Made by a program: the position numbers and the translations under genes | NCBI GenBank assembly: GCA_029259155.1 | Contig: JAPDJI010000001.1 | Location: forward strand, 8,042 to 72,041 | Direction of reading: 5' to 3' | From: Candidatus Methanomethylicia archaeon | GTDB taxonomy: Archaea; Thermoproteota; Methanomethylicia; Nezhaarchaeales; B40-G2 | DNA length: 64,000 bases | Shown: one piece after another, positions 1 to 64,000 of the stretch | Layout: the number at the start of each line of letters is the position of its first letter | Position numbering within the stretch: the stretch's first letter is position 1 | Notes under the pieces: model-generated | What the model was told of the DNA's origin: nothing | Database searches by the model: none | Seen by the model: the letters and a program-made list of their open reading frames with translations, nothing else

Positions 1-829
1 AGCTATATTTAACGTCGCCTTTTCTAGGCTCGGTGTAGAGGGGTTTCACCTCTTTAAAGCCCATTAGCTCTATGAGTAGGCTAGCTAGATTGTTAATGCT
101 TATTGGACTGCTCGAAGCTATGTTGATCGCTTCTCCTCCAACTTGCTTGGCTTCTAAGGCCTTAACTGTAGCCTCTGCCACATCCTTGACGTACGTGAAG
201 TCTCTGGTCTGCTCTCCATCTCCGAATATTATTGGGGGTTGTCCGTTGAGCAATCTATTGATGAAGATAGTTATTACACCGCTATATGGACCGTATTGCT
301 GTCGAGGCCCATAAACGTTAAAATAACGTAGTGCAACAGCTTCGAGACCATATACTTTATGAAAAACCCTACAAAACTCCTCACCGGCATACTTGGATAC
401 AGCATAAGGTGATAGAGGGTTTGGCTTCATGTCCTCGCGCTTAGGTAGTGTCGGGGTATCGCCGTAGATGGATGAAGATGAAGCGTAAATCAGCTTTTTC
501 ACACCTAATTCAACGCAGGCTTTAAGGAGGTTTAACGTACCTTCCACATTTACTTGATTTACGGTTAATGGGTCTTCAATAGACCTTGTTACACTTGCTA
601 GAGCAGCTTCATGTATCACAGCATCTGCACCATTAACGGCCTCTAAGACCTTGCCATAATCCCTGACGTCCCCTATTACGACCTCGACTGTCTCTTCAAC
701 ATGTTTTAGGTTCTCAAGTCTACCTGTTGAGAGGTTATCCAGTACTCTTACTTCATATCCTTTGACGATCAGCTCTTCTACTACATGGCTACCTATAAAC
801 CCAGCCCCTCCTGTAACCAGAACCTTCAA
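1..829 (-). CDS. NAD-dependent epimerase/dehydratase (UDP-glucose 4-epimerase-like), C-terminus runs off the window start
   Basis: Manual reverse-complement translation from a TTG at 829-827 gives LKVLVTGGAGFIGSHVVEELIVKGYEVRVLDNLSTG...YASSSSIYG...RYFNVYGPRQ...PRKGDVKYS, an SDR Rossmann fold with YxxxK and an open frame to position 1. Absent from the ORF track because it is partial. Confidence 0.8.
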   Translation of the reverse strand, partial: MKVLVTGGAGFIGSHVVEELIVKGYEVRVLDNLSTGRLENLKHVEETVEVVIGDVRDYGKVLEAVNGADAVIHEAALASVTRSIEDPLTVNQVNVEGTLNLLKACVELGVKKLIYASSSSIYGDTPTLPKREDMKPNPLSPYAVSKYAGEEFCRVFHKVYGLEAVALRYFNVYGPRQQYGPYSGVITIFINRLLNGQPPIIFGDGEQTRDFTYVKDVAEATVKALEAKQVGGEAINIASSSPISINNLASLLIELMGFKEVKPLYTEPRKGDVKYS

Positions 830-1584
830 GGCATGTTCCTCCTAAGCTTATGATCTAGAAAGCTGGTTAATAGTAGTTTGAAGTATCCTACACCCATCCT
901 AGCTAACTTAAGCTTAGCTTCACCCCTTACCCTTCCTCTCCACCCTACGGGTACATCAGTGATCTTATAGCCTTTAAAATAAGCTTTTATGAGTAACTCA
1001 GCAGAGATGTCGAAGCCGTCAGAGACTGGATTAACCTCTGTGATGACCTGTCTTCTGTAGGCTTTGAAGGCGTTGGTTACATCAGCCGTCGGCGTACCAA
1101 GCAAGAGCCTAGAAATTTTGGAGAAACCCACGCTGAAGATCCTTTTAAGTAATGGCATACCCTGTGCCCATCCTCCTCTTCTCCACCTTGCGCCTACGGC
1201 TATGTCATAGCCTTCATAAGCCACTTTTCCGTATAGCTTCAATGCATCTTCAGGTATGTCCGAGAGGTCGCCCATGAAGGGGATTAGGATATCCCCTTCA
1301 GCTTCCTTAAACCCCTCCTTCAAAGCTTTCCCAAATCCAGGAGATCCTCTTCTATGTATGACCCTAACCCTATGGTATTTTGATGCCCACTCCTCAGCTA
1401 GATAACCTGTACGATCAGAGCTACAGTCATCCACAAGTAATACTTCAAAGTCGTCTTTAAAGTCTCGCAGAGCCTTCAATACCTCCTTCATTAACCTATC
1501 CAGATTCTCCTCCTCGTTGTGTAGTGGAATGATTAAGGATAGCTTCAAGGAGTAACACCCAGCTTCTCTAGGAAGCTTTCCCAC
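826..1584 (-). CDS. GT2 glycosyltransferase, dolichol-phosphate mannose/glucose synthase (Dpm1-like)
   Basis: SLIIPLHNEEENL and LLVDDCSSDRT (the DxD region typical of GT2). About 250 aa. Overlaps the downstream GT-C gene. Confidence 0.8.
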   Translation of the reverse strand: MGKLPREAGCYSLKLSLIIPLHNEEENLDRLMKEVLKALRDFKDDFEVLLVDDCSSDRTGYLAEEWASKYHRVRVIHRRGSPGFGKALKEGFKEAEGDILIPFMGDLSDIPEDALKLYGKVAYEGYDIAVGARWRRGGWAQGMPLLKRIFSVGFSKISRLLLGTPTADVTNAFKAYRRQVITEVNPVSDGFDISAELLIKAYFKGYKITDVPVGWRGRVRGEAKLKLARMGVGYFKLLLTSFLDHKLRRNMP

Positions 1585-2654
1585 GATTCCTGTAGCATTG
1601 CATGACTGTTCGTATATTCTACTAGGTATAAGCCTATTGCAATGCTGAGCACCACTGAAATTATTAATAGCGCCTTAAACCATCTTCCTGTTTTCCTCAG
1701 CAAGATGATGGAGATGAAAGGAAAGATAGGAGATGACCATCTAGCTATACGTTCAGATGCTACAACTTGGCCTAGTGAGGTGTAGGTGTTAAAAGATTGA
1801 TAAACATAGTAGCCTAGGTGGAAAAGCAGCCATAGGAATACTAGCTGTAGAAGTAGGCTTACGTTTTCTCTTTCAAGCTTAAGGTATGGTAGTAGGGGGA
1901 TTAAGGGAAGTAACATCAAGGTTAGACCCATCGAAACCTTGAACAGCATAGGTTGAATAGCACCGAGATCAATGGTAGGTATCCCTCCAAGCGTATAAAG
2001 CAGGGAGTAGTATTCGGTTTGTAAAAGTGTACCTGTCGCTAGGATAGATGTTACTTGCCAAGAAACGAACACGGAAACGAAGCTAACCGTATATAGAAGC
2101 ATCTTTTTAATCTCCTTTTCACGGTATAGATGGATGATAATTACAATTACTAGTAAAAGAGCGGGATACCTACATAGGTAAGCTAACCCCACAAGCAACC
2201 CTGCGATGAGAACCTTAAAGGCCTCTTTCTCTAAGGAGAGAAGGAGCGAGGACGTCAAGAGAACCATGAATAATGGCTCTGTTAAGGCATGTGAAGAGGT
2301 CCATATAAACATGGGGTTAGATGCCGTCAGCAAAGCGACTGTTAGGCTAAGTTTTTTATCAAGATACCTTGACGCTAGCTTATAGATCGGTATGATCAAG
2401 ATCGTGCCCATACCAATGGTTGTAGCTAAGTAACTCCATTTAGATGGCCCTAGAGTCTTGATGAAAAGGGACATAATTATAGGGGTGAGCGGGAAGATGG
2501 TAGGTAATTCTCCTTTAAAGGCGAAGCTATAAGCCTGCGTACAGTACAACCACTCGTCAAATATAAGCACCTTGGTTAAGTACGCTCCAATAATTCTGAC
2601 GGCTAAAGCAAGACATAATATAAGTGATAAACCATAAACCTCTGCCCTATCCAA
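1545..2654 (-). CDS. GT-C fold integral membrane glycosyltransferase (PMT_2/ArnT/GT39-83-like)
   Basis: Polytopic (at least 9 hydrophobic segments). An FDE motif in the first loop (LIFDEWLY) is typical of PMT/ArnT-type transferases. The gene is coupled to the GT2 Dpm1-like gene. Confidence 0.6.
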   Translation of the reverse strand: MDRAEVYGLSLILCLALAVRIIGAYLTKVLIFDEWLYCTQAYSFAFKGELPTIFPLTPIIMSLFIKTLGPSKWSYLATTIGMGTILIIPIYKLASRYLDKKLSLTVALLTASNPMFIWTSSHALTEPLFMVLLTSSLLLSLEKEAFKVLIAGLLVGLAYLCRYPALLLVIVIIIHLYREKEIKKMLLYTVSFVSVFVSWQVTSILATGTLLQTEYYSLLYTLGGIPTIDLGAIQPMLFKVSMGLTLMLLPLIPLLPYLKLERENVSLLLQLVFLWLLFHLGYYVYQSFNTYTSLGQVVASERIARWSSPIFPFISIILLRKTGRWFKALLIISVVLSIAIGLYLVEYTNSHAMLQESWESFLEKLGVTP

Positions 2655-2667
2655 GAGCCTTGTCCAC

Positions 2668-3720
2668 CTATGTCGGGAAAAGGTGTTTGTTTTCTTGGAC
2701 CCAGTTCGTTAGTTTAACTACGCCTTCCTTGGGATGTACTTTAGGTCTCCAGCCAAGTTTATTCGCAATTTTACTGATGTCGGAAATATAGACCTTCTGG
2801 TCTCCAGGCCTCCAGTCGCTGAAAGACACTTTAGCCTTGAGCCCTGTGATCTCCTCTAGTAACCTCAGCAGCTCTAATAATGATAAGGTGTTATGGGGAC
2901 CTCCCCCTATGTTAAAGACCTCATGGGTCAACTCACTCCTAAAGAATAAGTCGTAGGCTTCAATTAGATCCTTAACGTAAAGAACGTCCCTAACCTGCTT
3001 TCCGTCTCCATAAATAGTGATCTCTCTGCCGGTTAGCAAGGCTATGGTAAACCACGCTAGCCACCCTTGATCTTCGGCCCCCATCTGACGCTCCCCGTAT
3101 ATGCAGCTCATTCTGAAAACTCCTGTTTTGAGGCCGTAAACCCTTGCGTAGTCTTGGACGTAAAGTTCTCCGGCTAACTTTGAACATCCATATGGTGTAT
3201 GTTCGCAAAGATCTACTGGGTATTCTTCAGGTATGCCTTGTTGATAACGTGGATCTGCATAGACATACCTGCTGTCTCTCGGCTCTACAGGTATTTTGTT
3301 AACGTTATCTCCGTACACTTTATTGGTGGAGCAGTATATGATAGTAGGGTTGCTTTTAGCTCTCCTAGCAGCTTCCAATACGTTGAAGGTGCCTAGCGCG
3401 TTTATCTCAAAGTCTACCTTAGGGTCGAGGAGTGAAGTGGTGACGGCTACCTGAGCAGCGGTGTGGACTACAAGGTCTGCGTCTCTAACCTCTTTGGAAA
3501 GCTTCTCAAAGTCTCTAACGTCCCCTTCCACCAACCTAACTCTTTCACCAAATCTCTCCTTTAGGTATCTCCAGTTATGTAGAGAGGCTTCTCGGCTTTG
3601 TTTAAGTAGTGATGCTCGTAGGAAGTTGTCATAAACCACTACTTCATACCCCTTTTCAGCATAGAATTCTACTACGTGACTGCCAATGAAACCTGCTCCA
3701 CCAGTTACTAGAACTTTCAA
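2668..3720 (-). CDS. NAD-dependent epimerase/dehydratase (CDP-paratose/tyvelose epimerase-like)
   Basis: MKVLVTGGAGFIGSHVVEFY, YxxxK (YGCSK) and a C-terminal YGDGKQVRDVLYVKDL. Confidence 0.85.
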   Translation of the reverse strand: MKVLVTGGAGFIGSHVVEFYAEKGYEVVVYDNFLRASLLKQSREASLHNWRYLKERFGERVRLVEGDVRDFEKLSKEVRDADLVVHTAAQVAVTTSLLDPKVDFEINALGTFNVLEAARRAKSNPTIIYCSTNKVYGDNVNKIPVEPRDSRYVYADPRYQQGIPEEYPVDLCEHTPYGCSKLAGELYVQDYARVYGLKTGVFRMSCIYGERQMGAEDQGWLAWFTIALLTGREITIYGDGKQVRDVLYVKDLIEAYDLFFRSELTHEVFNIGGGPHNTLSLLELLRLLEEITGLKAKVSFSDWRPGDQKVYISDISKIANKLGWRPKVHPKEGVVKLTNWVQENKHLFPT

Positions 3721-3831
3721 TGCTAACAGCTCCTTGTGTTCTCTAGCGACTTTAAGCCTTCTATATCCAACCTATATTAGTCTTAACTCTACTAGGTAAA
3801 AGATTAGCCTTCATGGTTAGGGCGTAAGCCT

Positions 3832-4968
3832 TTAGCCCACTAAGCCTTTTTCTTCAAGCTCTCTCAAGCTCTTCTCGAAGAGGTCGAGAACTCCCCACTT
3901 TTCCTTTGAAGCCCAAGCCGCTAGCTCCTTGAGTCCTTCTTCGATTTCGATTGATGGTGTATAGCCTAAAAGCTCCTTAGCTATGGATATGTCGGCGTAA
4001 CAATGCCTTATATCTCCTTTCCTGAACCTGTTGGAGATGTATGGTTTAAGGTTTGATCCTAATGCCTTAGCTATGATTTCCGCCACCTTCTTTATCGAAG
4101 TAGGCTTACCTGTCCCTATGTTAACTGCTTTATAGTCAGCTCCACTACGTTCAATTGCTAGCAAGTTGGCTTTGGCTACGTCCTTAACGTGAACAAAATC
4201 CCTTAGCTGCTCTCCATCCTCAAAGAGGTATGGAGGTTTATTGTTGAGGATCCTGCTTGTGAAGATGGCGCAAGCACCTGTATATGGATTAGAAAGCGCT
4301 TGTCTTGGGCCGTAGACGTTAAAGTATCGTAATGCTACGGTGGGTATCCCGTAAGTTTTACCTATGAGGAGGCACATCTCTTCTTGATGGCGCTTGGTCT
4401 GCGCATAGATTGAAGTAGGTGACAAAGGTTTTTCTTCGTCGGTAGGCCTTGGCTTCAACTCAGAGCCACATGTGGGGCAAAGATGCTCCCAACGTCTCTC
4501 CTGAAGCTGTCTTAGATCCCTTAGCCCAGGATTAAGGTATCGGTTGCATTTTTCACAGAAGTACTTTCCCTCTCCATATATGCTCATAGAAGACGCTACT
4601 ACGAATTTCCTTACTCGGTTCTCAGTGTTTATGAGAACGTCAAGAAGAGTGGCTGTCCCTCTAGTGTTGTAGTCAACATACCTCTCAACCTGGTACATAG
4701 ACTGTCCTACACCCACAGCAGCCGCCAGGTGTATAATGGCATCTACGTCCCTCAAGTATTCTTGGAGAACTCTTCTATCTCTCACGTCACCTATTGTTAT
4801 CGAGGCCTTCGGGTTGAAGTAGCTGGGGAGTTTACCTCCATGAACCTGGCCTTCCAAGTTATCTACCACTATAACGTCGTACCCTTCCTCTAGGAAAAGG
4901 TCCACGGTGTAGCTACCGATGAAACCTGCTCCACCGGTTATCAATACTCTATCTATGCTTCTAGGCAT
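3832..4968 (-). CDS. NAD-dependent epimerase/dehydratase with an inserted Cys4 zinc-ribbon-like segment
   Basis: VLITGGAGFIGSY..., SMSIYG, YAQTK. Between the catalytic Ser and YxxxK lies CEKCNRYLNPG...LCPTCGSELKPRP (CxxC-x22-CxxC). Confidence 0.8.
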   Translation of the reverse strand: MPRSIDRVLITGGAGFIGSYTVDLFLEEGYDVIVVDNLEGQVHGGKLPSYFNPKASITIGDVRDRRVLQEYLRDVDAIIHLAAAVGVGQSMYQVERYVDYNTRGTATLLDVLINTENRVRKFVVASSMSIYGEGKYFCEKCNRYLNPGLRDLRQLQERRWEHLCPTCGSELKPRPTDEEKPLSPTSIYAQTKRHQEEMCLLIGKTYGIPTVALRYFNVYGPRQALSNPYTGACAIFTSRILNNKPPYLFEDGEQLRDFVHVKDVAKANLLAIERSGADYKAVNIGTGKPTSIKKVAEIIAKALGSNLKPYISNRFRKGDIRHCYADISIAKELLGYTPSIEIEEGLKELAAWASKEKWGVLDLFEKSLRELEEKGLVG

Positions 4969-5018
4969 AGTGAATCCCTTAACAGAGAAGCTGAAGTCTT
5001 ATTAAGCTGTGCGTATCA

Positions 5019-5405
5019 GTGAAGGGCTTGGCGGTGTTGTCGTTGTCTCCTCTAATATTCGCTCTCCTTTCTGTTCTGCTTGGAGCTTTAGGGCAGGTAT
5101 TATGGAAGTACGGCCTCTCTTTAATGGAGTTCAGCCCTGAGATGTTCTTCAACCTCAAAGGCTTAATTAAAATTGTAAGTAATGGGTGGATACCAGCAGG
5201 GATCCTATGCTACTTCTTTTCTATGACCCTCTGGCTCAAGGCGTTGAAAGAAGCGGAGCTAAGCTACGTCTACCCTTTAATTAGTCTAAATTTCGTAATA
5301 CTAACTGTGGTGGGGGTTTTACTTTTTCACGAAAATGTTACTTGGCTGCGGGTCTTAGGCATACTCTTGATAATCTCAGGGATAGTGATGGTGGCCCAAA
5401 GCTGA
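5019..5405 (+). CDS. small 4-TM membrane protein, SMR/EamA-like (ArnE/F-type flippase subunit candidate)
   Basis: 128 aa with four hydrophobic helices. Located in the glycosylation cluster next to aglH. Confidence 0.5.
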   Translation: MKGLAVLSLSPLIFALLSVLLGALGQVLWKYGLSLMEFSPEMFFNLKGLIKIVSNGWIPAGILCYFFSMTLWLKALKEAELSYVYPLISLNFVILTVVGVLLFHENVTWLRVLGILLIISGIVMVAQS

Positions 5406-5417
5406 GGTGTAGTAAAC

Positions 5418-6425
5418 ATGAATATTTTTGCTGCTGTCCTAGGTTTCCTATCTGCAAGTCTAGTAACTCTCTTCCTTACACCTTTCCTAATCAGAAAACA
5501 TTATGCCTTAGGGATCGTTGGAAGAGATGTACATAAACCTGGCAATCCAGTGGTCCCTGAAGTAGGTGGTCTGGCCATTGTTGTAGGGGTAACTATAGGC
5601 TCTATACTGGTGGCCCTAAACGTTACGACGTTGAGGGTTCATGTATTAGCTTTCCTCCTATCGTTCCTCTTCGCAGCCATGATAGGACTATACGATGACC
5701 TGCGTGGACTTAAAGCGAAGGTTAAAACTGCCCTCACTGTGATCTGCTGTACTCCCATAATTATAGGTTCACTGCTGGCACCCCACCTTATAACTTTAGG
5801 TAGGCCTGAACTACCCTTGGTAGGTCCTCTTCGTTTAACCATCATTTACTGGGTACTGCTACCCTTCGCTATCGCTGTTCCTGCTAATGCCGTTAACATG
5901 ATGGATGTATACAACGGTGTGATGCCTGGAACTTGTTTCTTCGCTACGTTGGCCTTGTTTCTCTCAGGTCTCCTTCTGGGGAGGTGGGAGGCCATTTACA
6001 TGTCTTCTCCTCTTTTAGGGGCCTTGGCTGCATATTACCTCTACAATAAATACCCAGCTCGGATTTTTTCAGGAGACACTGGAAGTTTAGCTGTGGGTGC
6101 ATCTATAGGAGCAATTGCTGTGCTCTCAGGCCTAGAGGTGGTTGGTATAGTTGCTCTCATGCCCCATATCATGAATGCTTTTCATAGCCTTACGAGCGTA
6201 AAGGGCCTCCTTGAGAGGCGTGAAATTGATCAACGGCCAACTATAGTACTCGGCGATCTGCTGGCAGCGAATCCTGATCCTAGAGCTCCCTTGACGTTAG
6301 CTAATATAATCCTCTCGAAGGGCCCGTTACCTGAGAAGGTCCTTATCAAGCTTTACATAGCCCTATCTGTTGTAGCTTGTGTGTTGGCTGTCCTAACAGC
6401 GTTATTAATGACCGTTAACATATAA
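5418..6425 (+). CDS. aglH: UDP-GlcNAc:dolichyl-phosphate GlcNAc-1-phosphate transferase (MraY/WecA/AglH family)
   Basis: Polytopic. Contains YDDLRGLKAKVK and VNMMDVYNGVMPG, the MraY/GPT family loops. About 335 aa. Confidence 0.8.
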   Translation: MNIFAAVLGFLSASLVTLFLTPFLIRKHYALGIVGRDVHKPGNPVVPEVGGLAIVVGVTIGSILVALNVTTLRVHVLAFLLSFLFAAMIGLYDDLRGLKAKVKTALTVICCTPIIIGSLLAPHLITLGRPELPLVGPLRLTIIYWVLLPFAIAVPANAVNMMDVYNGVMPGTCFFATLALFLSGLLLGRWEAIYMSSPLLGALAAYYLYNKYPARIFSGDTGSLAVGASIGAIAVLSGLEVVGIVALMPHIMNAFHSLTSVKGLLERREIDQRPTIVLGDLLAANPDPRAPLTLANIILSKGPLPEKVLIKLYIALSVVACVLAVLTALLMTVNI

Positions 6426-6459
6426 GAGACCTTAGTCTAAGCGGTAGAGGGCGAGAAAA

Positions 6460-6702
6460 TTGGATAGAATTGTCCCGCTCGCCCTCATCATGGTTGTGAT
6501 ATGGGTAGCCATGCTTTTGCTCTTCATAGTAATTCAAAGACTGATAGCCCCTATACCAGCCTTACCTCCATATCTAGGTGGGGCTTTCGCTACAGGCTTG
6601 ATCAAAGCAGTTTTATCTTTCTCCTTGGCTTTAGCCTGGCTTTACCTTTGGCATACTTTGGTCCAAGTTTACCGTAGACGTTCTTTGAGGAACAGGGCTT
6701 AA
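6460..6702 (+). CDS. small hydrophobic hypothetical protein
   Basis: 80 aa ORF with two predicted TM helices. No recognised family. Confidence 0.3.
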   Translation: MDRIVPLALIMVVIWVAMLLLFIVIQRLIAPIPALPPYLGGAFATGLIKAVLSFSLALAWLYLWHTLVQVYRRRSLRNRA

Positions 6703-7751
6703 CTGGCTTCCTCTATATGTTTAGCTATAACCTCGACGGGATCCTCCATGCTGGCTAAAGCTTTCCTCGCTCTCTTCTCTTGAGCTTTTCTTTCTATTCT
6801 TAAGTTACCAAGCACCTTTAGCCCTTCTTCGAGAGCCTCTTCGCTACTCCTAGCCTTACGTATCAATCCCAACTTAACCATGTACTTTTCGACATCGATA
6901 TCATCCACCGGAGTACATGAGATGGATGGGACGCCCATCAAGGCGGCCTCCCAGGTCATGGTTCCTCCTCCACCTATAAAGAGGCTTGTTTGTGGGAACA
7001 GCTTCAACGTGTCTATTACCTTGATTGGGACGAAGGCTACTCCTTTAAGCTTGCTTCGCAGTTCTTTGACCTGTTCGGGGTACCTAGCCAAGACCACTAT
7101 GTCTATTTCCTCACCTAGCTGTTCCTTTAGCCCTCTAGCCACCTTCTCCACCATCATCCTCCTCTCTTCCTTATTAAGGAGGTAGGACGCATAGATCTCC
7201 TCAGTCCTTATCACTACTAACTTCTTTCTTCTTCTGGTCTTTGAGGTTAGATCTTGATCCTTAAGCCAGGCAGCCGGATCGACAGCATTGTACTGAACTA
7301 TATCCTCGGAACGAGCTCCCAGCTTCGACCATTTCTCTATGGGAATACACTTTGGGGTGAAGAGCTTGGCTGAAAGAGGAATGGTCAGCTTAGCCACGGC
7401 TTCAGAGTGTGGACTATCATTAACACAGTAATGGGGTATTGCGAGACCATAAGCCACGCGTGCAGCTTCAGGGGAGCTGAAGGAGATCGCTATGTCAGGT
7501 CTCCAGTCCTTAACGACCTTTAATAGTCTTAGAGCTCTTTTGAGACTGGCTTGAAGTTTACCTGCGAGATCTGCTCCTCCATATTCTCCAACCACTATAG
7601 CGTCCATTCCCTTAGCCTTAAGCAGCTGTTCTACTTCTCTGTACTTCCTGGAGGTTTGAAGAACTTCATGGCCTTTTGCTTTGAGTATATCTATCAACCT
7701 ACCGAAGAATCGCACCTGTTTAGGTGTGTTCAAGTCTATCCAAACTCTCAA
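6699..7751 (-). CDS. DUF354-like GT-B fold protein (possible Agl24 / Alg13-Alg14 / MurG-like glycosyltransferase)
   Basis: N-terminal MRVWIDLNTPKQVRFF and a C-terminal Gly-rich loop GGGGTMTWEAALMGVPSI typical of GT-B C-domains. 350 aa. Adjacent to aglH. Confidence 0.45.
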   Translation of the reverse strand: MRVWIDLNTPKQVRFFGRLIDILKAKGHEVLQTSRKYREVEQLLKAKGMDAIVVGEYGGADLAGKLQASLKRALRLLKVVKDWRPDIAISFSSPEAARVAYGLAIPHYCVNDSPHSEAVAKLTIPLSAKLFTPKCIPIEKWSKLGARSEDIVQYNAVDPAAWLKDQDLTSKTRRRKKLVVIRTEEIYASYLLNKEERRMMVEKVARGLKEQLGEEIDIVVLARYPEQVKELRSKLKGVAFVPIKVIDTLKLFPQTSLFIGGGGTMTWEAALMGVPSISCTPVDDIDVEKYMVKLGLIRKARSSEEALEEGLKVLGNLRIERKAQEKRARKALASMEDPVEVIAKHIEEAS

Positions 7752-7901
7752 TTTATTACACCTTAGCTTGCATTAGCCTAAAGGTACCTAACCTTCCTTA
7801 TATGAAATTTTTACTCTAACCCTTGACGATGTAGACCTGCCGTAACACGCCCTTTGTTCACGTCTACTTCAAGAATTAATGGGCGTCCATGACGATCTAT
7901 C

Positions 7902-8429
7902 TTAAGGTCTGCCTTTGAAGAATCCTCGCTGCCTGTATAACGACAAAGCAATTAATAACGTCGCTACAACGAAGCCTTCGCTTGAAAGGACAACTCCTTC
8001 AGCCTCTACGAAAGGCGTGTAAGCCTCCACGGCCACTTTCTCTAAGAGCTTTAACGTAAAAGTAAGGGTAGGAATGCTAGATACATGTATATCTACCTGT
8101 ACCAGTAGCCAAAAGGAGTTAGGGTGAAGTGGCCAGAAGAGAGGTGTATAGCCGGTAAAGAAATCCAAGATTATATGTGAACAGTAGGCGGCAACCATAA
8201 TCAGTAATGTAGTACCCCTTACTTTCCTATTCCTTGAAAGTCCGTATAGGACTGGTATAGTAGCTAAAGGGAATATTAAGGAATGACTCATCGATCTATG
8301 TATATGTAGCAAGATATCGAGATCTGGCGTCGTGGATATTGCGGACGCCGCCAAGGAACGTTTAAGGTCTACTCCGAGCAGGGTAAGGGAGGTTAAAACC
8401 ACGGCGAAGTGAATAATGGGCTCAGGCAA
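7902..8429 (-). CDS. membrane-bound metal-dependent hydrolase-like protein (DUF457/YdjM-like)
   Basis: 175 aa, several TM segments and His-rich motifs (HIHRSMSHSLIFP, HIILDF). Confidence 0.4.
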   Translation of the reverse strand: MPEPIIHFAVVLTSLTLLGVDLKRSLAASAISTTPDLDILLHIHRSMSHSLIFPLATIPVLYGLSRNRKVRGTTLLIMVAAYCSHIILDFFTGYTPLFWPLHPNSFWLLVQVDIHVSSIPTLTFTLKLLEKVAVEAYTPFVEAEGVVLSSEGFVVATLLIALSLYRQRGFFKGRP

Positions 8430-8540
8430 CCATCATTACAGCTCAAACCTGACTCCGTAGAGGCTCCTCTATTTAAGACTTATTGAGGTTGGAAAGGCTT
8501 TTAACTTTAAGGACTCGTCGCTTTTGGTAGGGGTCCTCTA

Positions 8541-9923
8541 TTGCCTAAAATAATGGAAATGGATTCCTCTCAAGTGGCTGAGGCTGCAGCTCAAGGAGCC
8601 CTCTGCATAGCTGTCATAGGCTGCGGCTGGATGGGCTTACCTACAGCTCTGCTATTTGCTGAGACAGGAGCTAAAGTTATCGGGGTGGTGAAGTCTGAGG
8701 AAGAAGCATCTCTGCTTAATCAGGGAATCGCTACCGTAGCTGAGCCTGGCATAGAACCTCTCCTACGTAAACACGTGGAGAGCGGGAGGTTTAAGGTAAC
8801 TCTGGACGCTGCTAATGCGGCTTCTCAGGCTGATGCTATATTAATAATTGTGCCTACGCATGTGGGGAGGGGAAAGAAGCCTGACTACTCAGCCATTGTG
8901 GATGCTAGTAGGAACGTGGGCAGAGGGCTTATGAAAGGTAGCTTAGTGATCGTTGAGAGCACGGTTGGTCCAGGCGTAACGGAGGAGGTTGTTAAGTTTG
9001 AACTCGAAGAGGTTTCCGGCCTAAAAGCTGGCGTAGACTTCGGCTTAGCTTACAGTCCAATAAGGGCCAGCGCGGGAAGGGTCTTTAGAGACTTAACCTC
9101 TTATCCTAGGATTTTAGCGGGCTTTGATGAAAGAAGCTTTCATGCAGCCTCTTCTCTACTAAGCTTGATTGTGAAGGGAGGTATAATTAAGGTGAGGGAC
9201 ATTAAAACAGCAGAGGCAGTGAAGCTGTTCGAGAACATTTACCGAGATGTAAATATTGCCTTAGCCAATCAATTAGCGCTTTTCTGCGAAGCTGCGGGGA
9301 TTGACGTGGTGGAGGCCATTAATGCCGCCAATACCCAACCCTTCTGTCACTTACATAGGCCTGGAATGGGTGTTGGAGGTCACTGTCTCCCTTCTAACCC
9401 ATACTTCTTGCTGGAGAAGGCTAGGAAGCTTAAAGTAAACTTAGACCTTGTTCGGGCTGCAAGGAGAATCAACGATAGCATGCCCTTCCACACCATCAAG
9501 CTAATAACCGCTGCTCTGCGAAGCTGCGGTAAAACCTTGAAGGGCTCTCATGTGGCTATATTGGGAGTTTCCTTTAAGGAGGACGTTAAGGAACATCGAT
9601 ATTCGCCTTCCATTTACGTGGCGGAGAGGCTTATGAGGAGGGGTGTGAAGATCTCTATTTATGATCCTTTCTTCACACCTGAGGAACTTAGCGTACCGGG
9701 GGTGAGGATAGCCCCTACCCTAGAATCATGTGTAGAAGGTGTGGACTGCATACTTTTGGCGGTGGCTCACGAGAAATTTAAGTCATTAGATCTTAATCTA
9801 TTGGCTAAGCTCGTCAAAATGCCAGCAGCTTTGGTGGATGGCCGTCAAGTAATAGACCCTGTAAAGGCTAGGGAAGCAGGCTTTGTCTATGCAGGGATAG
9901 GGAGGGGCTTGGTTGTTGCGTAG
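8541..9923 (+). CDS. nucleotide-sugar dehydrogenase (UDP-glucose/UDP-ManNAc/GlcNAc 6-dehydrogenase family)
   Basis: N-terminal Rossmann IAVIGCGWMGLPTALLFAETGAKVIGV, a catalytic Cys region GGHCLPSNPYFL and a C-terminal UDP-binding domain. Confidence 0.85.
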   Translation: MPKIMEMDSSQVAEAAAQGALCIAVIGCGWMGLPTALLFAETGAKVIGVVKSEEEASLLNQGIATVAEPGIEPLLRKHVESGRFKVTLDAANAASQADAILIIVPTHVGRGKKPDYSAIVDASRNVGRGLMKGSLVIVESTVGPGVTEEVVKFELEEVSGLKAGVDFGLAYSPIRASAGRVFRDLTSYPRILAGFDERSFHAASSLLSLIVKGGIIKVRDIKTAEAVKLFENIYRDVNIALANQLALFCEAAGIDVVEAINAANTQPFCHLHRPGMGVGGHCLPSNPYFLLEKARKLKVNLDLVRAARRINDSMPFHTIKLITAALRSCGKTLKGSHVAILGVSFKEDVKEHRYSPSIYVAERLMRRGVKISIYDPFFTPEELSVPGVRIAPTLESCVEGVDCILLAVAHEKFKSLDLNLLAKLVKMPAALVDGRQVIDPVKAREAGFVYAGIGRGLVVA

Positions 9924-10881
9924 ATTAAAGGTAGCGGTAATAGGTTGCGGTTTTTGGGGGCTTAACCATGCAAGGGTATTTAAGGAACTTGACTCGGCAG
10001 AGCTGGTGGCTGTATCGGACGTTGATGAAGCGAGAGCCAGATTAGCCGGGGCTAAATACGGCGCTAAGTGGTATTCAGATAATCTGTCCCTGCTGGCGAA
10101 GGACGACGTGGATGCCGTAACGATATGTACACCCTCCTCTACTCATATGGAGGTGGCTATCCAAGCCATTGAGTACGGTAAAGACCTCCTCGTAGAGAAG
10201 CCTTTAGCTTCCTCTGCCGAGGAGGCTTTAAAGATCATTAAGGCTGCTGAGAAGGCAAACGTCAGACTCATGGTTGGCCACATAGAACGCTTTAACCCAG
10301 GTGTCAGGAAGGTTAAAGCTTTGATAGAGGAGGGCAGGGTCGGTGAAGTTGTGTTGCTTTCTTCGAGGAGGGTGTCTATGTGGCCAGTTAGAATCGGAGA
10401 TGTAGGAGTGGTTAAGGACTTAGCTATACATGATATAGACGTCATGAGGTTTCTGTTAAATAAGGAACCTACTGAAGTGTATGCTGTTGCGGGGAGTTTA
10501 AGGCATACCTATGAAGACTACGCGCACATAATCTTAAAGTTCGCCTCTAAGGAGGCAGGTTTCATAGAGGCTAACTGGTTAACGCCTCATAAAGTAAGGA
10601 AACTGATCGTAACATGCACTGAGGGCATAATCACCCTCGACTATATAACTCAGCAGGTAACTATTGAAGATTCTAGAGGCTCCCATACTCCGGCCTTCCA
10701 ATGGCAGGAGCCTCTGAAGCTTGAGCTTCAAAGCTTTGTAAACTCGCTTTTAGAGAATAGAAAGTTTGAGGTAGACGGTAAAGACGGCTACAGGGCTCTC
10801 AGCATAGCTGAAGCAGCTTTAAAGTCTGCGGCTCAGGGCTCCTCAGTAAAAGTGGGATACGAGGATTTAATGTTTAATTGA
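9913..10881 (+). CDS. Gfo/Idh/MocA family oxidoreductase (WbpB-like UDP-sugar 3-dehydrogenase candidate)
   Basis: LKVAVIGCGFWGLNHARVF, EKPLA and a C-terminal alpha/beta domain. Overlaps the dehydrogenase stop, so probably an operon. Confidence 0.8.
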   Translation: MLRRLKVAVIGCGFWGLNHARVFKELDSAELVAVSDVDEARARLAGAKYGAKWYSDNLSLLAKDDVDAVTICTPSSTHMEVAIQAIEYGKDLLVEKPLASSAEEALKIIKAAEKANVRLMVGHIERFNPGVRKVKALIEEGRVGEVVLLSSRRVSMWPVRIGDVGVVKDLAIHDIDVMRFLLNKEPTEVYAVAGSLRHTYEDYAHIILKFASKEAGFIEANWLTPHKVRKLIVTCTEGIITLDYITQQVTIEDSRGSHTPAFQWQEPLKLELQSFVNSLLENRKFEVDGKDGYRALSIAEAALKSAAQGSSVKVGYEDLMFN

Positions 10882-10967
10882 TTATTTAAAGTTTAGTGAA
10901 TCTCTTCAATTAACTTTTTATACACCTCAGTTAAAAAGCTACCCAGAGGTTGAAGGCTGGGGTATAG

Positions 10968-11687
10968 GTGAAGGTAGGAGCTAAGATAGCTAGTGGAAAA
11001 ACAAAAAACATCTATGAGCTGAATGACCCATCCCTCGTACTCATAGAGTTTAGGGACGACGTAACGGCCCTTGATGGGCGTAAGCGAGATTTTATCGCTG
11101 GTAAAGGAGCTATCAACGCTGCGATAACGGCAAAGCTCATGGAGGTGCTAAACACTTCTCAAACTCCTACACACTTCGTTAAGCTGGAGCCTCCTTCGGC
11201 TATAATAGCCAAGAGATTACGCATGTTACCCTTAGAGGTAGTATGCCGTAACATAGCTGCTGGCCACCTTGTTAAGCGCTTACCTTTCAAGGAAGGTGAT
11301 CTTCTCGACCCGCCTATTGTCGAGTTTTACTTAAAGGATGACGAGAGAGGGGATCCTATGGTTAATAAGAGGCACATGGCGGCTCTCGGCTTGGCTACAC
11401 CAAGCGAAGCGGAGTATATGGAGGAAGCTACGCTTAAAGCCAACGAGGTCTTAAAGAGGTTCTTAGCTTCCAGGGAGCTAACCCTCATCGACTTTAAGCT
11501 TGAGTTCGGTAAACTGCCTAATGGCTCCCTTATCATAGGAGATGAGCTTGACCCCGACTGTATGAGAATTAGAGACTCCTCGACGGGGAGGATCTTAGAT
11601 AAGGATCTTTATAGACGAGGGTCACCACTCGAGGAAGTCTTGAAGGCTTACTTGGAGTGTAAGAGGAGGATAGTTGAAGGTGGTTAG
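10968..11687 (+). CDS. purC: phosphoribosylaminoimidazole-succinocarboxamide synthase (SAICAR synthetase)
   Basis: GKTKNIYELNDPSLVLIEFRDDVTALDGRKRD is the PurC signature. 239 aa. Confidence 0.9.
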   Translation: MKVGAKIASGKTKNIYELNDPSLVLIEFRDDVTALDGRKRDFIAGKGAINAAITAKLMEVLNTSQTPTHFVKLEPPSAIIAKRLRMLPLEVVCRNIAAGHLVKRLPFKEGDLLDPPIVEFYLKDDERGDPMVNKRHMAALGLATPSEAEYMEEATLKANEVLKRFLASRELTLIDFKLEFGKLPNGSLIIGDELDPDCMRIRDSSTGRILDKDLYRRGSPLEEVLKAYLECKRRIVEGG

Positions 11688-13092
11688 AGAAGCCTGCGGA
11701 GTCATAGGAGTCTTATCAGCCAAGAAGGATCATGTCGCCTCTGATATATATAGAGGGCTCTACGCCCTGCAACATAGAGGTCAGGAAAGCGCAGGTATCT
11801 ATATATGTGGCTCTTCACCCATACAGGGCTTCAAGGGATTGGGCTTTGTTCATGAAGCGCTAAGCGGTAAAGCCGAGAATCTTGAAGGATGGTGTGGAGT
11901 AGGTCACGTAAGGTATTCCACTACCGCTAATTCTACAATTGAAGAAGCTCAACCTTTACTTTATGAATGTGCTGGTAGACGTTTTGCCTTAGCCTTTAAT
12001 GGTACTATATCTAACTACTTGGAGCTTAAAGAGAAGCTCGGCAAGGAAGGTTTCTCCTTCAAGACGATGACTGACACTGAAGTCTTAGCTGCTCTCCTAT
12101 CGCTTAACTTGGCTGAGACAGGGGACTACGTGGGAGCCTTAAGACGATGTATGGAACAGCTTGAAGGCGCGTACTCGCTGGTCATCCTCGATGAAGGAGG
12201 AGAACTATATGTAGCGCGTGATCCTTTAGGGTTTAAACCGCTATGTTTAGGCTTAAACCATGACCGTGAACTCTACGTGGTGGCTTCTGAGAGCTGCGCT
12301 TTAGACACTTTGAACGCTCAGTTATTGATGCATGTTGAGCCAGGCATGGTAATGAGAGTATATGATGGAGGCTACGAAGCTAAAAGGATGGTTACGTCAA
12401 GACGCCACGCACGCTGCATGTTTGAGTACGTATACTTCTCTCGTCCCGACTCGGAGTTTGATGGGATATGGATCTACGAAGCTAGACTTAAGATAGGCAG
12501 AGAGCTCGGTAAACGTTTTCCTGCTGAAGCTGACGTGGTCGTGCCTGTACCTGATTCGGGTAGGACAGCAGCCATAGGGTTCTCAGAAGCTACGGGAATA
12601 CCGTTGGTGGAGGGTTTAATGAAGAACCGTTACGTGGGAAGGATTTTCATAATGCCTGGTGAACGTAACCGAAATGAAATGGTCAGAGTCAAGTTGAACC
12701 CTATAAAGCCATTGATTAAAGGTAAACGCGTGGTATTGATTGATGACTCCATCGTCAGGGGGACCACCATGAAGTACATAGTAAGTCTTCTACGTGGAGC
12801 GGGAGCAGAGGAGGTTCACGTTAGGATCAGCTGTCCACCTATAATAGCTGGATGTTACATGGGTATTGATTTTCCTACTCGACGAGAACTAGTGGCTTCA
12901 TCACATAGCATAGAGGAGATAAGGGACATGTTAGGAGCTAACTCGCTTCACTATAATTCCATAGAAGGCTTAGTTAAAGGAATAGGCTTGCCTAGAAACG
13001 AGTTATGCTTAGCTTGTCTTACCGGGGAGTATCCTATCAAGGCTGATGCCTCGCTTTTGGAGAAGGCTATAGGTGAGATGAGGAGGCCTTAA
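11674..13092 (+). CDS. purF: amidophosphoribosyltransferase
   Basis: Ntn CGVIGV after a short propeptide, a PRTase VVLIDDSIVRGTT motif and a C-terminal 4-Cys cluster (SCPP...GCY...CLAC). Confidence 0.9.
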   Translation: MKVVREACGVIGVLSAKKDHVASDIYRGLYALQHRGQESAGIYICGSSPIQGFKGLGFVHEALSGKAENLEGWCGVGHVRYSTTANSTIEEAQPLLYECAGRRFALAFNGTISNYLELKEKLGKEGFSFKTMTDTEVLAALLSLNLAETGDYVGALRRCMEQLEGAYSLVILDEGGELYVARDPLGFKPLCLGLNHDRELYVVASESCALDTLNAQLLMHVEPGMVMRVYDGGYEAKRMVTSRRHARCMFEYVYFSRPDSEFDGIWIYEARLKIGRELGKRFPAEADVVVPVPDSGRTAAIGFSEATGIPLVEGLMKNRYVGRIFIMPGERNRNEMVRVKLNPIKPLIKGKRVVLIDDSIVRGTTMKYIVSLLRGAGAEEVHVRISCPPIIAGCYMGIDFPTRRELVASSHSIEEIRDMLGANSLHYNSIEGLVKGIGLPRNELCLACLTGEYPIKADASLLEKAIGEMRRP

Positions 13093-13652
13093 TGTTCTTC
13101 CTGTTTGGCTACCATAACTTCCGTAGCCTTAATGACCGCTTCCACCACGTCACCTTCTCGCAATCCTAGCTCTTCTGCGGCCTCCTTGGATATGAGTGAG
13201 GTTATGGTGACAGGTTCCTGTACTTCAATTTTCACCTTAGCTGCTACGCCGTTTACTATTACTTCCTTGACGACTCCCCTAATCCTATTTCTAGCACTTA
13301 TCTTCAAGCCTAGAGCCTCCCAGCCTTCAGTATCGCATCTTACACTCTCAAAGAAGCCTTCAAGCCTTTTATATTTCCTTAAAAGCTCTCTCCCTGCTTC
13401 ACTCAGTCTAGTTCCACCTCCCTTTCTACCTCCTCTACGGGTTTCCACCACGGGAGATCCTATGGCTTCAGACATTCTGTTTAGATAGTCCCACACGTAC
13501 TTATAGGACATTCCTAGCTCCTTGGCAGCCTTGGCTATGGAGCCTAACCTATCTACGGCCTCTAAAATAGCGGCTCCTCCCTTACCGACGATGTGTCCTG
13601 TTGGTCCCTCCATCCATATCCTTACATTAGGTGAAAACTTCGCTTCGCTCAT
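13089..13652 (-). CDS. ModE-like transcriptional regulator (N-terminal ModE HTH plus a single C-terminal TOBE/Mop domain)
   Basis: ILEAVDRLGSIAKAAKELGMSYKYVWDYLNRM and ETRRGGRKGGGTRLSEAGRELL match the ModE N-domain. ISARNRIRGVVKEV is a TOBE motif. Confidence 0.7.
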   Translation of the reverse strand: MSEAKFSPNVRIWMEGPTGHIVGKGGAAILEAVDRLGSIAKAAKELGMSYKYVWDYLNRMSEAIGSPVVETRRGGRKGGGTRLSEAGRELLRKYKRLEGFFESVRCDTEGWEALGLKISARNRIRGVVKEVIVNGVAAKVKIEVQEPVTITSLISKEAAEELGLREGDVVEAVIKATEVMVAKQEEH

Positions 13653-14083
13653 TGTTTTACATGTTAACTCCCTGTGTCCTTAATATTTATCGGACTCTGC
13701 GTAAGATCAGCCCTCAACTCCCTAACTATTCACTAGAAAAAGATTGATGAAACTTAAGTAACCGGCATATACAAGGCTGATATATCGTGGTGTCGATGGG
13801 TAAGCGCACCGCATGAGAAGCTGTTCTCGCCATCGCCTAGGCCTGTACGCTGCTGTGATTTACATCTGAAGAAACGAGGAGCTTAAGGTTGACGTGGATC
13901 CCATACTTAAAGCTATAGTTGGTAGAAGATCTTTCACGAAGCTCGAAATCAAGGTAGGGGTCGGAGGTGTACTTGATCTTTAAGGAACCTCCGTTAAGCT
14001 TCTCTAAAGATTAGGTTGAACACTTAAAAACTAGTTTCGTTGAACCGTAACTGTATTCGTTTAAGTTTAAGGGAGGATGTATA

Positions 14084-15424
14084 TTGGCAGGTATAATAGG
14101 TATATATGCGTTTGATGAGCTGTGGAAGATCTCGCGCTTCGTATACTACGGCCTCCTCGCGCTTCAACATAGAGGTCAGGAAACCTGCGGCATAGCTACC
14201 TTCGACCGTGAAGGCCTGCACTCATATACATCATCAGGAGTGGCGGATAGAGTTTTCAACGAAGAGACACTCACCAATCTTCCAGGATGGGCTGGAATCG
14301 GCCACGTCAGTCCTCAGCTACCGAGTGAGGGAGTATTACAGCCAGTTGTCGTAGCCGATCCTGTTAAACTAGCGTTTTGCTTTAATGGCAAACTCTTGAA
14401 CGCTGATGTATTAGCTAAGGAGCTGGGCATTATTGAAGCGTCTGAGGCAGAGGTCTTTGCGAAGCTCTTATCTAGACTATTAACTCGCTTGGACCCTATG
14501 GAGGCAGCAGCCGCGGCTATGGAAAAAGCTCTGGGAGCCTATAGCTTCGTAGCCTTAACGGAGAGAGGAGAGATGATAGCGGCGAGAGACCCTTCAGGTC
14601 TAAAGCCTCTAGTTATAGGTAGTTTCGGTTTCGATTACGGCGTGGTTGCTTCTGAGTCCTCAGCCATAGATGTGGTGGGTGCGGAGTTTAAAGCTGACGT
14701 GGAGCCTGGGGAGGCCTATGTCTTCACCCCCTACAGCATCGAGAGGCGAAGGCTGTTTAAACCTAAACCTAGGTATTGTGCTTTTGAGTACGTGTACTTT
14801 GCTAGACCGGACTCGATTATTAATGAACGCAGCATTTATGAAGTTAGGATAAAGATAGGAGAGCGGCTAGCGAAGGAACATCCTGTCGAGGCTGACGTAG
14901 TAATAGGGGTACCTGAGACCGCCATACCTTTCGCTATGGCCTACTCTAACGTCACCAAGGTACCTATAGCTATGGGCTTTGTGAGGACAGGTCCCCATAT
15001 AAGGAGTGCTATCAAGCCAACTCAGTTTGAAAGGCTTGTAGGCGTTCAACTTAAGTTGAACCCCATAAGATCTGCGATTAAAGGGAAACGCATAGTGCTT
15101 ATCGATGATAGCGTGGTTAGAGGCAACACAACTAAGAACACTGTGACGTTAATGAGAAATAAGCTGGGCGTTAAGGAGGTTCATGTTAGGATCGGGAGTC
15201 CCAGGCTTATAGCTCAATGTCCCTTTGGCGTGGAGGTTCCGTCGAGGGATGAGCTTATAGCAGCCCACTTAAATGATGAGGAGGTGGCAGCAGTTGTTGG
15301 GGCTGACTCCTTCCATTGGCTTTCGCTCGAGGGCCTTATTGAAGCGATAGGTGTCTGCAAGGAGAACTTATGTTTGGGCTGCTTTACAGGTGAATACCAA
15401 ATAGATGAAATGTGTCGTCGATAG
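14084..15424 (+). CDS. amidophosphoribosyltransferase paralog lacking the N-terminal catalytic Cys
   Basis: Full-length PurF architecture (RGQE, PRTase IVLIDDSVVRGNT, C-terminal CLGCFTGEY), but the N-terminus is (M)AGIIGIY instead of CGI/VxG. TTG start 8 nt downstream of GGAGG. An upstream in-frame stop rules out an extension. Confidence 0.8.
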   Translation: MAGIIGIYAFDELWKISRFVYYGLLALQHRGQETCGIATFDREGLHSYTSSGVADRVFNEETLTNLPGWAGIGHVSPQLPSEGVLQPVVVADPVKLAFCFNGKLLNADVLAKELGIIEASEAEVFAKLLSRLLTRLDPMEAAAAAMEKALGAYSFVALTERGEMIAARDPSGLKPLVIGSFGFDYGVVASESSAIDVVGAEFKADVEPGEAYVFTPYSIERRRLFKPKPRYCAFEYVYFARPDSIINERSIYEVRIKIGERLAKEHPVEADVVIGVPETAIPFAMAYSNVTKVPIAMGFVRTGPHIRSAIKPTQFERLVGVQLKLNPIRSAIKGKRIVLIDDSVVRGNTTKNTVTLMRNKLGVKEVHVRIGSPRLIAQCPFGVEVPSRDELIAAHLNDEEVAAVVGADSFHWLSLEGLIEAIGVCKENLCLGCFTGEYQIDEMCRR

Positions 15425-15467
15425 CGAGGCTTAAATAACAGTTTCTGTAATATAATCAAAGATAGTA

Positions 15468-16190
15468 ATGTTTCGAAAGAGGGCCTACTGGCAGCTATTG
15501 CTAGAGTTTGGTGAACAAGAATTTACCGTTGAGCAGGCAGGAAGAATCTTACATCCACGAACTCCTACACCTCTTCTTCTTCATAGGCTATGTAGCGACG
15601 GTTTTCTTGAGAGAGTTTCGAGAGGGAGGTTTAGGGCGTTAAACCCTTTCATCGTAGCGTTGAGGGAGATGGGCTTTGACTGGAGGGATAAGGTAAAGCA
15701 GAAAGCTTACCTACCTATGCTCGATTTTGTCGTGGCGAGACTTGTCAGCGGTCTCTTAGGCCGGCTGCGCTCGTTGATAGTGTTCGGCTCTATAGCTTCA
15801 GGTAGGGCTAAGCCTGAGAGTGATGTTGACCTCTTAGTTGTCAGTGAAGGCTTACCGGAAAAATACTCTGATAGGTTGAGGTTGTTTAATTCGCTTGTCG
15901 AGGGGGTGGAGGAGGTTAGGTTAAGGCTTTGGCGAAGTGAAGGCATCTATCCGCTGCTAGACCCGATTCTCCTACTACCTGAAGAGGCTCTCATAAGCCA
16001 CCCCTTCTACATAGATATGTGGGAGGAGCATATCATAGTTTACGATAGAGACAGGTTTATGGAGAAGAAGCTTGAGCAGGTTAAGGCTAAGTTAATGGAG
16101 CTTGGTGCAAGGAAGGTGATCGCACCTGATGGAAGCTGGTTCTGGTTGTTAAAGCCAAGCGTACACCGTGGAGAGGTCGTATCGCTATGA
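15468..16190 (+). CDS. nucleotidyltransferase (MNT-type antitoxin) with N-terminal winged-helix extension
   Basis: GSIASGRAKPESDVDLLVV is the minimal NTase GS...DxD motif. The N-terminal ~100 aa look wHTH-like (FTVEQAGRIL...LERVSRGRFR). Confidence 0.7.
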   Translation: MFRKRAYWQLLLEFGEQEFTVEQAGRILHPRTPTPLLLHRLCSDGFLERVSRGRFRALNPFIVALREMGFDWRDKVKQKAYLPMLDFVVARLVSGLLGRLRSLIVFGSIASGRAKPESDVDLLVVSEGLPEKYSDRLRLFNSLVEGVEEVRLRLWRSEGIYPLLDPILLLPEEALISHPFYIDMWEEHIIVYDRDRFMEKKLEQVKAKLMELGARKVIAPDGSWFWLLKPSVHRGEVVSL

Positions 16191-16615
16191 GGACGGACGT
16201 GATGGCTCGAGATTATTTAAGGAGGGCTGCATCGAGGCTTCTGGACGCTAACTCAGCTTTAAGCCGTGGAGACTGTCCTGAGGTTGTTAGGTACTCACAA
16301 GAATGTGTTGAACTTTCCCTCAAGGCTTGTCTAAGGGCAGTAGGCGTAGAGTACCCTAAGGTTCACGATGTCGGAGACCTCCTCCTCGTGAGCCTTGATA
16401 GGTTTCCAAGCTGGTTTAAAGAGGTAGCTAGCAAGTTGGCTGAGTTTTCTAGGAGCTTAGCTGAGAAGAGGTCTCCAGCTATGAATGGGCTGGAGCTTTT
16501 AGGTAAACCTCCCAGCGAGCTTTTCGGTTTCGATGAGGCTAAGGAGGCGTACGAGGAGGCTGTTTTCACGCATAATGTGGCTAAGCGCTTCATAGAGGAG
16601 TTTTTAGGTCAATAA
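16187..16615 (+). CDS. HEPN domain protein (toxin partner of MNT)
   Basis: ECVELSLKACLRAVGVEYPKVHDVGDLL fits the HEPN helix pattern. Has a 4-nt ATGA overlap with the upstream MNT gene. Confidence 0.7.
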   Translation: MRTDVMARDYLRRAASRLLDANSALSRGDCPEVVRYSQECVELSLKACLRAVGVEYPKVHDVGDLLLVSLDRFPSWFKEVASKLAEFSRSLAEKRSPAMNGLELLGKPPSELFGFDEAKEAYEEAVFTHNVAKRFIEEFLGQ

Positions 16616-16763
16616 AGGAGGACTGAGCCCCAGACCCTTCATTTCCAGCCTCTATATCAACCTCGTTGCGGGACTACATCTTGATCAGGTTAGGGTGCTT
16701 TGAACTACTTGAAGCATTAAGGTTTAAAGCTCCAGAGAGGGAGGAGGAGCTAGGTGCACTTAT

Positions 16764-18248
16764 TTGGTTAAAGTCCTACTTGTAGGCGACGCCTCGAGGG
16801 AAAATGCAATAGCTGACGCTTTGGCTAGGAGTACTAAGGAGCCTAGGCTTTATGCCGTGATGAAATTAAGGAACCCAGGCATAGCTAGGCTCTGTGAACA
16901 GACAGGGGGGGAGTTTTACTTAGGGAATTTCACGGATCCTAAAGTTGTAGTTGACGCAGCGTCTCGCTATTCAGTAGACCTAGTATTCATAGGGCCTGAA
17001 GAACCACTCTTCAGAGGTGTGGCTGATGCTTTAACGGAGGCAGGCTTCCCTTGCGTAGGTGCTTTGAAGGCAGCGGCTGAGGTTGAGATGTCTAAGGCTT
17101 TCATGAGGAGGCTTATGTGGAAGTACAATATCCCGGGTAGGTTGAGGTTTAAGGCTTTTAAGAACGTTGAAGACGCTATCGCCTACATCGCTGCGTACGC
17201 TGAAAGCATTGCTTTAAAACCTGCTAGACAAGCTGGAGGTAAAGGCGTGAAGGTCATAGCAGACCTCCAAGTATACCTCAGCAAGGAGAAGCAGGAGGTG
17301 AAGTCGAAACACGCTCAAGTTATACATGAAAAACACATGGCCGAGTACACCGACATAGAGGACCGTATATTGATAGAGGAGAGAGTTGAGGGACCTGAAT
17401 ACACGCTTCAAACCTTTACCGACGGCAGGACGGTTAGGCCGCTACCCTTAGTCCAAGACAATAAAAATGCCTTTGAAATGGATATAGGCCCTGAGACCGG
17501 CGGTATGGGCTCCATAGCTGGGCCAGGTTTAACCCTACCTTTCATAACCGAGGACGAATTTGAACGCTCCGTTGAAATAGTGAGGCGCGTCGTGGAAGCT
17601 ATCTGGAAGGAAACGGGAGTCAGGTATAAGGGCGTTATCTCAGGGCAAATGATGCTCACGGCTTTATGGGGACCCACCATAATAGAGTTCTATAGCAGGC
17701 TTGGCGACCCTGAAGCGTGCAACGTGCTTCCTATCCTTAAAACAGACCTTCTCGAAGTGGCGGAAGCCATAGTGAAGGAGAGCCTACATAAGGTCAAGCT
17801 AGAGTTTGAAGAGGGGGTAGCTACGGTGGTTAAGGCAGTGGCTCCTCAGGGCTACCCTGACCACCGTGACCTAGCTAAGGGACATCCTGTGCAGGTGGAC
17901 GAGGAAGCTATTAGGCGTAAAGGATGCATCATCTACTACGGCTCTGTCAACCAGAACCTGGATGGCTCTTTAGTTACAGGTGGCTCTCGCGTGGCTGAGA
18001 TTGTGGCTAAGTCTAAGACCATACCTGAAGCTGGCGAAATAGCTGAAGAATGCGTGCCTTATGTTAAGCTCCTCGATGGCTGGAAAACTTTCCACCGAAG
18101 CGATATAGGGAGTGAGACTCTTCTCAAGAGGAGGATGGAGCAGGCTGAGCTGATAAGGGACATATACAGGTATAGGATGTCGAAAGGCCTAGTAGGCAAG
18201 GTAATCGACTGGATACCTGGAAGAGGGAAGATCGAAACTACGCTCTAA
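16764..18248 (+). CDS. purD: phosphoribosylamine-glycine ligase (GAR synthetase)
   Basis: ATP-grasp with PurD motifs FIGPEEPL, GPETGGMG, GDPE, TGGSRV and FHRSDIG. The N-terminal loop reads GDASRENA instead of GxGGREHA. Confidence 0.85.
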   Translation: MVKVLLVGDASRENAIADALARSTKEPRLYAVMKLRNPGIARLCEQTGGEFYLGNFTDPKVVVDAASRYSVDLVFIGPEEPLFRGVADALTEAGFPCVGALKAAAEVEMSKAFMRRLMWKYNIPGRLRFKAFKNVEDAIAYIAAYAESIALKPARQAGGKGVKVIADLQVYLSKEKQEVKSKHAQVIHEKHMAEYTDIEDRILIEERVEGPEYTLQTFTDGRTVRPLPLVQDNKNAFEMDIGPETGGMGSIAGPGLTLPFITEDEFERSVEIVRRVVEAIWKETGVRYKGVISGQMMLTALWGPTIIEFYSRLGDPEACNVLPILKTDLLEVAEAIVKESLHKVKLEFEEGVATVVKAVAPQGYPDHRDLAKGHPVQVDEEAIRRKGCIIYYGSVNQNLDGSLVTGGSRVAEIVAKSKTIPEAGEIAEECVPYVKLLDGWKTFHRSDIGSETLLKRRMEQAELIRDIYRYRMSKGLVGKVIDWIPGRGKIETTL

Positions 18249-18262
18249 CCTTAAACCTCGCT

Positions 18263-19705
18263 GTGCGGCTCCGTGAAGCTTTAAAGCTTCAGGAACCTCA
18301 AGGTAGCAGCGGTGGTGGAATGACAATTAAGCCTAGAGAGTACTTGGGCACCCCTCTTTTTGAAGGAGCTGTTAAGCTTCTACTTTTAGGCTCAGGAGAG
18401 CTTGGCAAGGAAATAGCCATAGAGGCTACTAGGATGGGGGTCGAGGTAATAGCGGTGGATCGCTACGAGAACGCGCCGGCAATGCAGGTGGCTCATAAAA
18501 GCTATACCGTCAATATGCTCGACGGAGCAGCGCTGAAAGCTATAGTGCATAGAGAGAAACCTGACGTCATAGTACCTGAGATAGAGGCTATTAACACCGA
18601 TGCCTTAGTGGAGCTCGAGGAGGAAGGCTTCTTCGTCATACCTAACGCTAAGGCTGTCAAGGCTACCATGGATAGGGTTCTACTAAGAAAATTGGCTGCT
18701 GAAGAAGCAGGGGTTCCAACCTCTAGGTATGAATTTGCTGAAAACCTCGATGAACTCAAAGACGCCTGCGAGAAGGTAGGCTATCCATGCATAGTTAAGG
18801 CGCAGATGAGCTCGGGCGGCCTCGGCTCTAGCCTAGTATTTAGCCTCAACGAGGTTCCAAAAGCCTTCGAAGAGGCTCGTACGAAGGCGAGAGGGTTTGG
18901 AGGTAGGATGATAGTGGAGGGCGTCATAGAGTTCGACCTTGAGGTTACGGAGCTAGCGGTAGCTCACCTGGGTGATGACGGAAAGATGAAGATAAGCTTT
19001 CCTAAACCGGTAGGCCATGTCAGGTCGGGTAGCCACTACCATGTCAGCTGGCAGCCCTTCTTAGACTTGGATGAGCAGGCAGGCATGACTAAATCGCCGG
19101 TGGAAGGTTATGGTAGCCAACGACACCTAGCCGAAGATCCTCCCAGAGGAAAGCTTCTATGGAGCTCTAAATGGAATGGGAAATATGTGCCTAAGGAGGT
19201 TGTGGAGGAAGCTGAGCGCAAGATATACGATGTGGCCGGTAAGGTGGTCTCTAGGCTTTTAGGAGATAGAGGTGGCTTAGGGCTTTTTGGCTGCGAAATT
19301 TTCGTTAAACTAGGCGAAGATAATGGAAAGCCAGAGGTCTATTTTAATGAGATCTCGCCTAGGCCTCACGACACAGGGATGGTTACTATGATCACCCAAG
19401 ACCTCTCTGAAATGGCTCTCCACGTAAGGGCGGTGCTAGGCCTACCTATACCTGAAATAAGGCTTAGGAGCATAGGCGCAGCCCACGTGATCTTATCCCA
19501 TAAGGATGGAAGGTGGGCTCCAAGATATCGAGGTGTCTGGGAGGCTTTGAGCATGCCAGGGGTTCATGTAAGGCTTTTCGGTAAACCTGTTACTTACTTT
19601 GAGCGTAGAATGGGTTTAGCATTAGCCACTGCTTCCTCCATTACTGAGGCCAGGGAGAAGGCTTTGAAGGCAGCTCATCTACTAGAGTCTAAGATACAAT
19701 ATTAG
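18263..19705 (+). CDS. purT: formate-dependent phosphoribosylglycinamide formyltransferase (GAR transformylase 2); likely true start at ATG 18320
   Basis: Near-colinear with E. coli PurT: [71 protein letters not shown]. Carries a ~40 aa insertion after SWQP. Confidence 0.8.
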
Positions 19706-19706
19706 G

Positions 19707-20150
19707 GTGTTTTTCTTGATCACTCCACTTATAGCTTTAATCATGGGCAGTGAGTCTGATCGACCTATAGCTGAAAAAGCAATCAAGTTATTAGAGAAGC
19801 TTTCCATTCCCTTTGAGTCGAAGGTATTATCGGCGCATCGGAACCCTAAACAACTTGAAGAATACATCGAGAAATGCACCGCCGAGGTCTTCATAGCTAT
19901 CGCTGGCCTCTCAGCCCATCTACCCGGCTTCATAGCTTCAAGAACCCTTAAACCAGTAATAGGGGTACCTGTAGGTGCTAAGCTGGGGGGACTTGACGCT
20001 CTCTTATCCATCGTTCAAATGCCTAGAGGAGTGCCAGTTGCTTGTGTAGGGATTGATAATGCTGAGAACGCAGTCCTCCTAGCAGCTGAAATATTGGCGC
20101 TTAAGTATCCTGAAGTAGCTGAGAGCCTCAAACACTACAGGATGGCTTAA
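19707..20150 (+). CDS. purE: N5-CAIR mutase / AIR carboxylase
   Basis: [14 protein letters not shown]...SAHRNP... and GVPVG are PurE motifs. 147 aa. Confidence 0.9.
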
Positions 20151-20198
20151 TGGCCAATAGCCAAAATAGCTATTAAGCCTAATACTGATTTCTAAACC

Positions 20199-21269
20199 GT
20201 GTCTGAGGAAGGCTGGACCTATGCTAAGAGCGGCGTGGACCTAGCTAGGGTTAAGAAGGCTCATCGCGACATAGCTAGGCTCTTATCGTCCACCTTTAAG
20301 CTCAGGGAGGGTAAGGTAGGTAAGGTGCTATCTTCGATAGGGCATTACGCTGGATTAATCGATGTGGGAGGAGGGTTAGCGCTAGCCCTCCATGCTGATG
20401 GAGTAGGGACGAAGGTTCTTGTTGCCCAACTCGTGGATAGATACGATACGGTAGGTATAGATTGCGTGGCTATGAACGTCAACGACCTGGTATGTATAGG
20501 TGCGGAGCCCATAGCCTTGGTTGACTACTTGGTGGTGGAGAGGGCAGAGGAGGATATGATAGCGGAGATTATGGAGGGGTTGGTAAAGGGGGCCGAATTA
20601 GCTGAGGTGGCTATTGTGGGTGGGGAAACGGCTGTAATGCCTGATGTAATTAAAGGAGAAGTAGAAGGGAAAGGCTTTGACCTTGCTGCCCTCAGCATAG
20701 GGGTAGTAGATCGACGCCTCATCTTGACGGGATCTAAGCTTAGACCTGGAGACGTTATAGTGGGCGTGGAGAGCAACGGTATACATAGTAACGGTCTTAC
20801 GTTAGCTCGTAAGGTACTACTTCAAGATAGGTCGGTGTACGACTCTTTGCCTGAGCTTGAATGTAGCATAGGCGAGGAGCTGCTTAAGCCCACTTTCATC
20901 TACGTCAAGCCAACGCTTAAAGCCTTAAAGAGTTTAGAGCTACACGCAATTGCTCACATAACGGGTGGCGCCTTCACAAAGCTGAGGAGATTTGAAGAGT
21001 ATTCACGTGTAGGCTTTAAGCTAGATGGAATGCCTGAGCCTCCGCCTGTGTTTAAGGCCATTAAGAGGCTAGGCAAGGTTTCGTGGGAGGAGATGTATAA
21101 AACCTTTAACATGGGTATAGGGCTCTGCTTAATGCTTAGCTCAGAACAGGTAGACGATGCCGTAGGTTTCTTCGAGAAGGAAGGCTTTAAGGCTAGGCCT
21201 ATAGGCAAGGTCGTTGACGAGCCAGGGGTAACGGTTAATGTACCGGGATATGGATTTATAGAGGTTTAA
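20199..21269 (+). CDS. purM: phosphoribosylformylglycinamidine cyclo-ligase (AIR synthetase)
   Basis: YAKSGVDL... with the PurM N- and C-domains (AIRS). 356 aa. Confidence 0.9.
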   Translation: MSEEGWTYAKSGVDLARVKKAHRDIARLLSSTFKLREGKVGKVLSSIGHYAGLIDVGGGLALALHADGVGTKVLVAQLVDRYDTVGIDCVAMNVNDLVCIGAEPIALVDYLVVERAEEDMIAEIMEGLVKGAELAEVAIVGGETAVMPDVIKGEVEGKGFDLAALSIGVVDRRLILTGSKLRPGDVIVGVESNGIHSNGLTLARKVLLQDRSVYDSLPELECSIGEELLKPTFIYVKPTLKALKSLELHAIAHITGGAFTKLRRFEEYSRVGFKLDGMPEPPPVFKAIKRLGKVSWEEMYKTFNMGIGLCLMLSSEQVDDAVGFFEKEGFKARPIGKVVDEPGVTVNVPGYGFIEV

Positions 21270-21310
21270 ATATTTAAATATTAAAAGAGGCCCTTGCGCG
21301 GTAGTGAGCC

Positions 21311-22117
21311 ATGTTTGAAATCCTCCTCCCCAAGGAAATGAAACCTAACACCATGGTAGAGGTCTACCTCCTTGTTGAACCTTTTATAAGAGCTAGGTGG
21401 CCTTTCCACTATGGTCTTACTAAGAAGAGGCCGACGTCTGCTCTAGAATACATGGCTGGAGGTATACCTACCAGTCATGGATGCTTAGTTCTTTGGTACT
21501 TAGGTCTGGATTGGCCTCTTTTCTTTAGAGAAGCATCAGATAAGCTTGATGGGTACGTATTGGATGAGCTCAAAGAACTGATAGCTAAAGGTAACTACAT
21601 GAAGGCTAGGAGGCTGTTACATAGACTAGACAGGTCTAAATTAAAGTCCATTCTCCTAGCTCGCAAAGGTTTAGTAAAGCACCTCGAATATGAATTGATT
21701 TTATCTATCCCCATACCAACGGAGGTAGAGGGGGTAGACGTAGAGCTAGAGATTTCTTCCATGGCTCGGTCTTTGGGGTCTCTTCTAGATTTTCGTAGGA
21801 GGGTTGTTGAGGGTAAGTCTCCATTCCTCGACGTTGAGTTACTTAAATGGCGCGTACCTATGGCTGATCCGTTAGAGATCTATGGTATCTATGAAGAGTT
21901 TTCCGGCGACGTAGAGGAGGTACTAAAGCTTGCTGTGAGCGAGCTGCTAGCAATAATACATGAAAGTATGAGTAGACCAGCATACATAGCGATAGTTAGA
22001 GGAGATGTTAACGCGGAGCGGACGTTAAGCGACTTTGAAGCTGAGTTAAGCAGGGAATTATCACCTATTGTGCGTTATGTTAACCCTTCTTCCATCTTCG
22101 CCACTTTAGTCTCGTAG
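21311..22117 (+). CDS. conserved hypothetical protein
   Basis: 268 aa ORF directly downstream of purM. No recognisable motif. Confidence 0.4.
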   Translation: MFEILLPKEMKPNTMVEVYLLVEPFIRARWPFHYGLTKKRPTSALEYMAGGIPTSHGCLVLWYLGLDWPLFFREASDKLDGYVLDELKELIAKGNYMKARRLLHRLDRSKLKSILLARKGLVKHLEYELILSIPIPTEVEGVDVELEISSMARSLGSLLDFRRRVVEGKSPFLDVELLKWRVPMADPLEIYGIYEEFSGDVEEVLKLAVSELLAIIHESMSRPAYIAIVRGDVNAERTLSDFEAELSRELSPIVRYVNPSSIFATLVS

Positions 22118-22154
22118 CGCAACGACTAATAGCTTATAAAGTCCATTTTTACAT

Positions 22155-22811
22155 ATGTATGAAAGGGTTAGACTAGCTATGACCAAGTTCCTTGGTATAT
22201 TTAGAGAACTTCCCGAGGAGGAGGAGCTGGTCTTTACACCTAAATCATCGGTTCCTACCCTCTTCGCTAGGGAGATGGAAATAAGGAAGCTGATGGGAGT
22301 TGAACGTAAAGAACAGCCTCTCATATATGCTGTGGCGTACCCATACCTAACTGACAAGCGCTTAATAATCCTCGCTCTCCACCAAGTGGAGTCTAAGACC
22401 CTAACTGAACGTAAAGCTCCGAGGATGGCTGCTAGGTCAGGTGCATGGCTGGATATCCCCCTTAGTTCAATAAGTGTGGCTGAGCTTAGATCAATAGAGG
22501 TTAAGAAAGACCGAGATCTTTCAGGTTTTCTAGACTGGAGCGGTTTCAGAGAGGCACTTGTCGAACGTTCACCTGCGATAGAGGTTATCTACGACGAGAA
22601 GCAGGCCTCAGGCAAAGTAAAAGATTACATTGATCTAGTCGCTGAAATGGGCTTCATAGTTAAGGACCCTAGGAAAGTGGAGCGCTCATACGATAAAGTA
22701 TTCTTAATAGGGGAAATGATGGTTGAAGACTTCTTACCATTACTTAAGGAACAGCTTGAGAAGACCTTAGAGATCAGGGAGAGCTCTGAAAGCGAGGAGG
22801 CTCTAGCTTAA
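22155..22811 (+). CDS. conserved hypothetical protein
   Basis: 218 aa ORF with an acidic C-terminus. No recognisable motif. Confidence 0.4.
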   Translation: MYERVRLAMTKFLGIFRELPEEEELVFTPKSSVPTLFAREMEIRKLMGVERKEQPLIYAVAYPYLTDKRLIILALHQVESKTLTERKAPRMAARSGAWLDIPLSSISVAELRSIEVKKDRDLSGFLDWSGFREALVERSPAIEVIYDEKQASGKVKDYIDLVAEMGFIVKDPRKVERSYDKVFLIGEMMVEDFLPLLKEQLEKTLEIRESSESEEALA

Positions 22812-23493
22812 CGGGTATAGGCTCTGTTACATTAACCTCCCCCTCCTTCAATACTACTTTATAGGCTAGTGGCTTAACCCCAGCTCTGAAAGCTTCTTTT
22901 AAGGCCTCGGCGAAGCCAGGGTCAACTTCATAATTAGGCCTCAGCTCTCCAGCTTCACACCTAGCCACTAGGAACAGTACATATCCTTCATATCTGTCCT
23001 TCACTGCCTTCGCTAACTCTTTTAGGTGTCTTTTCCCCCTAAAGGTAGGGGCATCTGGAAATAGGGCTATCTCTCCTACAGATAGAGTGCATCCTTTAAC
23101 TTCAACTAAAGCCTCTACGCCTTCAGCTGACTTTAAGAGGAGGTCTAGGCGGCCATCACCATATTTAATTTCCTTTCTCACCACTTCGTAACCTCTAAGC
23201 TCCCTGACCACTCCTCTTCTAATGGCCTCTTCAGCTAGCTTGACGTGAAGTGCTGAATCAACCAACACCCAGCAGTTGTTAGTCAATGTAGCCACCATGT
23301 ATAGCTCAGTCTTACGGCTACGCCCTATGTGAGGCCTAACCAATACCGTAGCTCCTCTAACCAGTAGCTCGGTGAGCCTCCCTGGATCATGTACGTGGAC
23401 GGTCTTTACCTTACCGTCGACCTCAACGTAGGCCCTAAACCGCCCTTCTCTCCTAATAAACCGCCCTTCCATTAAAGGATGAGAAATTTTCAC
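22774..23493 (-). CDS. sfsA: sugar fermentation stimulation protein homolog (SfsA, nuclease-fold DNA-binding protein)
   Basis: Colinear with E. coli SfsA: RREGRFRAYVEVDGKVKTVHVHDPGRL and LVEVKGCTL...FPDAPTFRGKRHLKEL. Confidence 0.7.
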   Translation of the reverse strand: MKISHPLMEGRFIRREGRFRAYVEVDGKVKTVHVHDPGRLTELLVRGATVLVRPHIGRSRKTELYMVATLTNNCWVLVDSALHVKLAEEAIRRGVVRELRGYEVVRKEIKYGDGRLDLLLKSAEGVEALVEVKGCTLSVGEIALFPDAPTFRGKRHLKELAKAVKDRYEGYVLFLVARCEAGELRPNYEVDPGFAEALKEAFRAGVKPLAYKVVLKEGEVNVTEPIPVKLEPPRFQSSP

Positions 23494-24227
23494 ATATGCT
23501 CCCTCAAAAGGAACCTTGCTACCTCAAAGGGTATGAACGCCGCTAATAGGAACCATGCCAAGTAGTAGAGGAAGCCAACGATGAAGACTATGAAGAAACT
23601 ATGTCCTTCGACTTGGAAGGGAGCCATTAACGCCATGACAAGGGTGAGGGTCAAGCAAAAAGCTACCACGTCCCTCCTTTCAACCTTCATGAATTTTTCT
23701 GAGCTTATCACCCCGAAGAGAAGACCTGAAATCAGCACTAAGATCCTAACGTCAAGCCATGGCGCATAGGGCCTAACGAGAATAAAGATTATTCCTAGCG
23801 TTACCCCTATGAAGGCTGGGGCCTTGATCATGGTTTTAATAACCATCTCTAGGCTTGATGCTTCCTTAACCTTAACCTTAAGCTGCACCTTGTCAGGCAA
23901 GCTTCGGTAGAGCTCATCTTTCGACCCCCTTCCCTCCATGAGGTCTATGCAGGCTTTGGCTAGCTCCGTAGCTTCATAGACATACTTTCGATTCACCTTT
24001 CTTCTACTAAGAAGGCCTGTTTCTAAGAGTTCCTCTAAGTGCTCATCTACCGTGCTTCTGGCTTTACTAACTCTCTCTGCTAACTCGCCTGCTGTGGCTG
24101 AGCCTTCTTCTATAAGGGATTTAGCGATGCGATACCTAGTTTCATCGCTGAGCGCTACAATAGCTCTCCTAACCAGCTCGCCTTTGCTCCTCTCCACGGA
24201 GCTCCCTTCCATGATAACTCCCCTCAA
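23490..24227 (-). CDS. ArsR/TrmB-like winged-helix regulator with C-terminal transmembrane domain
   Basis: The N-terminal wHTH is VALSDETRYRIAKSLIEEGSATAGELAERV...LEELLETGLLSRRKV. The C-terminal ~90 aa form 3-4 hydrophobic helices. Confidence 0.6.
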   Translation of the reverse strand: MRGVIMEGSSVERSKGELVRRAIVALSDETRYRIAKSLIEEGSATAGELAERVSKARSTVDEHLEELLETGLLSRRKVNRKYVYEATELAKACIDLMEGRGSKDELYRSLPDKVQLKVKVKEASSLEMVIKTMIKAPAFIGVTLGIIFILVRPYAPWLDVRILVLISGLLFGVISSEKFMKVERRDVVAFCLTLTLVMALMAPFQVEGHSFFIVFIVGFLYYLAWFLLAAFIPFEVARFLLREHM

Positions 24228-24248
24228 CTCATAGGAAAAATCTTTCGG

Positions 24249-24260
24249 CTCCGGCCGGAG
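24249..24260. promoter_or_regulatory. perfect 12-bp GC-rich palindrome CTCCGGCCGGAG upstream of the ArsR-like gene (candidate operator)
   Basis: Seen directly in the sequence. Lies 22-33 nt upstream of the minus-strand start codon at 24227, with further CCGGCC copies nearby. Confidence 0.3.
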
Positions 24261-24386
24261 TTTAGCCTCACTTAAGCCAAGTGCTTTTTCCGGCCTAAAT
24301 CGTCAGTTCAGCTCCGGTGTAGACCTTAACAAAGTTTAACCTCGAGCCTTGCGCCACGCCTCCTCGACGCGCTTGGAGGGAGCTGG

Positions 24387-25070
24387 TTGAGGAGGAGCGT
24401 AGTTGTCAAGGTGGTTAAGGATAAAGGGTTGTTGGGACAGGCCTTAGCGCTACTAATCCTAGCTTTACTTATAACGATGATCCCAAGCCTCATAGCTCTA
24501 CTGGTATTGCTCATAGCGTACAGGGTTATCAAAGCATTAAGGCTAAGGAGGAAAAACGTAGGCTTCAAGGCTTTGAAGCTAAAGAATAGATGGCCTATCT
24601 TCACCGGGAGGATTAAGTCAAATGGGCTTAAGAAGGTGGGAAGTTTAGGTGGATGTGGGCTCTACGTACCGGAAGGAGGATCTACATGTCTACTTTGCTT
24701 AAATGGCTTCACTTTGACTGGTAGTGGTTACCTATCTCTTAAGCCGTTAGAGCCCTTCTCTATCGATGTTAAGCCTCTCATGCACGCTGCCTTAAAAATG
24801 AGGAGACAGCTAGTTGTAGCGTTCATCGTAGATCCTGGTCGTTATGGTCCTTTAAAGGTCAAAGTAGCTACTTTGGTCGTGGTTAGGGCGGTAAGGAGGT
24901 GTTTAACGGTCGATGAAAGCCAAGTAGAGTCTCTCGTAAACGAGGTCGAACGCTGTCTTGATGGGGTAAGGGCGGTCCTGATGTCTCAGCCTTACCATCT
25001 AGAACTTGATGTCCTAAGCGGTGACGACCTCATCAACGCCAACCTGCTCTTGGTGGGGGGCTATGCGTAG
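24387..25070 (+). CDS. hypothetical membrane-anchored protein with Cys cluster
   Basis: N-terminal TM helix (LALLILALLITMIPSLIALLVLLIAY) followed by GGCGLYVPEGGSTCLLCLNGF. No recognised family. Confidence 0.35.
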   Translation: MRRSVVVKVVKDKGLLGQALALLILALLITMIPSLIALLVLLIAYRVIKALRLRRKNVGFKALKLKNRWPIFTGRIKSNGLKKVGSLGGCGLYVPEGGSTCLLCLNGFTLTGSGYLSLKPLEPFSIDVKPLMHAALKMRRQLVVAFIVDPGRYGPLKVKVATLVVVRAVRRCLTVDESQVESLVNEVERCLDGVRAVLMSQPYHLELDVLSGDDLINANLLLVGGYA

Positions 25071-26484
25071 GGACATTTATGAAGGTTCTGACGTGTTTTC
25101 GCCCTTCATTCCCACTCCTCTACCACCAATAGAGGGGGTGAGGGGCGAGTTATTCCATATAGGCGATGTTAGAGGGGAGGATGGATGGCAGCCTTTCCTC
25201 GTGGACCTTAGAGACCTTAAGTTCATCATCCTTGCGGGCCCTAAGAAAGCCAGGGTTTCCATAGGAGCTTCCTTATTGTTCAAAGAGTTCTTGGCGAGTA
25301 TAGGGTTCACGGTGCTGGATACTGGAAGAGGTTACCGAACACTGTTCAAGGCTCTCCCGAGAGCTAAGCTATATAGGCTTGGCCTCGACTCTACATTAAA
25401 TCCTTTCTCGATACCTGAAACTTGGAGAGAGTTTGAGGCTTACAGCTACGCATCGTTGGTTTCGAAGAGCTATGCTATATGCTTCAACCTTACGAGGATC
25501 CATGCTTCATTGATGTGTCGGGCTCTATGCAAGCTATATGCCGAGAAATCCAATCCCACATTATTGGAGGTAATACAGGCTGTTGAGGGTGAAGTGGAGC
25601 CTCTAGCTAGGCTTCAAGGCTTTGCTGAAGAGTTGAAGTCGCTGTTGGCCTCCATGCAGGAAGGCTATGTAGGTGCCTGCCTACTAGGCGTAGAGGAGGT
25701 ACCTTCACCTTCGGAGTTGGAGGAAGCGTGCATAGTGGAGCTTAGTTATCTACCTACCTCTGAGCTTAGGGCGTTTATCCAGGCCTGCTTCATGGCCAAG
25801 CTCTCCATTACAGCTAGGCTGAAAGGTTTAATGAGTCAATATACCTTGCTTATCGAGGATGCTCAGCACCTCTTCCAGGAGACTAGGGGATGGAAGTTGG
25901 AAGAACTTATCTCAAATATGTTAGATGCTGGCTTAAACCTACATTTAAGCACCCCTAGCGCAGCAGCCTTACCCTCTACTTTGAGAGGAGAAGGCATTAT
26001 CATACTAGAGGCTTTGGAGGGGGGCTTAGCTCACTTGGTTAAAGTTTCAACTTCTCGCGGGAAAATGGAAGCTAAATTAAGCACCTACTCATGGTTGGAG
26101 GATGACCTCACAGATTGTGACGTAGACCTCCTCGTGGAGTCGAGGACGGGAGTAAAGCCTAGAAGAGTTGGAGCTCCACGTAGACGTAGCTTAACGACTC
26201 TTGAGGAACTTTTCTTAAAGGAAGAAGTCAGAGCTGAAGCCTATAACATTCTATCTTACCTGAGAGATAACTACTCGACGTTTAAAGGCCTCTTCGAGCT
26301 CATGAACTTGCCTAAGGAGCTTGCTAGGAAGACCCTCATTAAGCTTTATCGAAATAAACTCATCGCCCAGAGCGAGGTGGGAGGAGTCAAGGTAGTTACG
26401 CTGACTGATCTTGGTAGGCTAGTACTTGAAGAGTATGAAAGCTCTCTGGAAGGTGAAGGAATTGATGGAGGTAAGGTGGCTTAG
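25063..26484 (+). CDS. hypothetical protein with degenerate P-loop-like segment and C-terminal winged helix (ORF track start 25021)
   Basis: FIILAGPKKARVSIGASLL resembles a Walker A context but lacks GK[ST]. LLIEDAQHL is Walker B-like. The C-terminus LARKTLIKLYRNKLIAQSEVGGVKVVTLTDLGRLVL is wHTH-like. ATG 25063 overlaps the upstream stop by 8 nt. Confidence 0.4.
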   Translation: MRRDIYEGSDVFSPFIPTPLPPIEGVRGELFHIGDVRGEDGWQPFLVDLRDLKFIILAGPKKARVSIGASLLFKEFLASIGFTVLDTGRGYRTLFKALPRAKLYRLGLDSTLNPFSIPETWREFEAYSYASLVSKSYAICFNLTRIHASLMCRALCKLYAEKSNPTLLEVIQAVEGEVEPLARLQGFAEELKSLLASMQEGYVGACLLGVEEVPSPSELEEACIVELSYLPTSELRAFIQACFMAKLSITARLKGLMSQYTLLIEDAQHLFQETRGWKLEELISNMLDAGLNLHLSTPSAAALPSTLRGEGIIILEALEGGLAHLVKVSTSRGKMEAKLSTYSWLEDDLTDCDVDLLVESRTGVKPRRVGAPRRRSLTTLEELFLKEEVRAEAYNILSYLRDNYSTFKGLFELMNLPKELARKTLIKLYRNKLIAQSEVGGVKVVTLTDLGRLVLEEYESSLEGEGIDGGKVA

Positions 26485-26764
26485 CGGAAGTAGCTGCGAA
26501 TGGTTGGTAAAGAGGCTAGGCTCATCTTTCATCTTTGTTAGGCTCGAGGTGGCTGATAAAGATGGCTCACCTTTACTTCGCCGAAGCCTCTTATTGAAGG
26601 GGAAGCGCGGTCGTGTGAAGCTAGTTTTCACGGAGGAGTACGAGCTGGAGGATGCGTTAAAGACGCTTAGGGCTCAAGGCCTCCTTGTCGGCAGGTTAAG
26701 GCTACGCTCCTCCAGGCCTCCTTCCAAGCTCATTCCTGAAAACCTGAAAGGGGGTGGTGGATAA
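26426..26764 (+). CDS. small basic hypothetical protein (alternative start at MEVRWL, 26465)
   Basis: 112 aa ORF overlapping the preceding gene and ending exactly at the radA start. Confidence 0.3.
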   Translation: MKSMKALWKVKELMEVRWLSGSSCEWLVKRLGSSFIFVRLEVADKDGSPLLRRSLLLKGKRGRVKLVFTEEYELEDALKTLRAQGLLVGRLRLRSSRPPSKLIPENLKGGGG

Positions 26765-27723
26765 TGAAAGAATTAACCCTAAAGGATATCACCGGTATAG
26801 GGGAGAAGACCGCTAAGAAGCTAGAGAAGGCTGGAGTTACTTCGCCTAGGCAACTAGCGTTAATGACAGCATCTGAGCTGGCAGCGCTAGCTGATATAGG
26901 CGAGGCTCACGCCCTGGCCATAACTGAAGCCGCTAGGAGGGAGCTTGAAAAAGTGCTGGGCATAGGTGTGGTGAAGGCTAAAGAACACTACGAACAGTTG
27001 CTGAGACAGCGAAAGCTCACCACTGGATGTAGTGGTCTCGACACCATTCTCGATGGAGGGTTAGAGCCCGCCGCTATAACAGAGTTCGTTGGAGTTTTCG
27101 GTAGTGGCAAGTCTCAGCTCATGCACCAGCTATGCGTAACAGTTCAGCTGCCTGAAGAACAGGGTGGTTTACGTGGAAGGGCCTTCTACTTAGATACCGA
27201 GCGAGGTTTCTCGCCCAAGAGGCTGATAACCATAGCGTCAAGGTTCGGCCTGAACCCTGACGAAGTATTGGATAACGTCTTCAGCGTCTACGTAGTCAAC
27301 TCGGACCACCAAGTAGTGCTTCTCGATGAAGTTGAGAGGCTTGTTAGCAATGAAGGAGTGAAGTTGGTGGTTGTGGACAGCTTCACCTCGCATTTTAGGA
27401 AGGAATATCCTGGAAGGGACCACTTAGCGGAAAGGCAGCAGAGGCTCAACAGGTATTTGGGGCAACTCATGAGGATAGCGGTGACCTACAATGCAGTGGT
27501 AGCGGTTACTAACCAGGTAATGTCTTCACCTGATCCGAGGGATCCTCAAGAGAAGGCTGTAGGGGGCCATATCATGGGTCACGGGACCACCCACCGCATA
27601 TGGTTCTGGAAACGTAAGGGACGTAAGAGACTAGCGCGCGTCATCGACTCTCCGAGACTTCCTGAAGCAGAGGCATGGTTTGAGATTCAGGATGGAGGTC
27701 TTTATGACGCTGAGCCGGAATAG
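26764..27723 (+). CDS. radA: DNA repair and recombination protein RadA (RecA/Rad51 family)
   Basis: The N-terminal HhH is ITGIGEKTAKKLEKAGV. Walker A GVFGSGKSQL, Walker B LVVVDS. 319 aa. Confidence 0.9.
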   Translation: MKELTLKDITGIGEKTAKKLEKAGVTSPRQLALMTASELAALADIGEAHALAITEAARRELEKVLGIGVVKAKEHYEQLLRQRKLTTGCSGLDTILDGGLEPAAITEFVGVFGSGKSQLMHQLCVTVQLPEEQGGLRGRAFYLDTERGFSPKRLITIASRFGLNPDEVLDNVFSVYVVNSDHQVVLLDEVERLVSNEGVKLVVVDSFTSHFRKEYPGRDHLAERQQRLNRYLGQLMRIAVTYNAVVAVTNQVMSSPDPRDPQEKAVGGHIMGHGTTHRIWFWKRKGRKRLARVIDSPRLPEAEAWFEIQDGGLYDAEPE

Positions 27724-28030
27724 TGCTGAGCAGCTTTCTTGGGCGTTAACTAAGCTTAAGTCTAGGTTTACGGGTAAAAGCGAGTCTTGGGTACGTCGAT
27801 GCCTTAAGAGGCTCAGAGACGTAGAGGAAATAGAAGTCGGTACTTGGAGGGTTAAGGGAAGATTTGAGCTCGGCGACCGTTATCCCAATTACCTCGTCAA
27901 GGTAGTGAACGGTAGATACCAGTGCTCCTGCCATGATCCTCATAAGCCTTACTCTAGGTTTCGTAGGAGGTCGGTGTGCAGCCACATAGGTGCTGTCATA
28001 CTTTACAGGGCTTTGAGGAAGCTAAGGTGA
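27680..28030 (+). CDS. SWIM zinc-finger protein (start may be at Met 27704)
   Basis: C-terminal YQCSCHDPHKPYSRFRRRSVCSHIGAVIL matches the SWIM CxCxnCxH pattern. Overlaps the radA 3' end. Confidence 0.65.
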   Translation: MRFRMEVFMTLSRNSAEQLSWALTKLKSRFTGKSESWVRRCLKRLRDVEEIEVGTWRVKGRFELGDRYPNYLVKVVNGRYQCSCHDPHKPYSRFRRRSVCSHIGAVILYRALRKLR

Positions 28031-28572
28031 AGGATTTGAGCTACGAGAAGCTCCAACAGATAGTAAAGGGAGGCTTGACGGCTCTGGTTTACGGTGGAAG
28101 TGCGCTTGAGAGGATCGAGTACCTCATGGAGGTGGCTAAGCTAGCCTTAAAGGAGGGCTCCTTCGCCCTCTACTTCTCTATCTATGAAGGATCCACGTTC
28201 CTCATAGTGGATGTCGCCTCGAGAAAGGGGTTGGAGAATTTACTCGACAAGATCTACGTTGCTATACTACCTCTAGATGTCGCGAAGCTTGGAAAGGTTA
28301 TCGAAGCTCTCCGGGGCTTATTGAACGAGGAGAAGTTAACTCTAATCGTCTACGACCAGGTCTTTACAGCCATTTATTACACGTCGCTGGGCGATCCTGA
28401 GGTCAAGAGTAGGCTTAACACCTTGCTGTCAATGGTTAAGGCTCTTTCAAGGAAACATGGATTCTGCACCTTACTGCTAGACAGGGCTAAGGTGGATGGT
28501 TCTCCTCGAACTCCTCGTTTTATTTTAAGGTATGTAGACGAAAGCGTATCTTTACGCTCAGTCAACGTTTAG
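27976..28572 (+). CDS. degenerate RecA/RadB/KaiC-fold paralog, Walker A lost (alternative start at GTG 28027)
   Basis: IVKGGLTALVYGGSALERIEYLMEVAKLAL sits at the Walker A position without GKT/S. LTLIVYDQVF is Walker B-like. About 180 aa. Confidence 0.5.
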   Translation: MQPHRCCHTLQGFEEAKVKDLSYEKLQQIVKGGLTALVYGGSALERIEYLMEVAKLALKEGSFALYFSIYEGSTFLIVDVASRKGLENLLDKIYVAILPLDVAKLGKVIEALRGLLNEEKLTLIVYDQVFTAIYYTSLGDPEVKSRLNTLLSMVKALSRKHGFCTLLLDRAKVDGSPRTPRFILRYVDESVSLRSVNV

Positions 28573-28950
28573 GGAGGAGGGCTTGGTTTCCATAAGTATG
28601 TTTTTTTCCTCCGTAAATGAAGGGGCACATATACACCAGAACTTGAGCTCCCTATTGCCATTATTCACGGCATAGTGAACAGCTCCTTTAGGTATCAATA
28701 CACAGTCTCCACGTGCAACTTTAAAGATCTCGCCGTCCACGTATACCTCTCCTTTCCCTTCAATGACTAGGTAGAGCTCCACGAAGTCGTGGTGGTGGCT
28801 TAAAGTGGCTTCACCTGGCTTAACGGTAGCTAGAGCTAAGCTGACCTCATAAGTGTTGGTCGGCCTAATACCTATGAGTTCTATTACTTCAGCCCCATCG
28901 GGAGCTTTCACTCTTAGCCCTTTGCGAAGGTTTCTCTTAACAGGCTTCAA
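28558..28950 (-). CDS. cupin domain protein
   Basis: LSHHHDFVELYLVIEGKGEVYVDGEIF is a cupin_2 motif. 130 aa. Confidence 0.7.
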   Translation of the reverse strand: MKPVKRNLRKGLRVKAPDGAEVIELIGIRPTNTYEVSLALATVKPGEATLSHHHDFVELYLVIEGKGEVYVDGEIFKVARGDCVLIPKGAVHYAVNNGNRELKFWCICAPSFTEEKNILMETKPSSLNVD

Positions 28951-29596
28951 GCTTTTTCAGAACCTCCAAGAGCTTAAAAGGTGAGTCTATAACATAGTCT
29001 ACCCATGGACTCACTACCTCTTGATTAGAGACGAGGACGGTTATCATACCAAGCTCCTTAGCTGGCTTAACCTCATCTTCCACCCTATCACCCATATAGA
29101 CGGTTTCCTTCGCTGGTACGCCTAACAACTCTAAGCCTCTCAGGTACGGTTTGGGGCTAGTCTTAGGTTCTACTTCGCTACTAGTGATTAAAGCATCTAC
29201 GGCATCGAGAGGTATCTTGAGCGCTCCCATGGTTCCTAGCGCGTGAGGTCTACCCGAGTTGGTTATGATAGCTACCTTATAGCCCATGCTACGTAACTGG
29301 CGTAGAAACTCAGCGATTTTAGGATCTGGTTTAAGCAGCTCTGTATACCTGAGCCTTTTAGATAACTCATCATAGAAGTAGTGTCGTGATACCCCTACAT
29401 ACTCGATGCTCCTCGTCAAGGTTACGCATATTTTCCTAGCTTCTGTCAATCGGTGCTGAGCTTCTTCAACGCTCACACCGAGTTTTTCCGATACGATCTC
29501 CAGCGTCAGCCTCTTAATCTCAGCCTCATACTTAGGACATCTATAGAGCGTGCCGTCGAGATCGGTTAGTATAGCTTTAATCTTAGTCAACTTCAT
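28937..29596 (-). CDS. HAD superfamily hydrolase
   Basis: KAILTDLDGTLY (DxDGT), IITNSGRP, YMGDRVEDEV (motif IV). Confidence 0.8.
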   Translation of the reverse strand: MKLTKIKAILTDLDGTLYRCPKYEAEIKRLTLEIVSEKLGVSVEEAQHRLTEARKICVTLTRSIEYVGVSRHYFYDELSKRLRYTELLKPDPKIAEFLRQLRSMGYKVAIITNSGRPHALGTMGALKIPLDAVDALITSSEVEPKTSPKPYLRGLELLGVPAKETVYMGDRVEDEVKPAKELGMITVLVSNQEVVSPWVDYVIDSPFKLLEVLKKLEAC

Positions 29597-29657
29597 CCCT
29601 TTCCTTGTTCGAGCAACTTAGACTTATAACTTTCAGCTAGCTATTAGTCTAGCGTGA

Positions 29658-30095
29658 ATGGGAATGAAGCTTAAGACTGTTTTCTTAGCGGCAGGGGTTT
29701 TCATAGCAGCCTTGGGGGTAGGTGCCTTATATTACGCTCTTGAGGTGTATCCATACCTTGTGGCTGGCTATGGAGGCTCTGAGCCCTTTACGTTGAGTAC
29801 GGTTAACGGCTATACTTTCATACTCCCTGTTTGGACCGGGTCTAAGGTAAATGTTCAAGTCTACGCTAACAACACGGTTCAGGTGTGGGTCGAAGGTGAG
29901 TTGATGGGAGAGGGGAATCAGGTTTTCTTTGACCTAGAGCCTGAGAAGCAACATCTAATTATGGTTACTTCCGAGGTTCCCGTCGAGGGGAGAATTTCCT
30001 TCAGACAGCAGCCTCCGGAGGTGCTCTTGCTGGTAGCAGGTTTTATGGTTGTATTAGGGGTGTCTATTTTCATTGCCTCCTTTAAGCTACGCTAG
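29658..30095 (+). CDS. hypothetical membrane protein
   Basis: An N-terminal and a C-terminal hydrophobic helix flank a beta-rich domain. 145 aa. Confidence 0.4.
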   Translation: MGMKLKTVFLAAGVFIAALGVGALYYALEVYPYLVAGYGGSEPFTLSTVNGYTFILPVWTGSKVNVQVYANNTVQVWVEGELMGEGNQVFFDLEPEKQHLIMVTSEVPVEGRISFRQQPPEVLLLVAGFMVVLGVSIFIASFKLR

Positions 30096-30261
30096 CCTTC
30101 CTGTAGCCTCAGTTTTATAGCATACTCCTCCTATCCACTTTTAGGGGCTTGAACTTGTATAATCCATTAGAATATGCTGAAAGGCTGAAGCAACTTGTAG
30201 TTAGAGGTATGGCAAGGAAGTATTATAGAGTAGCTAGAGGCGGTAGATGGTACGGCGGTAA

Positions 30262-30936
30262 GTAGGCTTACGCCTACCCGCATTCGCTACCGCAGACTGT
30301 GTAGGCTGTCCTCTAAAATGCGTGTTCTGCTGGAGTAACGTGTCTCGAGACTCTCCTGAAAGCGTGGGGCGTTTCTATACGCCATCACAGGTGTTTAAGG
30401 CTCTCGATGCTATTGCAAGTAAACGAGGCTACACTCAGCTTAGGGTGAGTGGTAATGAACCTACTCTCGGCAGGGACCACCTTCTAAGCCTCTTAGACCT
30501 CGTTGAGGAGGCAGGGCGCTACACCTTCATTTTGGAAACTAACGGCATCCTAATAGGCCATGACTCATCTTATGCACGCGATCTAGCCAAGTACAGGTGT
30601 ATTCATGTTAGGGTGAGCTTGAAAGGAGCTTCACGTGAAGAGTTTACCAGGCTTACTGGAGCTATACCTGAAGCCTTTGACCTTCAATTAAAGGCACTTG
30701 AAAACCTCCTCAAGGAAGGTGTACCGTGTCATCCAGCTGTCATGTTATCCTTTAGCTCTAAGGACTCGCTCAAAGCGCTAACATCAAAGTTAAGGTCCAT
30801 CGACCCCACCCTCGTCGAGGAACTTGAAGAAGAATACGTGTTCATGTACCCTCACGTAGCTGAGAGGCTTAAGAAGGCTGGAATACAACCTAAGATAGCC
30901 TACAGCCCCAACAGGATACCTGAAGAGCTTATATGA
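30262..30936 (+). CDS. radical SAM domain protein, N-terminus unresolved (possible -1 frameshift with ATG ORF 30209-30265)
   Basis: The in-frame region upstream of the GTG at 30322 encodes ADCVGCPLKCVFCWSN, with CPLKCVFC as the CxxxCxxC motif, followed by SGNEPTLG and ILETNGIL. There is no ATG, GTG or TTG between the upstream stop at 30259-61 and 30322. Confidence 0.6.
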   Translation, partial: VGLRLPAFATADCVGCPLKCVFCWSNVSRDSPESVGRFYTPSQVFKALDAIASKRGYTQLRVSGNEPTLGRDHLLSLLDLVEEAGRYTFILETNGILIGHDSSYARDLAKYRCIHVRVSLKGASREEFTRLTGAIPEAFDLQLKALENLLKEGVPCHPAVMLSFSSKDSLKALTSKLRSIDPTLVEELEEEYVFMYPHVAERLKKAGIQPKIAYSPNRIPEELI

Positions 30937-31020
30937 ACAAAATACCCGCTAAGAGGTTAGCGGAAAGGTTTACGGTTTGCATCAAAGCTACGTAAGCTTC
31001 GCGTGGCAGCTTGCCTATAT

Positions 31021-31734
31021 TCATCCTTCTAGACCCATTAACCTAACCGCATTTCCCCCAAGCACTCTAGCCTTGTCCTCCTCGCTTAGTTGAAGAGAAA
31101 GCAGCTTCTCAACCTCATGCTTCATGTAGCCAAAAGGTATGTCAGAGCCGAACAATAAGCGATGGGAGCCAAGTTCCTCTAAAAACCTCTTTACGGTGCT
31201 GCTCGGAGCCAGCGAGGTGTCGAAGTAGACATTATCTTCATGCTTAAACTTCTCTAGGAAAGCTAGCGGAGAACCTCCGAGCATACCTAAATGAGGTATC
31301 ACGAGCGTCACCTCTGGGAATAAGTTCACGAACCTAACCGTAAACTCAAGCTCCTCCTCAAAGATGACGGGTAAGCGTAACTTGGCAACTGTCCTTGCGA
31401 ATCCCTCAAGCCTAGGGTCAGAGAGCACGCTGTAATTAGATTTTGTATCCGATATCCCTCTGACCCAATGCCACTTAACGCCTCGGAAACGTGGATTGCT
31501 AGGTGGCGTTAAGTCGTCTGGGGCGTAGTAAAACGGTATGAAACTACTATGGTGTTCGGCTTGCCCCAATACCCACTCAACTATGGATGGATCTGACACG
31601 GCTGTGGAAGGGAATGGAAACACTACGGCCCTATCTACCCCAGCCTCCGACATTTGCCTTAAAATCTCCTCTGAGGTTATAGAGATCCCGAGCACCAGCG
31701 ACGGCCCCAAATGTGTATGGAAGTCTATAATCAC
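31021..31734 (-). CDS. amidohydrolase-2 family metal-dependent hydrolase (TIM barrel)
   Basis: MIIDFHTHLGP, a His-rich metal site and a C-terminal D. Confidence 0.75.
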   Translation of the reverse strand: MIIDFHTHLGPSLVLGISITSEEILRQMSEAGVDRAVVFPFPSTAVSDPSIVEWVLGQAEHHSSFIPFYYAPDDLTPPSNPRFRGVKWHWVRGISDTKSNYSVLSDPRLEGFARTVAKLRLPVIFEEELEFTVRFVNLFPEVTLVIPHLGMLGGSPLAFLEKFKHEDNVYFDTSLAPSSTVKRFLEELGSHRLLFGSDIPFGYMKHEVEKLLSLQLSEEDKARVLGGNAVRLMGLEG

Positions 31735-31809
31735 GTTTATCTGCCCCCTAGGGCTCAGCTGGTGATGGTTTTTGTAATTATAGTTCAGAGGAAACCTCCA
31801 CTTTTAAGT

Positions 31810-32310
31810 ATGTCGAGTTACGCTTCCTCTATAAGAGGGTCTACTTTGAAGCGTATTAAGCTAGATCACGTAGCTATCCTCGTAAAGAACTTTGACGAAG
31901 CGCTAAGCTGCTTTAAAAAGCTCTTAGAGCTGAGCGATGACGACGTCATCATTGCTAGGGGGCTGGAGGATGGAGAGGACGTGGTGGATGCAGCCTTCCT
32001 CGAACTAGGCGGGGCTTACATAGAGATATTTTCACCAGCAAAGCCCGATGGAGCCATGAGCAAGGCATTAGAGGAGCGAGGAGAAGGGCTACATCATATA
32101 TGTTTCTCAACCACCGACCTAGAATCAGAGCTGGAAAGAGTTAAGGGACTAGGTTTAACGTTGATAGACGAGAAACCGAGGGTGGATAAATTTGGCGTCA
32201 AGTACTTCTATATACATCCACGAGCTACGTATAGAACCCTGGTATGCTTCATCCAGGCATGGAGAAGAACAGGCCCAAATTCATGGGAAGCTGAAACTAG
32301 AGCTAAATAA
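31810..32310 (+). CDS. VOC family protein, methylmalonyl-CoA epimerase-like
   Basis: IKLDHVAILVKNFDEA and LHHICFSTTDLESELERV are glyoxalase/MCE motifs. ORF track start 31711 overlaps the neighbouring gene; ATG 31810 is likelier. Confidence 0.7.
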   Translation: MSSYASSIRGSTLKRIKLDHVAILVKNFDEALSCFKKLLELSDDDVIIARGLEDGEDVVDAAFLELGGAYIEIFSPAKPDGAMSKALEERGEGLHHICFSTTDLESELERVKGLGLTLIDEKPRVDKFGVKYFYIHPRATYRTLVCFIQAWRRTGPNSWEAETRAK

Positions 32311-32343
32311 CTGCCTCTGCCAGGTACCTTTAGGGAGCTTGAC

Positions 32344-33030
32344 ATGGCATTAAAGGATCTACTGGGCGTAGGTGAGGAAGCCTCTCCAGAACAGCTGGCT
32401 TCAAAGATACCTCAACACCTAAATGACCTTCTTAGAAAATATGGTGAACTGACAAGGGAAGAGAAGATAGCTATAGGTCGGAGTATCCCACTGCTTTACC
32501 CAAACCTATCTCAAGCTCCACCAGAGCTTCAAAGCTTAGAGTATGTAGGAGCCTATAGCGAAGGCCTCGTTGTGAGGGGTGGAAGCTACGGTAACTGGGC
32601 TCTCTACAGAGCTAGAAGACCTATAGTGCTTGGAGGGCGTTTTGGCTACGGTGCTCTTGGCGAGTCAGAGGAGGCGGTAGTGCTTGGAGGTTTCTTCACT
32701 ACGTCAGCTTTCTGGGCTGCTAAAAAACCAATAGTGGTCGGAGGCCAGCTTGGCCAAGACGCCTTCCTAAGAGCAGAGGGGGTGAAATGCTACGTAAACA
32801 CTATAGGATCTCTATGTGAAACCCTTAGCGGAGTAATAGTTGCTAAGAAGCTTGGCAGCGTAGTGGCCCCAGCCTCAACCCTAACCATATACTGTGTAGA
32901 GGTAGACCATGGAAGTGAACACTGTATTAAGATAAACGAGGAGGACTTTGACGACCAGCTCACTCTCGATGGGCTGGAGAAGGCCTTAGAAAAGCTTAAA
33001 CTTAAGTATGGTAACCAGTGCCGAAGGTAG
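32344..33030 (+). CDS. hypothetical protein with Gly-rich beta-helix-like repeats
   Basis: Repeated RRPIVLGGRFGYGALG / AVVLGGFFTTSAF / KKPIVVGGQLGQDAF units. Confidence 0.4.
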   Translation: MALKDLLGVGEEASPEQLASKIPQHLNDLLRKYGELTREEKIAIGRSIPLLYPNLSQAPPELQSLEYVGAYSEGLVVRGGSYGNWALYRARRPIVLGGRFGYGALGESEEAVVLGGFFTTSAFWAAKKPIVVGGQLGQDAFLRAEGVKCYVNTIGSLCETLSGVIVAKKLGSVVAPASTLTIYCVEVDHGSEHCIKINEEDFDDQLTLDGLEKALEKLKLKYGNQCRR

Positions 33031-33538
33031 TGGAGGCTACGCCTTGGAGTACCTAGAGATCAAGGCTGAACCCAATAAGACTAAGAGGATAAAAGTTGAA
33101 TGCGGAGAGTATGAAGTCATCCTTGAGGTTAAGCCTAAAACTACACCTAAACCTCTCGAAGGAAAACTGGCCCTCGTCTTAGATCAAACCCATAAAGGCT
33201 ACAGTCAAACCCTCGAAAGGTACACACCTAGCGGAGTCGAAATCCATGAAATAGCAGGTATAGGCTTAACCGAGACCGTAAAGGTAGGGGAACGGACCTA
33301 TAGACATCCAGCTGTCGACGACTACGACGTTCTAAGAGTCATAGAGAGCTTAACCAAACGCTTCCCTGTAACGATTTTCGTCACTGGAGACAAAACCCTC
33401 AGTGAAGAAGCCAAGCTCTTAAGGACAGCTAAAGGTCTAAACGTCGAAGTCCGCTACATGCCGCCCTCCGACTACATGGGAAAGGAAGCTATCATACAGG
33501 CCATCATAGACACCATTAAGCAGATACTTGAAGCCTAA
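33008..33538 (+). CDS. hypothetical protein, PIN-like C-terminal domain
   Basis: LALVLDQT and VTIFVTGDKTL resemble the first and last PIN motifs. Overlaps the upstream gene. Confidence 0.35.
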   Translation: MVTSAEGSGGYALEYLEIKAEPNKTKRIKVECGEYEVILEVKPKTTPKPLEGKLALVLDQTHKGYSQTLERYTPSGVEIHEIAGIGLTETVKVGERTYRHPAVDDYDVLRVIESLTKRFPVTIFVTGDKTLSEEAKLLRTAKGLNVEVRYMPPSDYMGKEAIIQAIIDTIKQILEA

Positions 33539-33599
33539 ACGGCCAACCAAGCCGCAATGGAGTAATCATTTAAAACCCCCTCTCTATAACACAGCCCGG

Positions 33600-33672
33600 A
33601 GCCGGGTGGTGTAGCGGCCAAGCATCACGGGCTTTGGCCCCGTGGACGGCGGTTCAAATCCGCCCCCGGCTA
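33600..33672 (+). tRNA. tRNA-Gln (anticodon TTG), no intron, CCA not encoded
   Basis: Folded manually. Acceptor AGCCGGG/CCCGGCU, anticodon stem ACGGG/CCCGU with loop CUUUGGC, T-arm GGCGG-UUCAAAU-CCGCC, discriminator A. Confidence 0.8.
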
Positions 33673-33854
33673 TAATTGAATAACTAAAGTTTTGCTCTGA
33701 TTTTGACCCTTGGCCCTTCGTTAGGGATTAAAAATTTTGGATGAACTCATGTAAATCTTCCATCAGTTTTCCTACTCAATCATACTAAGGTAGACTTGCA
33801 TGGCGAATAGTCTTTATTAAGGGGGTTTGCTTTATCTGGGGCGCTGCTGGAGGT

Positions 33855-36176
33855 ATGGAGGGCTCCGAGGCCTCAGGTTACCATGACCGTTTCGTATGGA
33901 TTTTAGATAGACTACGTGGGTTCAGAGGACCCTTCGTCTTAGCTGGGCTGCGCATGTACCTTATGGGTCTTGAAAACGGAGGTTTTGAAGGCAGGTGGAA
34001 TGGTGTATGGAACCTCCCGATAAAGGTGGCTGACTCTATAGACTTTGGCGTTAGCTTAAATGGCGAGAGGATTCTGTGGCTGAAAGATCATTGTGTCAGG
34101 TGTGAGGCTCATGTATCACACGCTGAAAGGGTCTATGTTCTCCCTAACGGTTTAACGATTAGGGAGAAGGTGTTTATACCAGACGTATACCGAGCGGTAT
34201 GTTGGCTTTTCAGGTTTGAAGGGGTTAGAAATCTAGGCCTAAAGTTCATTGTTAGGCCTGTCATCAACCTCATGTGGGAGGTTAGGCAGGCTGGTGAACC
34301 GTGGCGTGAGAAAAGGATGCTGGCTGTCTATGACCGTGCCAGGAGAGCTTTGATATTTAGACATCACATGAGGCCTGAGTGGTTAGCTATCTTTGGAGGA
34401 AGCCTTGAACCTAGCGTGGTGAGCGTAGGACATCAAGAAGGTGTAGGGCTTCCAAGAGAGAATAGAATTCCAGGTCCTCGTGAACACATCTACGGCGAAG
34501 CGCTGATGGTTTACGACCTTCGCTTAGGCGATGAAGACTCATTGGAGCTCTCCTTCGTGCTTGTCGGAGGAGTAGCCTCCTTGATCTTTCTCCTAAGAGA
34601 GTATGACGAAGCAGCGAAGGGGGTTCAAGAACTTTTTGAGAGGAGCCGGAAGAGCGTAATGGACTATCTGCTTAACACCGTCGATCTCTCTGTGGGGCAT
34701 GCAGCTATCGATAAGGCTTTCACCTGGTCGAAAGTAAACTTACACCTCCTCAAGCATTATCAGAGAGGCTATGGCTTGGGCTTTATGGCAGGCCTTCCTC
34801 ACTTCCCAATCTACTTCGGTAGAGATACGGTGTGGACTCTTTTCGGCATAAATGCTATAGGTGACTTTGAGGCCTCTAAAGGATCTCTAAGTCTTCTTGC
34901 TAGGTTTCAGGCTAAGGAGGATGGCGAGGATCAACTCATGGTCCCCTACTATAAAGGGGAAGTACCTCATGAAGTGAGGACCGATGGCACGGTAATATAC
35001 TACAGCATAGACTCCACTCCTCTCTTCGTAGTAGGGGTTTACGACTACTACTTATGGTCTGGTGACGAAGTCTTCCTAAGGTACATCTACGACAATGTCC
35101 ATAAGGCGCTTGCCTGGTGTTTCGAGTCTGATAGGGATGGAGATGGCCTCGTAGATCATGGACCTGAAGGCTTCCTACCCGATGTTACTTGGATGGACTC
35201 TACGTTTAGAGGTAAATCGGCTATTGACGTCCAAGCCATCTTCGCTTATGCTTTCAAGTGTGGAGCTGAGATCGCTAAAGTGGTCGGAGACGTGGACATG
35301 GAGAAGGTGGCTTATCGTAAATATGAGGAGCTAAAGGACCTCCTCATTAAACACTACTGGGATGAAGAGCGAGACTTTTTCTATGATGCCATCAAGCCTG
35401 ACGGAGAGCCCAGCGCTGACATGACCGTTAACGCCGTGGTTCCGCTTCTCTTCAACCTTGTGGAGGAAGAGAAGGCTGACAAAGTGCTCTGTAAGCTTGA
35501 AAGCCCTGATTTCATGACTGACTGGGGTGTCAGGACGAGGGCTAAGAGCGATCCTGAGTATGATGGTAGAAGTTACCAAAAAGGTGGGGTTTGGCCCTTC
35601 ACCACGGGTTGGGTGGCGCTCGCTCAATTCAGGTATGGTAGGCTTAGTGAAGGCTACGACATAATCTTGAGGATGGCTGAGGCTCAGCACTTCATTCCAG
35701 CTTACTTCAGAGAGGTGCTGCCTGGCGATGGATCGATCAAAGAGGCGTTGTCCCAGCACCCACTTGGATGCTTTATTCAGGCCTGGTCTGCAGGTATTTA
35801 TCTGTACTCTCTTATTACCGGATTAATGGAAGTAGAGCCTAGAGCCCACCTCGCCGAAGCTACGGTCTGTCCTTACATGCACAGCTTGTCAATACAGCTC
35901 TACCTCGACAAGCTGCGAGTGGGTTCAAGCATGCTTGACTTAAAACTGAAGCGTAACGGAAGGATGGTAGAAGCAAAGTTACATGTTGAAGGCCGAGACC
36001 TTGACCTTAACTTAGGATTCAGGTCGAAGGGATCGAGCATGGACTGCGATGTCAAGCTAGACGGCTCCGACGTGGAGAGCTATATCCAGCCGGTAGGCAA
36101 GGAGTGCTTCAAGGTGCTAGCTCGAGTTAAGGTGAAGGAAGGTCAAACAGTTAAACTGACCTATAGACTGAAATGA
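33855..36176 (+). CDS. glycoside hydrolase, amylo-alpha-1,6-glucosidase / glycogen debranching enzyme-like ((alpha/alpha)6 barrel)
   Basis: 773 aa. GFMAGLPHFPIYFGRDTVW...DSTPLFVVGVYDYYLWSGDEVFL...DRDGDGLVDHG is GDE_C-like. Confidence 0.6.
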   Translation: MEGSEASGYHDRFVWILDRLRGFRGPFVLAGLRMYLMGLENGGFEGRWNGVWNLPIKVADSIDFGVSLNGERILWLKDHCVRCEAHVSHAERVYVLPNGLTIREKVFIPDVYRAVCWLFRFEGVRNLGLKFIVRPVINLMWEVRQAGEPWREKRMLAVYDRARRALIFRHHMRPEWLAIFGGSLEPSVVSVGHQEGVGLPRENRIPGPREHIYGEALMVYDLRLGDEDSLELSFVLVGGVASLIFLLREYDEAAKGVQELFERSRKSVMDYLLNTVDLSVGHAAIDKAFTWSKVNLHLLKHYQRGYGLGFMAGLPHFPIYFGRDTVWTLFGINAIGDFEASKGSLSLLARFQAKEDGEDQLMVPYYKGEVPHEVRTDGTVIYYSIDSTPLFVVGVYDYYLWSGDEVFLRYIYDNVHKALAWCFESDRDGDGLVDHGPEGFLPDVTWMDSTFRGKSAIDVQAIFAYAFKCGAEIAKVVGDVDMEKVAYRKYEELKDLLIKHYWDEERDFFYDAIKPDGEPSADMTVNAVVPLLFNLVEEEKADKVLCKLESPDFMTDWGVRTRAKSDPEYDGRSYQKGGVWPFTTGWVALAQFRYGRLSEGYDIILRMAEAQHFIPAYFREVLPGDGSIKEALSQHPLGCFIQAWSAGIYLYSLITGLMEVEPRAHLAEATVCPYMHSLSIQLYLDKLRVGSSMLDLKLKRNGRMVEAKLHVEGRDLDLNLGFRSKGSSMDCDVKLDGSDVESYIQPVGKECFKVLARVKVKEGQTVKLTYRLK

Positions 36177-36194
36177 CTCTTTGTTCATGAAGAG

Positions 36195-37397
36195 TTGGCT
36201 TCACGTCATTCATGTAACGAGCGCGCTACCGAAAGAAAAATTAACCCCCTTTACGGCGCCCCCTCCCCCTTATATATAATAATATTAAGTGGGGGGTTCA
36301 GCGTGGAGGCCCTAAACATCGGTTTACTAAGCACCTGCGTGTTAACTACTCCACCTGGAGGCTATGGGGGCACTGAAGCAGCGGTTGCTGACTTGGCAGT
36401 AGCTTTAGCGAAGCAGGGCCATAGAGTAACGGTGTATGGGGCTGAAGGTTCGAGAAAGCTCATGGCAGAGCACGTCGATGACCCTGATTTGATCGACGTG
36501 GTCGAGTGGTGCCCTCTTATCGAGGACTGGGTCGGGTCAGAAGCTTCGGTGAGGGTTAAGGAGGCTGAATATGTGAGTTTTGAGGAGTTTAAGGAACTAA
36601 TAAGCATGCACGACGTAGTTAACGATCATACTTGGTTTAAGCCAGGATTAAAGCTTAGAGCTGAAGGCAAGGCTGCCTGTGCTACCTGTCACGGCTTCCA
36701 CGTGGAACTCCCTGATATAAATGTGGATAAGAAATGTATTATAGGCGTGTCCAAGTGGCATGCCAACTACTTGTCACATACCCTCAACTTGAAGGCTGAG
36801 TGGGCCTACAACCCAGTTGACATCAGCAAGTATGAGGTTGAGAAGAACAAGGAAGATTTCATACTGTTCTTAGCTAGAATTTCACCCGAGAAGGGGGCCA
36901 TGGAGTTCGTGGAGATCTGTAGGGAGCTTGGCGTTAAGGGTGTGGTAGCAGGGTCGATCTCGGTGGTGTCAGATAAAGACTATGTCAGGAGGGTTAAGGA
37001 GCTCTGTGAAGGTAGCCAGGGGCTGGTGAGGTTTATTGGTGAAGTAGACTTTAACGGTAAGGTTAACCTGCTCAAGAGAGCTAAGGCCCTGGTTATACCG
37101 TTGTCTCCTAGGTACTGGGAGGTCTTCGGAATAGTGTTCATTGAGGCTATGGCCTGTGGAACTCCTGTAATAACTACGGATAGAGGTGCCCCCAGAGAAC
37201 TCATTATTCAGAGTAAGACAGGTTACGTATGCAGCGATCTAGAGGAGCTAAAAGGAGTGGTGGCTAGATTGATGAGGGGCGACCTGGTATTTGACTCTGA
37301 CGACTGCAGGAGGAGAGCTGAAGAGTTTGATAGGATGAATGTAGTTAAAAGATACGTGGAGCTTTATAGAAGAGTTTTGAGCGGTGACGCTTGGTAA
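36195..37397 (+). CDS. GT4/GT5 glycosyltransferase, glycogen synthase-like (true start probably near 36302)
   Basis: N-terminal TPPGGYGGTEAAVADLAVALAKQGHRV and C-terminal EVFGIVFIEAMACGTPVITTDRGAPRELI (GT-B, EX7E). Confidence 0.7.
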   Translation: MASRHSCNERATERKINPLYGAPSPLYIIILSGGFSVEALNIGLLSTCVLTTPPGGYGGTEAAVADLAVALAKQGHRVTVYGAEGSRKLMAEHVDDPDLIDVVEWCPLIEDWVGSEASVRVKEAEYVSFEEFKELISMHDVVNDHTWFKPGLKLRAEGKAACATCHGFHVELPDINVDKKCIIGVSKWHANYLSHTLNLKAEWAYNPVDISKYEVEKNKEDFILFLARISPEKGAMEFVEICRELGVKGVVAGSISVVSDKDYVRRVKELCEGSQGLVRFIGEVDFNGKVNLLKRAKALVIPLSPRYWEVFGIVFIEAMACGTPVITTDRGAPRELIIQSKTGYVCSDLEELKGVVARLMRGDLVFDSDDCRRRAEEFDRMNVVKRYVELYRRVLSGDAW

Positions 37398-37645
37398 ATA
37401 GGCTATCTAAACAAGGTAAATGTAAGGTCAAAGGGTTAAGACACTACTATCATTATTTAGTTTTTTAATTCTTCTGCTTTTCTCTTCTATCGGTGGACTA
37501 ATGAGTTCTTTGACCGTCTTTTTCAAGGCTTCTAGCAATTAAGCCCTAAGTCTATGCTTAAACCTCCTTACCGCTATGTAGCCGTGGGAACCTAACATCC
37601 TTTAATTCGTGAGACTTTTTAGGCTGAAGGACCTCTAGGCTAAGC

Positions 37646-39043
37646 GTGATCCTCGAAGAGGTCCTCTCAAAGCTAATTGACCATGCTTTGAAGGCTGGAG
37701 CCTCCTATGCCGATGCTAGGGCAAGGAGAGTAGAGGGAACCAGAGTAGAGGTAGTGGATGGTGGTTTAAGGGAGGTTCGCTGCGGGCTAGAGGAAGGTTT
37801 TAACGTTAGAGTCTTGGTTGAAGGTACGTGGGGCTTTGCTTCCTCCTCTTTTGTCAGCCCTGAGGAAAGCCTAAGGTTGGTCAAAAAGGCTATCAGTGCA
37901 GCTAAGGCTCTGGCTGGAAGAGTGAAGCAACGAGCGGAGGTTTACCCTCAGTCTACGTTGAGGAGTAAGGCGAGGGTTAAGGTGAAAGTTCCTCTAAACT
38001 CCGTGGACTTGGAAGAGAAGGTTGAATTAGCCTTTAAACTGAATAAGGAGTCTTTGAGCTTAGATGAGAAGGTGAAGAGCGCCACCACTGTATATAGTGA
38101 TGCTGTGGAGGCGAGGGCTGTTTACACTTCTCATGGCAGATACGTAGAGGTGGAGACTAGCTACCTATACTTATCATCTCTTGCCTACGCCTTTGAGGCT
38201 GGGTTGAGGCAGAGAGGCTTTAAGGTTCATGGCGGTGTCGGGGGCTTTGAGCTGACTCGGAGCACAGAGGCTTTAGAGTTGGGGGTTGAGGCTGCATCCA
38301 TGGCTCTACGTCTCCTTAAAGCTCCTCCTTCGCCCTCAGGTAGGTTTACCTGTGTACTTGACCCTGAAATTGCGGGTACGTTTATCCATGAGGCTTTCGG
38401 CCATGCTTGTGAAGCTGATCTTGTTCTGAGCAACTCCTCTATCCTTGAGGGAAAGCTGGGTACTAGAGTAGGTAGTGAGGAGGTGACGGTGGTAGATGAT
38501 CCGATGCTTGAAGGACTTTACGGCTGGTATCCCTTCGACGATGAAGCTTCTGAGGGTAGGAGGACGGTGATCGTGGAGGAAGGCATACTTAAGAGTTTTC
38601 TGCACAGCCTCGAGACGGCTATTTCACTTAGAGCTAAGCCTACCGGCAACGCGAGGGCGCAGGGATACAGTAGTAGGCCCATAGTACGCATGACCAATAC
38701 CTTCATAGCCCCAGGTACCTGGAAACCTGAAGAACTATTAGGAGAGACGAAGACGGGCCTCTACGTTAAAGGCAGTAACTATGGCTACGTGGACACGGCT
38801 AAAGGCTTGTTCTCCTTTAAATGTAAGGAAGCCTACCTCCTAGAGAACGGTGAGCCTTCCAAGCTCCTTAGAGACGTGGCTCTCTCAGGCTTAACTCTAG
38901 AAGTGTTAATAAATGTGGATGGTGTAGCCAACGATCTTAAATTCAACCCAGGCATATGCGGTAAAGAAGGGCAATACGTGCCTGTCACTGACGGTTCTCC
39001 TCACATAAGGGTGAAAGGAGTGCTAGTAGGAGGAGGTTCTTGA
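37646..39043 (+). CDS. tldD: TldD family metalloprotease (peptidase U62)
   Basis: HEAFGHACEAD (the HExxxH variant of TldD) and a conserved C-terminal GG...G. 465 aa. Confidence 0.85.
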   Translation: MILEEVLSKLIDHALKAGASYADARARRVEGTRVEVVDGGLREVRCGLEEGFNVRVLVEGTWGFASSSFVSPEESLRLVKKAISAAKALAGRVKQRAEVYPQSTLRSKARVKVKVPLNSVDLEEKVELAFKLNKESLSLDEKVKSATTVYSDAVEARAVYTSHGRYVEVETSYLYLSSLAYAFEAGLRQRGFKVHGGVGGFELTRSTEALELGVEAASMALRLLKAPPSPSGRFTCVLDPEIAGTFIHEAFGHACEADLVLSNSSILEGKLGTRVGSEEVTVVDDPMLEGLYGWYPFDDEASEGRRTVIVEEGILKSFLHSLETAISLRAKPTGNARAQGYSSRPIVRMTNTFIAPGTWKPEELLGETKTGLYVKGSNYGYVDTAKGLFSFKCKEAYLLENGEPSKLLRDVALSGLTLEVLINVDGVANDLKFNPGICGKEGQYVPVTDGSPHIRVKGVLVGGGS

Positions 39044-40398
39044 TGGAGCTGAACGCCGAGCTACCTCGCTTAGCGGTGGAGCAGGCCTTAAAAATGGGCG
39101 TTGAGCAGGCAGAAGCTTTCGCTACGGTAGCTCGGCGTGTGTCGGTAAACGCTGAAAAATGGGATATTAAACAAGCCACAGTTTCCTTCACGGGCGGTTT
39201 AGCAGTTAGAGTAATTAAGCAACGACGTCTAGGGGCTAGCTACACCAGCAAGTTAACTCCTCAAAGCACTTATGAAGCGGTAAAGAAGGCTGTGAAGCAG
39301 GCTTCAATAAGCTTCCTTGAGGATGTTCGCTTACAAGGCCTACCTGGGCCATCCAAACCTACTGAGGTGGAGGGTATATGGGATCCTGGGCTTGCCGACC
39401 TTGAACCTGAAGACGCAGTTCGCTTCGTTTCCGAGAGCTTAGAAGCCTCCAGAATAGATCCCCGCCTATCTTCCATAAACATCTCATTTTCCTCCGTGTC
39501 TAGAACCGTAGCTATAGCGAACTCGCTGGGTGTTGAAGGAGAGTTTAAGGATTCATGGGCTAGGATAGATGTGGAGGCAGTAGCTAAGGATGGAGTAGAA
39601 CAGGCCTCAGGCTACTGTCCTGGCTGGCGTAGGAGGTTAAAGGAACTTAAAGGATGGATGTTTGCTCAGGAAGCTGCTAGGGAGGCTTTGATGGGTCTTG
39701 GAGCTAGGAAGGTCAAGACTCAAGACCTGCCAGTCATACTGAGCGGTTTAGCACTACACGCTACGATTTCTTCGATAAGCTATGCTCTCGACGCCGAGCT
39801 AGTGCAGCGAGGAAGATCCTTTATTTCAAACCTACTAGGTGTTAAAGCGGCGTCTCCTCTATTAACCATAATCGACGACGCCACTACGCCTGGAGGGGTC
39901 AGGAGCAGACCTTTCGATGCTGAAGGGTCTCCCTCGAAGAAGGTGGTGTTGGTAGAGTCAGGAGTGATCAAGTCTTGTTTACATAACTACTACACGGCCT
40001 CTTATGAAGGAGTAGAGAGTACAGGACATGCTGCTAGAAATGGAGGTTTCAGCTACAATGGTAGGGTGGGAGTGGCGCCCACTAACCTTTTCGTTAAACC
40101 TAGCGGTAAGGGGGGAGCTGAAGACCTAGCGAGCGAAGCTGGCAGAGCGCTGTTGATGAAGACAACCTTCGATAAACCTAACTTGGCAACCGGTGATTTC
40201 TCAGCTGTGGTTGTCAGTGGCTTCATGGTTGAGGAGGGCTCCGTAACTTATCCTGTTAAACAGGCGGTGGTACATTTCAACCTTTCAGACCTCATGAGAA
40301 ACATCGATGCTGTAGGGGGTTCCCTGGAGGAAATATTAGATCTACGGTCTCCTCCTATCTTGGTCTCAAGAGCTAGAATCGCGGGATCAGCTATTTAG
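39040..40398 (+). CDS. pmbA: TldE/PmbA family protein (U62 partner)
   Basis: U62 fold without HExxH. Has a 4-nt overlap with tldD. Confidence 0.8.
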   Translation: MMELNAELPRLAVEQALKMGVEQAEAFATVARRVSVNAEKWDIKQATVSFTGGLAVRVIKQRRLGASYTSKLTPQSTYEAVKKAVKQASISFLEDVRLQGLPGPSKPTEVEGIWDPGLADLEPEDAVRFVSESLEASRIDPRLSSINISFSSVSRTVAIANSLGVEGEFKDSWARIDVEAVAKDGVEQASGYCPGWRRRLKELKGWMFAQEAAREALMGLGARKVKTQDLPVILSGLALHATISSISYALDAELVQRGRSFISNLLGVKAASPLLTIIDDATTPGGVRSRPFDAEGSPSKKVVLVESGVIKSCLHNYYTASYEGVESTGHAARNGGFSYNGRVGVAPTNLFVKPSGKGGAEDLASEAGRALLMKTTFDKPNLATGDFSAVVVSGFMVEEGSVTYPVKQAVVHFNLSDLMRNIDAVGGSLEEILDLRSPPILVSRARIAGSAI

Positions 40399-40503
40399 CT
40401 CTCTACATCATATTATTCTCCTACTCCATTAATATATAGAGATTAACTTTTTATGAAAGTTTAAATAAGATCAGTGGAAGACTAAATAATCTGGGAGAAG
40501 TTT

Positions 40504-41511
40504 ATGGAGAGTAGAAGGGTTCAACTTGTCGGTGGAGCGACCTACACTGTTTCTTTACCTAAAGCATGGGCTCAAAGGGCTGGTCTTAAACCTAGCAGCC
40601 AGGTATACATGCTTGAACAAAGCGATGGCTCACTTATCATTTATCCTAGTAGGGCTCCTGTGGGGAAACGTGAGCTAACCATTACCACTACTCCAGGCGA
40701 GAAAGCCAGTATACTTTCACGGAAGATTATAGCTGCCTATCTAGATGGCTATGACGTCATAAAGATACAGTCAATGGGTAGATTGACCTATGAGCAATTG
40801 AAGGAGATAGACGACTTCGTGAAGAGAATGAGCGGCCTGGAAATCATAGAAGAGTCGGCGGAAGGAGTGACGATAAACGCTCTTGTAAGCATTACCGATT
40901 TCCCTGTGGAGCGAGGTTTCCAGAGGGCTCACCTAATAACTTCGCTAATGTTTCAGGAAACCATGAATGCCTTAAGGAAAGGTGATGTAGAACTGGCTAA
41001 AAGCGTAACCTTGAGGGATGGGGACGTTGACCGCATTTACTTCCTAGTAACTCGTCAACTTAGGGCTGCTATCTCCAACCCCAGCACCGCTAAAGCCTTA
41101 GGCATGGACTCTTCAGATGCCATAGACTATCTCATAGCTATTAAGCGTATCGAGGATGCTGCGGATAGCATTGAGAACGTGGCCAACATGATTGAAAGCC
41201 TTTACCATAGCAGGGTTGTCATACCTGAGCCTCTCCTTAACGACCTCCTAGACATAGGTTCAGCCTCCTTCAACGCCTACGAGAAAGGTGTTAAAGCCTT
41301 CCTCTCTAAGGACCCCGTAATGGCTGACGAAGCCCTAGACACAAGGGTTTCGGTGGAGCGCATGCGCTGCAGAGTGGAAGGTAGCTTAGCTGAACAAAAC
41401 CAGCTACTAGTACTTCATGTAGGTGTCATTCTAATCAACCTCCGCAACATAGCTTACCACGGAGGCGACATAGCTGAGGTAGCCATAAACCGAGCTGTGA
41501 GGTTAAAGTAG
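40504..41511 (+). CDS. AbrB/SpoVT-PhoU domain phosphate uptake regulator homolog
   Basis: N-terminal VGGATYTVSLPKAWAQRAGL is a swapped-hairpin AbrB motif. The C-terminus carries two PhoU repeats (DVDRIYFLVTRQLRAAI). Confidence 0.75.
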   Translation: MESRRVQLVGGATYTVSLPKAWAQRAGLKPSSQVYMLEQSDGSLIIYPSRAPVGKRELTITTTPGEKASILSRKIIAAYLDGYDVIKIQSMGRLTYEQLKEIDDFVKRMSGLEIIEESAEGVTINALVSITDFPVERGFQRAHLITSLMFQETMNALRKGDVELAKSVTLRDGDVDRIYFLVTRQLRAAISNPSTAKALGMDSSDAIDYLIAIKRIEDAADSIENVANMIESLYHSRVVIPEPLLNDLLDIGSASFNAYEKGVKAFLSKDPVMADEALDTRVSVERMRCRVEGSLAEQNQLLVLHVGVILINLRNIAYHGGDIAEVAINRAVRLK

Positions 41512-41599
41512 CTTCCTCTCCACCCTTCTTTAGCTTCTCATAGAAAAACTTAAGATTACTTCAGAGCGATCTTTCTATCCCCAGGAAAAGGGAAAAGCC

Positions 41600-44527
41600 A
41601 TGGCCACTACGCCATCTTCAGTTCAGTTAAACTGGCAGGAGATCGAGGAGAAATGGAGGAGACGCTGGGAGGAGGCTAAGGTATTTGAAGCGGACCCTGA
41701 CCCATCGAAACCTAAATACTACTTAACGGTCGCCTACCCTTACCCCAATTCACCTCAACACATCGGTCACGGTAGAACCTACACGATTACGGACGTCTAT
41801 GCTAGGTTCTTGAGGATGAAGGGGTTCAACGTTCTCCTCCCTATGGCTTTCCATTACACCGGTACACCTATCTTAGCCATGGCTAGAAGGCTAGCTTCGG
41901 GGGATGAGGAGCTCAGTGAAACCTTCCTCAAGATTTACAAGGTACCGGAAGAGCTATTATCAGAGTTTACAGACCCCTTGAAGATTGCTAGGTATTTTCA
42001 TGAGGAGATCAAGGCCGGAATGAGAGAGATTGGATACTCCATCGACTGGCGTAGGGAGTTCACCACGATAGACCCTGAATATAACCGGTTTATCGAGTGG
42101 CAGTTCCATAAGCTTCACGAGAGAGGCTTCATAACTAAGGGAAGCCACCCTGTAGGCTGGTGTCCTAAATGTCAGAACCCTGTTGGCCAACACGACACTA
42201 AAGGTGATGTAGAGCCTGAGATAGGCCAGTTTACCTTAATCAAGTTTAGGCTAAGCGACTTCATATTGCCCACCGCTACGCTTAGGCCTGAGACGGTTTT
42301 CGGAGTAACCAACCTCTGGCTTAAGCCTAATTCGCGCTACGTTAAAGCGAAGGTGAATGGAGAGACCTGGCTCATAAGCCCTAAATGCGCGGAGAAGCTT
42401 ATTTTCCTCAACTTTAAGGTAGAGGTTCTTGAAGAGGTTGATAGCGATCAAGTCATTGGTAAACAAGCCGTAAACCCCGCTACGGGACGAAGAGTACTGG
42501 TGCTTCCAGGAGACTTCGTAGACCTAGACAACGCTACAGGAGTAGTTATGTCAGTACCTGCCCACGCGCCTTACGACCTAGTGGCTTTAAGGCAGTTAAA
42601 GGGAGCCTCGGCCATACTTGAACGTCATGGTTTAAGCCCTGAAGAAGTTGTTAAGATTGAGCCCATACCGATTATCTCTACACCGGGCTATGGCGAAGTA
42701 CCAGCAGCTACTGTTGTGGATAAGATGGGTATTAAAGATCAGCTCGACCCTAAGCTGGAAGATGCCACTAAGGAACTCTACAGGGTAGAGTTCCACTCAG
42801 GGTTAATGAAGGACAATACAGGGCCCTACGCAGGCTTATCGGTTGTTGAAGCGAGAGACAAGGTCAAGGAAGATCTAGCTAAAGCAGGCGATGCAAGTTT
42901 CATGTATGAGCTCCTCAATCGCCCCGTGCACTGTAGGTGTGGAGCAGAGTGTGTGGTGAAGGTTTTTGAAGATCAGTGGTTCATAAACTACGGTGACCCT
43001 GTCTGGAAGAAATTAGCGCATGAATGCCTAGATAATATGAGCTTCATACCTGAGGAGCTCAGGGCAGAATTTAGTTATGTTCTGGATTGGCTGAAGGAGA
43101 AGGCTTGCGCCCGCCGGTCAGGGCTTGGAACGAAGCTCCCATGGGACCCTGAATGGATCATTGAGAGCCTCTCAGACTCCACGATATACATGGCGTACTA
43201 CACCATAGCTAGCGTGATAAAGAAAAAGGAAGTGAAGGCAGAGCAGCTTACCGACGAGGTCTTTGACTACGTTTTCTTAGGTAAGGGGACAGTCACGGAT
43301 ATTTCGATTAAGACTGGCATACCTGTAGATACTTTAGAGGAGATGCGGCGTCAGTTCACTTATTTCTATCCATTGGATAGTAGGCATTCAGGTAGAGATC
43401 TTTTATGGAACCACCTGGCCTTTATGGTGTTTAACCACGTAGCTATCTTTCCGCGTGAACACTGGCCTAAGCAGATCGTAGTTAATGGAAGTGTGTTGAT
43501 GGAAGGCAAGAAAATGTCCAAGTCCATGGGAAACATCATTCCGCTGAGGGAAGGCATCAAGGTTTATGGAGCTGATCCTCTAAGACTGGCGCTCTTAATA
43601 TCAGCTGAGTTGATGGCTGACGCTGACTTCAGCCCTGCTCTAGCTAAATCGATGGATGAGAGACTACGCCGCCTCTACGGCCTAGCTTCCTGGGTAATAA
43701 GTCTCGGAGGCTCGCCCAATAACTTAAAACTTATTGATAAATGGTTGCTCAGCCGTCTTCAAAGATATGTGAAGGCAGCTACTGAAGCCATGGAGAAGGT
43801 ACGAGTCAGGGAGGCCTGTCACGTAGCCCTCTTCAACATCGACCGAGACCTTCAATGGTATCTTAAGCGCTGCTCAAGAGACCTTGAAGACGGAGCTAGA
43901 AGAGGAACCGTGGCAGATGTACTAAAGAAAGCCCTAAACATTCAGGTCAGGCTGCTGGCACCTATGGCACCACATCTCTGCGAGGAAATATGGGAGATGA
44001 TGGGAGAGGAAGGTTTCATTTCTGTGGCTGCTTGGCCCAGCTTTGACGAAAGCCTAGTGGACGTAGAGGCCGAGCTTGCGGAGGAGCTAATTAAATCCAC
44101 ACTCGAGGACGTTAAAAGCATCTTAGAGGTATTGAAGACTAGGCCCGCATCAGCTCATTTCTATGTAGCCTCTGACTGGAAGTGGAAGGCTTACAGGATA
44201 GTGGCGGACGCTCTTTCTAGGGGCTTAGAGCTCGGGGTGGTCCTCAAGGAGACCATGGGTAAGGAGGAGTTTAGGAAGATAGGTGGAGCTGCAGCAAATT
44301 GTGTCAAACGTATTTACAGCTCTCTCCTCGAGCTACCACAGGAAGAGAGGTCGAAGAGAGCTTCTATTAAAATAGATGAATACGAGGTGCTTAATGAAGC
44401 CAAACCCTTCTTTGAGAAGGAGCTTGGCTTGAGGATCTATATCTACAGGGAGGATGAGTCTAAGTACGACCCAAAAGGAAAAGCGCAGCAAGCGCTTCCA
44501 TACAGGCCAGCCATCTACCTAGAATAG
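41600..44527 (+). CDS. leuS: leucyl-tRNA synthetase (archaeal type)
   Basis: HIGH motif PQHIGHGRTY, KMSKS motif GKKMSKSMGN, an editing domain. 975 aa. Confidence 0.95.
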   Translation: MATTPSSVQLNWQEIEEKWRRRWEEAKVFEADPDPSKPKYYLTVAYPYPNSPQHIGHGRTYTITDVYARFLRMKGFNVLLPMAFHYTGTPILAMARRLASGDEELSETFLKIYKVPEELLSEFTDPLKIARYFHEEIKAGMREIGYSIDWRREFTTIDPEYNRFIEWQFHKLHERGFITKGSHPVGWCPKCQNPVGQHDTKGDVEPEIGQFTLIKFRLSDFILPTATLRPETVFGVTNLWLKPNSRYVKAKVNGETWLISPKCAEKLIFLNFKVEVLEEVDSDQVIGKQAVNPATGRRVLVLPGDFVDLDNATGVVMSVPAHAPYDLVALRQLKGASAILERHGLSPEEVVKIEPIPIISTPGYGEVPAATVVDKMGIKDQLDPKLEDATKELYRVEFHSGLMKDNTGPYAGLSVVEARDKVKEDLAKAGDASFMYELLNRPVHCRCGAECVVKVFEDQWFINYGDPVWKKLAHECLDNMSFIPEELRAEFSYVLDWLKEKACARRSGLGTKLPWDPEWIIESLSDSTIYMAYYTIASVIKKKEVKAEQLTDEVFDYVFLGKGTVTDISIKTGIPVDTLEEMRRQFTYFYPLDSRHSGRDLLWNHLAFMVFNHVAIFPREHWPKQIVVNGSVLMEGKKMSKSMGNIIPLREGIKVYGADPLRLALLISAELMADADFSPALAKSMDERLRRLYGLASWVISLGGSPNNLKLIDKWLLSRLQRYVKAATEAMEKVRVREACHVALFNIDRDLQWYLKRCSRDLEDGARRGTVADVLKKALNIQVRLLAPMAPHLCEEIWEMMGEEGFISVAAWPSFDESLVDVEAELAEELIKSTLEDVKSILEVLKTRPASAHFYVASDWKWKAYRIVADALSRGLELGVVLKETMGKEEFRKIGGAAANCVKRIYSSLLELPQEERSKRASIKIDEYEVLNEAKPFFEKELGLRIYIYREDESKYDPKGKAQQALPYRPAIYLE

Positions 44528-44538
44528 TAAAATGCGAA

Positions 44539-45693
44539 TTAAACCTCCTCTCTGAGGATTTCTTTTAGATCTCTCATAAACCTGGTGATGTGTCTAAGTT
44601 TGACGTGAGGCATGACCACGATCCTTATGAAACCTCTAACTGTTGATATGGCCCATCCCCTCCTACGGAGCTTCTCAGCCACAGCTTCAACCTTTACTCC
44701 GTCGAAAGTTATCCCCACTACGTTCATTACAGGCTTTCTGACTAGCCTAGCCTTAGGGATACGTTCAACCTCAATAGCGATTATCTCAGTGAGCTCCATG
44801 CATCTAGCCACTACTTTCCTGTAACCTTCTCTTCCGAGGTGTTTGAAGAGTGCCCAAACAGCTATGGCTGAAGCCCCGGGCCTCGTGCCGGTAATGGTAT
44901 ATTGGAGAGCAGGCCCCCCACTCAGGTATGGTAGGTTAAAGCTTAAAGGTTTCAATGATTCCTCATCCCTGAAAAGTATCCCTCCTGCCGGTATAGGTAC
45001 CATACCCATCTTGTGAGGGTCTACAGTTATCGAAGCCACCCCCTGAAGCTTAAAGTCGAAGTCTGGAACCTTGTAGCCTAGTTCCTTCAGGAAAGGGATG
45101 ACGAGACCTCCGAAGGCAGCATCGACGTGTAGGTGTATATCATAGCTTAAGGCAAGCTCGCTAAGTTCAGGAATAGGGTCTATGACGCCTAGATCGGTGG
45201 TTCCAGCTATGCTCACTATGGCTGCGGTATCATCATTAATGAGCCGTCTAACTGCGTCTACGTCGACTTCACCCTCCTCAGTGACTGGTGCTTTAACTAA
45301 CTTTAACCCCAATAAGGCAGCTGCTTTATCTATTGAAGCATGGCAGGAGGCGGAGGCCACTACTTGTCTTTTGTTTAGTTTATCCCTAGCTGACCATAAG
45401 GCGAGGATGTTTGCTTCACTCCCCCCTGAGACGATGAAGCCAGGGGCGTCGGGTTTAGACATTAATGAAGCGAGCATGCATATTGCTTCTCGCTCCACCT
45501 CTACGGTTCCTTGGAAGAGGCCTGGGTCTCCAAGGTTCTTTTCGAGGTGCTTCTGGAATACTTCTTTAGCGAAGGGGTGAGGCTTAGTACACATAGACCC
45601 TAATATGAGGCCTGAAGTGTAGGTTAAGTCGCGTTTAAGCTTCTCGCTTAATTGCTTCAAAACCTCCGCTTGATTCATCCCTCTTTCATCCAA
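44539..45693 (-). CDS. mfnA: group II PLP-dependent decarboxylase (MfnA family; likely L-aspartate decarboxylase for beta-alanine/CoA)
   Basis: GFIVSGGSEANILALWSARD, the PLP-Lys region HVDAAFGG...DPHKMG. 384 aa. Lies in the CoA cluster. Confidence 0.8.
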   Translation of the reverse strand: MDERGMNQAEVLKQLSEKLKRDLTYTSGLILGSMCTKPHPFAKEVFQKHLEKNLGDPGLFQGTVEVEREAICMLASLMSKPDAPGFIVSGGSEANILALWSARDKLNKRQVVASASCHASIDKAAALLGLKLVKAPVTEEGEVDVDAVRRLINDDTAAIVSIAGTTDLGVIDPIPELSELALSYDIHLHVDAAFGGLVIPFLKELGYKVPDFDFKLQGVASITVDPHKMGMVPIPAGGILFRDEESLKPLSFNLPYLSGGPALQYTITGTRPGASAIAVWALFKHLGREGYRKVVARCMELTEIIAIEVERIPKARLVRKPVMNVVGITFDGVKVEAVAEKLRRRGWAISTVRGFIRIVVMPHVKLRHITRFMRDLKEILREEV

Positions 45694-45714
45694 GCGAAAA
45701 AGCCTCCCTGCAGG

Positions 45715-46506
45715 CTAAAGGGATAAAAGCACGCCTTTCTCTGCTAGTTCAGCCAATCTTTCAAGGATGTGAGCTATTGCTTCGCTCAAGACCTGCTTGT
45801 TATCGTAGTTTTCAATGTTCTGCCTCAGCTCATCGATAGGTACTTTACGTAAAGCTCTAGCCTCCTCTACCATTCTAGGCAACGCCCTTACTACGTTGTC
45901 TACAATGGTCACCGAGGCGGTTTGCGCCGTCCTGCTTAAAGGGTTCAAGTCTATCGCTATCACAGTTTTACCTAGACGTCTCAAAGCGTCTGTGCGATCT
46001 CCGTCTTCAAGGGGTACTAGGACAACATCGGCTTTAAAGATACCTTCTGGGTCAACTTTTCTACGCTCACTCTGTAGCTCAGGTATCTTAGCTGAGGCGG
46101 CTTCACCTACGCCCAACACTTGTGTAGCTCCAGCCTTCATTAATGCCTCGGCTATGAGCTCCTCTCTACGTTTAGACCTATAGAAGAGATTGACTTCAAG
46201 CTTAGCTTTTACTTCCTTAGCTAGCTCAACGAGACTTTCAGCAGCTAAGGCAGCTGTGTTACCGTTAACCGATATCACTGGGTATTTGGCAAGAAGTAGA
46301 TGGGCTACTGCTGCTTTGATAGCCTTGAGCGCGTAAGGCTGGGTTTGTTCACCTATCAGGTAATCGAAGGCTTCACCTCTACCGTGAGCTATCAGCCCAG
46401 CCTCGACGACCAGCCCTTTCTTATAGCCTTCTGTTAACCTATGTCTAATCTTAAGCGACTCTGCTCGTGGATGGTCTGGAGGTATGGTTTCTACTAATTC
46501 CTCCAC
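45715..46506 (-). CDS. archaeal phosphopantothenate synthetase (4-phosphopantoate--beta-alanine ligase, DUF137/COG1701)
   Basis: 263 aa. The GLIAHGRGEAFDYLIGEQT region, the size and the CoA operon context all fit; assigned from memory of the family. Confidence 0.65.
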   Translation of the reverse strand: MEELVETIPPDHPRAESLKIRHRLTEGYKKGLVVEAGLIAHGRGEAFDYLIGEQTQPYALKAIKAAVAHLLLAKYPVISVNGNTAALAAESLVELAKEVKAKLEVNLFYRSKRREELIAEALMKAGATQVLGVGEAASAKIPELQSERRKVDPEGIFKADVVLVPLEDGDRTDALRRLGKTVIAIDLNPLSRTAQTASVTIVDNVVRALPRMVEEARALRKVPIDELRQNIENYDNKQVLSEAIAHILERLAELAEKGVLLSL

Positions 46507-47399
46507 CTTACTCCCTCCATAGCTTTGACTAGTTTCGTTAAGGCCTCGTTTAATGGGGCCTCCATACCTACCTGTTGAGCTGACCTCACTATAGCTCCAT
46601 TTATGTAGTCCACCTCCGTCCTCTTCTTCCTTTCAAGGTCCTGCAGCATGGAGTTCTTGTTATTAGCAGTATCCTTCGCTACCTTAAAGGTCAACTCGAC
46701 AGGATCTATGCCTAGCTCAACCCCCATCTTTTTAGCTATACTCGCTCCTTCCTCCACGACCGCCTTCATGAGGCTCCTTAGCCATCCAACCTCCAAAAGC
46801 TCTCCATTCCTAAGCCCAGTTATAGCTCCTAATGGGTTTATGCCTGCATTCACTAAGGTCTTTATCCACACCACTTCCGCTATGTTGTCTACCTTCCTAG
46901 CCGGCAAGCCCGAAGCGTTAAGCATGGTTACTAGTTTCTCCATGAGAACTCCACGTCCACCGATCAGAGTTTCGCCTACGCCAGTATGAAGTACTGTTCC
47001 TGGCTGAGCTAACATTGCTCCATTGTTTGTCACCCCCCTAAACACCACTGTACCGAGTACTCTGGAGGCCTCCTCTTCTACACCTAGCCCGTTCTGTAAA
47101 CATAGAGGAACAGCTTGTTTCTCGACTAGTCTTTTAACTTGCTTGGCTGCTTCGGCCGTGTCGTAAGCCTTGACGGTTATCAACACCAGGTCGAAGTCTC
47201 CTTTAGCTTCTTCAGGTTTTTCGTGAGCATCCACCTTCACAGTGAAGCTGCCTAAAGGACCCTCTACCCTAAGCCCTCGACTCCTTACAGCTTCTACATG
47301 AGCCCTCCTACCTACAAGCACCACCTCGGCTCCTGCTTTGGCTAAGAAGCCTCCCATGAGGCTTCCTATTGCCCCAGCCCCCATAATGAGGGCTTTCAA
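46494..47399 (-). CDS. panE: 2-dehydropantoate 2-reductase (ketopantoate reductase)
   Basis: N-terminal Rossmann MKALIMGAGAIGSLMGGFLA and a C-terminal ApbA domain with NSMLQDLERKKRTEVDYING. Confidence 0.8.
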   Translation of the reverse strand: MKALIMGAGAIGSLMGGFLAKAGAEVVLVGRRAHVEAVRSRGLRVEGPLGSFTVKVDAHEKPEEAKGDFDLVLITVKAYDTAEAAKQVKRLVEKQAVPLCLQNGLGVEEEASRVLGTVVFRGVTNNGAMLAQPGTVLHTGVGETLIGGRGVLMEKLVTMLNASGLPARKVDNIAEVVWIKTLVNAGINPLGAITGLRNGELLEVGWLRSLMKAVVEEGASIAKKMGVELGIDPVELTFKVAKDTANNKNSMLQDLERKKRTEVDYINGAIVRSAQQVGMEAPLNEALTKLVKAMEGVRWRN

Positions 47400-47412
47400 G
47401 GTCTACCAACCT

Positions 47413-48726
47413 TTAACCGATGATTTTCTCCCATTTCTTTAACCGAAGTACTTGTGACAGCGTGCTTCCTCGCTTAATCTCCTCTCTGACTCTATTCTCT
47501 TTCTCCAAGACATCCATAGCTCTATTAGCCATCTCTACTGCTAGCTCTTGAGGTACTACCACTACTCCGTTGTCATCACCTATTACCCAGTCCCCAGGCC
47601 TGATCTTCACTCCGCCGCATGTGATCTCCACGTTAAGCTCTCCGAAGCCTTTAGGGTCGCCGGCTGTTGGGTTGATGTGGCGGGCGAACGCTGGGAAACC
47701 CAGCGCCCTTATCTCATCAACGTCTCTAATCGCCCCGTCAATCACCACCCCTCTAATCCCCTTGACCACACAGCTCCACGTGGCCAGCTCGCCCCAGACA
47801 GCTTTTTCACCGCCTGAAGCGTCAATAACTATGACACTGCCTGGAGGAGCATGGTCTATGGCCTCTACAGGCTTAGCCCAGTCGCCTGGATAGGTCCTAA
47901 CGGTGAAGGCTCTCCCAGCCATTTTAGCTCCAGGCGTTATAGGCCTTATTTCCTTTAACTCGCCTCTACGCTGCATCGCATCTGATACATTAGGGGTGGA
48001 GACCTTCATAAACACTTCATAGAGGTCCTCCTCGCCGTATTTCTTGTAAAGCTTGGTTTCTATTGGTTTCCTGGTCAACATGGCCTGCTTAACGACCTTG
48101 GCGGCTTCCTCGGCATTCTCGGCCTTTATTATAGCGCCTCCCACGATAATAATACTAGCTCCAAGCTCCACAGCTTTAGCCGCTGTTTCGCTATTGATCC
48201 CTCCGGCTATAGCCACGGGGCGTTGAACTACAGAGACCACTTGGGAAAGGAGCTGAAGCGGATCGGTACCTTTCATCTGTTGATCTATGCCTACATGTAC
48301 ACAGATGTAGTCTACCCCTAACTCCTCTACCTGTTTAGCTCTTTGCACAGGGTCTTCGGCGTTGATCAGGTCAACCATCACCCTGGCTCCATAACGCCTG
48401 GCAGCTTCCACAGCCTCGCGTATAGTAGAGTCATCGGCTACTCCTAGCACTATAACTACATCGGCTCCGGCCTTCGCGGCTATCTCTACCTCAGCGGCTC
48501 CGGTATCCATGGTTTTCATGTCAGCAACTATTACCTTGCCTGGGAAGCTTCTCTTAAGCCTCCTAACAGCCTCTAACCCCTCGCTCTTAATGAGCGGGGT
48601 TCCAGCCTCCACCCAGTCTACGCCGCCTCGAATAGCTTCTTCGGCTATTTCCAGCGCTCTATCTAGGTCAGGAAAGTCCAAAGCTAATTGAAGCGCAGGA
48701 GAGTGAGGAGACGGATTAAAGCTCAC
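47413..48726 (-). CDS. fusion protein: 3-hexulose-6-phosphate synthase domain (OMPDC fold) + RraA/MenG-like class II aldolase domain
   Basis: N-domain ALQLALDF...VADMKTMDTG...VHVGIDQQ (HPS/KGPDC family). C-domain GSVIVIDASGGEKAVWGELATW...GVVIDGAIRDVDEIRALGFPAFA...PGDWVIGDDNGVVVVP (RraA-like). Confidence 0.75.
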   Translation of the reverse strand: MSFNPSPHSPALQLALDFPDLDRALEIAEEAIRGGVDWVEAGTPLIKSEGLEAVRRLKRSFPGKVIVADMKTMDTGAAEVEIAAKAGADVVIVLGVADDSTIREAVEAARRYGARVMVDLINAEDPVQRAKQVEELGVDYICVHVGIDQQMKGTDPLQLLSQVVSVVQRPVAIAGGINSETAAKAVELGASIIIVGGAIIKAENAEEAAKVVKQAMLTRKPIETKLYKKYGEEDLYEVFMKVSTPNVSDAMQRRGELKEIRPITPGAKMAGRAFTVRTYPGDWAKPVEAIDHAPPGSVIVIDASGGEKAVWGELATWSCVVKGIRGVVIDGAIRDVDEIRALGFPAFARHINPTAGDPKGFGELNVEITCGGVKIRPGDWVIGDDNGVVVVPQELAVEMANRAMDVLEKENRVREEIKRGSTLSQVLRLKKWEKIIG

Positions 48727-49505
48727 TTCTCCACCACCCTTGCCCCATAGGGATCGATACGTGAAGTGAAGTATCTTGTCTTAGGTAGAAAGGCGCCAAA
48801 TACCTTCAATACCTCCTCTACGTCACGCTCTCTAACGAGAGCGAAGGCGACTCTCTTCTTGACAGAGAAGCCTAGGGCTCCAGCCTCGACCGAAGCGGCC
48901 ATGAACTTTTTCAGAGCTGCGTCTACGAAGCCAACCTCCTCAGCGAAGCGAGCTGAAAGCTGGATAAACCTTGAAGGGGTGGGTTGAGCTAAGAAACTGC
49001 TTAGAGCCCACCTGCCAACTTTATTGATCTTCTCCTTCATGCTTGGGTTGGTGATCATGCTACTAGTTTTATAGATACCTAGTGGAGCACAAACCACGGT
49101 TATCTCAGAGCTCGGTACTTTCTCTACCAACCCTACGCCAGGAGCCCCTGGGCTCTTTCTAATCTCTAAGCCCCCTACGAGCTGGCCTGCTACGTCTCCT
49201 AAGCCTGTCCTATACTTCACCTCAGCTATGTGTGCTGCCTTTGCTGTCTCTACCTTTGTGAGCCCAAGCTTCAGTGCTTCGTTAACCGCTAAAGCCGTGC
49301 TTAAAGCTCCTGCGCCGCTAGAACCGAAGCCTGAACCTATGGGTACCTGGAACCTATGCGTTACCACCACTCTATAGGGTTTATCGGCTAGTTTAAGCAG
49401 CTCCTCTACGGTCCTCTTAGTCACCTTGAAGTCTACGACCTTTGAGCCTAGCTTAACCACCACTATGTTCCTATGGCTTCGACGAACCTCTACCTCCGTA
49501 AGCAC
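48723..49505 (-). CDS. GHMP-family kinase, probable pantoate kinase
   Basis: PIGSGFGSSGAGALSTALAVNEAL is the GHMP ATP-binding motif. Sits in the CoA operon. Confidence 0.6.
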   Translation of the reverse strand: MLTEVEVRRSHRNIVVVKLGSKVVDFKVTKRTVEELLKLADKPYRVVVTHRFQVPIGSGFGSSGAGALSTALAVNEALKLGLTKVETAKAAHIAEVKYRTGLGDVAGQLVGGLEIRKSPGAPGVGLVEKVPSSEITVVCAPLGIYKTSSMITNPSMKEKINKVGRWALSSFLAQPTPSRFIQLSARFAEEVGFVDAALKKFMAASVEAGALGFSVKKRVAFALVRERDVEEVLKVFGAFLPKTRYFTSRIDPYGARVVEK

Positions 49506-49631
49506 GCCTAGGTTAATGGAGACCCCTGCCCCCCTAGACCCTATTAAAAGGGGGTTGGAGCTTGTATCGCATATCTCGAAGAAGCCGGTTATGTGAGCTG
49601 GGCTAAAGGCATATGCCTTAGCCGTGATCTT

Positions 49632-50765
49632 TCACCCCTTAAGCCTCATCCGCTCAGCAGCTATGTCTAATATCGCCTTAGCCACCTCCCTCTTCGAGGA
49701 GAGTGGCACGTGAACTATGCGACATTCCCTATCTATGATGAATACTTCGTTAGTATCATGTCTGAACCCGCAACCCTTCCTGCTTAGGTCGTTAGCCACT
49801 ATGAGGTCCATGTCGGCCTCCTCGAGCCTCTCGTAAGCCTTCTTGACCAGCTCTTCGTCTGAAACTCCATACTCTGCCTTAAACCCTATGAAGAAGGCTT
49901 TAGGAGCTAGCTTCCTGATGCTCATAGATATCTTAGGCCTAGGCTCAAGCTTAACTTCCAGAGTGGACGTGCCTGAAGGAATCTTATATGGGTAAGTGTG
50001 ACTGAACCCATAATCTAGGGGCGCAGCGGCTAGGATGATGATATCGTAAGAGTTCTTAGAGATCTCCTCATCGACAGCATCATACATCTCCTTAGTGGTT
50101 ACCACCTCTACTGCCTTGACCCCTGGAGGAGGGTTATATGTAGAGTTCGTGGGTCCTTTAATTAAGGTAACTTGTCCCCCTCTCCTCCAGGCTTCTTCGA
50201 CTAGGGCAAACCCCATCTTTCCTGAACTGGGATTAGTTAAGTATCGGACCATATCCAGGGGCTCTAGCGTAGGGCCAGCGGTGACGAGGAACTTAAGTCC
50301 TTTAAACTGGTCTCTACGCTCCAAGAGATCTACAACCTTCTCCACGACCTCTGTGATGGGAGGTATCTTAGCCTTCCCCTCTTCCCACCTAGGTTCTACC
50401 ACCTCCACACCCATCTCTTTAAGTAGAGCTAAGCTACGTTGAAACGCAGGGTTCTTGTAGAGAGAAGCGTGCATGGATGGAACGAGAACCACAGGTATAC
50501 GTGAACCGAGGGCTGAAGCTACCACTGCTGTCACAGCGGTGTCACAGATGCCATGAGCTGCTTTACTGACCGTGTTAGCTGTAGCTGGAGCCACTAGGAC
50601 TAGGTCGACCTTTCCCTCTCCTTCCCCAGCCAAGGCTATATGTTCAATGTTTCCCGTGAGCCTAGTAACCACGGGGTTACCAGTAGCCCACTCCATGAAC
50701 TTGGGATGTATGAGCCTGCTTGCAGCTTTGCTCATAATGACGTAGACTTCTGCTCCAAGCCTCAT
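49632..50765 (-). CDS. coaBC: bifunctional phosphopantothenoylcysteine decarboxylase / phosphopantothenate-cysteine ligase (in-frame extension possible to 50888)
   Basis: Flavoprotein VLVAPATANTVSKAAHGICDT and CoaB LVTAGPTLEPLDMVRYLTNPSSGKMGFALVEEA. The N-terminal motif KGRKIALCITGSAAAYK is encoded upstream of the first ATG. Confidence 0.85.
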   Translation of the reverse strand: MRLGAEVYVIMSKAASRLIHPKFMEWATGNPVVTRLTGNIEHIALAGEGEGKVDLVLVAPATANTVSKAAHGICDTAVTAVVASALGSRIPVVLVPSMHASLYKNPAFQRSLALLKEMGVEVVEPRWEEGKAKIPPITEVVEKVVDLLERRDQFKGLKFLVTAGPTLEPLDMVRYLTNPSSGKMGFALVEEAWRRGGQVTLIKGPTNSTYNPPPGVKAVEVVTTKEMYDAVDEEISKNSYDIIILAAAPLDYGFSHTYPYKIPSGTSTLEVKLEPRPKISMSIRKLAPKAFFIGFKAEYGVSDEELVKKAYERLEEADMDLIVANDLSRKGCGFRHDTNEVFIIDRECRIVHVPLSSKREVAKAILDIAAERMRLKG

Positions 50766-51268
50766 TAACTCCCTAGCCAGCTCAGGACACTTATAGGCCG
50801 CAGCACTACCAGTAATACATAGAGCTATCTTTCGCCCTTTAAGGGTCTGTCCTTTAGTCCCTATGATATCCTTAGATGGGTGCAGCGTTTAACACCGAGC
50901 CGCCGGGGCTCGTGCATAGTACGTTTGTATAGTGAAAAAACTTATGTAAGTAGGTTACCTACGATGTAGAAACCTATTATAACCTACGTAATCTTAGTAG
51001 ATAAAAAGAAAACTAGACTAGTTCTAAGTTTTTTGATCGGCATAGAACCTTAAATGCTACAAGTATAGTTTTTATAACTTTATAGTTGTTAATTAATCTC
51101 CATTTGGATCCCTTTTCTCCATTATAGATTAAGGAATTGCTGCCGATAAACTATACTTACATTGCCTTGGCTGACAAAGCTCTTTGTAAGATGTAGACTA
51201 TATCTTAGAATTTGAGTGTAAAAAGCTAATGGTGATGTGTTATTACGCCGTCTTTGTCCACGAGCCGT

Positions 51269-52672
51269 CTACGTCACTATCTCAGGCAATAAGTTCTTCT
51301 TGCACGCTCTCCTAACTTCTAAGGCTATCCTGTCGCCCACGCTCATTCTGCGCTTATACCTAGCTACAGCGTACTTACCGCCTACACCTAAGTGTACGTT
51401 TGCTCCTCCACCGTGGCGTAGAGCAACATCCTGGGTGTAGGGGACGTGCATATATGTTTCGGCTGCTTCAGGTACATCGTATAGGCCTAGCTTAACTCCC
51501 TCATAGACTTTTACCTTAGGTACCTTCGTCCAGGTGACGATCGTCTGAAGACACCAAGCTCCTATAATGCCTGGCGGCTCATAGAGCTGGGTAGCTTTAA
51601 GGAAAGCATTAGCAACTAAGTGGACGTCCTTCAACAACGACTCCCTTATCGAGAGGTCTCCATGGAAAGTTACCTCGAAGCTTAAGGGGTAGGGGGTTTT
51701 AGTCCAATCTATCTTGAGCTGGACGTCTGCTGGTAGCCTAATAACTCCGTCATGGGTGGTTTCACGCCTCTCATCTATGGAGAGCAGCTCGTTGGCTAGG
51801 TATGATCTAGCCTCCTCAATGGTTATACTGTATAGCTTGGAGTACCACTGCTCTACGTCACCCCAGCTTTCCTTAGCGTTTATGGGTGAGTAGAAGAAGT
51901 TGAAGTTAGCGTGAGGTCCAGGTACGTATTCCTCGACACGGGCATATTGTAGGCCTTCTTCATCGAGGTGGCCTGCTTCAACCTCCTTTCTAACTTTTTC
52001 TTCTAAGTCGTCTGAGTTAGCGGCGAAGATGAAGCCTCTCTCGAACTTTCTATGGGCAAACTCAGCCTTCAAGATTAAAGGCTGCTCTATCCTCTCCTCG
52101 AACTTTATCCCTGTCTTAACTACCTTGAACTTAAACGCTTTAGGATAAGGTATCCCAGCTTTCTCAGCGAACCAGTAGTAATCCTTCTCTATTTCACCGC
52201 GGTTCTCTATTTTAAGAAGTCTACGTGAGCCTACAATGGGCACGGCGAACTTATCCTCAATAACGCTGCACTTCTCATCTCCACCTACGTATACGCTGAA
52301 GGCTCTGTTAGGTATTTGGAGGCACTGCAGTTCAAGGAGGTCATCCACGTACTTAACCACGTCAGAATAGTGGTCGAAGATAACTATGCAGCTTCTCCAT
52401 CCTTTCTTTTTCTTAGCGTCAGCTGGATCCTCCACCACTATCACATCTCTTCTCACTAGCTCAGGTAGATCTTCAACTTCCTCTTCAGATGAGCCAGCCA
52501 TAGCGTTCTGTAGGTATATTCTGGCTCTATCCTTCGTGGTGTATATCAACGCCTTTAGCCCATAGTTCCTAGCTCCCTGCCAAGCATCGAGCGCGCTATG
52601 GGACCCTAGGATCAACAATGTTGGTTCTTTAAAGCGTGAAGCTACTTCCTGCATCTCTCTCCTATTAATCAC
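51269..52672 (-). CDS. purP: 5-formaminoimidazole-4-carboxamide ribonucleotide synthetase (PurP, ATP-grasp, formate-dependent)
   Basis: LLILGSHSALDAWQGARNYGL and VGSRRLLKIENRGEIEKD align to M. jannaschii PurP (ATLGSHTSL.ILQGAK / FGNRRLLRWESERDLERK). 467 aa. Confidence 0.7.
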   Translation of the reverse strand: MINRREMQEVASRFKEPTLLILGSHSALDAWQGARNYGLKALIYTTKDRARIYLQNAMAGSSEEEVEDLPELVRRDVIVVEDPADAKKKKGWRSCIVIFDHYSDVVKYVDDLLELQCLQIPNRAFSVYVGGDEKCSVIEDKFAVPIVGSRRLLKIENRGEIEKDYYWFAEKAGIPYPKAFKFKVVKTGIKFEERIEQPLILKAEFAHRKFERGFIFAANSDDLEEKVRKEVEAGHLDEEGLQYARVEEYVPGPHANFNFFYSPINAKESWGDVEQWYSKLYSITIEEARSYLANELLSIDERRETTHDGVIRLPADVQLKIDWTKTPYPLSFEVTFHGDLSIRESLLKDVHLVANAFLKATQLYEPPGIIGAWCLQTIVTWTKVPKVKVYEGVKLGLYDVPEAAETYMHVPYTQDVALRHGGGANVHLGVGGKYAVARYKRRMSVGDRIALEVRRACKKNLLPEIVT

Positions 52673-52875
52673 AGTCCTATCCCCAAAGTCACTACCATGC
52701 TACGCTTTAAAGAGGTTTCGAGGAGGGTGAATTTAGCTCCTTGGATGGTGCTGTTGAATGTCAGCGAAGCGATAAAAGCTCTTATCCTCACATGTTCCCT
52801 GATGTTCTCTACCATTGAGGCAGAGCTTTTTTAATTACATATAGGAAAGATGGTTTCCATTAAAGGTGAGGACAC

Positions 52876-53091
52876 ATGAAGTATGAGGTTGAAGTAGAGT
52901 TCCACAAGGATTTTATCAAGGTAGATGGAAGTAGAATCGTTGTCGGTTTAACCTCCAGGCCTGAAGGAGGTAAGGCCAACCTTGAACTAATTAAGAAGTT
53001 TGCTAAATACTTCAAAGTTTCCTCATCTCAAGTCAGGATACTGTCGGGTTTAAAGTCAAGGAGGAAGATAGTCGAGATAATCGAGAAGTAA
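52876..53091 (+). CDS. DUF167/YggU-like small protein
   Basis: EGGKANLELIKKFAKYFKVSSSQVRILSGLKSRRKIVEI matches the UPF0235 pattern. Confidence 0.5.
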   Translation: MKYEVEVEFHKDFIKVDGSRIVVGLTSRPEGGKANLELIKKFAKYFKVSSSQVRILSGLKSRRKIVEIIEK

Positions 53092-53240
53092 AGTTTCCTC
53101 TAGCTCCCAGTCCAAAAGTTCAAGTTTCTTTACCTACGGGTTTAAAATGAGTAGCTCATTTTAATGTCTATAGCTTGGGTAAGAAAAATTGGTTAACTTT
53201 AAAGAGAGCTACGAGTCAAAACTTTGACCGGCGAATAAGG

Positions 53241-53498
53241 ATGAAGCTTAAGGCTAGGGTAGAGATCAGGCTTAAACCAGGCTTAACCGATGCGGAAGGC
53301 CTAGCTACCCTTGAATCTCTACGGGACCTAGGCTTCAATGTCCTAGACGTGAAAGTGGGGAAGATCTTCTACATGGTGCTTGAAGCCCCCAACTTGGAGG
53401 AAGCGAGGCAGCAAGTGGACGTTATGTGTAAGAGGCTTCTGGCCAACCCTGAAGTCAAAGATGACTACACTTACACCGTGGAACCTGAGGAAGGTTAA
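53241..53498 (+). CDS. purS: phosphoribosylformylglycinamidine synthase subunit PurS
   Basis: MKLKARVEIRLKPGLTDAEGLATLESLRDLGF is PurS-like. 86 aa from the internal ATG. Confidence 0.8.
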   Translation: MKLKARVEIRLKPGLTDAEGLATLESLRDLGFNVLDVKVGKIFYMVLEAPNLEEARQQVDVMCKRLLANPEVKDDYTYTVEPEEG

Positions 53499-53649
53499 GC
53501 TAGATCTGCTATGACCATAACTGGCGGGCGAAAGTTTAAAGGAGTTCTCTAGGCCTCTCTTCTGCTTTTTATGGTAAAGTCCGGCGAAACCTTCGCTGCT
53601 CTCTTAAACCCTAAATCTAAAAAGCTCGAGATACATCTGCGGTAATGGT

Positions 53650-56034
53650 ATGCAGGGACAAGGACAAAGCTACACATTGAAGGTTAAAGACGTACCCTTC
53701 GACCTTTATCTCATCGACCTCCTCAAGGCAGATGATGCGATGTTAATGAAGATCAGCGACGAAATGGGGTTATCGTTAAGCCTAGAGGAAATGAAGGTTA
53801 TTCAACGACACTATAAAGATCTCAAGCGACTACCAACCGACGTGGAGCTCCAGTCTCTGGGACAAGTATGGTCGGAGCATTGTTTTCACAAGACGTTTAA
53901 AGGTTATGTGATGGCAGGGCGTACGCGTGTGAAGAACATGCTTAGGCGCTTCATAGCTAAGGTCGTAGCGGAGCTTAAGCCTGAGTGGTGCGTGTCGGTC
54001 TTTGAGGATAATGCTGGGATCGTGGATTTTGGTGATGGTTACGCCGTAGCTATTAAGGTGGAGACTCATAACCATCCTTCAGCTATAGAGCCTTTTGGCG
54101 GCGCGGCTACGGGCGTAGGCGGAGTGATTAGGGATATCCTTGGAGTTTGGGGTGATCCGATAGCTAATACGGATGTGCTGTGTTTTGGCCCGCTTGACTA
54201 CAGTTACGAGAAGCTTCCTCGAGGGGTTAAGCATCCTCGCTACCTTTATAGGGGTGTTGTGGCTGGGATCGGCAATTACGGCAATAACATGGGCATTCCT
54301 ACGGTGAACGGAGCAATCGTATTCGATGAGGGGTACGTGGGTAACGTCGTAGTTTACTGTGGCTGTGTGGGGATCTTACCTATTGATAGGTACTTGAAGT
54401 GGGCTAGAGAGGGTGATTGCTTGGTGCTTGCAGGCGGTAGGACTGGACGTGATGGGATACATGGTGTAACTTTTGCTTCAGCCGAGCTTACTGAGGAGTC
54501 AGAGGAGGTTTCTAGGCCAGCAGTGCAGATACCTAATCCTATCGAGGAGGAGAGGCTTAAGAGAGCTATCTTAAGGATTAGGGATGAAGGATTAGCCACT
54601 GCTGTGACTGACCTAGGCGGTGGAGGGGTTTCCTGCGCTGTTAGCGAGACTGCTCACCGTTTCGGGCTTGGAGCTCAAGTATGGCTGGAGAAGATTCCGT
54701 TAAAGTATCCAGGACTGGCACCATGGGAGATCTGGCTGTCAGAATCTCAGGAGCGCATGTTACTGGTCTCGCCGCCTGATAAGGTAGACCGTTGCCTTGA
54801 AGCCTTCGAGGACGAAGAGGTTGAAGCCAACATCATAGGTAGGCTTACAGGTACCGGAGAGCTCTGCGTAGACTACCTTGGATACCGCGTAGCTACCTTG
54901 GACCTAGATTTCTTATTTAAGCCTCCCACTGTCACGAGAAGGGCTGAGTGGACTCCACCTGTCTTCGAAGAACCCTTCTTCAAGCCCCCTAAGGACTTAG
55001 GCGAGACCTTGCTTAAGCTCCTTTCCTCCCCTAACGTTTGTAGTAAGGAGGAGGCTGTTAGGACCTATGACCATGAAGTGAAAGGAGCCACTGCCGTTAA
55101 GCCATTCCAAGGGTTGAGGGCTGGTCCCAACGACGCAGCTGTGTTGAAGCCTATAGTATCTTCTTGGAGAGGGATAGTGGTTTCCTGCGGCATTAAGCCT
55201 CGTTACGGTAAGATAGATCCCTACTGGATGGCGGCTTCGTCCATAGACGAAGCTATTAGGAATAACGTGGCGGTAGGCGGTAGACGAATAGCTTTGCTCG
55301 ATAACTTTACGTGGGGCAACCCTGAGAAACCCGATAGGATGGGCGGCCTCTTAAGGGCTGTGAAGGCGTGCTACAGGCTCGCTAAGGCTTATGGTACGCC
55401 TTTCATATCAGGTAAGGATAGCCTATATAATGAATCCCCCCTAGGACCTGTTACCCCCACGCTACTCATAACAGCTTTAGGCATAATACCTGACGTTAGG
55501 CTCGCCGTCACCTCAGACCTTAAGAGGCCAGGTAACCCATTATACCTCGTCGGCTTTACGAAGGCTGAGCTGGGCGGCTCCGAGTACTATTCATTAATGA
55601 ACATCCTCGGTAGGTCAGTGCCTAAGGTGTACATGCCTATGGCTAAGAGGCTGGTTGAGGCGATGGTTGAAGCTATCGACCAGCAGCTCGTTAAGGCTTG
55701 CCACGACCTCTCTGAAGGTGGTTTAGGCGTAGCGGCAGCTGAGATGGCTATAGGTGGAGGGTTAGGGATGGAACTATACCTAGCTCAGGTGCCTAGGCCT
55801 AAGTCTCTTAGACGCGATGACTTCATCCTATTCTCAGAATCGAATACCCGTTTCCTCGTGGAGGTTAAGGCAGATGCTGAGGAGGAGTTTGAGAAGGTTA
55901 TGCGTGGTGTTCCACACGGTAAGGTGGGACAAGTTCTACGTGAGCCAACGTTAGTGGTTAGAGGCGTAAGTGGAAAGTTACTGATGGAAGTAGAGGTGAG
56001 CGAAGCTGAGAAGGCGTGGAAGAGGCGTCTTTAG
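53650..56034 (+). CDS. purL: phosphoribosylformylglycinamidine synthase II (small PurL)
   Basis: 794 aa with two AIRS-like repeats (VWSEHCFHKTF, GGAATGVGG). Confidence 0.9.
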   Translation: MQGQGQSYTLKVKDVPFDLYLIDLLKADDAMLMKISDEMGLSLSLEEMKVIQRHYKDLKRLPTDVELQSLGQVWSEHCFHKTFKGYVMAGRTRVKNMLRRFIAKVVAELKPEWCVSVFEDNAGIVDFGDGYAVAIKVETHNHPSAIEPFGGAATGVGGVIRDILGVWGDPIANTDVLCFGPLDYSYEKLPRGVKHPRYLYRGVVAGIGNYGNNMGIPTVNGAIVFDEGYVGNVVVYCGCVGILPIDRYLKWAREGDCLVLAGGRTGRDGIHGVTFASAELTEESEEVSRPAVQIPNPIEEERLKRAILRIRDEGLATAVTDLGGGGVSCAVSETAHRFGLGAQVWLEKIPLKYPGLAPWEIWLSESQERMLLVSPPDKVDRCLEAFEDEEVEANIIGRLTGTGELCVDYLGYRVATLDLDFLFKPPTVTRRAEWTPPVFEEPFFKPPKDLGETLLKLLSSPNVCSKEEAVRTYDHEVKGATAVKPFQGLRAGPNDAAVLKPIVSSWRGIVVSCGIKPRYGKIDPYWMAASSIDEAIRNNVAVGGRRIALLDNFTWGNPEKPDRMGGLLRAVKACYRLAKAYGTPFISGKDSLYNESPLGPVTPTLLITALGIIPDVRLAVTSDLKRPGNPLYLVGFTKAELGGSEYYSLMNILGRSVPKVYMPMAKRLVEAMVEAIDQQLVKACHDLSEGGLGVAAAEMAIGGGLGMELYLAQVPRPKSLRRDDFILFSESNTRFLVEVKADAEEEFEKVMRGVPHGKVGQVLREPTLVVRGVSGKLLMEVEVSEAEKAWKRRL

Positions 56035-56618
56035 GCTTGGTCGATGATGCAGCGTTTAAGTTAACTGAGCTTATTGCCTCCTGCAAGGCGTGTAGCACTG
56101 TGGATAAACCCCTCATTAAGTATGGAGCATACACCAAGTGGCTCCCTGAACGTGTTAAGGTGTTAGCTATAGGCGAGTCTCCTCCGCCCGGCTGCAAGGA
56201 AACAGTTTTCTATAACTTAGGTCTGTTTGACCGCTTTAGGTTGTCGATGAAACTTGTACTAGGCTTAAACGACGATGAAGGTATATTAAAGCTCTTTAAG
56301 TCGAAGGGAGTTTTCGTCACCGGCGCAGTTAAATGTAGACCTCCTAGCAGGGATTTTCTTGAAGAAATGAGGAAACGCTGTGTCTCTCTTCTCAGGGCGG
56401 AGCTGGAGCTTCTTAAGCCAAATAGAGTGGTAGCTATGGGTAAAACTGCAGCTGCCTCTATTTCAGAGCTGCTCGGGGTTAAAAGGTCCTTCAAGGTTGA
56501 TGAGCTGTTTGAGCTTAAACAGGGCAATCTCCACGTTGTCTTTACTCCGCATCCTAACTATATCTTCAGGTTTAGGAGGGATCTTGCACCTAAGCTTAAA
56601 GCTCTACTCACTTCCTAG
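56016..56618 (+). CDS. uracil-DNA glycosylase superfamily protein
   Basis: VLAIGESPPPG (compare GEAPG of family 4/5), the late motif HPNYIFR (compare HPS/HPAA) and N-terminal CKAC cysteines. Confidence 0.6.
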   Translation: MEEASLGLVDDAAFKLTELIASCKACSTVDKPLIKYGAYTKWLPERVKVLAIGESPPPGCKETVFYNLGLFDRFRLSMKLVLGLNDDEGILKLFKSKGVFVTGAVKCRPPSRDFLEEMRKRCVSLLRAELELLKPNRVVAMGKTAAASISELLGVKRSFKVDELFELKQGNLHVVFTPHPNYIFRFRRDLAPKLKALLTS

Positions 56619-57857
56619 GACCTCGCCTTTCATCATCTTCTCTAACGTTTTCAGTTTGACTTCCTCCAATACTTCCCTTAAGGGCCTACGCTGCTCAATG
56701 GCTATGCGTTTCAGGTCCTCGAACTCAGGCTTCACGTTAAGCAGTCTTCCTGAAGGGTCTCTAGATACCTTTACCTTAACCTTCTGTTGTTCGCCGCCGA
56801 CCTCTACTCTTAACTCAACTTCCTCCCTCTCTGCGATCACTCTAGGCTCCTCACGGACCCTGACGCCTAGCGTGCCGGTCTCGTTCATTAAAGTCTCCAC
56901 CAGGTCTAAGTAACCCTCAGGCTTAGCTAGGACTTTAACTTGAAAGCTGGGCCTACCTTTCTTTCCTAAAGCTGGGATGACGTATACGTCGAGGGCACCC
57001 GTCTTCATAAGCTTCTCCGCTAAGTAACCAACTACCTCTCCTGTTACATCGTCTAAGCCTGTTTCAAGCACCATAACCCTATCCATGGAAATAGCGTGAG
57101 CGGACCCTTCCACCATCCTTAAGACGTTGGGTATCCCTCCCAGCTCTTTTACCCCAGCTCCATAGCCGACCTTCTCCACTTTCATTGGTGGATAAAGGTC
57201 CACCACTTTTTCTGCTAGGTTGGTTAAGATAGCTATCCCTGTAGGGGTCGTCAACTCTTCGTCGATGGAGACCTGTACGAAGGGGTAACGATGTTTTCTA
57301 AGGATCTCAAGGGTAGCTGGGGCAGGTCCTCTAAGCTCTGCATGAGGCAACTTGATGACACCTCCGCCCAACACCGGGGGTGTAGCATAAACCTCAACTT
57401 GGCCTAGGAAGCCTGCCTCGTCGAGAAGGATGGCAGAGCCCACTACGTCTATGAAAGTGTCTGGGGAAGAAAGCTGGTGTAGCTCTACGTCACCCTCCGT
57501 ACCGTGGACTCGCTGCTCAGCCTCCGCTAGGTCCTCCATCACTTTAAGGGCATATCTGGAGGCCCGCTCAGAAGCTCTAGCTTCCCTACAAACTTTACGC
57601 GTAGTCTCCAACGCTTCAGAAGCCTTCAGAGAATAATGCCTAGGCTCTACATCAACCTTAACCAGCTTAGCCCTCAATCCACCTCTCGAGGTCTCCGAAA
57701 CTTCCACCTTTAACTCTCCGTGAAGGTTTAATGAAACCTCCACGGCCTCAACAACCCTATGTAGCGGCTCTGTCTTACCTAATAGGTCTATGAGGGCTGC
57801 GAGGAACATGTCTCCAGCCACACCAGCTATTCTCGCATCTATTACTAATACTCGCAT
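56604..57857 (-). CDS. larC: LarC/DUF111 family protein (nickel-pincer cofactor Ni-insertion enzyme family)
   Basis: N-terminal MRVLVIDARIAGVAGDMFLAALIDLLGK is the DUF111 signature. 417 aa. Confidence 0.7.
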   Translation of the reverse strand: MRVLVIDARIAGVAGDMFLAALIDLLGKTEPLHRVVEAVEVSLNLHGELKVEVSETSRGGLRAKLVKVDVEPRHYSLKASEALETTRKVCREARASERASRYALKVMEDLAEAEQRVHGTEGDVELHQLSSPDTFIDVVGSAILLDEAGFLGQVEVYATPPVLGGGVIKLPHAELRGPAPATLEILRKHRYPFVQVSIDEELTTPTGIAILTNLAEKVVDLYPPMKVEKVGYGAGVKELGGIPNVLRMVEGSAHAISMDRVMVLETGLDDVTGEVVGYLAEKLMKTGALDVYVIPALGKKGRPSFQVKVLAKPEGYLDLVETLMNETGTLGVRVREEPRVIAEREEVELRVEVGGEQQKVKVKVSRDPSGRLLNVKPEFEDLKRIAIEQRRPLREVLEEVKLKTLEKMMKGEVLGSE

Positions 57858-57915
57858 CTACCTCGCCTCAAATCACTAATCAACCTTAAAGCTAATTAAC
57901 GCTGCTTACCCTTTC

Positions 57916-58746
57916 TTGGCTGGCGGAGCAGACTTGAAGAAGGTTAAGACCTGTGTTCTTAGGGTTGGAGGTACTAACTGCGACTGGGAGACGAAGGTGG
58001 CTTTTGAGGAGGCTGGTGCCGAGGCTGAAGTGTTACATATGAAGAAGATCTTAGAGAAGGGGATCGACAGCTATCATATACTAGTTATACCTGGAGGTTT
58101 CTCCTACGGAGACTATGTTAGAGCGGGTGCTATATGGGCGAAGAAACTTGCCTCTAAGCTGGGAGATCGCTTAACCAAGTTCGTAGAGGAAGGTCGCTTA
58201 GTACTAGGTATATGTAACGGTTTTCAGGTGTTGGTGGAGTCAGGTTTTCTCCCTGGATTTGAAGGGACAAGCGAGGTGCCTCAAGCCTCGTTAACAGTTA
58301 ACGCATCGGCTAAATTTGAGTGTCGCTGGGTGCATCTTAAACATGTCAACAATGGCCGATGCGTATTCACCAAGCTTATCCCTAAGGAGGCGGTCTTGAG
58401 AATGCCTGTGGCTCATGCGGAGGGTCGTTTCATCCTGTCCAAAGATAAGGAGGAGGAGTACCTTGCAAAACTTTATGGAGGGGATCAGGTGGTCTTCAGG
58501 TACTGCGATGAGAATGGTAAACCCGCTGAAGGTAGATATCCCTATAACCCTAATGGAAGCCTCCACGATATCGCCGGTATCTGTAACCCTCAAGGAAACG
58601 TGTTTGGCTTGATGCCACATCCTGAGAGGGCCTACTTCGGCTGGCAGCTACCTGACTGGACACGTTTCGACGAGCCACCTACTTATGGTGACGGCATGCT
58701 TATCTTTAAGGCCGCTGTTGAGTATGCTCAAAGAAACCTTGCTTAA
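57916..58746 (+). CDS. purQ: phosphoribosylformylglycinamidine synthase glutamine amidotransferase subunit
   Basis: Type-1 GATase with GICNGFQ (the Cys nucleophile) and the His/Glu region HPE. Confidence 0.85.
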   Translation: MAGGADLKKVKTCVLRVGGTNCDWETKVAFEEAGAEAEVLHMKKILEKGIDSYHILVIPGGFSYGDYVRAGAIWAKKLASKLGDRLTKFVEEGRLVLGICNGFQVLVESGFLPGFEGTSEVPQASLTVNASAKFECRWVHLKHVNNGRCVFTKLIPKEAVLRMPVAHAEGRFILSKDKEEEYLAKLYGGDQVVFRYCDENGKPAEGRYPYNPNGSLHDIAGICNPQGNVFGLMPHPERAYFGWQLPDWTRFDEPPTYGDGMLIFKAAVEYAQRNLA

Positions 58747-58840
58747 CTGATCGTAGCCCTAGGTCCTTTAAATACAGTCTTCGCTCAACCAGAGACGCTT
58801 CCGTGAAAGCTTATAAGCTACGTAGGCAAAAGCAAGGTAC

Positions 58841-59122
58841 ATGCCTTCAGCCTGTGGGATTGCATGTGAGGTTTGTGGTGGTCGTGCTAAAGGTACTTGT
58901 CCTATAGGAGGTTGCGTACCTGGTACTCAAGCTGCTGATAAACTAGAAGCTCAAAGAAAGATACTGGGCTTCACGTGCCCTATCCTTGAATGCGCCCTTA
59001 AACATGGCGTAGATCATTGTTCGAGAGACTGCCCAGATTTTCCTTGCGAGAAGTATTATCAGATGGAGATACCTTATAGCAAGAAGTTCTTGGACATCTT
59101 AAAGAAGGTGCTTAAGCATTAG
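58841..59122 (+). CDS. small Cys-rich protein (metal-binding, DUF3795-like)
   Basis: 93 aa with 12 Cys (CGIACEVCGG...C...C...C). Confidence 0.35.
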   Translation: MPSACGIACEVCGGRAKGTCPIGGCVPGTQAADKLEAQRKILGFTCPILECALKHGVDHCSRDCPDFPCEKYYQMEIPYSKKFLDILKKVLKH

Positions 59123-59231
59123 AGAAGAGCTAAGGCTTTCAGTAAACCTGATACTATGAGGATGGCTCTGTAAGCCCTTTAAATGGGCTTTAAAGCCCAT
59201 GTCCTTTACTCTAATCTCTTTCCTTGACGTT

Positions 59232-59924
59232 TTAGTCTTCAATCTCTGTTTTTAGTTCTTTCAAGAAGGCTTTAAGGAACCTTGTTCTTCTCTCGGCCTC
59301 TTTTCTCCCCCTCTTCGTTTTCATAGCCTTCTTTAACTTTAAGAGTTTAGTGTAGAAGTGATCTAATGTATATTTATCGTCGTCGAGCTCCCTTTTCTCA
59401 GCGAAGGGGTCTTCAAAGTGGTACAATGACCTGCCTCTTGTTGCCCCAAAAGCTATGGCCCTTAGTACACCTATTGCGCCCAGAGCATCGAGCATGTCTG
59501 CATCCTTAAGCACAGCGGCTTCCGGGCTTCTAGGAGCCATATTAGCTGTGTAGCGATGTCCCTTTATAGCTTCGATTACCTTGTTCATCTTGGCTTCTGG
59601 GAAACCTACCTCTTCTAAGAGTTGATGGGCAAGCTCTGCGGAGACCTCGGCATGGTCGCCCTCTAGCCTGAGAGCTCTAGCTAAGTCATGAAGCAGCGCA
59701 GCAGCTTCAACCACCTCTACATCGATTTCCTCATCTTCAGCCAGCTTCCTAGCCAGTTTTCTAACTCTCAGAGCATGTGTGAGCCCATGTCCATCCACGT
59801 CAACATCCTTCAGCAGCTCCTTTATCTTCCTCTCTAACATCGTTATCGGATGGGTCTTCAAGCGGCGTCCTCCGGATAATATTGAACCTTCAAGAATTAA
59901 CTTTATTGCGGCGCAGATTCCCAA
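59232..59924 (-). CDS. HD domain phosphohydrolase
   Basis: HALRV...LLHDLAR is the HD motif. Confidence 0.7.
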   Translation of the reverse strand: MGICAAIKLILEGSILSGGRRLKTHPITMLERKIKELLKDVDVDGHGLTHALRVRKLARKLAEDEEIDVEVVEAAALLHDLARALRLEGDHAEVSAELAHQLLEEVGFPEAKMNKVIEAIKGHRYTANMAPRSPEAAVLKDADMLDALGAIGVLRAIAFGATRGRSLYHFEDPFAEKRELDDDKYTLDHFYTKLLKLKKAMKTKRGRKEAERRTRFLKAFLKELKTEIED

Positions 59925-60915
59925 CCCCTTCCTCCTTCACCTTGATTATGTCCTCTCTACTCACCTCTCCTTTTTCAAGGTACACTCTGTATAGATCTTC
60001 TTCTAAGTCGAGCTCTGTATACACCCCGAGCTCATGTAGTTTTTCATTTGCTTCTCTCAGGTCTTTTGCGTTGGCAAGGGCTTTTGCCATAGGGGAAGCC
60101 TTGTAGAGCTTTAACGGATCTAGGAAAAAGGTTATGGCGTTTATTATGGTTAACCTTACGCCTCGAGTAGCTGCTCTAAGCGACTTATATCCATATGAAC
60201 CTTTAAACGCCTCTAGCGGTAAAACACTGGATTCTGTTTTTACTTGTTTCACTACTTTTTCAAGCACTTCAGCTCCTTCCTTACCCATCCCAATGGCTCC
60301 AAGGTAACCTCCTCTTGAAGCAACTGAACTAATTCTCTTGGCTAACCGCTGAACCTTAAGCTCTCCATCAACCCCCAGTCCATGTACAGCTAGGATGGTC
60401 TTAAAACCCTTCATTTCAAGCTTTGCAAGGCAAGCTAGCATAACTTGATCTGCCAAAGGGCTCCATAGATCTTTCTCGAGGCCTGTTGCTAATACGTCTC
60501 CTCCTACATCAACGCCGAGTATGGCTTCAAATCGGCTTTTCACGAAGGTGTGTAGGGACTCTATTAGCCTCATAGGCCCTGGCCATAGATCGATAGCTAA
60601 GGCTTCTTCATTTAGAAGATCAGCTACTTGAGCTAGCTGAGGCTTAAAGACTCCACATCCTCTTAGAGCTCTGGTTTCCCCTGTAGCCCATCCTAGGCCA
60701 ACATCTACTTGTCTTAGCGGCTCCAACTCATTTAAAGCGATAGGGCCAGGAATAGGATCTATAGGAAAACGCTCCCACACAACGCCTCCTATAATAGGTT
60801 TTGCTTTAAGAAGCTGTAACCAGAAGTGGATTAAAGAAGCAGTAGCTACGTCCCCTCCACCGCCTATGCCTAAAACAAGGACCCGTTTCCATCTCAGCTT
60901 TAGTAGCTCCTCCAA
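59890..60915 (-). CDS. DUF1152-like protein with N-terminal Gly-rich loop
   Basis: RVLVLGIGGGGDVATASL. 341 aa. Family recalled from memory. Confidence 0.4.
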   Translation of the reverse strand: MEELLKLRWKRVLVLGIGGGGDVATASLIHFWLQLLKAKPIIGGVVWERFPIDPIPGPIALNELEPLRQVDVGLGWATGETRALRGCGVFKPQLAQVADLLNEEALAIDLWPGPMRLIESLHTFVKSRFEAILGVDVGGDVLATGLEKDLWSPLADQVMLACLAKLEMKGFKTILAVHGLGVDGELKVQRLAKRISSVASRGGYLGAIGMGKEGAEVLEKVVKQVKTESSVLPLEAFKGSYGYKSLRAATRGVRLTIINAITFFLDPLKLYKASPMAKALANAKDLREANEKLHELGVYTELDLEEDLYRVYLEKGEVSREDIIKVKEEGVGNLRRNKVNS

Positions 60916-60932
60916 CCTTTCCCCCTTTATCT

Positions 60933-62441
60933 TTAATAATGCTTTAGACCATGTTTCCTGGCTTCCTCCATCCTTGCGTTAAACTCCTCCCACGTCATAG
61001 CGAAACGTCTTTCGATGGAGGGGCGATGGATGGTGTTCATGGAGCAGAATGGTATTATCCTGCCGTCAGGGATGCCGTAGTGTATTACACAGCGCTGTAC
61101 GCGTTCGAGGTCAAAGTTATAAGCGTCCATGAAATGCATGGACGCTATCAAGATAGCGTTGAAGTGGAAGTCCCGTAGTGACTCGTAGGTCCCGGTCTTC
61201 AGTATAGGCCATATAAGCCTTCTCAACAACCCCCACTTTACGTGTCGGAGGGAGGATAGGAGCCTCATCTTAGCCCTAAGTTTATGTCCCTGCTTAGCCT
61301 GCTCGTAGGCTTGCTCCATCTTCTTCATAAAAGCCTCCACGTTGACCTTCCTGGTGATGGGAATCATCTTTTCTCCGCTCTCCTCGATGAATATATACGT
61401 GGCCATACCGCAGTGGGGATGCGCTGTGAACTCGGCGCCGTAACGATGGTTTTTGAGGGCGCCTATTGCTTTAGGTATGGGGACAACGAAGGGGACGGGG
61501 TACCAGTCACTAGTTTTTATCTGTCCGCCGGTCTGCTCTTCGGCCAGCTTCATGAGGTCTGGTATGGTTATGCGCATTTGTCTTAATTGCATCTTATCTA
61601 TCCTGCCACATATTGAGACCGGCTGGAAGTTTACGCATCTAATTACATCGGCGTTCTTGGCTGCGAACTTTATGATATCCCCTACCTGGTGGTCGTTGAC
61701 CCCTCTCACTAGCGTTGGCACCAATACGACAGCGTCGAAGCCTATTTTCCTACAGTTCTCTATAACCTTCTTCTTCACCTCTAAGAGGTCTACCCCTCTT
61801 GTCTTAATGTAGACGTCGCTAGTCACGCCGTCAAACTGGAGGTATATGGCATTAGCTCCAGCGTCCACCAGTTCACGGCAGTAGTCTAGGCTTTGAGCAA
61901 GTTTGATTCCATTGGTGTTGACTTCGATGTGATGAAAACCTGCTTTATCGGCGTACTCTATGAGTTCAGGAAGGTCTTCACGAACGGTGGGTTCTCCACC
62001 GCTAAATTGAAGTCCTGGAGGCTTAGCGGGTTCATTGGAGCGCAGATTATCTATTATCTGCTTTATTTCTTCTGAGGAGGGTTCATACACATAGCCAGCC
62101 GCTCCAGCGTTAGCGAAGCAGATGGGGCACCTCAAGTTACATCTATTAGTCACATCTATGATCGCCAACACGGTGAAGGACTTATGCTCATTACATATCC
62201 CACAGTCGAAGGGGCAACCCTTCTCTCGCTTAGTTCTCGGATTGGCCAGCCCATCCCCCACATGCTCGAATTGGAGTACCCTCATGTATTCCTCATAGCT
62301 TGACCAATAAACATCCTCGAACTCTCCGTGTTCCGGACACGTCTTAGAGATGTAGACGACTCCTCCCTTCTCGTATACCTTAGCGTCTATGACTCTAAGG
62401 CACTCAGGACATAAGCTCTTAGTGTCCTTTAGGTGTTTCAA
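60933..62441 (-). CDS. radical SAM protein with N-terminal rubredoxin-like Cys4 and C-terminal extension (tetraether lipid synthase Tes/GDGT-MAS-like)
   Basis: CPEC-x17-CPEHG, then CPFDCGIC, then the radical SAM core CNLRCPIC, FSGGEP and EVNTNG. About 200 aa of C-terminal domain. 502 aa. Confidence 0.6.
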   Translation of the reverse strand: MKHLKDTKSLCPECLRVIDAKVYEKGGVVYISKTCPEHGEFEDVYWSSYEEYMRVLQFEHVGDGLANPRTKREKGCPFDCGICNEHKSFTVLAIIDVTNRCNLRCPICFANAGAAGYVYEPSSEEIKQIIDNLRSNEPAKPPGLQFSGGEPTVREDLPELIEYADKAGFHHIEVNTNGIKLAQSLDYCRELVDAGANAIYLQFDGVTSDVYIKTRGVDLLEVKKKVIENCRKIGFDAVVLVPTLVRGVNDHQVGDIIKFAAKNADVIRCVNFQPVSICGRIDKMQLRQMRITIPDLMKLAEEQTGGQIKTSDWYPVPFVVPIPKAIGALKNHRYGAEFTAHPHCGMATYIFIEESGEKMIPITRKVNVEAFMKKMEQAYEQAKQGHKLRAKMRLLSSLRHVKWGLLRRLIWPILKTGTYESLRDFHFNAILIASMHFMDAYNFDLERVQRCVIHYGIPDGRIIPFCSMNTIHRPSIERRFAMTWEEFNARMEEARKHGLKHY

Positions 62442-62563
62442 GGCACATCGCCGTTGTCGACTGAACGTTATATCCCTTCACGCCTCGTTATAACGCTTAC
62501 CCCAAGCTCGCCTTCCCTTAACCTTTTAAAGCCTCTCTACCTCTATGATTAAATGGTGCAACT

Positions 62564-63004
62564 ATGAGCATAAATTTGCGGTATATGTCAAAGAAAGGCG
62601 TGGAGAAGAGCGTTAGAGCCCCCATTGAAACCTACGAGTACTTGTTGAGCAATAGAGGTCGCTGGGAAGTGTTGATAGCGGACGAGGAAAAAGAAGTAAG
62701 AGCTGGGCTTTGTCATCTAGTAAAGATTAAGCCTATTGAGCTACATCCGGAAGAAATAGTGTTACCATGCCCAACAAATAGACATGTATTGGGATCGGTG
62801 ATTTCGGTAGGTAGGAGTGCTGGTAGGGTTCAACGTGTTGAAGAGAGGAGGAAGTTCGACGTAGCTATTTTCGCTGCGGTGAGAGATGGCACCATTTACG
62901 CGGGGGATAATATAGGGGTACTTAACGTGTTCCCGCAGGCTACGTTAATCTCGAGGGTTGTTCCGCCTCCAGGCTTCCGTAGCCCTCCTCCGCCTTATAG
63001 GTAA
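62564..63004 (+). CDS. hypothetical protein
   Basis: 146 aa ORF with a Pro-rich C-terminus. Confidence 0.3.
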   Translation: MSINLRYMSKKGVEKSVRAPIETYEYLLSNRGRWEVLIADEEKEVRAGLCHLVKIKPIELHPEEIVLPCPTNRHVLGSVISVGRSAGRVQRVEERRKFDVAIFAAVRDGTIYAGDNIGVLNVFPQATLISRVVPPPGFRSPPPPYR

Positions 63005-63010
63005 ACGTTA

Positions 63011-63322
63011 CTAAATACTGCTTCTTTTTACCCCTATCGCGAGGCCTATTAAGAAATTGATAGACCCTAAGAGCAGCCCGATTCCATAGAGATCAGCGCC
63101 TAAAGGATTCATTAGTGACGACTGTATCAGCTGAACTAGTTCTGTTAGTCTCTCGCTTCTCAACTCGAAGATGCCAATGCTTAATGATAGGTAAGTTAAA
63201 AGGATGGTTAGAGATAGAGCAGTGATGACTGACCCTAGTTTTCTCTTAAAAAGGAATCCTAAGGTAAAGCCCACCGCTCCAGCCACGATAACGTAAATTA
63301 CCGGCGTAATGGAGGCATCCAT
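63011..63322 (-). CDS. small hypothetical membrane protein
   Basis: 103 aa with three hydrophobic helices. Confidence 0.3.
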   Translation of the reverse strand: MDASITPVIYVIVAGAVGFTLGFLFKRKLGSVITALSLTILLTYLSLSIGIFELRSERLTELVQLIQSSLMNPLGADLYGIGLLLGSINFLIGLAIGVKRSSI

Positions 63323-63843
63323 TCATAACACCTCCAGCTTACTGCATCTTCAACTCGACGCTCGTGCACGGGTTCATGGCTGGGCTTAAGCTTATCAAGG
63401 AGATCGCTATACTTTGACTTTAACTTCACTATTTCCTTAAGGTCCTTAAAGGTGAGGAGCCATATCTGATCGTCAACTTCATGAAAGCTTCCCTTTAAAA
63501 GCCTTGAAGCTTCTTCAACCTCCTTAACATCAGAAATGTAAAAACCCTTGGCTTTCCAAAGATCAAAGGCGTGCTTAAGCCCAGCCATGGCCTCTAAAGG
63601 TTCTCCTTTGCGTACGATGAACACATGTGTAGGTTTTCCATCGATCTCTCTCCTCCAGGCAATATCGTATTGAAAACCATCATTCTTTAATCCTTCACTA
63701 ACAGCTAGGCCCTGCTCTTCTCCTAGCTTTCTTATGAATCCAAGCAGCTTTCTTCGCTCACTTTTGCGTAAAACTTCTCCTAGTAGAATTATCGACGCTA
63801 CTGAGGTTACGAACGCTGCTATGAGAGATACTAGATCAGGCAA
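63298..63843 (-). CDS. hypothetical protein with N-terminal TM helix
   Basis: 181 aa. Overlaps the downstream small membrane gene. Confidence 0.3.
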   Translation of the reverse strand: MPDLVSLIAAFVTSVASIILLGEVLRKSERRKLLGFIRKLGEEQGLAVSEGLKNDGFQYDIAWRREIDGKPTHVFIVRKGEPLEAMAGLKHAFDLWKAKGFYISDVKEVEEASRLLKGSFHEVDDQIWLLTFKDLKEIVKLKSKYSDLLDKLKPSHEPVHERRVEDAVSWRCYEWMPPLRR

Positions 63844-64000
63844 GCCTAGCCCTCGCTAAGGACTGGCGTCGCTCTTAGCCTATTACACCTTGTAGTCTCC
63901 AAGTATTCTCTAGCTCTTCCAGGAATATTCCTAGACCTTCCCGGCGCTTATTCTTATTTACAATTTTGTTTAAAATTAAACCTCTTTTTCTAGAAGTTTT

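Follow-up and report, generated by a model that had tools for sequence, protein, structure and literature searches.

A PurF′-family paralog lacking Cys1 and other glutamine-site residues of PurF in the purine gene cluster of an uncultured Methanomethylicia archaeon

PurF, the textbook glutamine amidotransferase, catalyzes the committed step of purine synthesis, and a branch of the archaea carries a second, apparently glutaminase-dead copy of it between purF and purD. Such copies, called PurF′, were described as a cluster in Crenarchaeota by Brown, Hoopes, White and Sarisky (2011, Biol Direct 6:63; PMC3261824). They are second PurF-like proteins, separate from PurF, in which the N-terminal Cys is absent and Ala or Val occupies its place; each genome has one copy of PurF and one of PurF′, and the PurF′ gene adjoins purF and lies near other pur genes. 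An ammonia-dependent PRPP aminotransferase role was proposed for them (PMC3261824). The functional precedent for this proposal is E. coli PurF with Cys1 replaced by Ala or Ser, which is cited there as having lost glutamine use and kept ammonia use (Mei and Zalkin 1989, cited in PMC3261824). A different kind of duplicate is Mlab_0150 of Methanocorpusculum labreanum, a recent, lineage-specific copy of the local purF that falls outside the old PurF′ clade (PMC3261824). Our search of the full-text literature found no characterization of PurF′ beyond the 2011 study.

The window analyzed here is a 64,000-nucleotide stretch of contig JAPDJI010000001.1, from a Candidatus Methanomethylicia archaeon. 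It contains a purine cluster in the order purC-purF-(regulator)-purF′-(NTase-HEPN)-purD-purT-purE-purM, with the following components.

10968..11687, plus strand: purC (SAICAR synthetase), the upstream end of the cluster
11674..13092, plus strand: canonical purF (472 aa; PurF1), with a 7-residue propeptide and then Cys1 (...REACGVIGV), all glutaminase and PRTase residues, and 474.7 bits against a profile cut-off of 350
13089..13652, minus strand: ModE-like HTH + TOBE regulator between purF and purF′, convergent with purF and overlapping its stop by 4 nt
14084..15424, plus strand: purF′ (446 aa), a PurF paralog whose glutaminase site is predicted to be dead, with the PRPP site intact and all four Fe-S cysteines present (ORF reading, alignment, profile, fold prediction)
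15468..16615, plus strand: nucleotidyltransferase (15468-16190) and HEPN (16187-16615) pair between purF′ and purD
16764..18248, plus strand: purD (GAR synthetase), whose product consumes phosphoribosylamine
18263..21269, plus strand: the rest of the cluster, purT (18263-19705), purE (19707-20150) and purM (20199-21269)

The canonical PurF (…ACGVIGV) and the regulator upstream of the second copy are thus as the original prediction had them. That prediction also held a second copy to be unusual inside a pur operon, which proves wrong. The order purF-purF′-purD is conserved in Thermoproteota, Bathyarchaeia, Nitrososphaeria, Methanomethylicia, Asgard archaea, Hadesarchaea and Theionarchaea, and purF and purF′ are neighbors wherever the flanks of a related locus could be read (of the tandem pair of purF-like genes in locus L045, the second was left out of the comparison). 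In these relatives the three genes share a strand and are spaced by -16 to +24 nt; purD usually comes next and, in most, begins no more than a few bases from the end of purF′, its start overlapping the purF′ stop by 4 nt at 9 of the 15 loci. Unlike the copies in the Crenarchaeota cluster, the window copy is split from both purF and purD by inserted genes, and insertions also interrupt the triad in its closest relative.

The window gene belongs, as a functional copy, to the archaeal PurF′ family, which arose long ago by duplication of the [4Fe-4S]-type glutamine PRPP amidotransferase. In a neighbor-joining tree its best 120 hits fall into a single group that contains no PurF and has a stem of length 0.33, so that the check on archaeal paralogs suggested with the original prediction gives a separate archaeal clade. 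Twenty-six positions are near-invariant in and specific to this clade, and the window protein carries all 26. Its identity to other members is 50-85%; to the PurF1 encoded in the same genome it is 35% in the N domain and 45% in the C domain. Its nearest relatives are labeled Nezhaarchaeota or Thermoprotei. The same signature is present in the Sulfolobales representative (L012), and the clade is equated with the cluster of Brown et al. by this signature and by the features described for that cluster, whose own locus tags are absent from the tree. Beyond Crenarchaeota, PurF′ extends to Bathyarchaeia, Nitrososphaeria (ammonia oxidizers among them), Methanomethylicia, Asgard archaea, Hadesarchaea and Theionarchaea. 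As the family was described already in 2011, the window copy adds a member from an uncultured lineage, and its main value is one of annotation: the gene should be named PurF′ and not amidophosphoribosyltransferase.

Many features of the canonical B. subtilis-type enzyme (structures 1ao0 and 1gph; Arabidopsis 6lbp) are shared by the window protein, which is 39% identical to it and has the same two-domain fold, four Fe-S cysteines, PRPP loop, flexible-loop Arg and Lys, and QHRGQE motif. It differs in lacking Cys1 and the propeptide, in the replacement of R72, Y73 and T75, and in remodeled flexible and PPi loops. The elements of the gene that bear on this comparison are as follows (B. subtilis numbering for substitutions).

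14071..14076, plus strand: GGGAGG ribosome-binding site, 7 nt 5′ of the purF′ TTG start, read directly
14084..14770, plus strand: Ntn-type glutaminase-like domain (about residues 1-229), with C1A, R72S, Y73P, T75L and D127E, and with N102 and G103 kept
14087..14089, plus strand: GCA (Ala) codon at the position of the Cys1 nucleophile, the N-terminal residue once Met is removed
14777..14779, plus strand: Cys232 codon, aligned with B. subtilis Fe-S ligand C236
14984..15061, plus strand: PRTase flexible loop (residues 301-326), signature R-T-G-P-H-I-R-S-A-I-K-P-T-Q...V-Q-L-K-L-N, with R311 and K328 kept and N306T, R307G, F313A and R326Q
15104..15130, plus strand: PRPP-binding loop D-D-S-V-V-R-G-N-T (residues 341-349)
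15218..15220, plus strand: Cys379 codon, aligned with B. subtilis Fe-S ligand C382, the ligand first taken as lost
15371..15382, plus strand: C430-L-G-C433, aligned with B. subtilis Fe-S ligands C437 and C440

The N-terminus reads M-A-G-I-I-G-I-Y, and alignment with B. subtilis and Arabidopsis PurF places Ala at Cys1 and Gly at Gly2. Both the TTG start with its Shine-Dalgarno sequence and the missing nucleophile had been predicted, and both are borne out. Upstream in frame the sequence is stop(14048)-L-Y-S-F-K-F-K-G-G-C-I, in which there is no ATG, GTG or TTG between the stop at 14048 and the TTG and no Cys-Gly; the sole Cys precedes Ile, is three residues off register and lies on or just past the ribosome-binding site. 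A concealed upstream start that restores Cys-Gly is thereby ruled out. An ATG at 14077 is out of frame and begins an ORF of 12 codons. Of the 106 clade sequences without Cys1, 95 have Met alone before position 1, beginning at the same M-[A/S/P/G/T/V]-G, and the residue at position 1 is small enough to permit Met removal in all 106 (A34/S32/P22/G8/T5/V5).

The remainder of the glutamine site is affected as well. In E. coli PurF, Arg73, Thr76 and Gly102 hold a glutamine analogue (PMC7953260). In the 120 PurF sequences compared, R73, Y74, T76 and D127 (E. coli numbering) vary little or not at all; the window protein has S, P, L and E at these positions, and across the family position 72 is Arg in none of the 106 and Y73 and T75 are also lost. 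Because the nucleophile has gone together with the Arg, Tyr and Thr that bind glutamine, both here and across a clade of more than 100 sequences, the alignments support the prediction that the window PurF′ is glutaminase-dead. The oxyanion-hole pair N101-G102 of canonical PurF is present in the window protein, whereas most other PurF′ have Asp or Ser for the Asn; in retaining N102 and G103 the window copy departs from the Crenarchaeota cluster, and it adjoins a Cys1-keeping subclade. Eleven clade members keep Cys1, N102, G103 and D127, so the family is not uniformly glutaminase-dead, and some of these have a propeptide too but lack the glutamine-binding Arg and Tyr. The N-terminal domain of PurF′ also has invariant residues of its own, W14 and G182-F183. 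A universal ammonium-binding acidic residue in the former glutamine pocket was considered and is unsupported, because 16 of the 106 have no acid at 102 or 127.

The iron-sulfur ligands, which we take from the B. subtilis structure to be C236, C382, C437 and C440, align in 1ao0 with C232, C379, C430 and C433 of the window protein, and Cys fills these four columns in each of the 237 archaeal sequences counted (120/120 PurF and 117/117 PurF′). The window protein thus has the four cysteines of the B. subtilis-type [4Fe-4S] class by alignment, and the original count of three, with one ligand lost, was mistaken. Where PurF1 has 'ISCPP', B. subtilis reads 'ISSPP', with Ser375 in place of the Cys, and Arabidopsis reads 'IASPP'; since these two cluster-bearing enzymes have no Cys there, that of PurF1 is not a ligand.

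The PRTase domain had been judged intact, a view that alignment, residue conservation and the predicted structure all uphold. The window protein has the type I PRTase features of canonical PurF, namely the D-D-S-x-V-R-G-x-T loop and the flexible-loop residues Arg332 and Lys349 (E. coli). Twelve residues are invariant in 106 of 106 PurF′: D345, D346, S347, R350, G351 and T353 of the PRPP loop, together with R311, P316, K328, Y242, R245 and D247. Of the ammonia channel (E. coli numbering), I335, L415, Y258 and F254 are kept and Y74 and F334 have become small residues. Other changes are fixed in the family, with T306, G307, A313 and Q326 forming a flexible-loop signature. The clade-specific substitutions are concentrated near the PRTase active site, in the PPi loop (G-V-P-E-T-A-I-P-F) and the T-G...A loop and at N356, G374-S375, P383 and D392. 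At the start of the flexible loop, which we take to be the allosteric nucleotide site, position 305 (E. coli K326) varies among members, N306 has become T and R307 has become G. Because of these changes, and of a PPi loop in which PDSG has become PETA, the active site of PurF′ is not identical to that of PurF. In E. coli the cPRPP contacts are Lys349, residue 258, Arg371, Thr374 and Thr333 (PMC7953260); residue 258 is Tyr in the sequence and is printed as 'Thr258' in that paper.

Predicted structure and conservation are those of a maintained protein. The AF2 model of the window PurF′ has a pLDDT of 88.5, its only low-scoring segment being residues 304-323 in the flexible loop, and it matches PurF structures with TM-scores of 0.87-0.89 (0.87 for 1ao0). 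The NCBIfam purF profile (TIGR01134) gives it 344.5 bits, just below the cut-off. Across 18 genomes, identity in the N and C domains is 0.41 and 0.57 for PurF′ and 0.40 and 0.49 for PurF, and the C domain is more conserved in PurF′ in 130 of 153 genome pairs. Between the window and locus L001, where synonymous sites are saturated, pN is 0.13/0.06 for PurF′ and 0.21/0.11 for PurF. Selection on PurF′ is purifying and stronger than that on PurF in the same genome pair.

The original prediction offered two functions for the protein, ammonia-dependent phosphoribosylamine synthesis or a regulatory or scaffold role; the same alternatives appear in Brown et al. (PMC3261824), and the present data leave both standing. 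The first is the likeliest reading, with about an even chance of being right: PurF′ could be a glutamine-independent PRPP aminotransferase that acts with PurF and PurD. It would be unable to hydrolyze glutamine, since other residues, most of them small, stand in place of Cys1, of Arg72 and Thr75, which bind glutamine, and of Tyr73, which acts as a gate; its mature N-terminus would be set at the PurF position by start codon and Met removal rather than by autoprocessing. At the same time it retains the Fe-S ligands, all residues that hold PRPP and the hydrophobic channel residues on the PRTase side. From this combination of a lost glutamine site with a kept N-terminus, cluster, PRPP site and channel and a loop of its own, we infer that PurF′ may use PRPP and ammonia, with no need of glutamine, to form phosphoribosylamine. 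The vacated pocket and channel would then be the route by which ammonia enters, and the labile product could be passed to co-expressed PurD, with canonical PurF working alongside. If so, purine synthesis in these archaea would be partly uncoupled from glutamine.

The E. coli Cys1 mutants that provide the precedent are single laboratory changes in an otherwise intact glutamine site, whereas in PurF′ the whole site is dismantled and many other changes have been fixed long-term. Several observations count against the ammonia-dependent enzyme: the altered K305-R307 region and PPi loop, the members without an acid at 102 or 127, the replacement of N102 by Asp or Ser in most and the retention of Cys1 in 11. 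Moreover, an independent isozyme would be expected to be separately regulated and sometimes to occur alone, but PurF′ always adjoins purF and is usually translationally coupled, a pattern that a stoichiometric partner would explain no less well.

A non-catalytic partner is the main rival, and we consider it possible though somewhat unlikely. PurF′ would be a pseudoenzyme in a mixed tetramer with PurF, possibly docking PurD, that tunes feedback inhibition or stability or passes phosphoribosylamine to PurD, its PRPP site sensing a ligand or holding the product. HisZ, a catalytically dead histidyl-tRNA synthetase paralog that is the regulatory subunit of the ATP phosphoribosyltransferase HisG, offers an analogy, being a dead paralog kept as the obligatory partner of a first-step enzyme in a nucleotide-linked pathway. 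Its fold and pathway are unrelated, however, and it pairs with a non-homologous enzyme, whereas PurF′ would pair with its own paralog. The tight spacing of purF, purF′ and purD is typical of subunits made in fixed ratio, the fixed changes at the presumed allosteric site point the same way, and the invariant W14 and G182-F183 are consistent with a new surface or interface. In addition, PurF enzymes are homotetramers (PMC7056826), and kinetic evidence exists for channeling from PurF to PurD in E. coli, with no stable complex (review PMC10912719). On the other hand, the invariance of the PRPP-contacting and Mg/ribose-binding residues and the greater conservation of the C domain are more than ligand sensing usually needs, and in the window the coupling is broken by insertions and purF′ has its own ribosome-binding site. 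Such a partner would give the first purine enzyme a different quaternary design in these archaea.

Conceivably, though this seems to us rather doubtful, PurF and PurF′ together form an obligate mixed enzyme, in which PurF would supply the glutaminase and PurF′ the best-preserved PRPP site and an opened ammonia path, coupled to a PurD that protects phosphoribosylamine. Where PurF adjoins PurF′, its glutaminase residues are all kept (18/18), but PRTase residues are lost at R245 (6/18), D247 (6/18), N306 (10/18) and K328 (6/18), and T353 is Ser in 7/18; in PurF without an adjacent PurF′ these five are intact in 57 of 57. K328 is E. coli Lys349, a PRPP contact (PMC7953260). The losses in PurF (PRTase) and PurF′ (glutamine site) are complementary, which supports a mixed enzyme. 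Three caveats apply: the PRTase losses are confined to a small number of related lineages (Bathyarchaeota, Nitrososphaeria, Sulfolobales), PurF1 in the window is canonical throughout, and the known ammonia channel lies inside a single subunit.

It is improbable that PurF′ performs different chemistry, whether a PRPP-dependent transfer with some other nucleophile in place of ammonia, or a reaction using a new ligand that the remodeled N-terminal domain binds. The 26 fixed substitutions around the PRTase active site could be so explained, and the members that combine Cys1 and a propeptide with loss of the glutamine-binding Arg and Tyr could mean another amide substrate. Against this, the position of purF′ in the purine operon is constant across phyla, the hydrophobic channel residues kept at the PRTase end fit a small neutral nucleophile such as NH3, and no gap among the PRPP-dependent steps of these organisms calls for PurF′. 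The signature residues and the conserved gene triad make the question of function easy to test. Finally, a decaying pseudogene, or a mis-called start hiding a protein with an N-terminal Cys, as might be suspected from the missing Cys1, the TTG start and the slightly low profile score, can be dismissed, and with it the refutation allowed for at the outset: the 446-codon frame is unbroken, the upstream reading and the ortholog starts agree on the TTG, domain identities and pN show purifying selection, and the predicted fold is confident.

The second amidophosphoribosyltransferase-like gene of the window, purF′, is a further member of the archaeal PurF′ family, named in 2011 (Brown et al., 2011; PMC3261824). 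According to that study, every Crenarchaeon has a Cys-bearing PurF and a second protein, PurF′, that falls in a separate cluster, has another residue, often Ala or Val, in place of the Cys and is encoded near purF and other purine genes; an ammonia-dependent PRPP aminotransferase was suggested and experiments were called for. Our search of the later literature found no characterization of PurF′. In the window, purC lies 5′ of the canonical purF, and the features that follow are:

11674-13092, canonical purF (PurF1), a 7-residue propeptide and then Cys1 (...REACGVIGV); 474.7 bits against NCBIfam purF (TIGR01134)
13089-13652, − strand, ModE-type HTH + TOBE regulator between purF and purF′
14071-14076, + strand, GGGAGG, 7 nt before the TTG of purF′
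14084-15424, + strand, purF′, a 446-aa ORF with a TTG start codon
15468-16190 and 16187-16615, nucleotidyltransferase/HEPN pair between purF′ and purD
3′ of that pair, in this order, purD, purT, purE, purM

PurF1 is fully canonical in its residues. The translated PurF′ begins M-A-G-I-I-G-I-Y, and its Ala2 aligns on Cys1 of B. subtilis and Arabidopsis PurF, so that the loss of the nucleophile, as first read from the sequence, is real. A mis-called start is excluded: the in-frame stretch ahead of the TTG, stop(14048)-LYSFKFKGGCI, contains no ATG, GTG or TTG and no Cys-Gly, and its sole Cys precedes Ile and is offset by three residues from the register of the conserved Gly2. In Pfam the protein matches two class-II glutamine amidotransferase models and the phosphoribosyltransferase (PRTase) domain; its TIGR01134 score, 344.5 bits, is slightly below the cut-off of 350 bits.

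The accompanying claim that one Fe-S ligand is missing proved wrong. Window PurF′ was aligned with B. subtilis PurF (1ao0, whose numbering is used below unless E. coli is specified) and Arabidopsis GPRAT2 (6lbp), both solved structures that bear the cluster. C232, C379, C430 and C433 of window PurF′ align with C236, C382, C437 and C440, which we take to be the B. subtilis ligands, and the Cys of “ISCPP” in PurF1, originally read as a ligand, has its counterpart in a Ser of B. subtilis (“ISSPP”) and in “IASPP” of Arabidopsis; thus, the ligand site of PurF′ is complete. That column, Bs375 (window 12790-12800 region in PurF1), holds a fifth Cys in 119/120 archaeal canonical PurF, seven residues ahead of ligand C382, and is Ser in 117/117 PurF′ and Ser or Ala-Ser in the B. 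subtilis and Arabidopsis enzymes.

Homologs of window PurF′ among 5.8 billion proteins form a graded series of 50-99% identity from Nezhaarchaeota, Thermoprotei, Bathyarchaeia, Hecatellales, Freyarchaeota, Hadesarchaea and Thaumarchaeota/Nitrososphaeria. Position 1 is A, S, P, G, T or V in 106 of the 117 full-length matches and Cys in the other 11. A neighbor-joining tree that includes 120 relatives of PurF1 places the PurF′ sequences in a single clade on a long stem (0.33), with no PurF inside it.

A location within a pur operon, originally considered unusual, is the opposite. When one genome per species was scanned, PurF′ loci came from nine groups, namely Nezhaarchaeales, Asgard Jordarchaeum and Wukongarchaeum, Hecatellales, Methanomethylicia, Bathyarchaeia, Nitrososphaeria, a Sulfolobales MAG and Theionarchaea. 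Wherever both genes are complete (19 loci), purF′ is preceded on its own strand by a Cys-bearing purF; the two are immediate neighbors in 18, and purD is 3′ of purF′ in all 16 of those 18 whose contig reaches there. The purF stop and purF′ start are separated by −16 to +24 nt, and purF′ and purD overlap by 4 nt in 9/15 loci. The Hadesarchaea locus L082 also has the purF-purF′ pair, as does L083, from another lineage, where the two genes overlap by 4 nt. The exceptions to abutting genes are the window, with a regulator inserted after purF and the nucleotidyltransferase/HEPN pair after purF′, and its closest relative, L001, in which an 827-aa ORF (7447-9930) separates the two; this lineage seems to have an insertion hot spot at the junction. 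The regulator, with its molybdate-binding-like TOBE domain, is convergent on purF and overlaps it by 4 nt, and the nucleotidyltransferase/HEPN pair is toxin-antitoxin-like. Methanospirillum hungatei PurF carries a HEPN domain as a C-terminal fusion (Brown et al., 2011), so HEPN beside a PurF homolog has now been seen twice. Directly 3′ of purM on the same strand, ORFs 21311-22117 (268 aa) and 22155-22811 (218 aa) had no Pfam match at E ≤ 1e-5 and could be additional pur-cluster genes.

Beside Cys1, the glutamine site of window PurF′ carries R72S, Y73P, T75L and D127E, with N102 and G103 present; in the E. coli enzyme, the glutamine analogue is bound through Arg73, Thr76 and Gly102 (PMC7953260). 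Across the 106 Cys-less PurF′, compared with 120 PurF, C1 and T75 are absent, position 72 is never Arg, Y73 is P, A, S or T, N102 is mainly D or S, and D127 varies. Invariant across all 106 are the four Fe-S Cys, R26 and G27 of the QHRGQE motif, E239, Y242, R245, D247, P281, R311, P316, K328, D345, D346, S347, R350, G351 and T353, and I314 is present in 99/106. The PRPP analogue in E. coli PurF is contacted by Lys349, residue 258, Arg371, Thr374 and Thr333 (PMC7953260, which prints Thr258 for residue 258, although the E. coli sequence has Tyr). All these positions are retained in PurF′, with either Ser or Thr for Thr333. Of the residues that presumably line the ammonia channel (E. coli I335, L415, Y258, F254, Y74 and F334), the first four are unchanged and the last two are small residues, with F334 replaced by Ala in 106/106. 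PurF′ has 26 fixed positions at which PurF differs, and the window protein carries them all. The majority surround the PRTase site (PPi loop G-V-P-E-T-A-I-P-F, loop start T306-G307, A313, G324, Q326, N356, G374-S375, P383, D392), and three (W14, G182-F183) are in the N-terminal domain. As read from these residues, window PurF′ has a dismantled glutamine site, which supports the glutaminase-dead PurF originally predicted, together with a complete Fe-S ligand set and PRPP site and a family-specific flexible loop.

Canonical PurF carry a propeptide of 3-38 residues in 119/120 cases. In 95/106 Cys-less PurF′, position 1 comes directly after the initiator Met, and its residue is small enough to permit Met removal in 106/106; thus, where Cys1 and its self-cleavage are gone, the start codon has shifted to give the same mature N-terminus, which suggests that a chain end is still required at this buried position. 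The 11 Cys-keeping members (proteins P0016, P0021-23, P0025, P0026, P0028, P0030, P0033, P0035 and P0037) form two groups inside the PurF′ clade, so that loss of Cys1 occurred more than once; the group of P0016, P0021 and P0022 is the sister lineage of the subclade to which window PurF′ belongs (A1, N102, E127). They retain C1, N102, G103, D127 and a propeptide of 4-19 residues, already with S72/P73 and the PurF′ loop signature, and may still hydrolyze an amide. The one with readable context, in Jordarchaeum (L003, about 9995-11332), lies between canonical purF and purD.

The window gene is intact and under selection. Over one shared set of 18 genomes (153 genome pairs), PurF′ has a mean identity of 0.41 in the N domain and 0.57 in the C domain, versus 0.40 and 0.49 for PurF, and its C domain is the better conserved in 130/153 pairs. 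Against L001 (85% identical), synonymous sites are saturated (pS 0.68-0.86), and PurF′ shows non-synonymous differences of 0.13 in the N domain and 0.06 in the C domain, compared with 0.21 and 0.11 in PurF. PurF′ dN/dS is 0.07-0.22 in Bathyarchaeota pairs. A pseudogene is excluded, given the intact frame, conservation at or above the PurF level and purifying selection. An AlphaFold2 model (40-sequence alignment) has mean pLDDT 88.5 and pTM 0.87, matches PurF structures at TM 0.87-0.89, and scores low only at residues 304-323, the flexible loop, which is disordered in substrate-free PurF (PMC7056826).

With moderate confidence, we propose that PurF′ would combine PRPP with ammonia to give phosphoribosylamine, independently of glutamine, acting jointly with PurF and PurD; the emptied glutamine pocket and widened channel mouth could serve as the ammonia entry path. 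E. coli PurF Cys1 mutants are cited in PMC3261824 as still making phosphoribosylamine with ammonia. The main rival, less probable, holds that PurF′ has no catalytic activity and serves as a partner of PurF, PurD or both. It is favored by the invariable, often translationally coupled purF-purF′-purD triad and by the remodeled start of the flexible loop, the region of the allosteric nucleotide site; the labile PurF product is also thought to be channeled to PurD (PMC10912719). The two readings are compatible rather than exclusive. The PurF′ family poses a clean biochemical question, and the window specimen is ordinary for its lineage.

Losses in the partner bear on a further reading. All glutaminase residues are present in 18/18 PurF adjoining a PurF′, and PRTase-domain residues are lost in some (R245 6/18, D247 6/18, N306 10/18, K328 6/18; T353 to Ser 7/18) that are intact in 57/57 PurF without an adjacent PurF′. 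These losses are confined to a few related lineages, implying few independent events. The eroded PurF (loci L009, L015, L016, L017, L022 and L023, also L008, L010, L011 and L012; just upstream of position 10001 or equivalent) have YFGHPSS or YFANPSS for YFSRPDS, E or W for K328, D, H or T for N306, and a 4-residue insertion in the flexible loop. Judged by sequence, the losses in PurF and PurF′ are complementary, which points, at rather low probability, to a mixed enzyme of the two with divided labor. Catalysis of a different PRPP-dependent reaction is possible and quite improbable, drawing no support from gene context.

Two loci outside the PurF′ clade may represent independent erosion of the glutaminase site. 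A pur cluster of a Tissierellaceae MAG (L029, about 10001-11344) encodes a bacterial PurF homolog whose N-terminus reads (L)SGVFGIY; position 1 is Ser, D102 is found, and R72/Y73 are kept. A Methanomassiliicoccales MAG (L045, 9809-11401) has two tandem purF-like genes, the first with Cys1 but N72, S103 and E127.

Follow-up and report, generated by a model that had tools for sequence, protein, structure and literature searches.

The three genes that immediately precede radA in a 64-kb stretch of DNA (hereafter the window; all coordinates count from its first letter) encode a degenerate relative of ring-forming DNA translocases, ORF2, together with a putative membrane-anchored partner, ORF1, and a small basic protein, ORF3. 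Profile comparison and structural matches of its predicted model demonstrate that ORF2 descends from HerA/VirB4-type ring ATPases (FtsK-HerA superfamily, HerA clade, DUF87-like). Alignment to active relatives further shows that the Walker A lysine and glycines, as well as a conserved arginine and glutamine, have been lost, and that the Walker B acidic pair is gone in most members of the family. Because the set adjoins radA or a RadA paralog in distant archaea, the three proteins probably form an undescribed recombination accessory complex. In its specific form, inferred from homology and gene context, our proposal is that ORF1–3 would be a membrane-tethered, ATPase-dead, HerA-clade-derived accessory factor of RadA or a RadA paralog, to which we give slightly less than an even chance.

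To our knowledge, few archaeal RadA accessory factors are known, mainly RadB, aRadC-type paralogs and SSB, and we know of none that is membrane-associated. The module would offer three candidate RadA partners, to which the SWIM and Rad51-paralog-like pair downstream of radA is added. Since the radA linkage spans deep divergence and reaches Asgard archaea, the loading and positioning of archaeal, and by extension early eukaryote-like, recombinases becomes more directly testable. For pseudo-enzyme biology, ORF2 would be a natural case of a ring translocase kept for hundreds of millions of years after loss of its catalytic motifs.

The transcription unit around radA

ORF1 (24387–25070, 227 aa) runs from a TTG start at 24387 to a TAG stop at 25070. 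ORF2 (25063–26484, 473 aa) starts at ATG 25063 and comprises a pseudo-ATPase core, a winged helix and a Gly/acidic tail, while ORF3 (26465–26764, 99 aa, pI 10.5) starts at ATG 26465. All three lie on the plus strand, as do the three genes that follow. An earlier note on this DNA had described three overlapping ORFs at these positions upstream of radA, and they are indeed present, with overlaps of 8 nt between ORF1 and ORF2 and 20 nt between ORF2 and ORF3. For the second overlap the note had given 20–59 nt; the lower value stands, but the upper, which corresponds to an ORF3 start at TTG 26426, was rejected because ORF3 homologs begin at MEV[RK]W. The note's statement that the module ends exactly at the radA start is nearly literal, the ORF3 stop TAA (26762–26764) and the radA ATG (26764) meeting in one shared base.

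The radA gene (26764–27723, 319 aa) encodes a bona fide recombinase, scoring 372 bits against the NCBIfam RadA equivalog NF003301 (cut-off 259) and matching Pfam Rad51 (1.4e-77) and HHH_5, with an intact Walker A motif, GVFGSGKS. It is followed by a gene for a small SWIM-type zinc-finger protein (27680–28030, up to 116 aa, start uncertain), whose Pfam SWIM match is weak (E 0.16) and whose CxC...CxH pattern is kept in the window and in loci L001–L004 and L006/7. The last gene encodes a RadB-like RecA-fold paralog without Walker A (27976–28572, up to 198 aa; NCBIfam RadB 4e-4), with the real start probably near 28027. No G....GK[ST] pattern occurs in this RadB-like protein of the window, and YGGSALERIEY is aligned where the Methanomethylicota ortholog has YGEAGSGKTT. 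An inactive RecA-fold gene had been suspected downstream of radA, and Walker A is indeed missing here throughout the Nezhaarchaeales clade.

All six genes, from ORF1 through the RadB-like gene, are joined by overlap or abutment. Oligo-T tracts are terminators in archaea. No run of at least five T is found on the plus strand from 24286 to 28600, whereas mononucleotide shuffling of 24228–28700 would yield ~3.7 such runs. The first plus-strand run after 24285 is a T7 tract (28601–28607), 29 nt past the last stop codon and the likely terminator of the six-gene unit. Given the overlaps and the absence of any oligo-T tract before the end of the last gene, a single transcription unit is plausible, in which ORF1–3 would be co-transcribed with the recombination genes, as the earlier note had supposed. 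An internal promoter may lie ahead of radA. Translational coupling would give matched amounts of the proteins.

Divergent from ORF1, a gene on the minus strand (23490–24227, 245 aa) encodes an ArsR/SmtB-type winged-helix protein (NCBIfam ArsR/SmtB 3e-12, Pfam HTH_20 9e-10 and HTH_5 1.5e-8) with a C-terminal multi-pass hydrophobic region, its hydrophobic segments coming after residue ~129. An orthologous gene combining winged helix and transmembrane segments lies divergently 5′ of the ORF1 homolog in the Nezhaarchaeales loci, L008/L013 and L011. This membrane-bound protein is the probable regulator of the operon and would control the whole six-gene unit. Between the two divergent genes, ~45–60 nt 5′ of the ORF1 start, the motif CCTTAACAAAGTTTAACC (24324–24341, plus strand) is the sole conserved block across five aligned intergenic regions (the window and L001–L004; consensus CCTTnACAAAGCTTAAC) and is probably a promoter or operator element.

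Fold and motifs of ORF2

ORF2 had been described as unannotatable, a description that no longer holds now that profile and structure matches assign it to the HerA clade. In the profile search, hhalign aligned the ORF2 family to intact DUF87/HerA-type relatives with 100% probability (E 3e-45). Against PDB sequences, the family profile matched HerA chains (3e-9 to 1e-4) as well as VirB4 (4.5e-6), and Pfam DUF87 matches 5 of 25 family members. Taken over the profile and structure searches, the HerA matches include 4d2i, 9x1l and the HerA of SIR2-HerA. The AF2 model of ORF2 (pLDDT 76, pTM 0.70) has a P-loop-type fold. Foldseek of this model against the PDB found the type IV coupling protein (T4CP) DotL (6e-9), HerA 4d2i (6e-8) and VirB4 4ag5 (9e-8; target-normalized TM-score 0.63), along with TrwB and DndH, the T4CP, VirB4, HerA and DndH matches ranging from E 6e-9 to 1e-5. 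The top structural matches are 6sz9, 8rtd, 4ag5 and 1gl7. No full HAS-barrel is evident in the model, only two short N-terminal strands.

The Walker A loop is degenerate, and Walker B persists as a remnant. The earlier note had pointed to a segment that sits like a Walker A loop but lacks GK[ST], and this region, FIILAGPKKARVS (25222–25260, plus strand; residues 54–66), falls column for column on the intact Walker A loop GRSGAGKT of active relatives (NLAIFGRSGAGKT in the one aligned). In GPKKARVS of ORF2, whose loop is shortened by one residue, G59 lies on the first glycine and R64 on the catalytic lysine; with arginine for lysine and glycines lost, ORF2 departs from the Walker A motif GxxxxGK[ST]. 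The degeneracy extends throughout the family, G59 being the sole invariant residue of the loop in the 25-sequence alignment and R64 being invariant only in a 9-sequence alignment of Nezhaarchaeales and Methanomethylicota. LLIEDAQHL (25846–25872, plus strand; residues 262–270), correctly recognized earlier as Walker-B-like, aligns on LVLIIEEAHHVL, the Walker B hhIEEAH of an active relative, with I-E-D-A-Q on the IEEAH columns. It lies ~205 aa after Walker A, however, and not the ~220 aa that had been claimed. The acidic pair is not kept family-wide, where the variants VEGFD, LLSNS, ILFDS and LIELQ occur. All active relatives in the alignment have R330 and Q341 (numbered as in P0017), which probably serve as Arg finger and sensor; in the ORF2 family, the positions aligned to them are not conserved (LDAGLNLHLSTPS against CREIGISMIIVDQHP). 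Because these losses are family-wide across Thermoproteota and Asgard groups, the loss of catalytic residues is old and maintained, and ORF2 is no recent pseudogene.

The C-terminus of ORF2 (26191–26451, plus strand; residues ~377–463) forms a winged helix-turn-helix (wHTH) in the AF2 model, with helices at 387–402, 407–413 and 418–430, a β-hairpin at 434–447 and a helix at 449–463, followed by the Gly/acidic tail SLEGEGIDGGKVA. The family profile matches MarR structures (2rdp 7.9e-6, 3f3x 1e-4; range to 1e-3), and several family members match Pfam wHTH families (HTH_24 6e-7, MarR_2, PadR). By itself, ORF2 of the window gives weak wHTH matches (DUF6293_C, E 0.03; N-terminus of PADLOC MkoB, 7e-4). 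Model and profile together bear out the winged helix that had been noticed at this end of the protein, and point to a MarR-like domain with predicted DNA binding.

With a wHTH of MarR/PadR/ArsR type, ORF2 might act mainly as a transcription factor that binds the operon promoter through this domain, the dead ATPase domain sensing or oligomerizing, and tunes radA, for example after DNA damage. Its would-be target radA lies in the same unit and the promoter region holds a conserved motif. In addition, NCBI calls one family member 'winged helix-turn-helix domain-containing protein', the other named source records of ORF1 and ORF2 homologs reading 'hypothetical protein'. We consider such a role quite unlikely. 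The module already has a dedicated ArsR-type regulator, encoded divergently and conserved along with it, and a ~370-aa HerA core with an obligatory membrane partner across phyla would be unusual for a simple regulator. Furthermore, in active relatives this wHTH likewise follows a working motor domain, and it was therefore present before catalysis was lost.

ORF1, ORF3 and genomic context

ORF1 has one long N-terminal hydrophobic segment (residues 12–54), basic on both flanks, and a ~170-aa alpha/beta domain beyond this anchor. Its AF2 model is poor (pLDDT 49), and searches of Pfam, NCBIfam, PHROG, PADLOC and the PDB gave no matches. It had been described as a TM/Cys protein. The hydrophobic segment and five cysteines are present, but the cysteines are not a family trait, four being invariant within the Nezhaarchaeales clade only and distant homologs not keeping them. 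ORF1 homologs sit ahead of the ORF2 homolog in L001–L004, L005, L006/7, L008/9, L011 and L013. P0041 and P0035 are fusions in which an ORF1-like region precedes an ORF2-like domain (ORF1 HMM against both, ~1e-50; L005_277 against the P0041 N-terminus, 1.7e-24). N-terminal hydrophobic segments are found in every ORF1-like protein and in every long fused form (P0018, P0021, P0035 and P0041). The seven stand-alone ORF2-like proteins scanned lack such a segment, and three of them contain one hydrophobic stretch internally, around residues 240–268. These features suggest that ORF1 is the membrane-anchored partner of ORF2.

ORF3 homologs lie between the ORF2 homolog and radA in L001, L002, L004, L011 and L013, and after the ORF2 homolog in L008. 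The close-clade HMM recovers those of L013 (2e-20), L008 (5e-14) and L011 (2e-4), and ORF3 is found in three deep lineages. It is absent from L003, a close genome, and from L006/7, and is therefore dispensable. Searches of Pfam and the PDB with ORF3 gave no matches.

The dead P-loop and winged helix are common to ~25 cluster representatives, carried by Nezhaarchaeales, Methanomethylicota, Bathyarchaeia and the Asgard groups Baldrarchaeia and Freyrarchaeia, so that the 473-aa protein has homologs well beyond this genome. ORF1, ORF2 and ORF3 are real genes, each with homologs in several deeply diverged archaeal lineages. No functional annotation for the three families was found in Pfam, NCBIfam, PHROGs or PADLOC.

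The module adjoins radA or a RadA paralog in 7 of 8 distinct genomic contexts, with unrelated flanking genes. Five Nezhaarchaeales loci have the order ORF1-ORF2-(ORF3)-radA-SWIM-RadB-like, and Methanomethylicota L006/7 has ORF1-ORF2-radA-SWIM-RadB-like between unrelated flanks. L011 has ORF1-ORF2-ORF3-radA, as does L013, there next to the ArsR gene. In L010 and L014, ORF2 is followed by a RadA paralog with intact Walker A, and in Baldrarchaeial L005 a RadB-like gene, a Ski2/Hel308-type helicase gene, ORF1 and ORF2 follow one another in a single overlapping string. No RecA-family gene was seen within the 8-kb contig of the fusion locus L012. The RadA proteins of L013, L006 and L011 are 51%, 49% and 45% identical to that of the window. 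The earlier note had suggested pseudo-ATPase recombination accessory factors, and recurrence of the linkage with RadA proteins this divergent, amid unrelated flanks and with RadA paralogs in more distant lineages, supports that suggestion independently. Nezhaarchaeales are related to Methanomethylicota, however, and part of the linkage to radA could therefore reflect inheritance and not independent selection.

Five genomes share the housekeeping synteny (purine genes, radA) in which the locus is embedded, and the GC content of the locus is unremarkable. Both observations stand against a defense-type module, which had been offered as the alternative and which would here be a module for anti-virus defense, or one of a mobile element, with a HerA-like protein at its core (compare Sir2-HerA, DUF4297-HerA, DndFGH and TdpAB). 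Solved defense-system HerA proteins do occur among the sequence and fold matches of ORF2, and PADLOC gave the weak MkoB match, confined to the wHTH, but nothing on ORF1 and ORF3. However, no nuclease, Sir2 or comparable effector is encoded in the module, ORF2 lacks the working ATPase on which such systems depend, and the PHROG search gave no matches. Among the ORFs within ~5 kb on either side, no integrase or tRNA gene flanks the module. A defense function is thus extremely improbable.

Proposed role and known systems

As a recombination accessory complex, ORF1–3 would work as follows. ORF1 would anchor an ORF2 oligomer, probably a ring as in its relatives, at the cytoplasmic face of the membrane. 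The winged helix would let ORF2 hold duplex DNA without pumping, and ORF3, small and basic, may serve as an adaptor. The complex could then position DNA for RadA or modulate RadA filament assembly, much as ATPase-defective Rad51 paralogs do in eukaryotes. A more far-reaching version, which we regard as doubtful, is an ancient, hitherto unrecognized RadA partner system in which a HerA/VirB4-type translocase lost its motor and became a DNA-binding ring, anchored in the membrane, that physically couples DNA there to the formation of RadA filaments. The DNA held there could be imported DNA or a tethered region of the chromosome. A recombination mediator made from a dead pump would, if this holds, represent a new class.

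The structural matches also bear on a different role, since type IV coupling proteins and VirB4 are among the best for ORF2 and a membrane anchor is obligatory in the ORF1/ORF2 family. ORF1–3 might form the structural, non-motor part of a DNA-uptake or exchange apparatus (Ced/Ted, T4SS-related), in which the dead ring would dock at the membrane, take up incoming DNA and hand it to RadA, and a separate active ATPase would supply the power. In L010, the dead protein comes directly after a polytopic membrane protein of 1000 aa, which combines an intact HerA-like ATPase (motifs GASRTGKS and ILEEAH) with a wHTH of its own. There is precedent for two HerA-clade ATPases in recombination-linked import: in Sulfolobales, the HerA-clade VirB4-like CedB and CedD cooperate and imported DNA feeds homologous recombination, and Ted loci co-localize with herA and rad50 (PMC9905601, PMC11868833, PMC11823120). 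The module resembles Ced as described in these papers, a system that ties VirB4/HerA-like proteins to recombination of imported DNA and uses two cooperating paralogs. T4SS, Ced and Ted systems comprise a VirB4-like ATPase, a VirB6/CedA-like channel and a VirB2-like pilin (PMC9905601). The module neighborhood in the window, however, does not hold this combination of active ATPase, channel and pilin, with neither a polytopic CedA/VirB6-like channel nor a VirB2-like pilin gene, and no other HerA-like gene lies within the 64 kb. ORF1 itself has a single hydrophobic segment, and the profile of its family finds no match in the N-terminal parts of active membrane-bound relatives. An uptake role is therefore unlikely.

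Compared to HerA, the helicase that acts with NurA in end resection, ORF2 shares the RecA-like core and detectable sequence homology, and both are archaeal and genomically tied to homologous recombination. In contrast to HerA, ORF2 lacks the Walker A lysine and glycines and the conserved arginine and glutamine, and most family members lack the Walker B pair. It also has a C-terminal MarR-like wHTH and needs a separate or fused membrane anchor. No nurA, mre11 or rad50 was found within ~5 kb on either side of the module. The VirB4 and T4CP proteins (TrwB, DotL), the top structural matches, are membrane-associated like the module, whereas ORF2 is no active motor. In FtsK, the gamma domain is a C-terminal DNA-binding winged helix. 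FtsK belongs to the same superfamily as ORF2, has the same order of motor-type domain and C-terminal winged helix, and is membrane-anchored, but it is active as a translocase, and its single chain also includes a polytopic N-terminal domain. The ORF2 wHTH instead matches MarR-type regulators, and the module has no Xer/dif link.

The accessory-complex reading shares its concept with ATPase-defective Rad51/RadA paralog mediators, such as the eukaryotic Shu complex and archaeal RadB, where a RecA-superfamily fold without catalysis assists the recombinase. ORF2 belongs to the HerA clade and not to the Rad51/RadA family, and the likeness would be one of analogy. The nearest active sequence relatives are intact DUF87-wHTH proteins (P0017, P0022, P0031, P0042–44 and similar), whose homology to ORF2 spans the ATPase core and the wHTH. 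Unlike ORF2, they keep GRSGAGKT and IEEAH, and in those examined ORF1 and ORF3 partners are lacking. Motifs such as D...E.E.K suggest an additional, putative PD-(D/E)xK-nuclease-like domain at their C-terminus.

Gene layout and loss of the HerA-type motifs in ORF2

The window is archaeal, and the nearest relatives of the genes studied here come from Candidatus Nezhaarchaeales/Nezhaarchaeota metagenome-assembled genomes. Three overlapping genes lie on the + strand directly 5' of radA: ORF1 (24387–25070, TTG start, 227 aa), ORF2 (25063–26484, ATG start, 473 aa), which overlaps ORF1 by 8 nt, and ORF3 (26465–26764, ATG start, 99 aa), which overlaps ORF2 by 20 nt. ORF calling confirmed the placement of all three in an earlier note made from the sequence by eye. 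For ORF3, the alternative start TTG 26426 was not borne out, as homologue alignments set the ATG at 26465. The ORF3 TAA and the radA ATG have one base in common, and 3' of the module radA, the gene for a small SWIM-type protein and a RadB-like gene overlap one another. From 24286 to 28600, the + strand lacks any stretch of at least five consecutive T, compared to about 3.7 expected from mononucleotide shuffles of 24228–28700, and a T7 tract lies 29 nt past the last stop codon of the six-gene string. This pattern is compatible with the six genes forming one transcription unit, with an internal promoter possible.

As a single sequence, ORF2 gave no significant match in Pfam, NCBIfam, PHROGs or PADLOC, and its close-clade profile matched no PDB sequence. 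Only the broadened profile of 25 family sequences had PDB-sequence matches. These were to solved HerA chains (8j4u, 2.8e-9; 9x1l, 4.7e-9; 4d2i, 1e-4), to VirB4 (4.5e-6) and, for the C-terminal part, to MarR regulators (2rdp, 7.9e-6). Foldseek searches with the AF2 model (pLDDT 76, pTM 0.70) matched DotL type IV coupling protein, R388 T4SS chains, VirB4, HerA, TrwB and DndH (E 6e-9 to 1e-6), with the highest target-normalised TM-score, 0.63, to VirB4 4ag5.

The ORF2 family was defined mainly through exhaustive profile search. A word-indexed search of 5.8 billion proteins recovered only five close relatives, aligned as A1, and a search of the GTDB species representatives with the close-clade alignment found two related loci only. 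An exhaustive HMMER search with A1 matched 42 proteins at E <= 1e-3, which form three groups: close orthologues or fragments of these (P0002, P0006–P0011); distant proteins of the same length and layout (P0012–15, 18–21, 23, 25–27, 29, 30, 33–41); and typical DUF87/HerA-type ATPases with GxxGxGK[ST] and hhIEEAH intact (P0016, 17, 22, 28, 31, 32, 42–46). Profile-profile comparison of the family to these intact relatives gave a probability of 100% and E 3e-45 over 448 columns. Here, GPKKARVS of ORF2 aligns on GRSGAGKT, with Arg64 at the catalytic Lys position; the Gly residues of the Walker A region are gone and the loop is shorter by one residue. LLIEDAQ aligns on LIIEEAH, and the invariant Arg and Gln of the active set fall on positions that are not conserved in the ORF2 family. 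Across the 25 sequences, the first Gly is the sole invariant residue of the loop at the Walker A position, and the Walker B pair is variable. The degenerate loop, Walker B remnant and winged helix described in the earlier note are thus all correct, by profile-profile alignment, AF2 model and MarR profile match, and the degeneracy of the loop holds across the family.

Fold and sequence evidence agree, and ORF2 therefore descends from a ring ATPase of the HerA clade, with the catalytic apparatus gone and the fold and a winged helix retained. A winged-helix protein in this position could also be a transcription factor for the operon, a role we consider improbable. Named family members occur in Nezhaarchaeales, Methanomethylicota (Verstraetearchaeota), a "Thermoprotei archaeon", Bathyarchaeia, and the Asgard Baldrarchaeia and Freyrarchaeia; all are called hypothetical protein in the databases, except for a single "winged helix-turn-helix domain-containing protein". 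Because degenerate members are spread over these archaeal groups, the loss of catalysis is old and maintained. Reports from 2024 describe Methanomethylicia isolates or enrichment cultures. A virus or mobile-element origin of the module was dropped: BFVD matches were generic HerA and conjugation ATPases only, and no integrase or tRNA gene was among the ORFs within ~5 kb on each side.

The nearest intact relatives of ORF2 (P0017, P0022, P0031 and P0042–P0044) carry an extra C-terminal segment past the ATPase and wHTH, with D...E.E.K-type motifs that look like a PD-(D/E)xK nuclease.

Membrane and basic partners of ORF2

ORF1 has a single long N-terminal hydrophobic segment (residues 12–54), flanked by basic residues, and an alpha/beta region after it. 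Its homologues lie 5' of the ORF2 homologue in all stand-alone loci but two: in L010 and L014 the ORF1 position is taken by a larger membrane protein. P0041 and P0035 are fusions in which an ORF1-like region precedes the ORF2-like domain (ORF1 HMM, both ~1e-50; L005_277, from the Baldrarchaeial locus, to the P0041 N-terminus, 1.7e-24), and in P0018 and P0021 the chain that holds the ORF2-like domain also carries hydrophobic segments at its N-terminus. ORF2-like proteins that stand alone lack such a segment. Membrane anchoring is therefore a constant property of the system. As fusions exist, we infer that ORF1 and ORF2 interact physically.

ORF1 and ORF3, together with their distant homologues, gave no significant match in Pfam, NCBIfam, PHROGs or PADLOC, and none of the three ORFs is covered by these databases. 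The ORF1 profile had no match in the PDB. Its AF2 model was poor (pLDDT 49), and Foldseek with this model found nothing below 1e-3, only generic ferredoxin-like alpha/beta folds. Two proposals for ORF1 were discarded. Four Cys are invariant in the close clade but not conserved beyond it, arguing against a metal site, and no match at E < 1 connected ORF1 with the N-terminal domain that the active membrane-bound relatives carry.

ORF3 is a real gene: in L011 and L013 a homologue separates the ORF2 homologue from radA, and in L008 one lies past the ORF2 homologue. It is absent from L003 and L006/7, and its profile detected no relatives of known structure in the PDB. In L003 (3649–3719), a close relative, ORF3 has been lost and a 70-nt spacer comes after ORF2. 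The radA call there begins with nine additional N-terminal residues (MYRLEGGGK...), which are similar to the Gly-rich ends of ORF2 and ORF3. The C-termini of ORF2 (26452–26484) and ORF3 (26740–26764) are short Gly-rich, often acidic tails, which are common among homologues (alignments A4 and A10; for example, ...EEYESSLEGEGIDGGKVA, ...LKGGGG and ...EESVGGGGCGE) and are reminiscent of partner-recruiting tails.

Linkage to radA and its interpretation

Within Nezhaarchaeales the entire neighbourhood is syntenic, running from purine genes through SfsA, ArsR and the module to radA, SWIM and RadB-like. A defence-type module, the alternative raised in the earlier note, was not borne out and is very improbable given this synteny and the lack of any significant PADLOC or PHROGs match. 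Five Nezhaarchaeales loci alone prove little, and distant members are more informative. The Methanomethylicota locus L006/7 reads ORF1-ORF2-radA-SWIM-RadB-like, flanked by formate dehydrogenase and aminotransferase genes. L011 has ORF1-ORF2-ORF3-radA, as does L013, with a divergent ArsR gene, and L008 follows L013 as far as its contig end. ORF2 and a RadA paralogue are preceded in L010 by a membrane protein of 1000 aa that has an intact HerA-like ATPase, and in L014 by a membrane protein. Window RadA is only 51% identical to that of L013, 49% to L006 and 45% to L011; at such low identity, the linkage of the module to radA has outlasted both deep divergence and a wholesale reshuffling of the flanking genes. 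The Baldrarchaeial locus L005 (2574–9602) is a single string of seven overlapping genes: RadB-like ATPase, membrane protein, Ski2/Hel308-type helicase (DEAD, Helicase_C and archaeal helicase domain 4), two small membrane proteins, and, last, ORF1-like and ORF2-like. No RecA-family neighbour was seen in the fusion locus L012, which is on a short contig.

The best-supported reading, which we hold tentatively at a little under an even chance, is that the module forms a DNA-binding assembly that is tethered to the membrane, has no motor, descends from a HerA-type translocase and works with RadA or its paralogues. It could instead be a structural component of an apparatus for DNA import like Ced/Ted, which would fit the structural matches of ORF2 to T4CP and VirB4, the L010 locus, where a dead ORF2-type protein and an active membrane ATPase are paired, and the precedent of Ced (PMC9905601, PMC11868833, PMC11823120); however, no channel, pilin or active ATPase was found in the window, and we consider this unlikely. 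The remaining probability belongs to functions outside these readings. We did not find the module described in the literature. The FtsK-HerA-type superfamily to which it belongs is known. What is new is a family of the HerA clade that is catalytically dead, has a winged helix, comes with an obligatory membrane partner as well as a small basic one, and is tied to a recombinase gene.

The 1000-aa L010 protein (1381–4383) consists of a polytopic N-terminal membrane region, a HerA-like ATPase (GASRTGKS, ILEEAH) and a wHTH-like C-terminal end. Directly 5' of the dead ORF2-type protein and RadA paralogue, it may form an active/inactive paralogue pair.

Genes flanking the module and radA

Directly 3' of radA lie the SWIM-type protein and RadB-like genes (27680–28572, +; L006 10478–11384). 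The zinc-finger pattern CxC...CxH of the small SWIM-type protein is conserved. Walker A of the RadB-like RecA-fold protein is lost in the Nezhaarchaeales clade, and the Methanomethylicota protein retains GEAGSGKT. The combination of a SWIM protein and an ATPase-defective Rad51 paralogue is reminiscent of the eukaryotic Shu complex, composed of Shu2/SWS1 and Rad51 paralogues. We found no archaeal counterpart of that complex described in the literature.

A winged-helix regulator of the ArsR/SmtB type (23490–24227, −) is divergent from ORF1 and has a multi-pass membrane region at its C-terminus. Orthologous wHTH+TM genes hold the same position in L008/L013 and L011, so that such a gene accompanies the module in three lineages. 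It is unusual for a membrane-anchored repressor to face a radA operon. The sole conserved block of the ArsR/ORF1 intergenic region in five genomes, CCTTAACAAAGTTTAACC (24324–24341), is probably a promoter or operator. The SfsA nuclease gene (22774–23493, −; TIGR00230, 2.9e-58) shares 4 nt with the end of the ArsR-type gene, so that a membrane regulator and a DNA/RNA nuclease are paired in the divergent unit. The pairing is kept in L001–L004 and not in L008/L013. Between purM and sfsA, two + strand ORFs of 268 and 218 aa (21311–22117 and 22155–22811) had no match in Pfam, NCBIfam, PHROGs or PADLOC. Genes corresponding to them by size and position alone are present in L002 (262 and 216 aa), L001 (208 aa) and L004 (209 aa).
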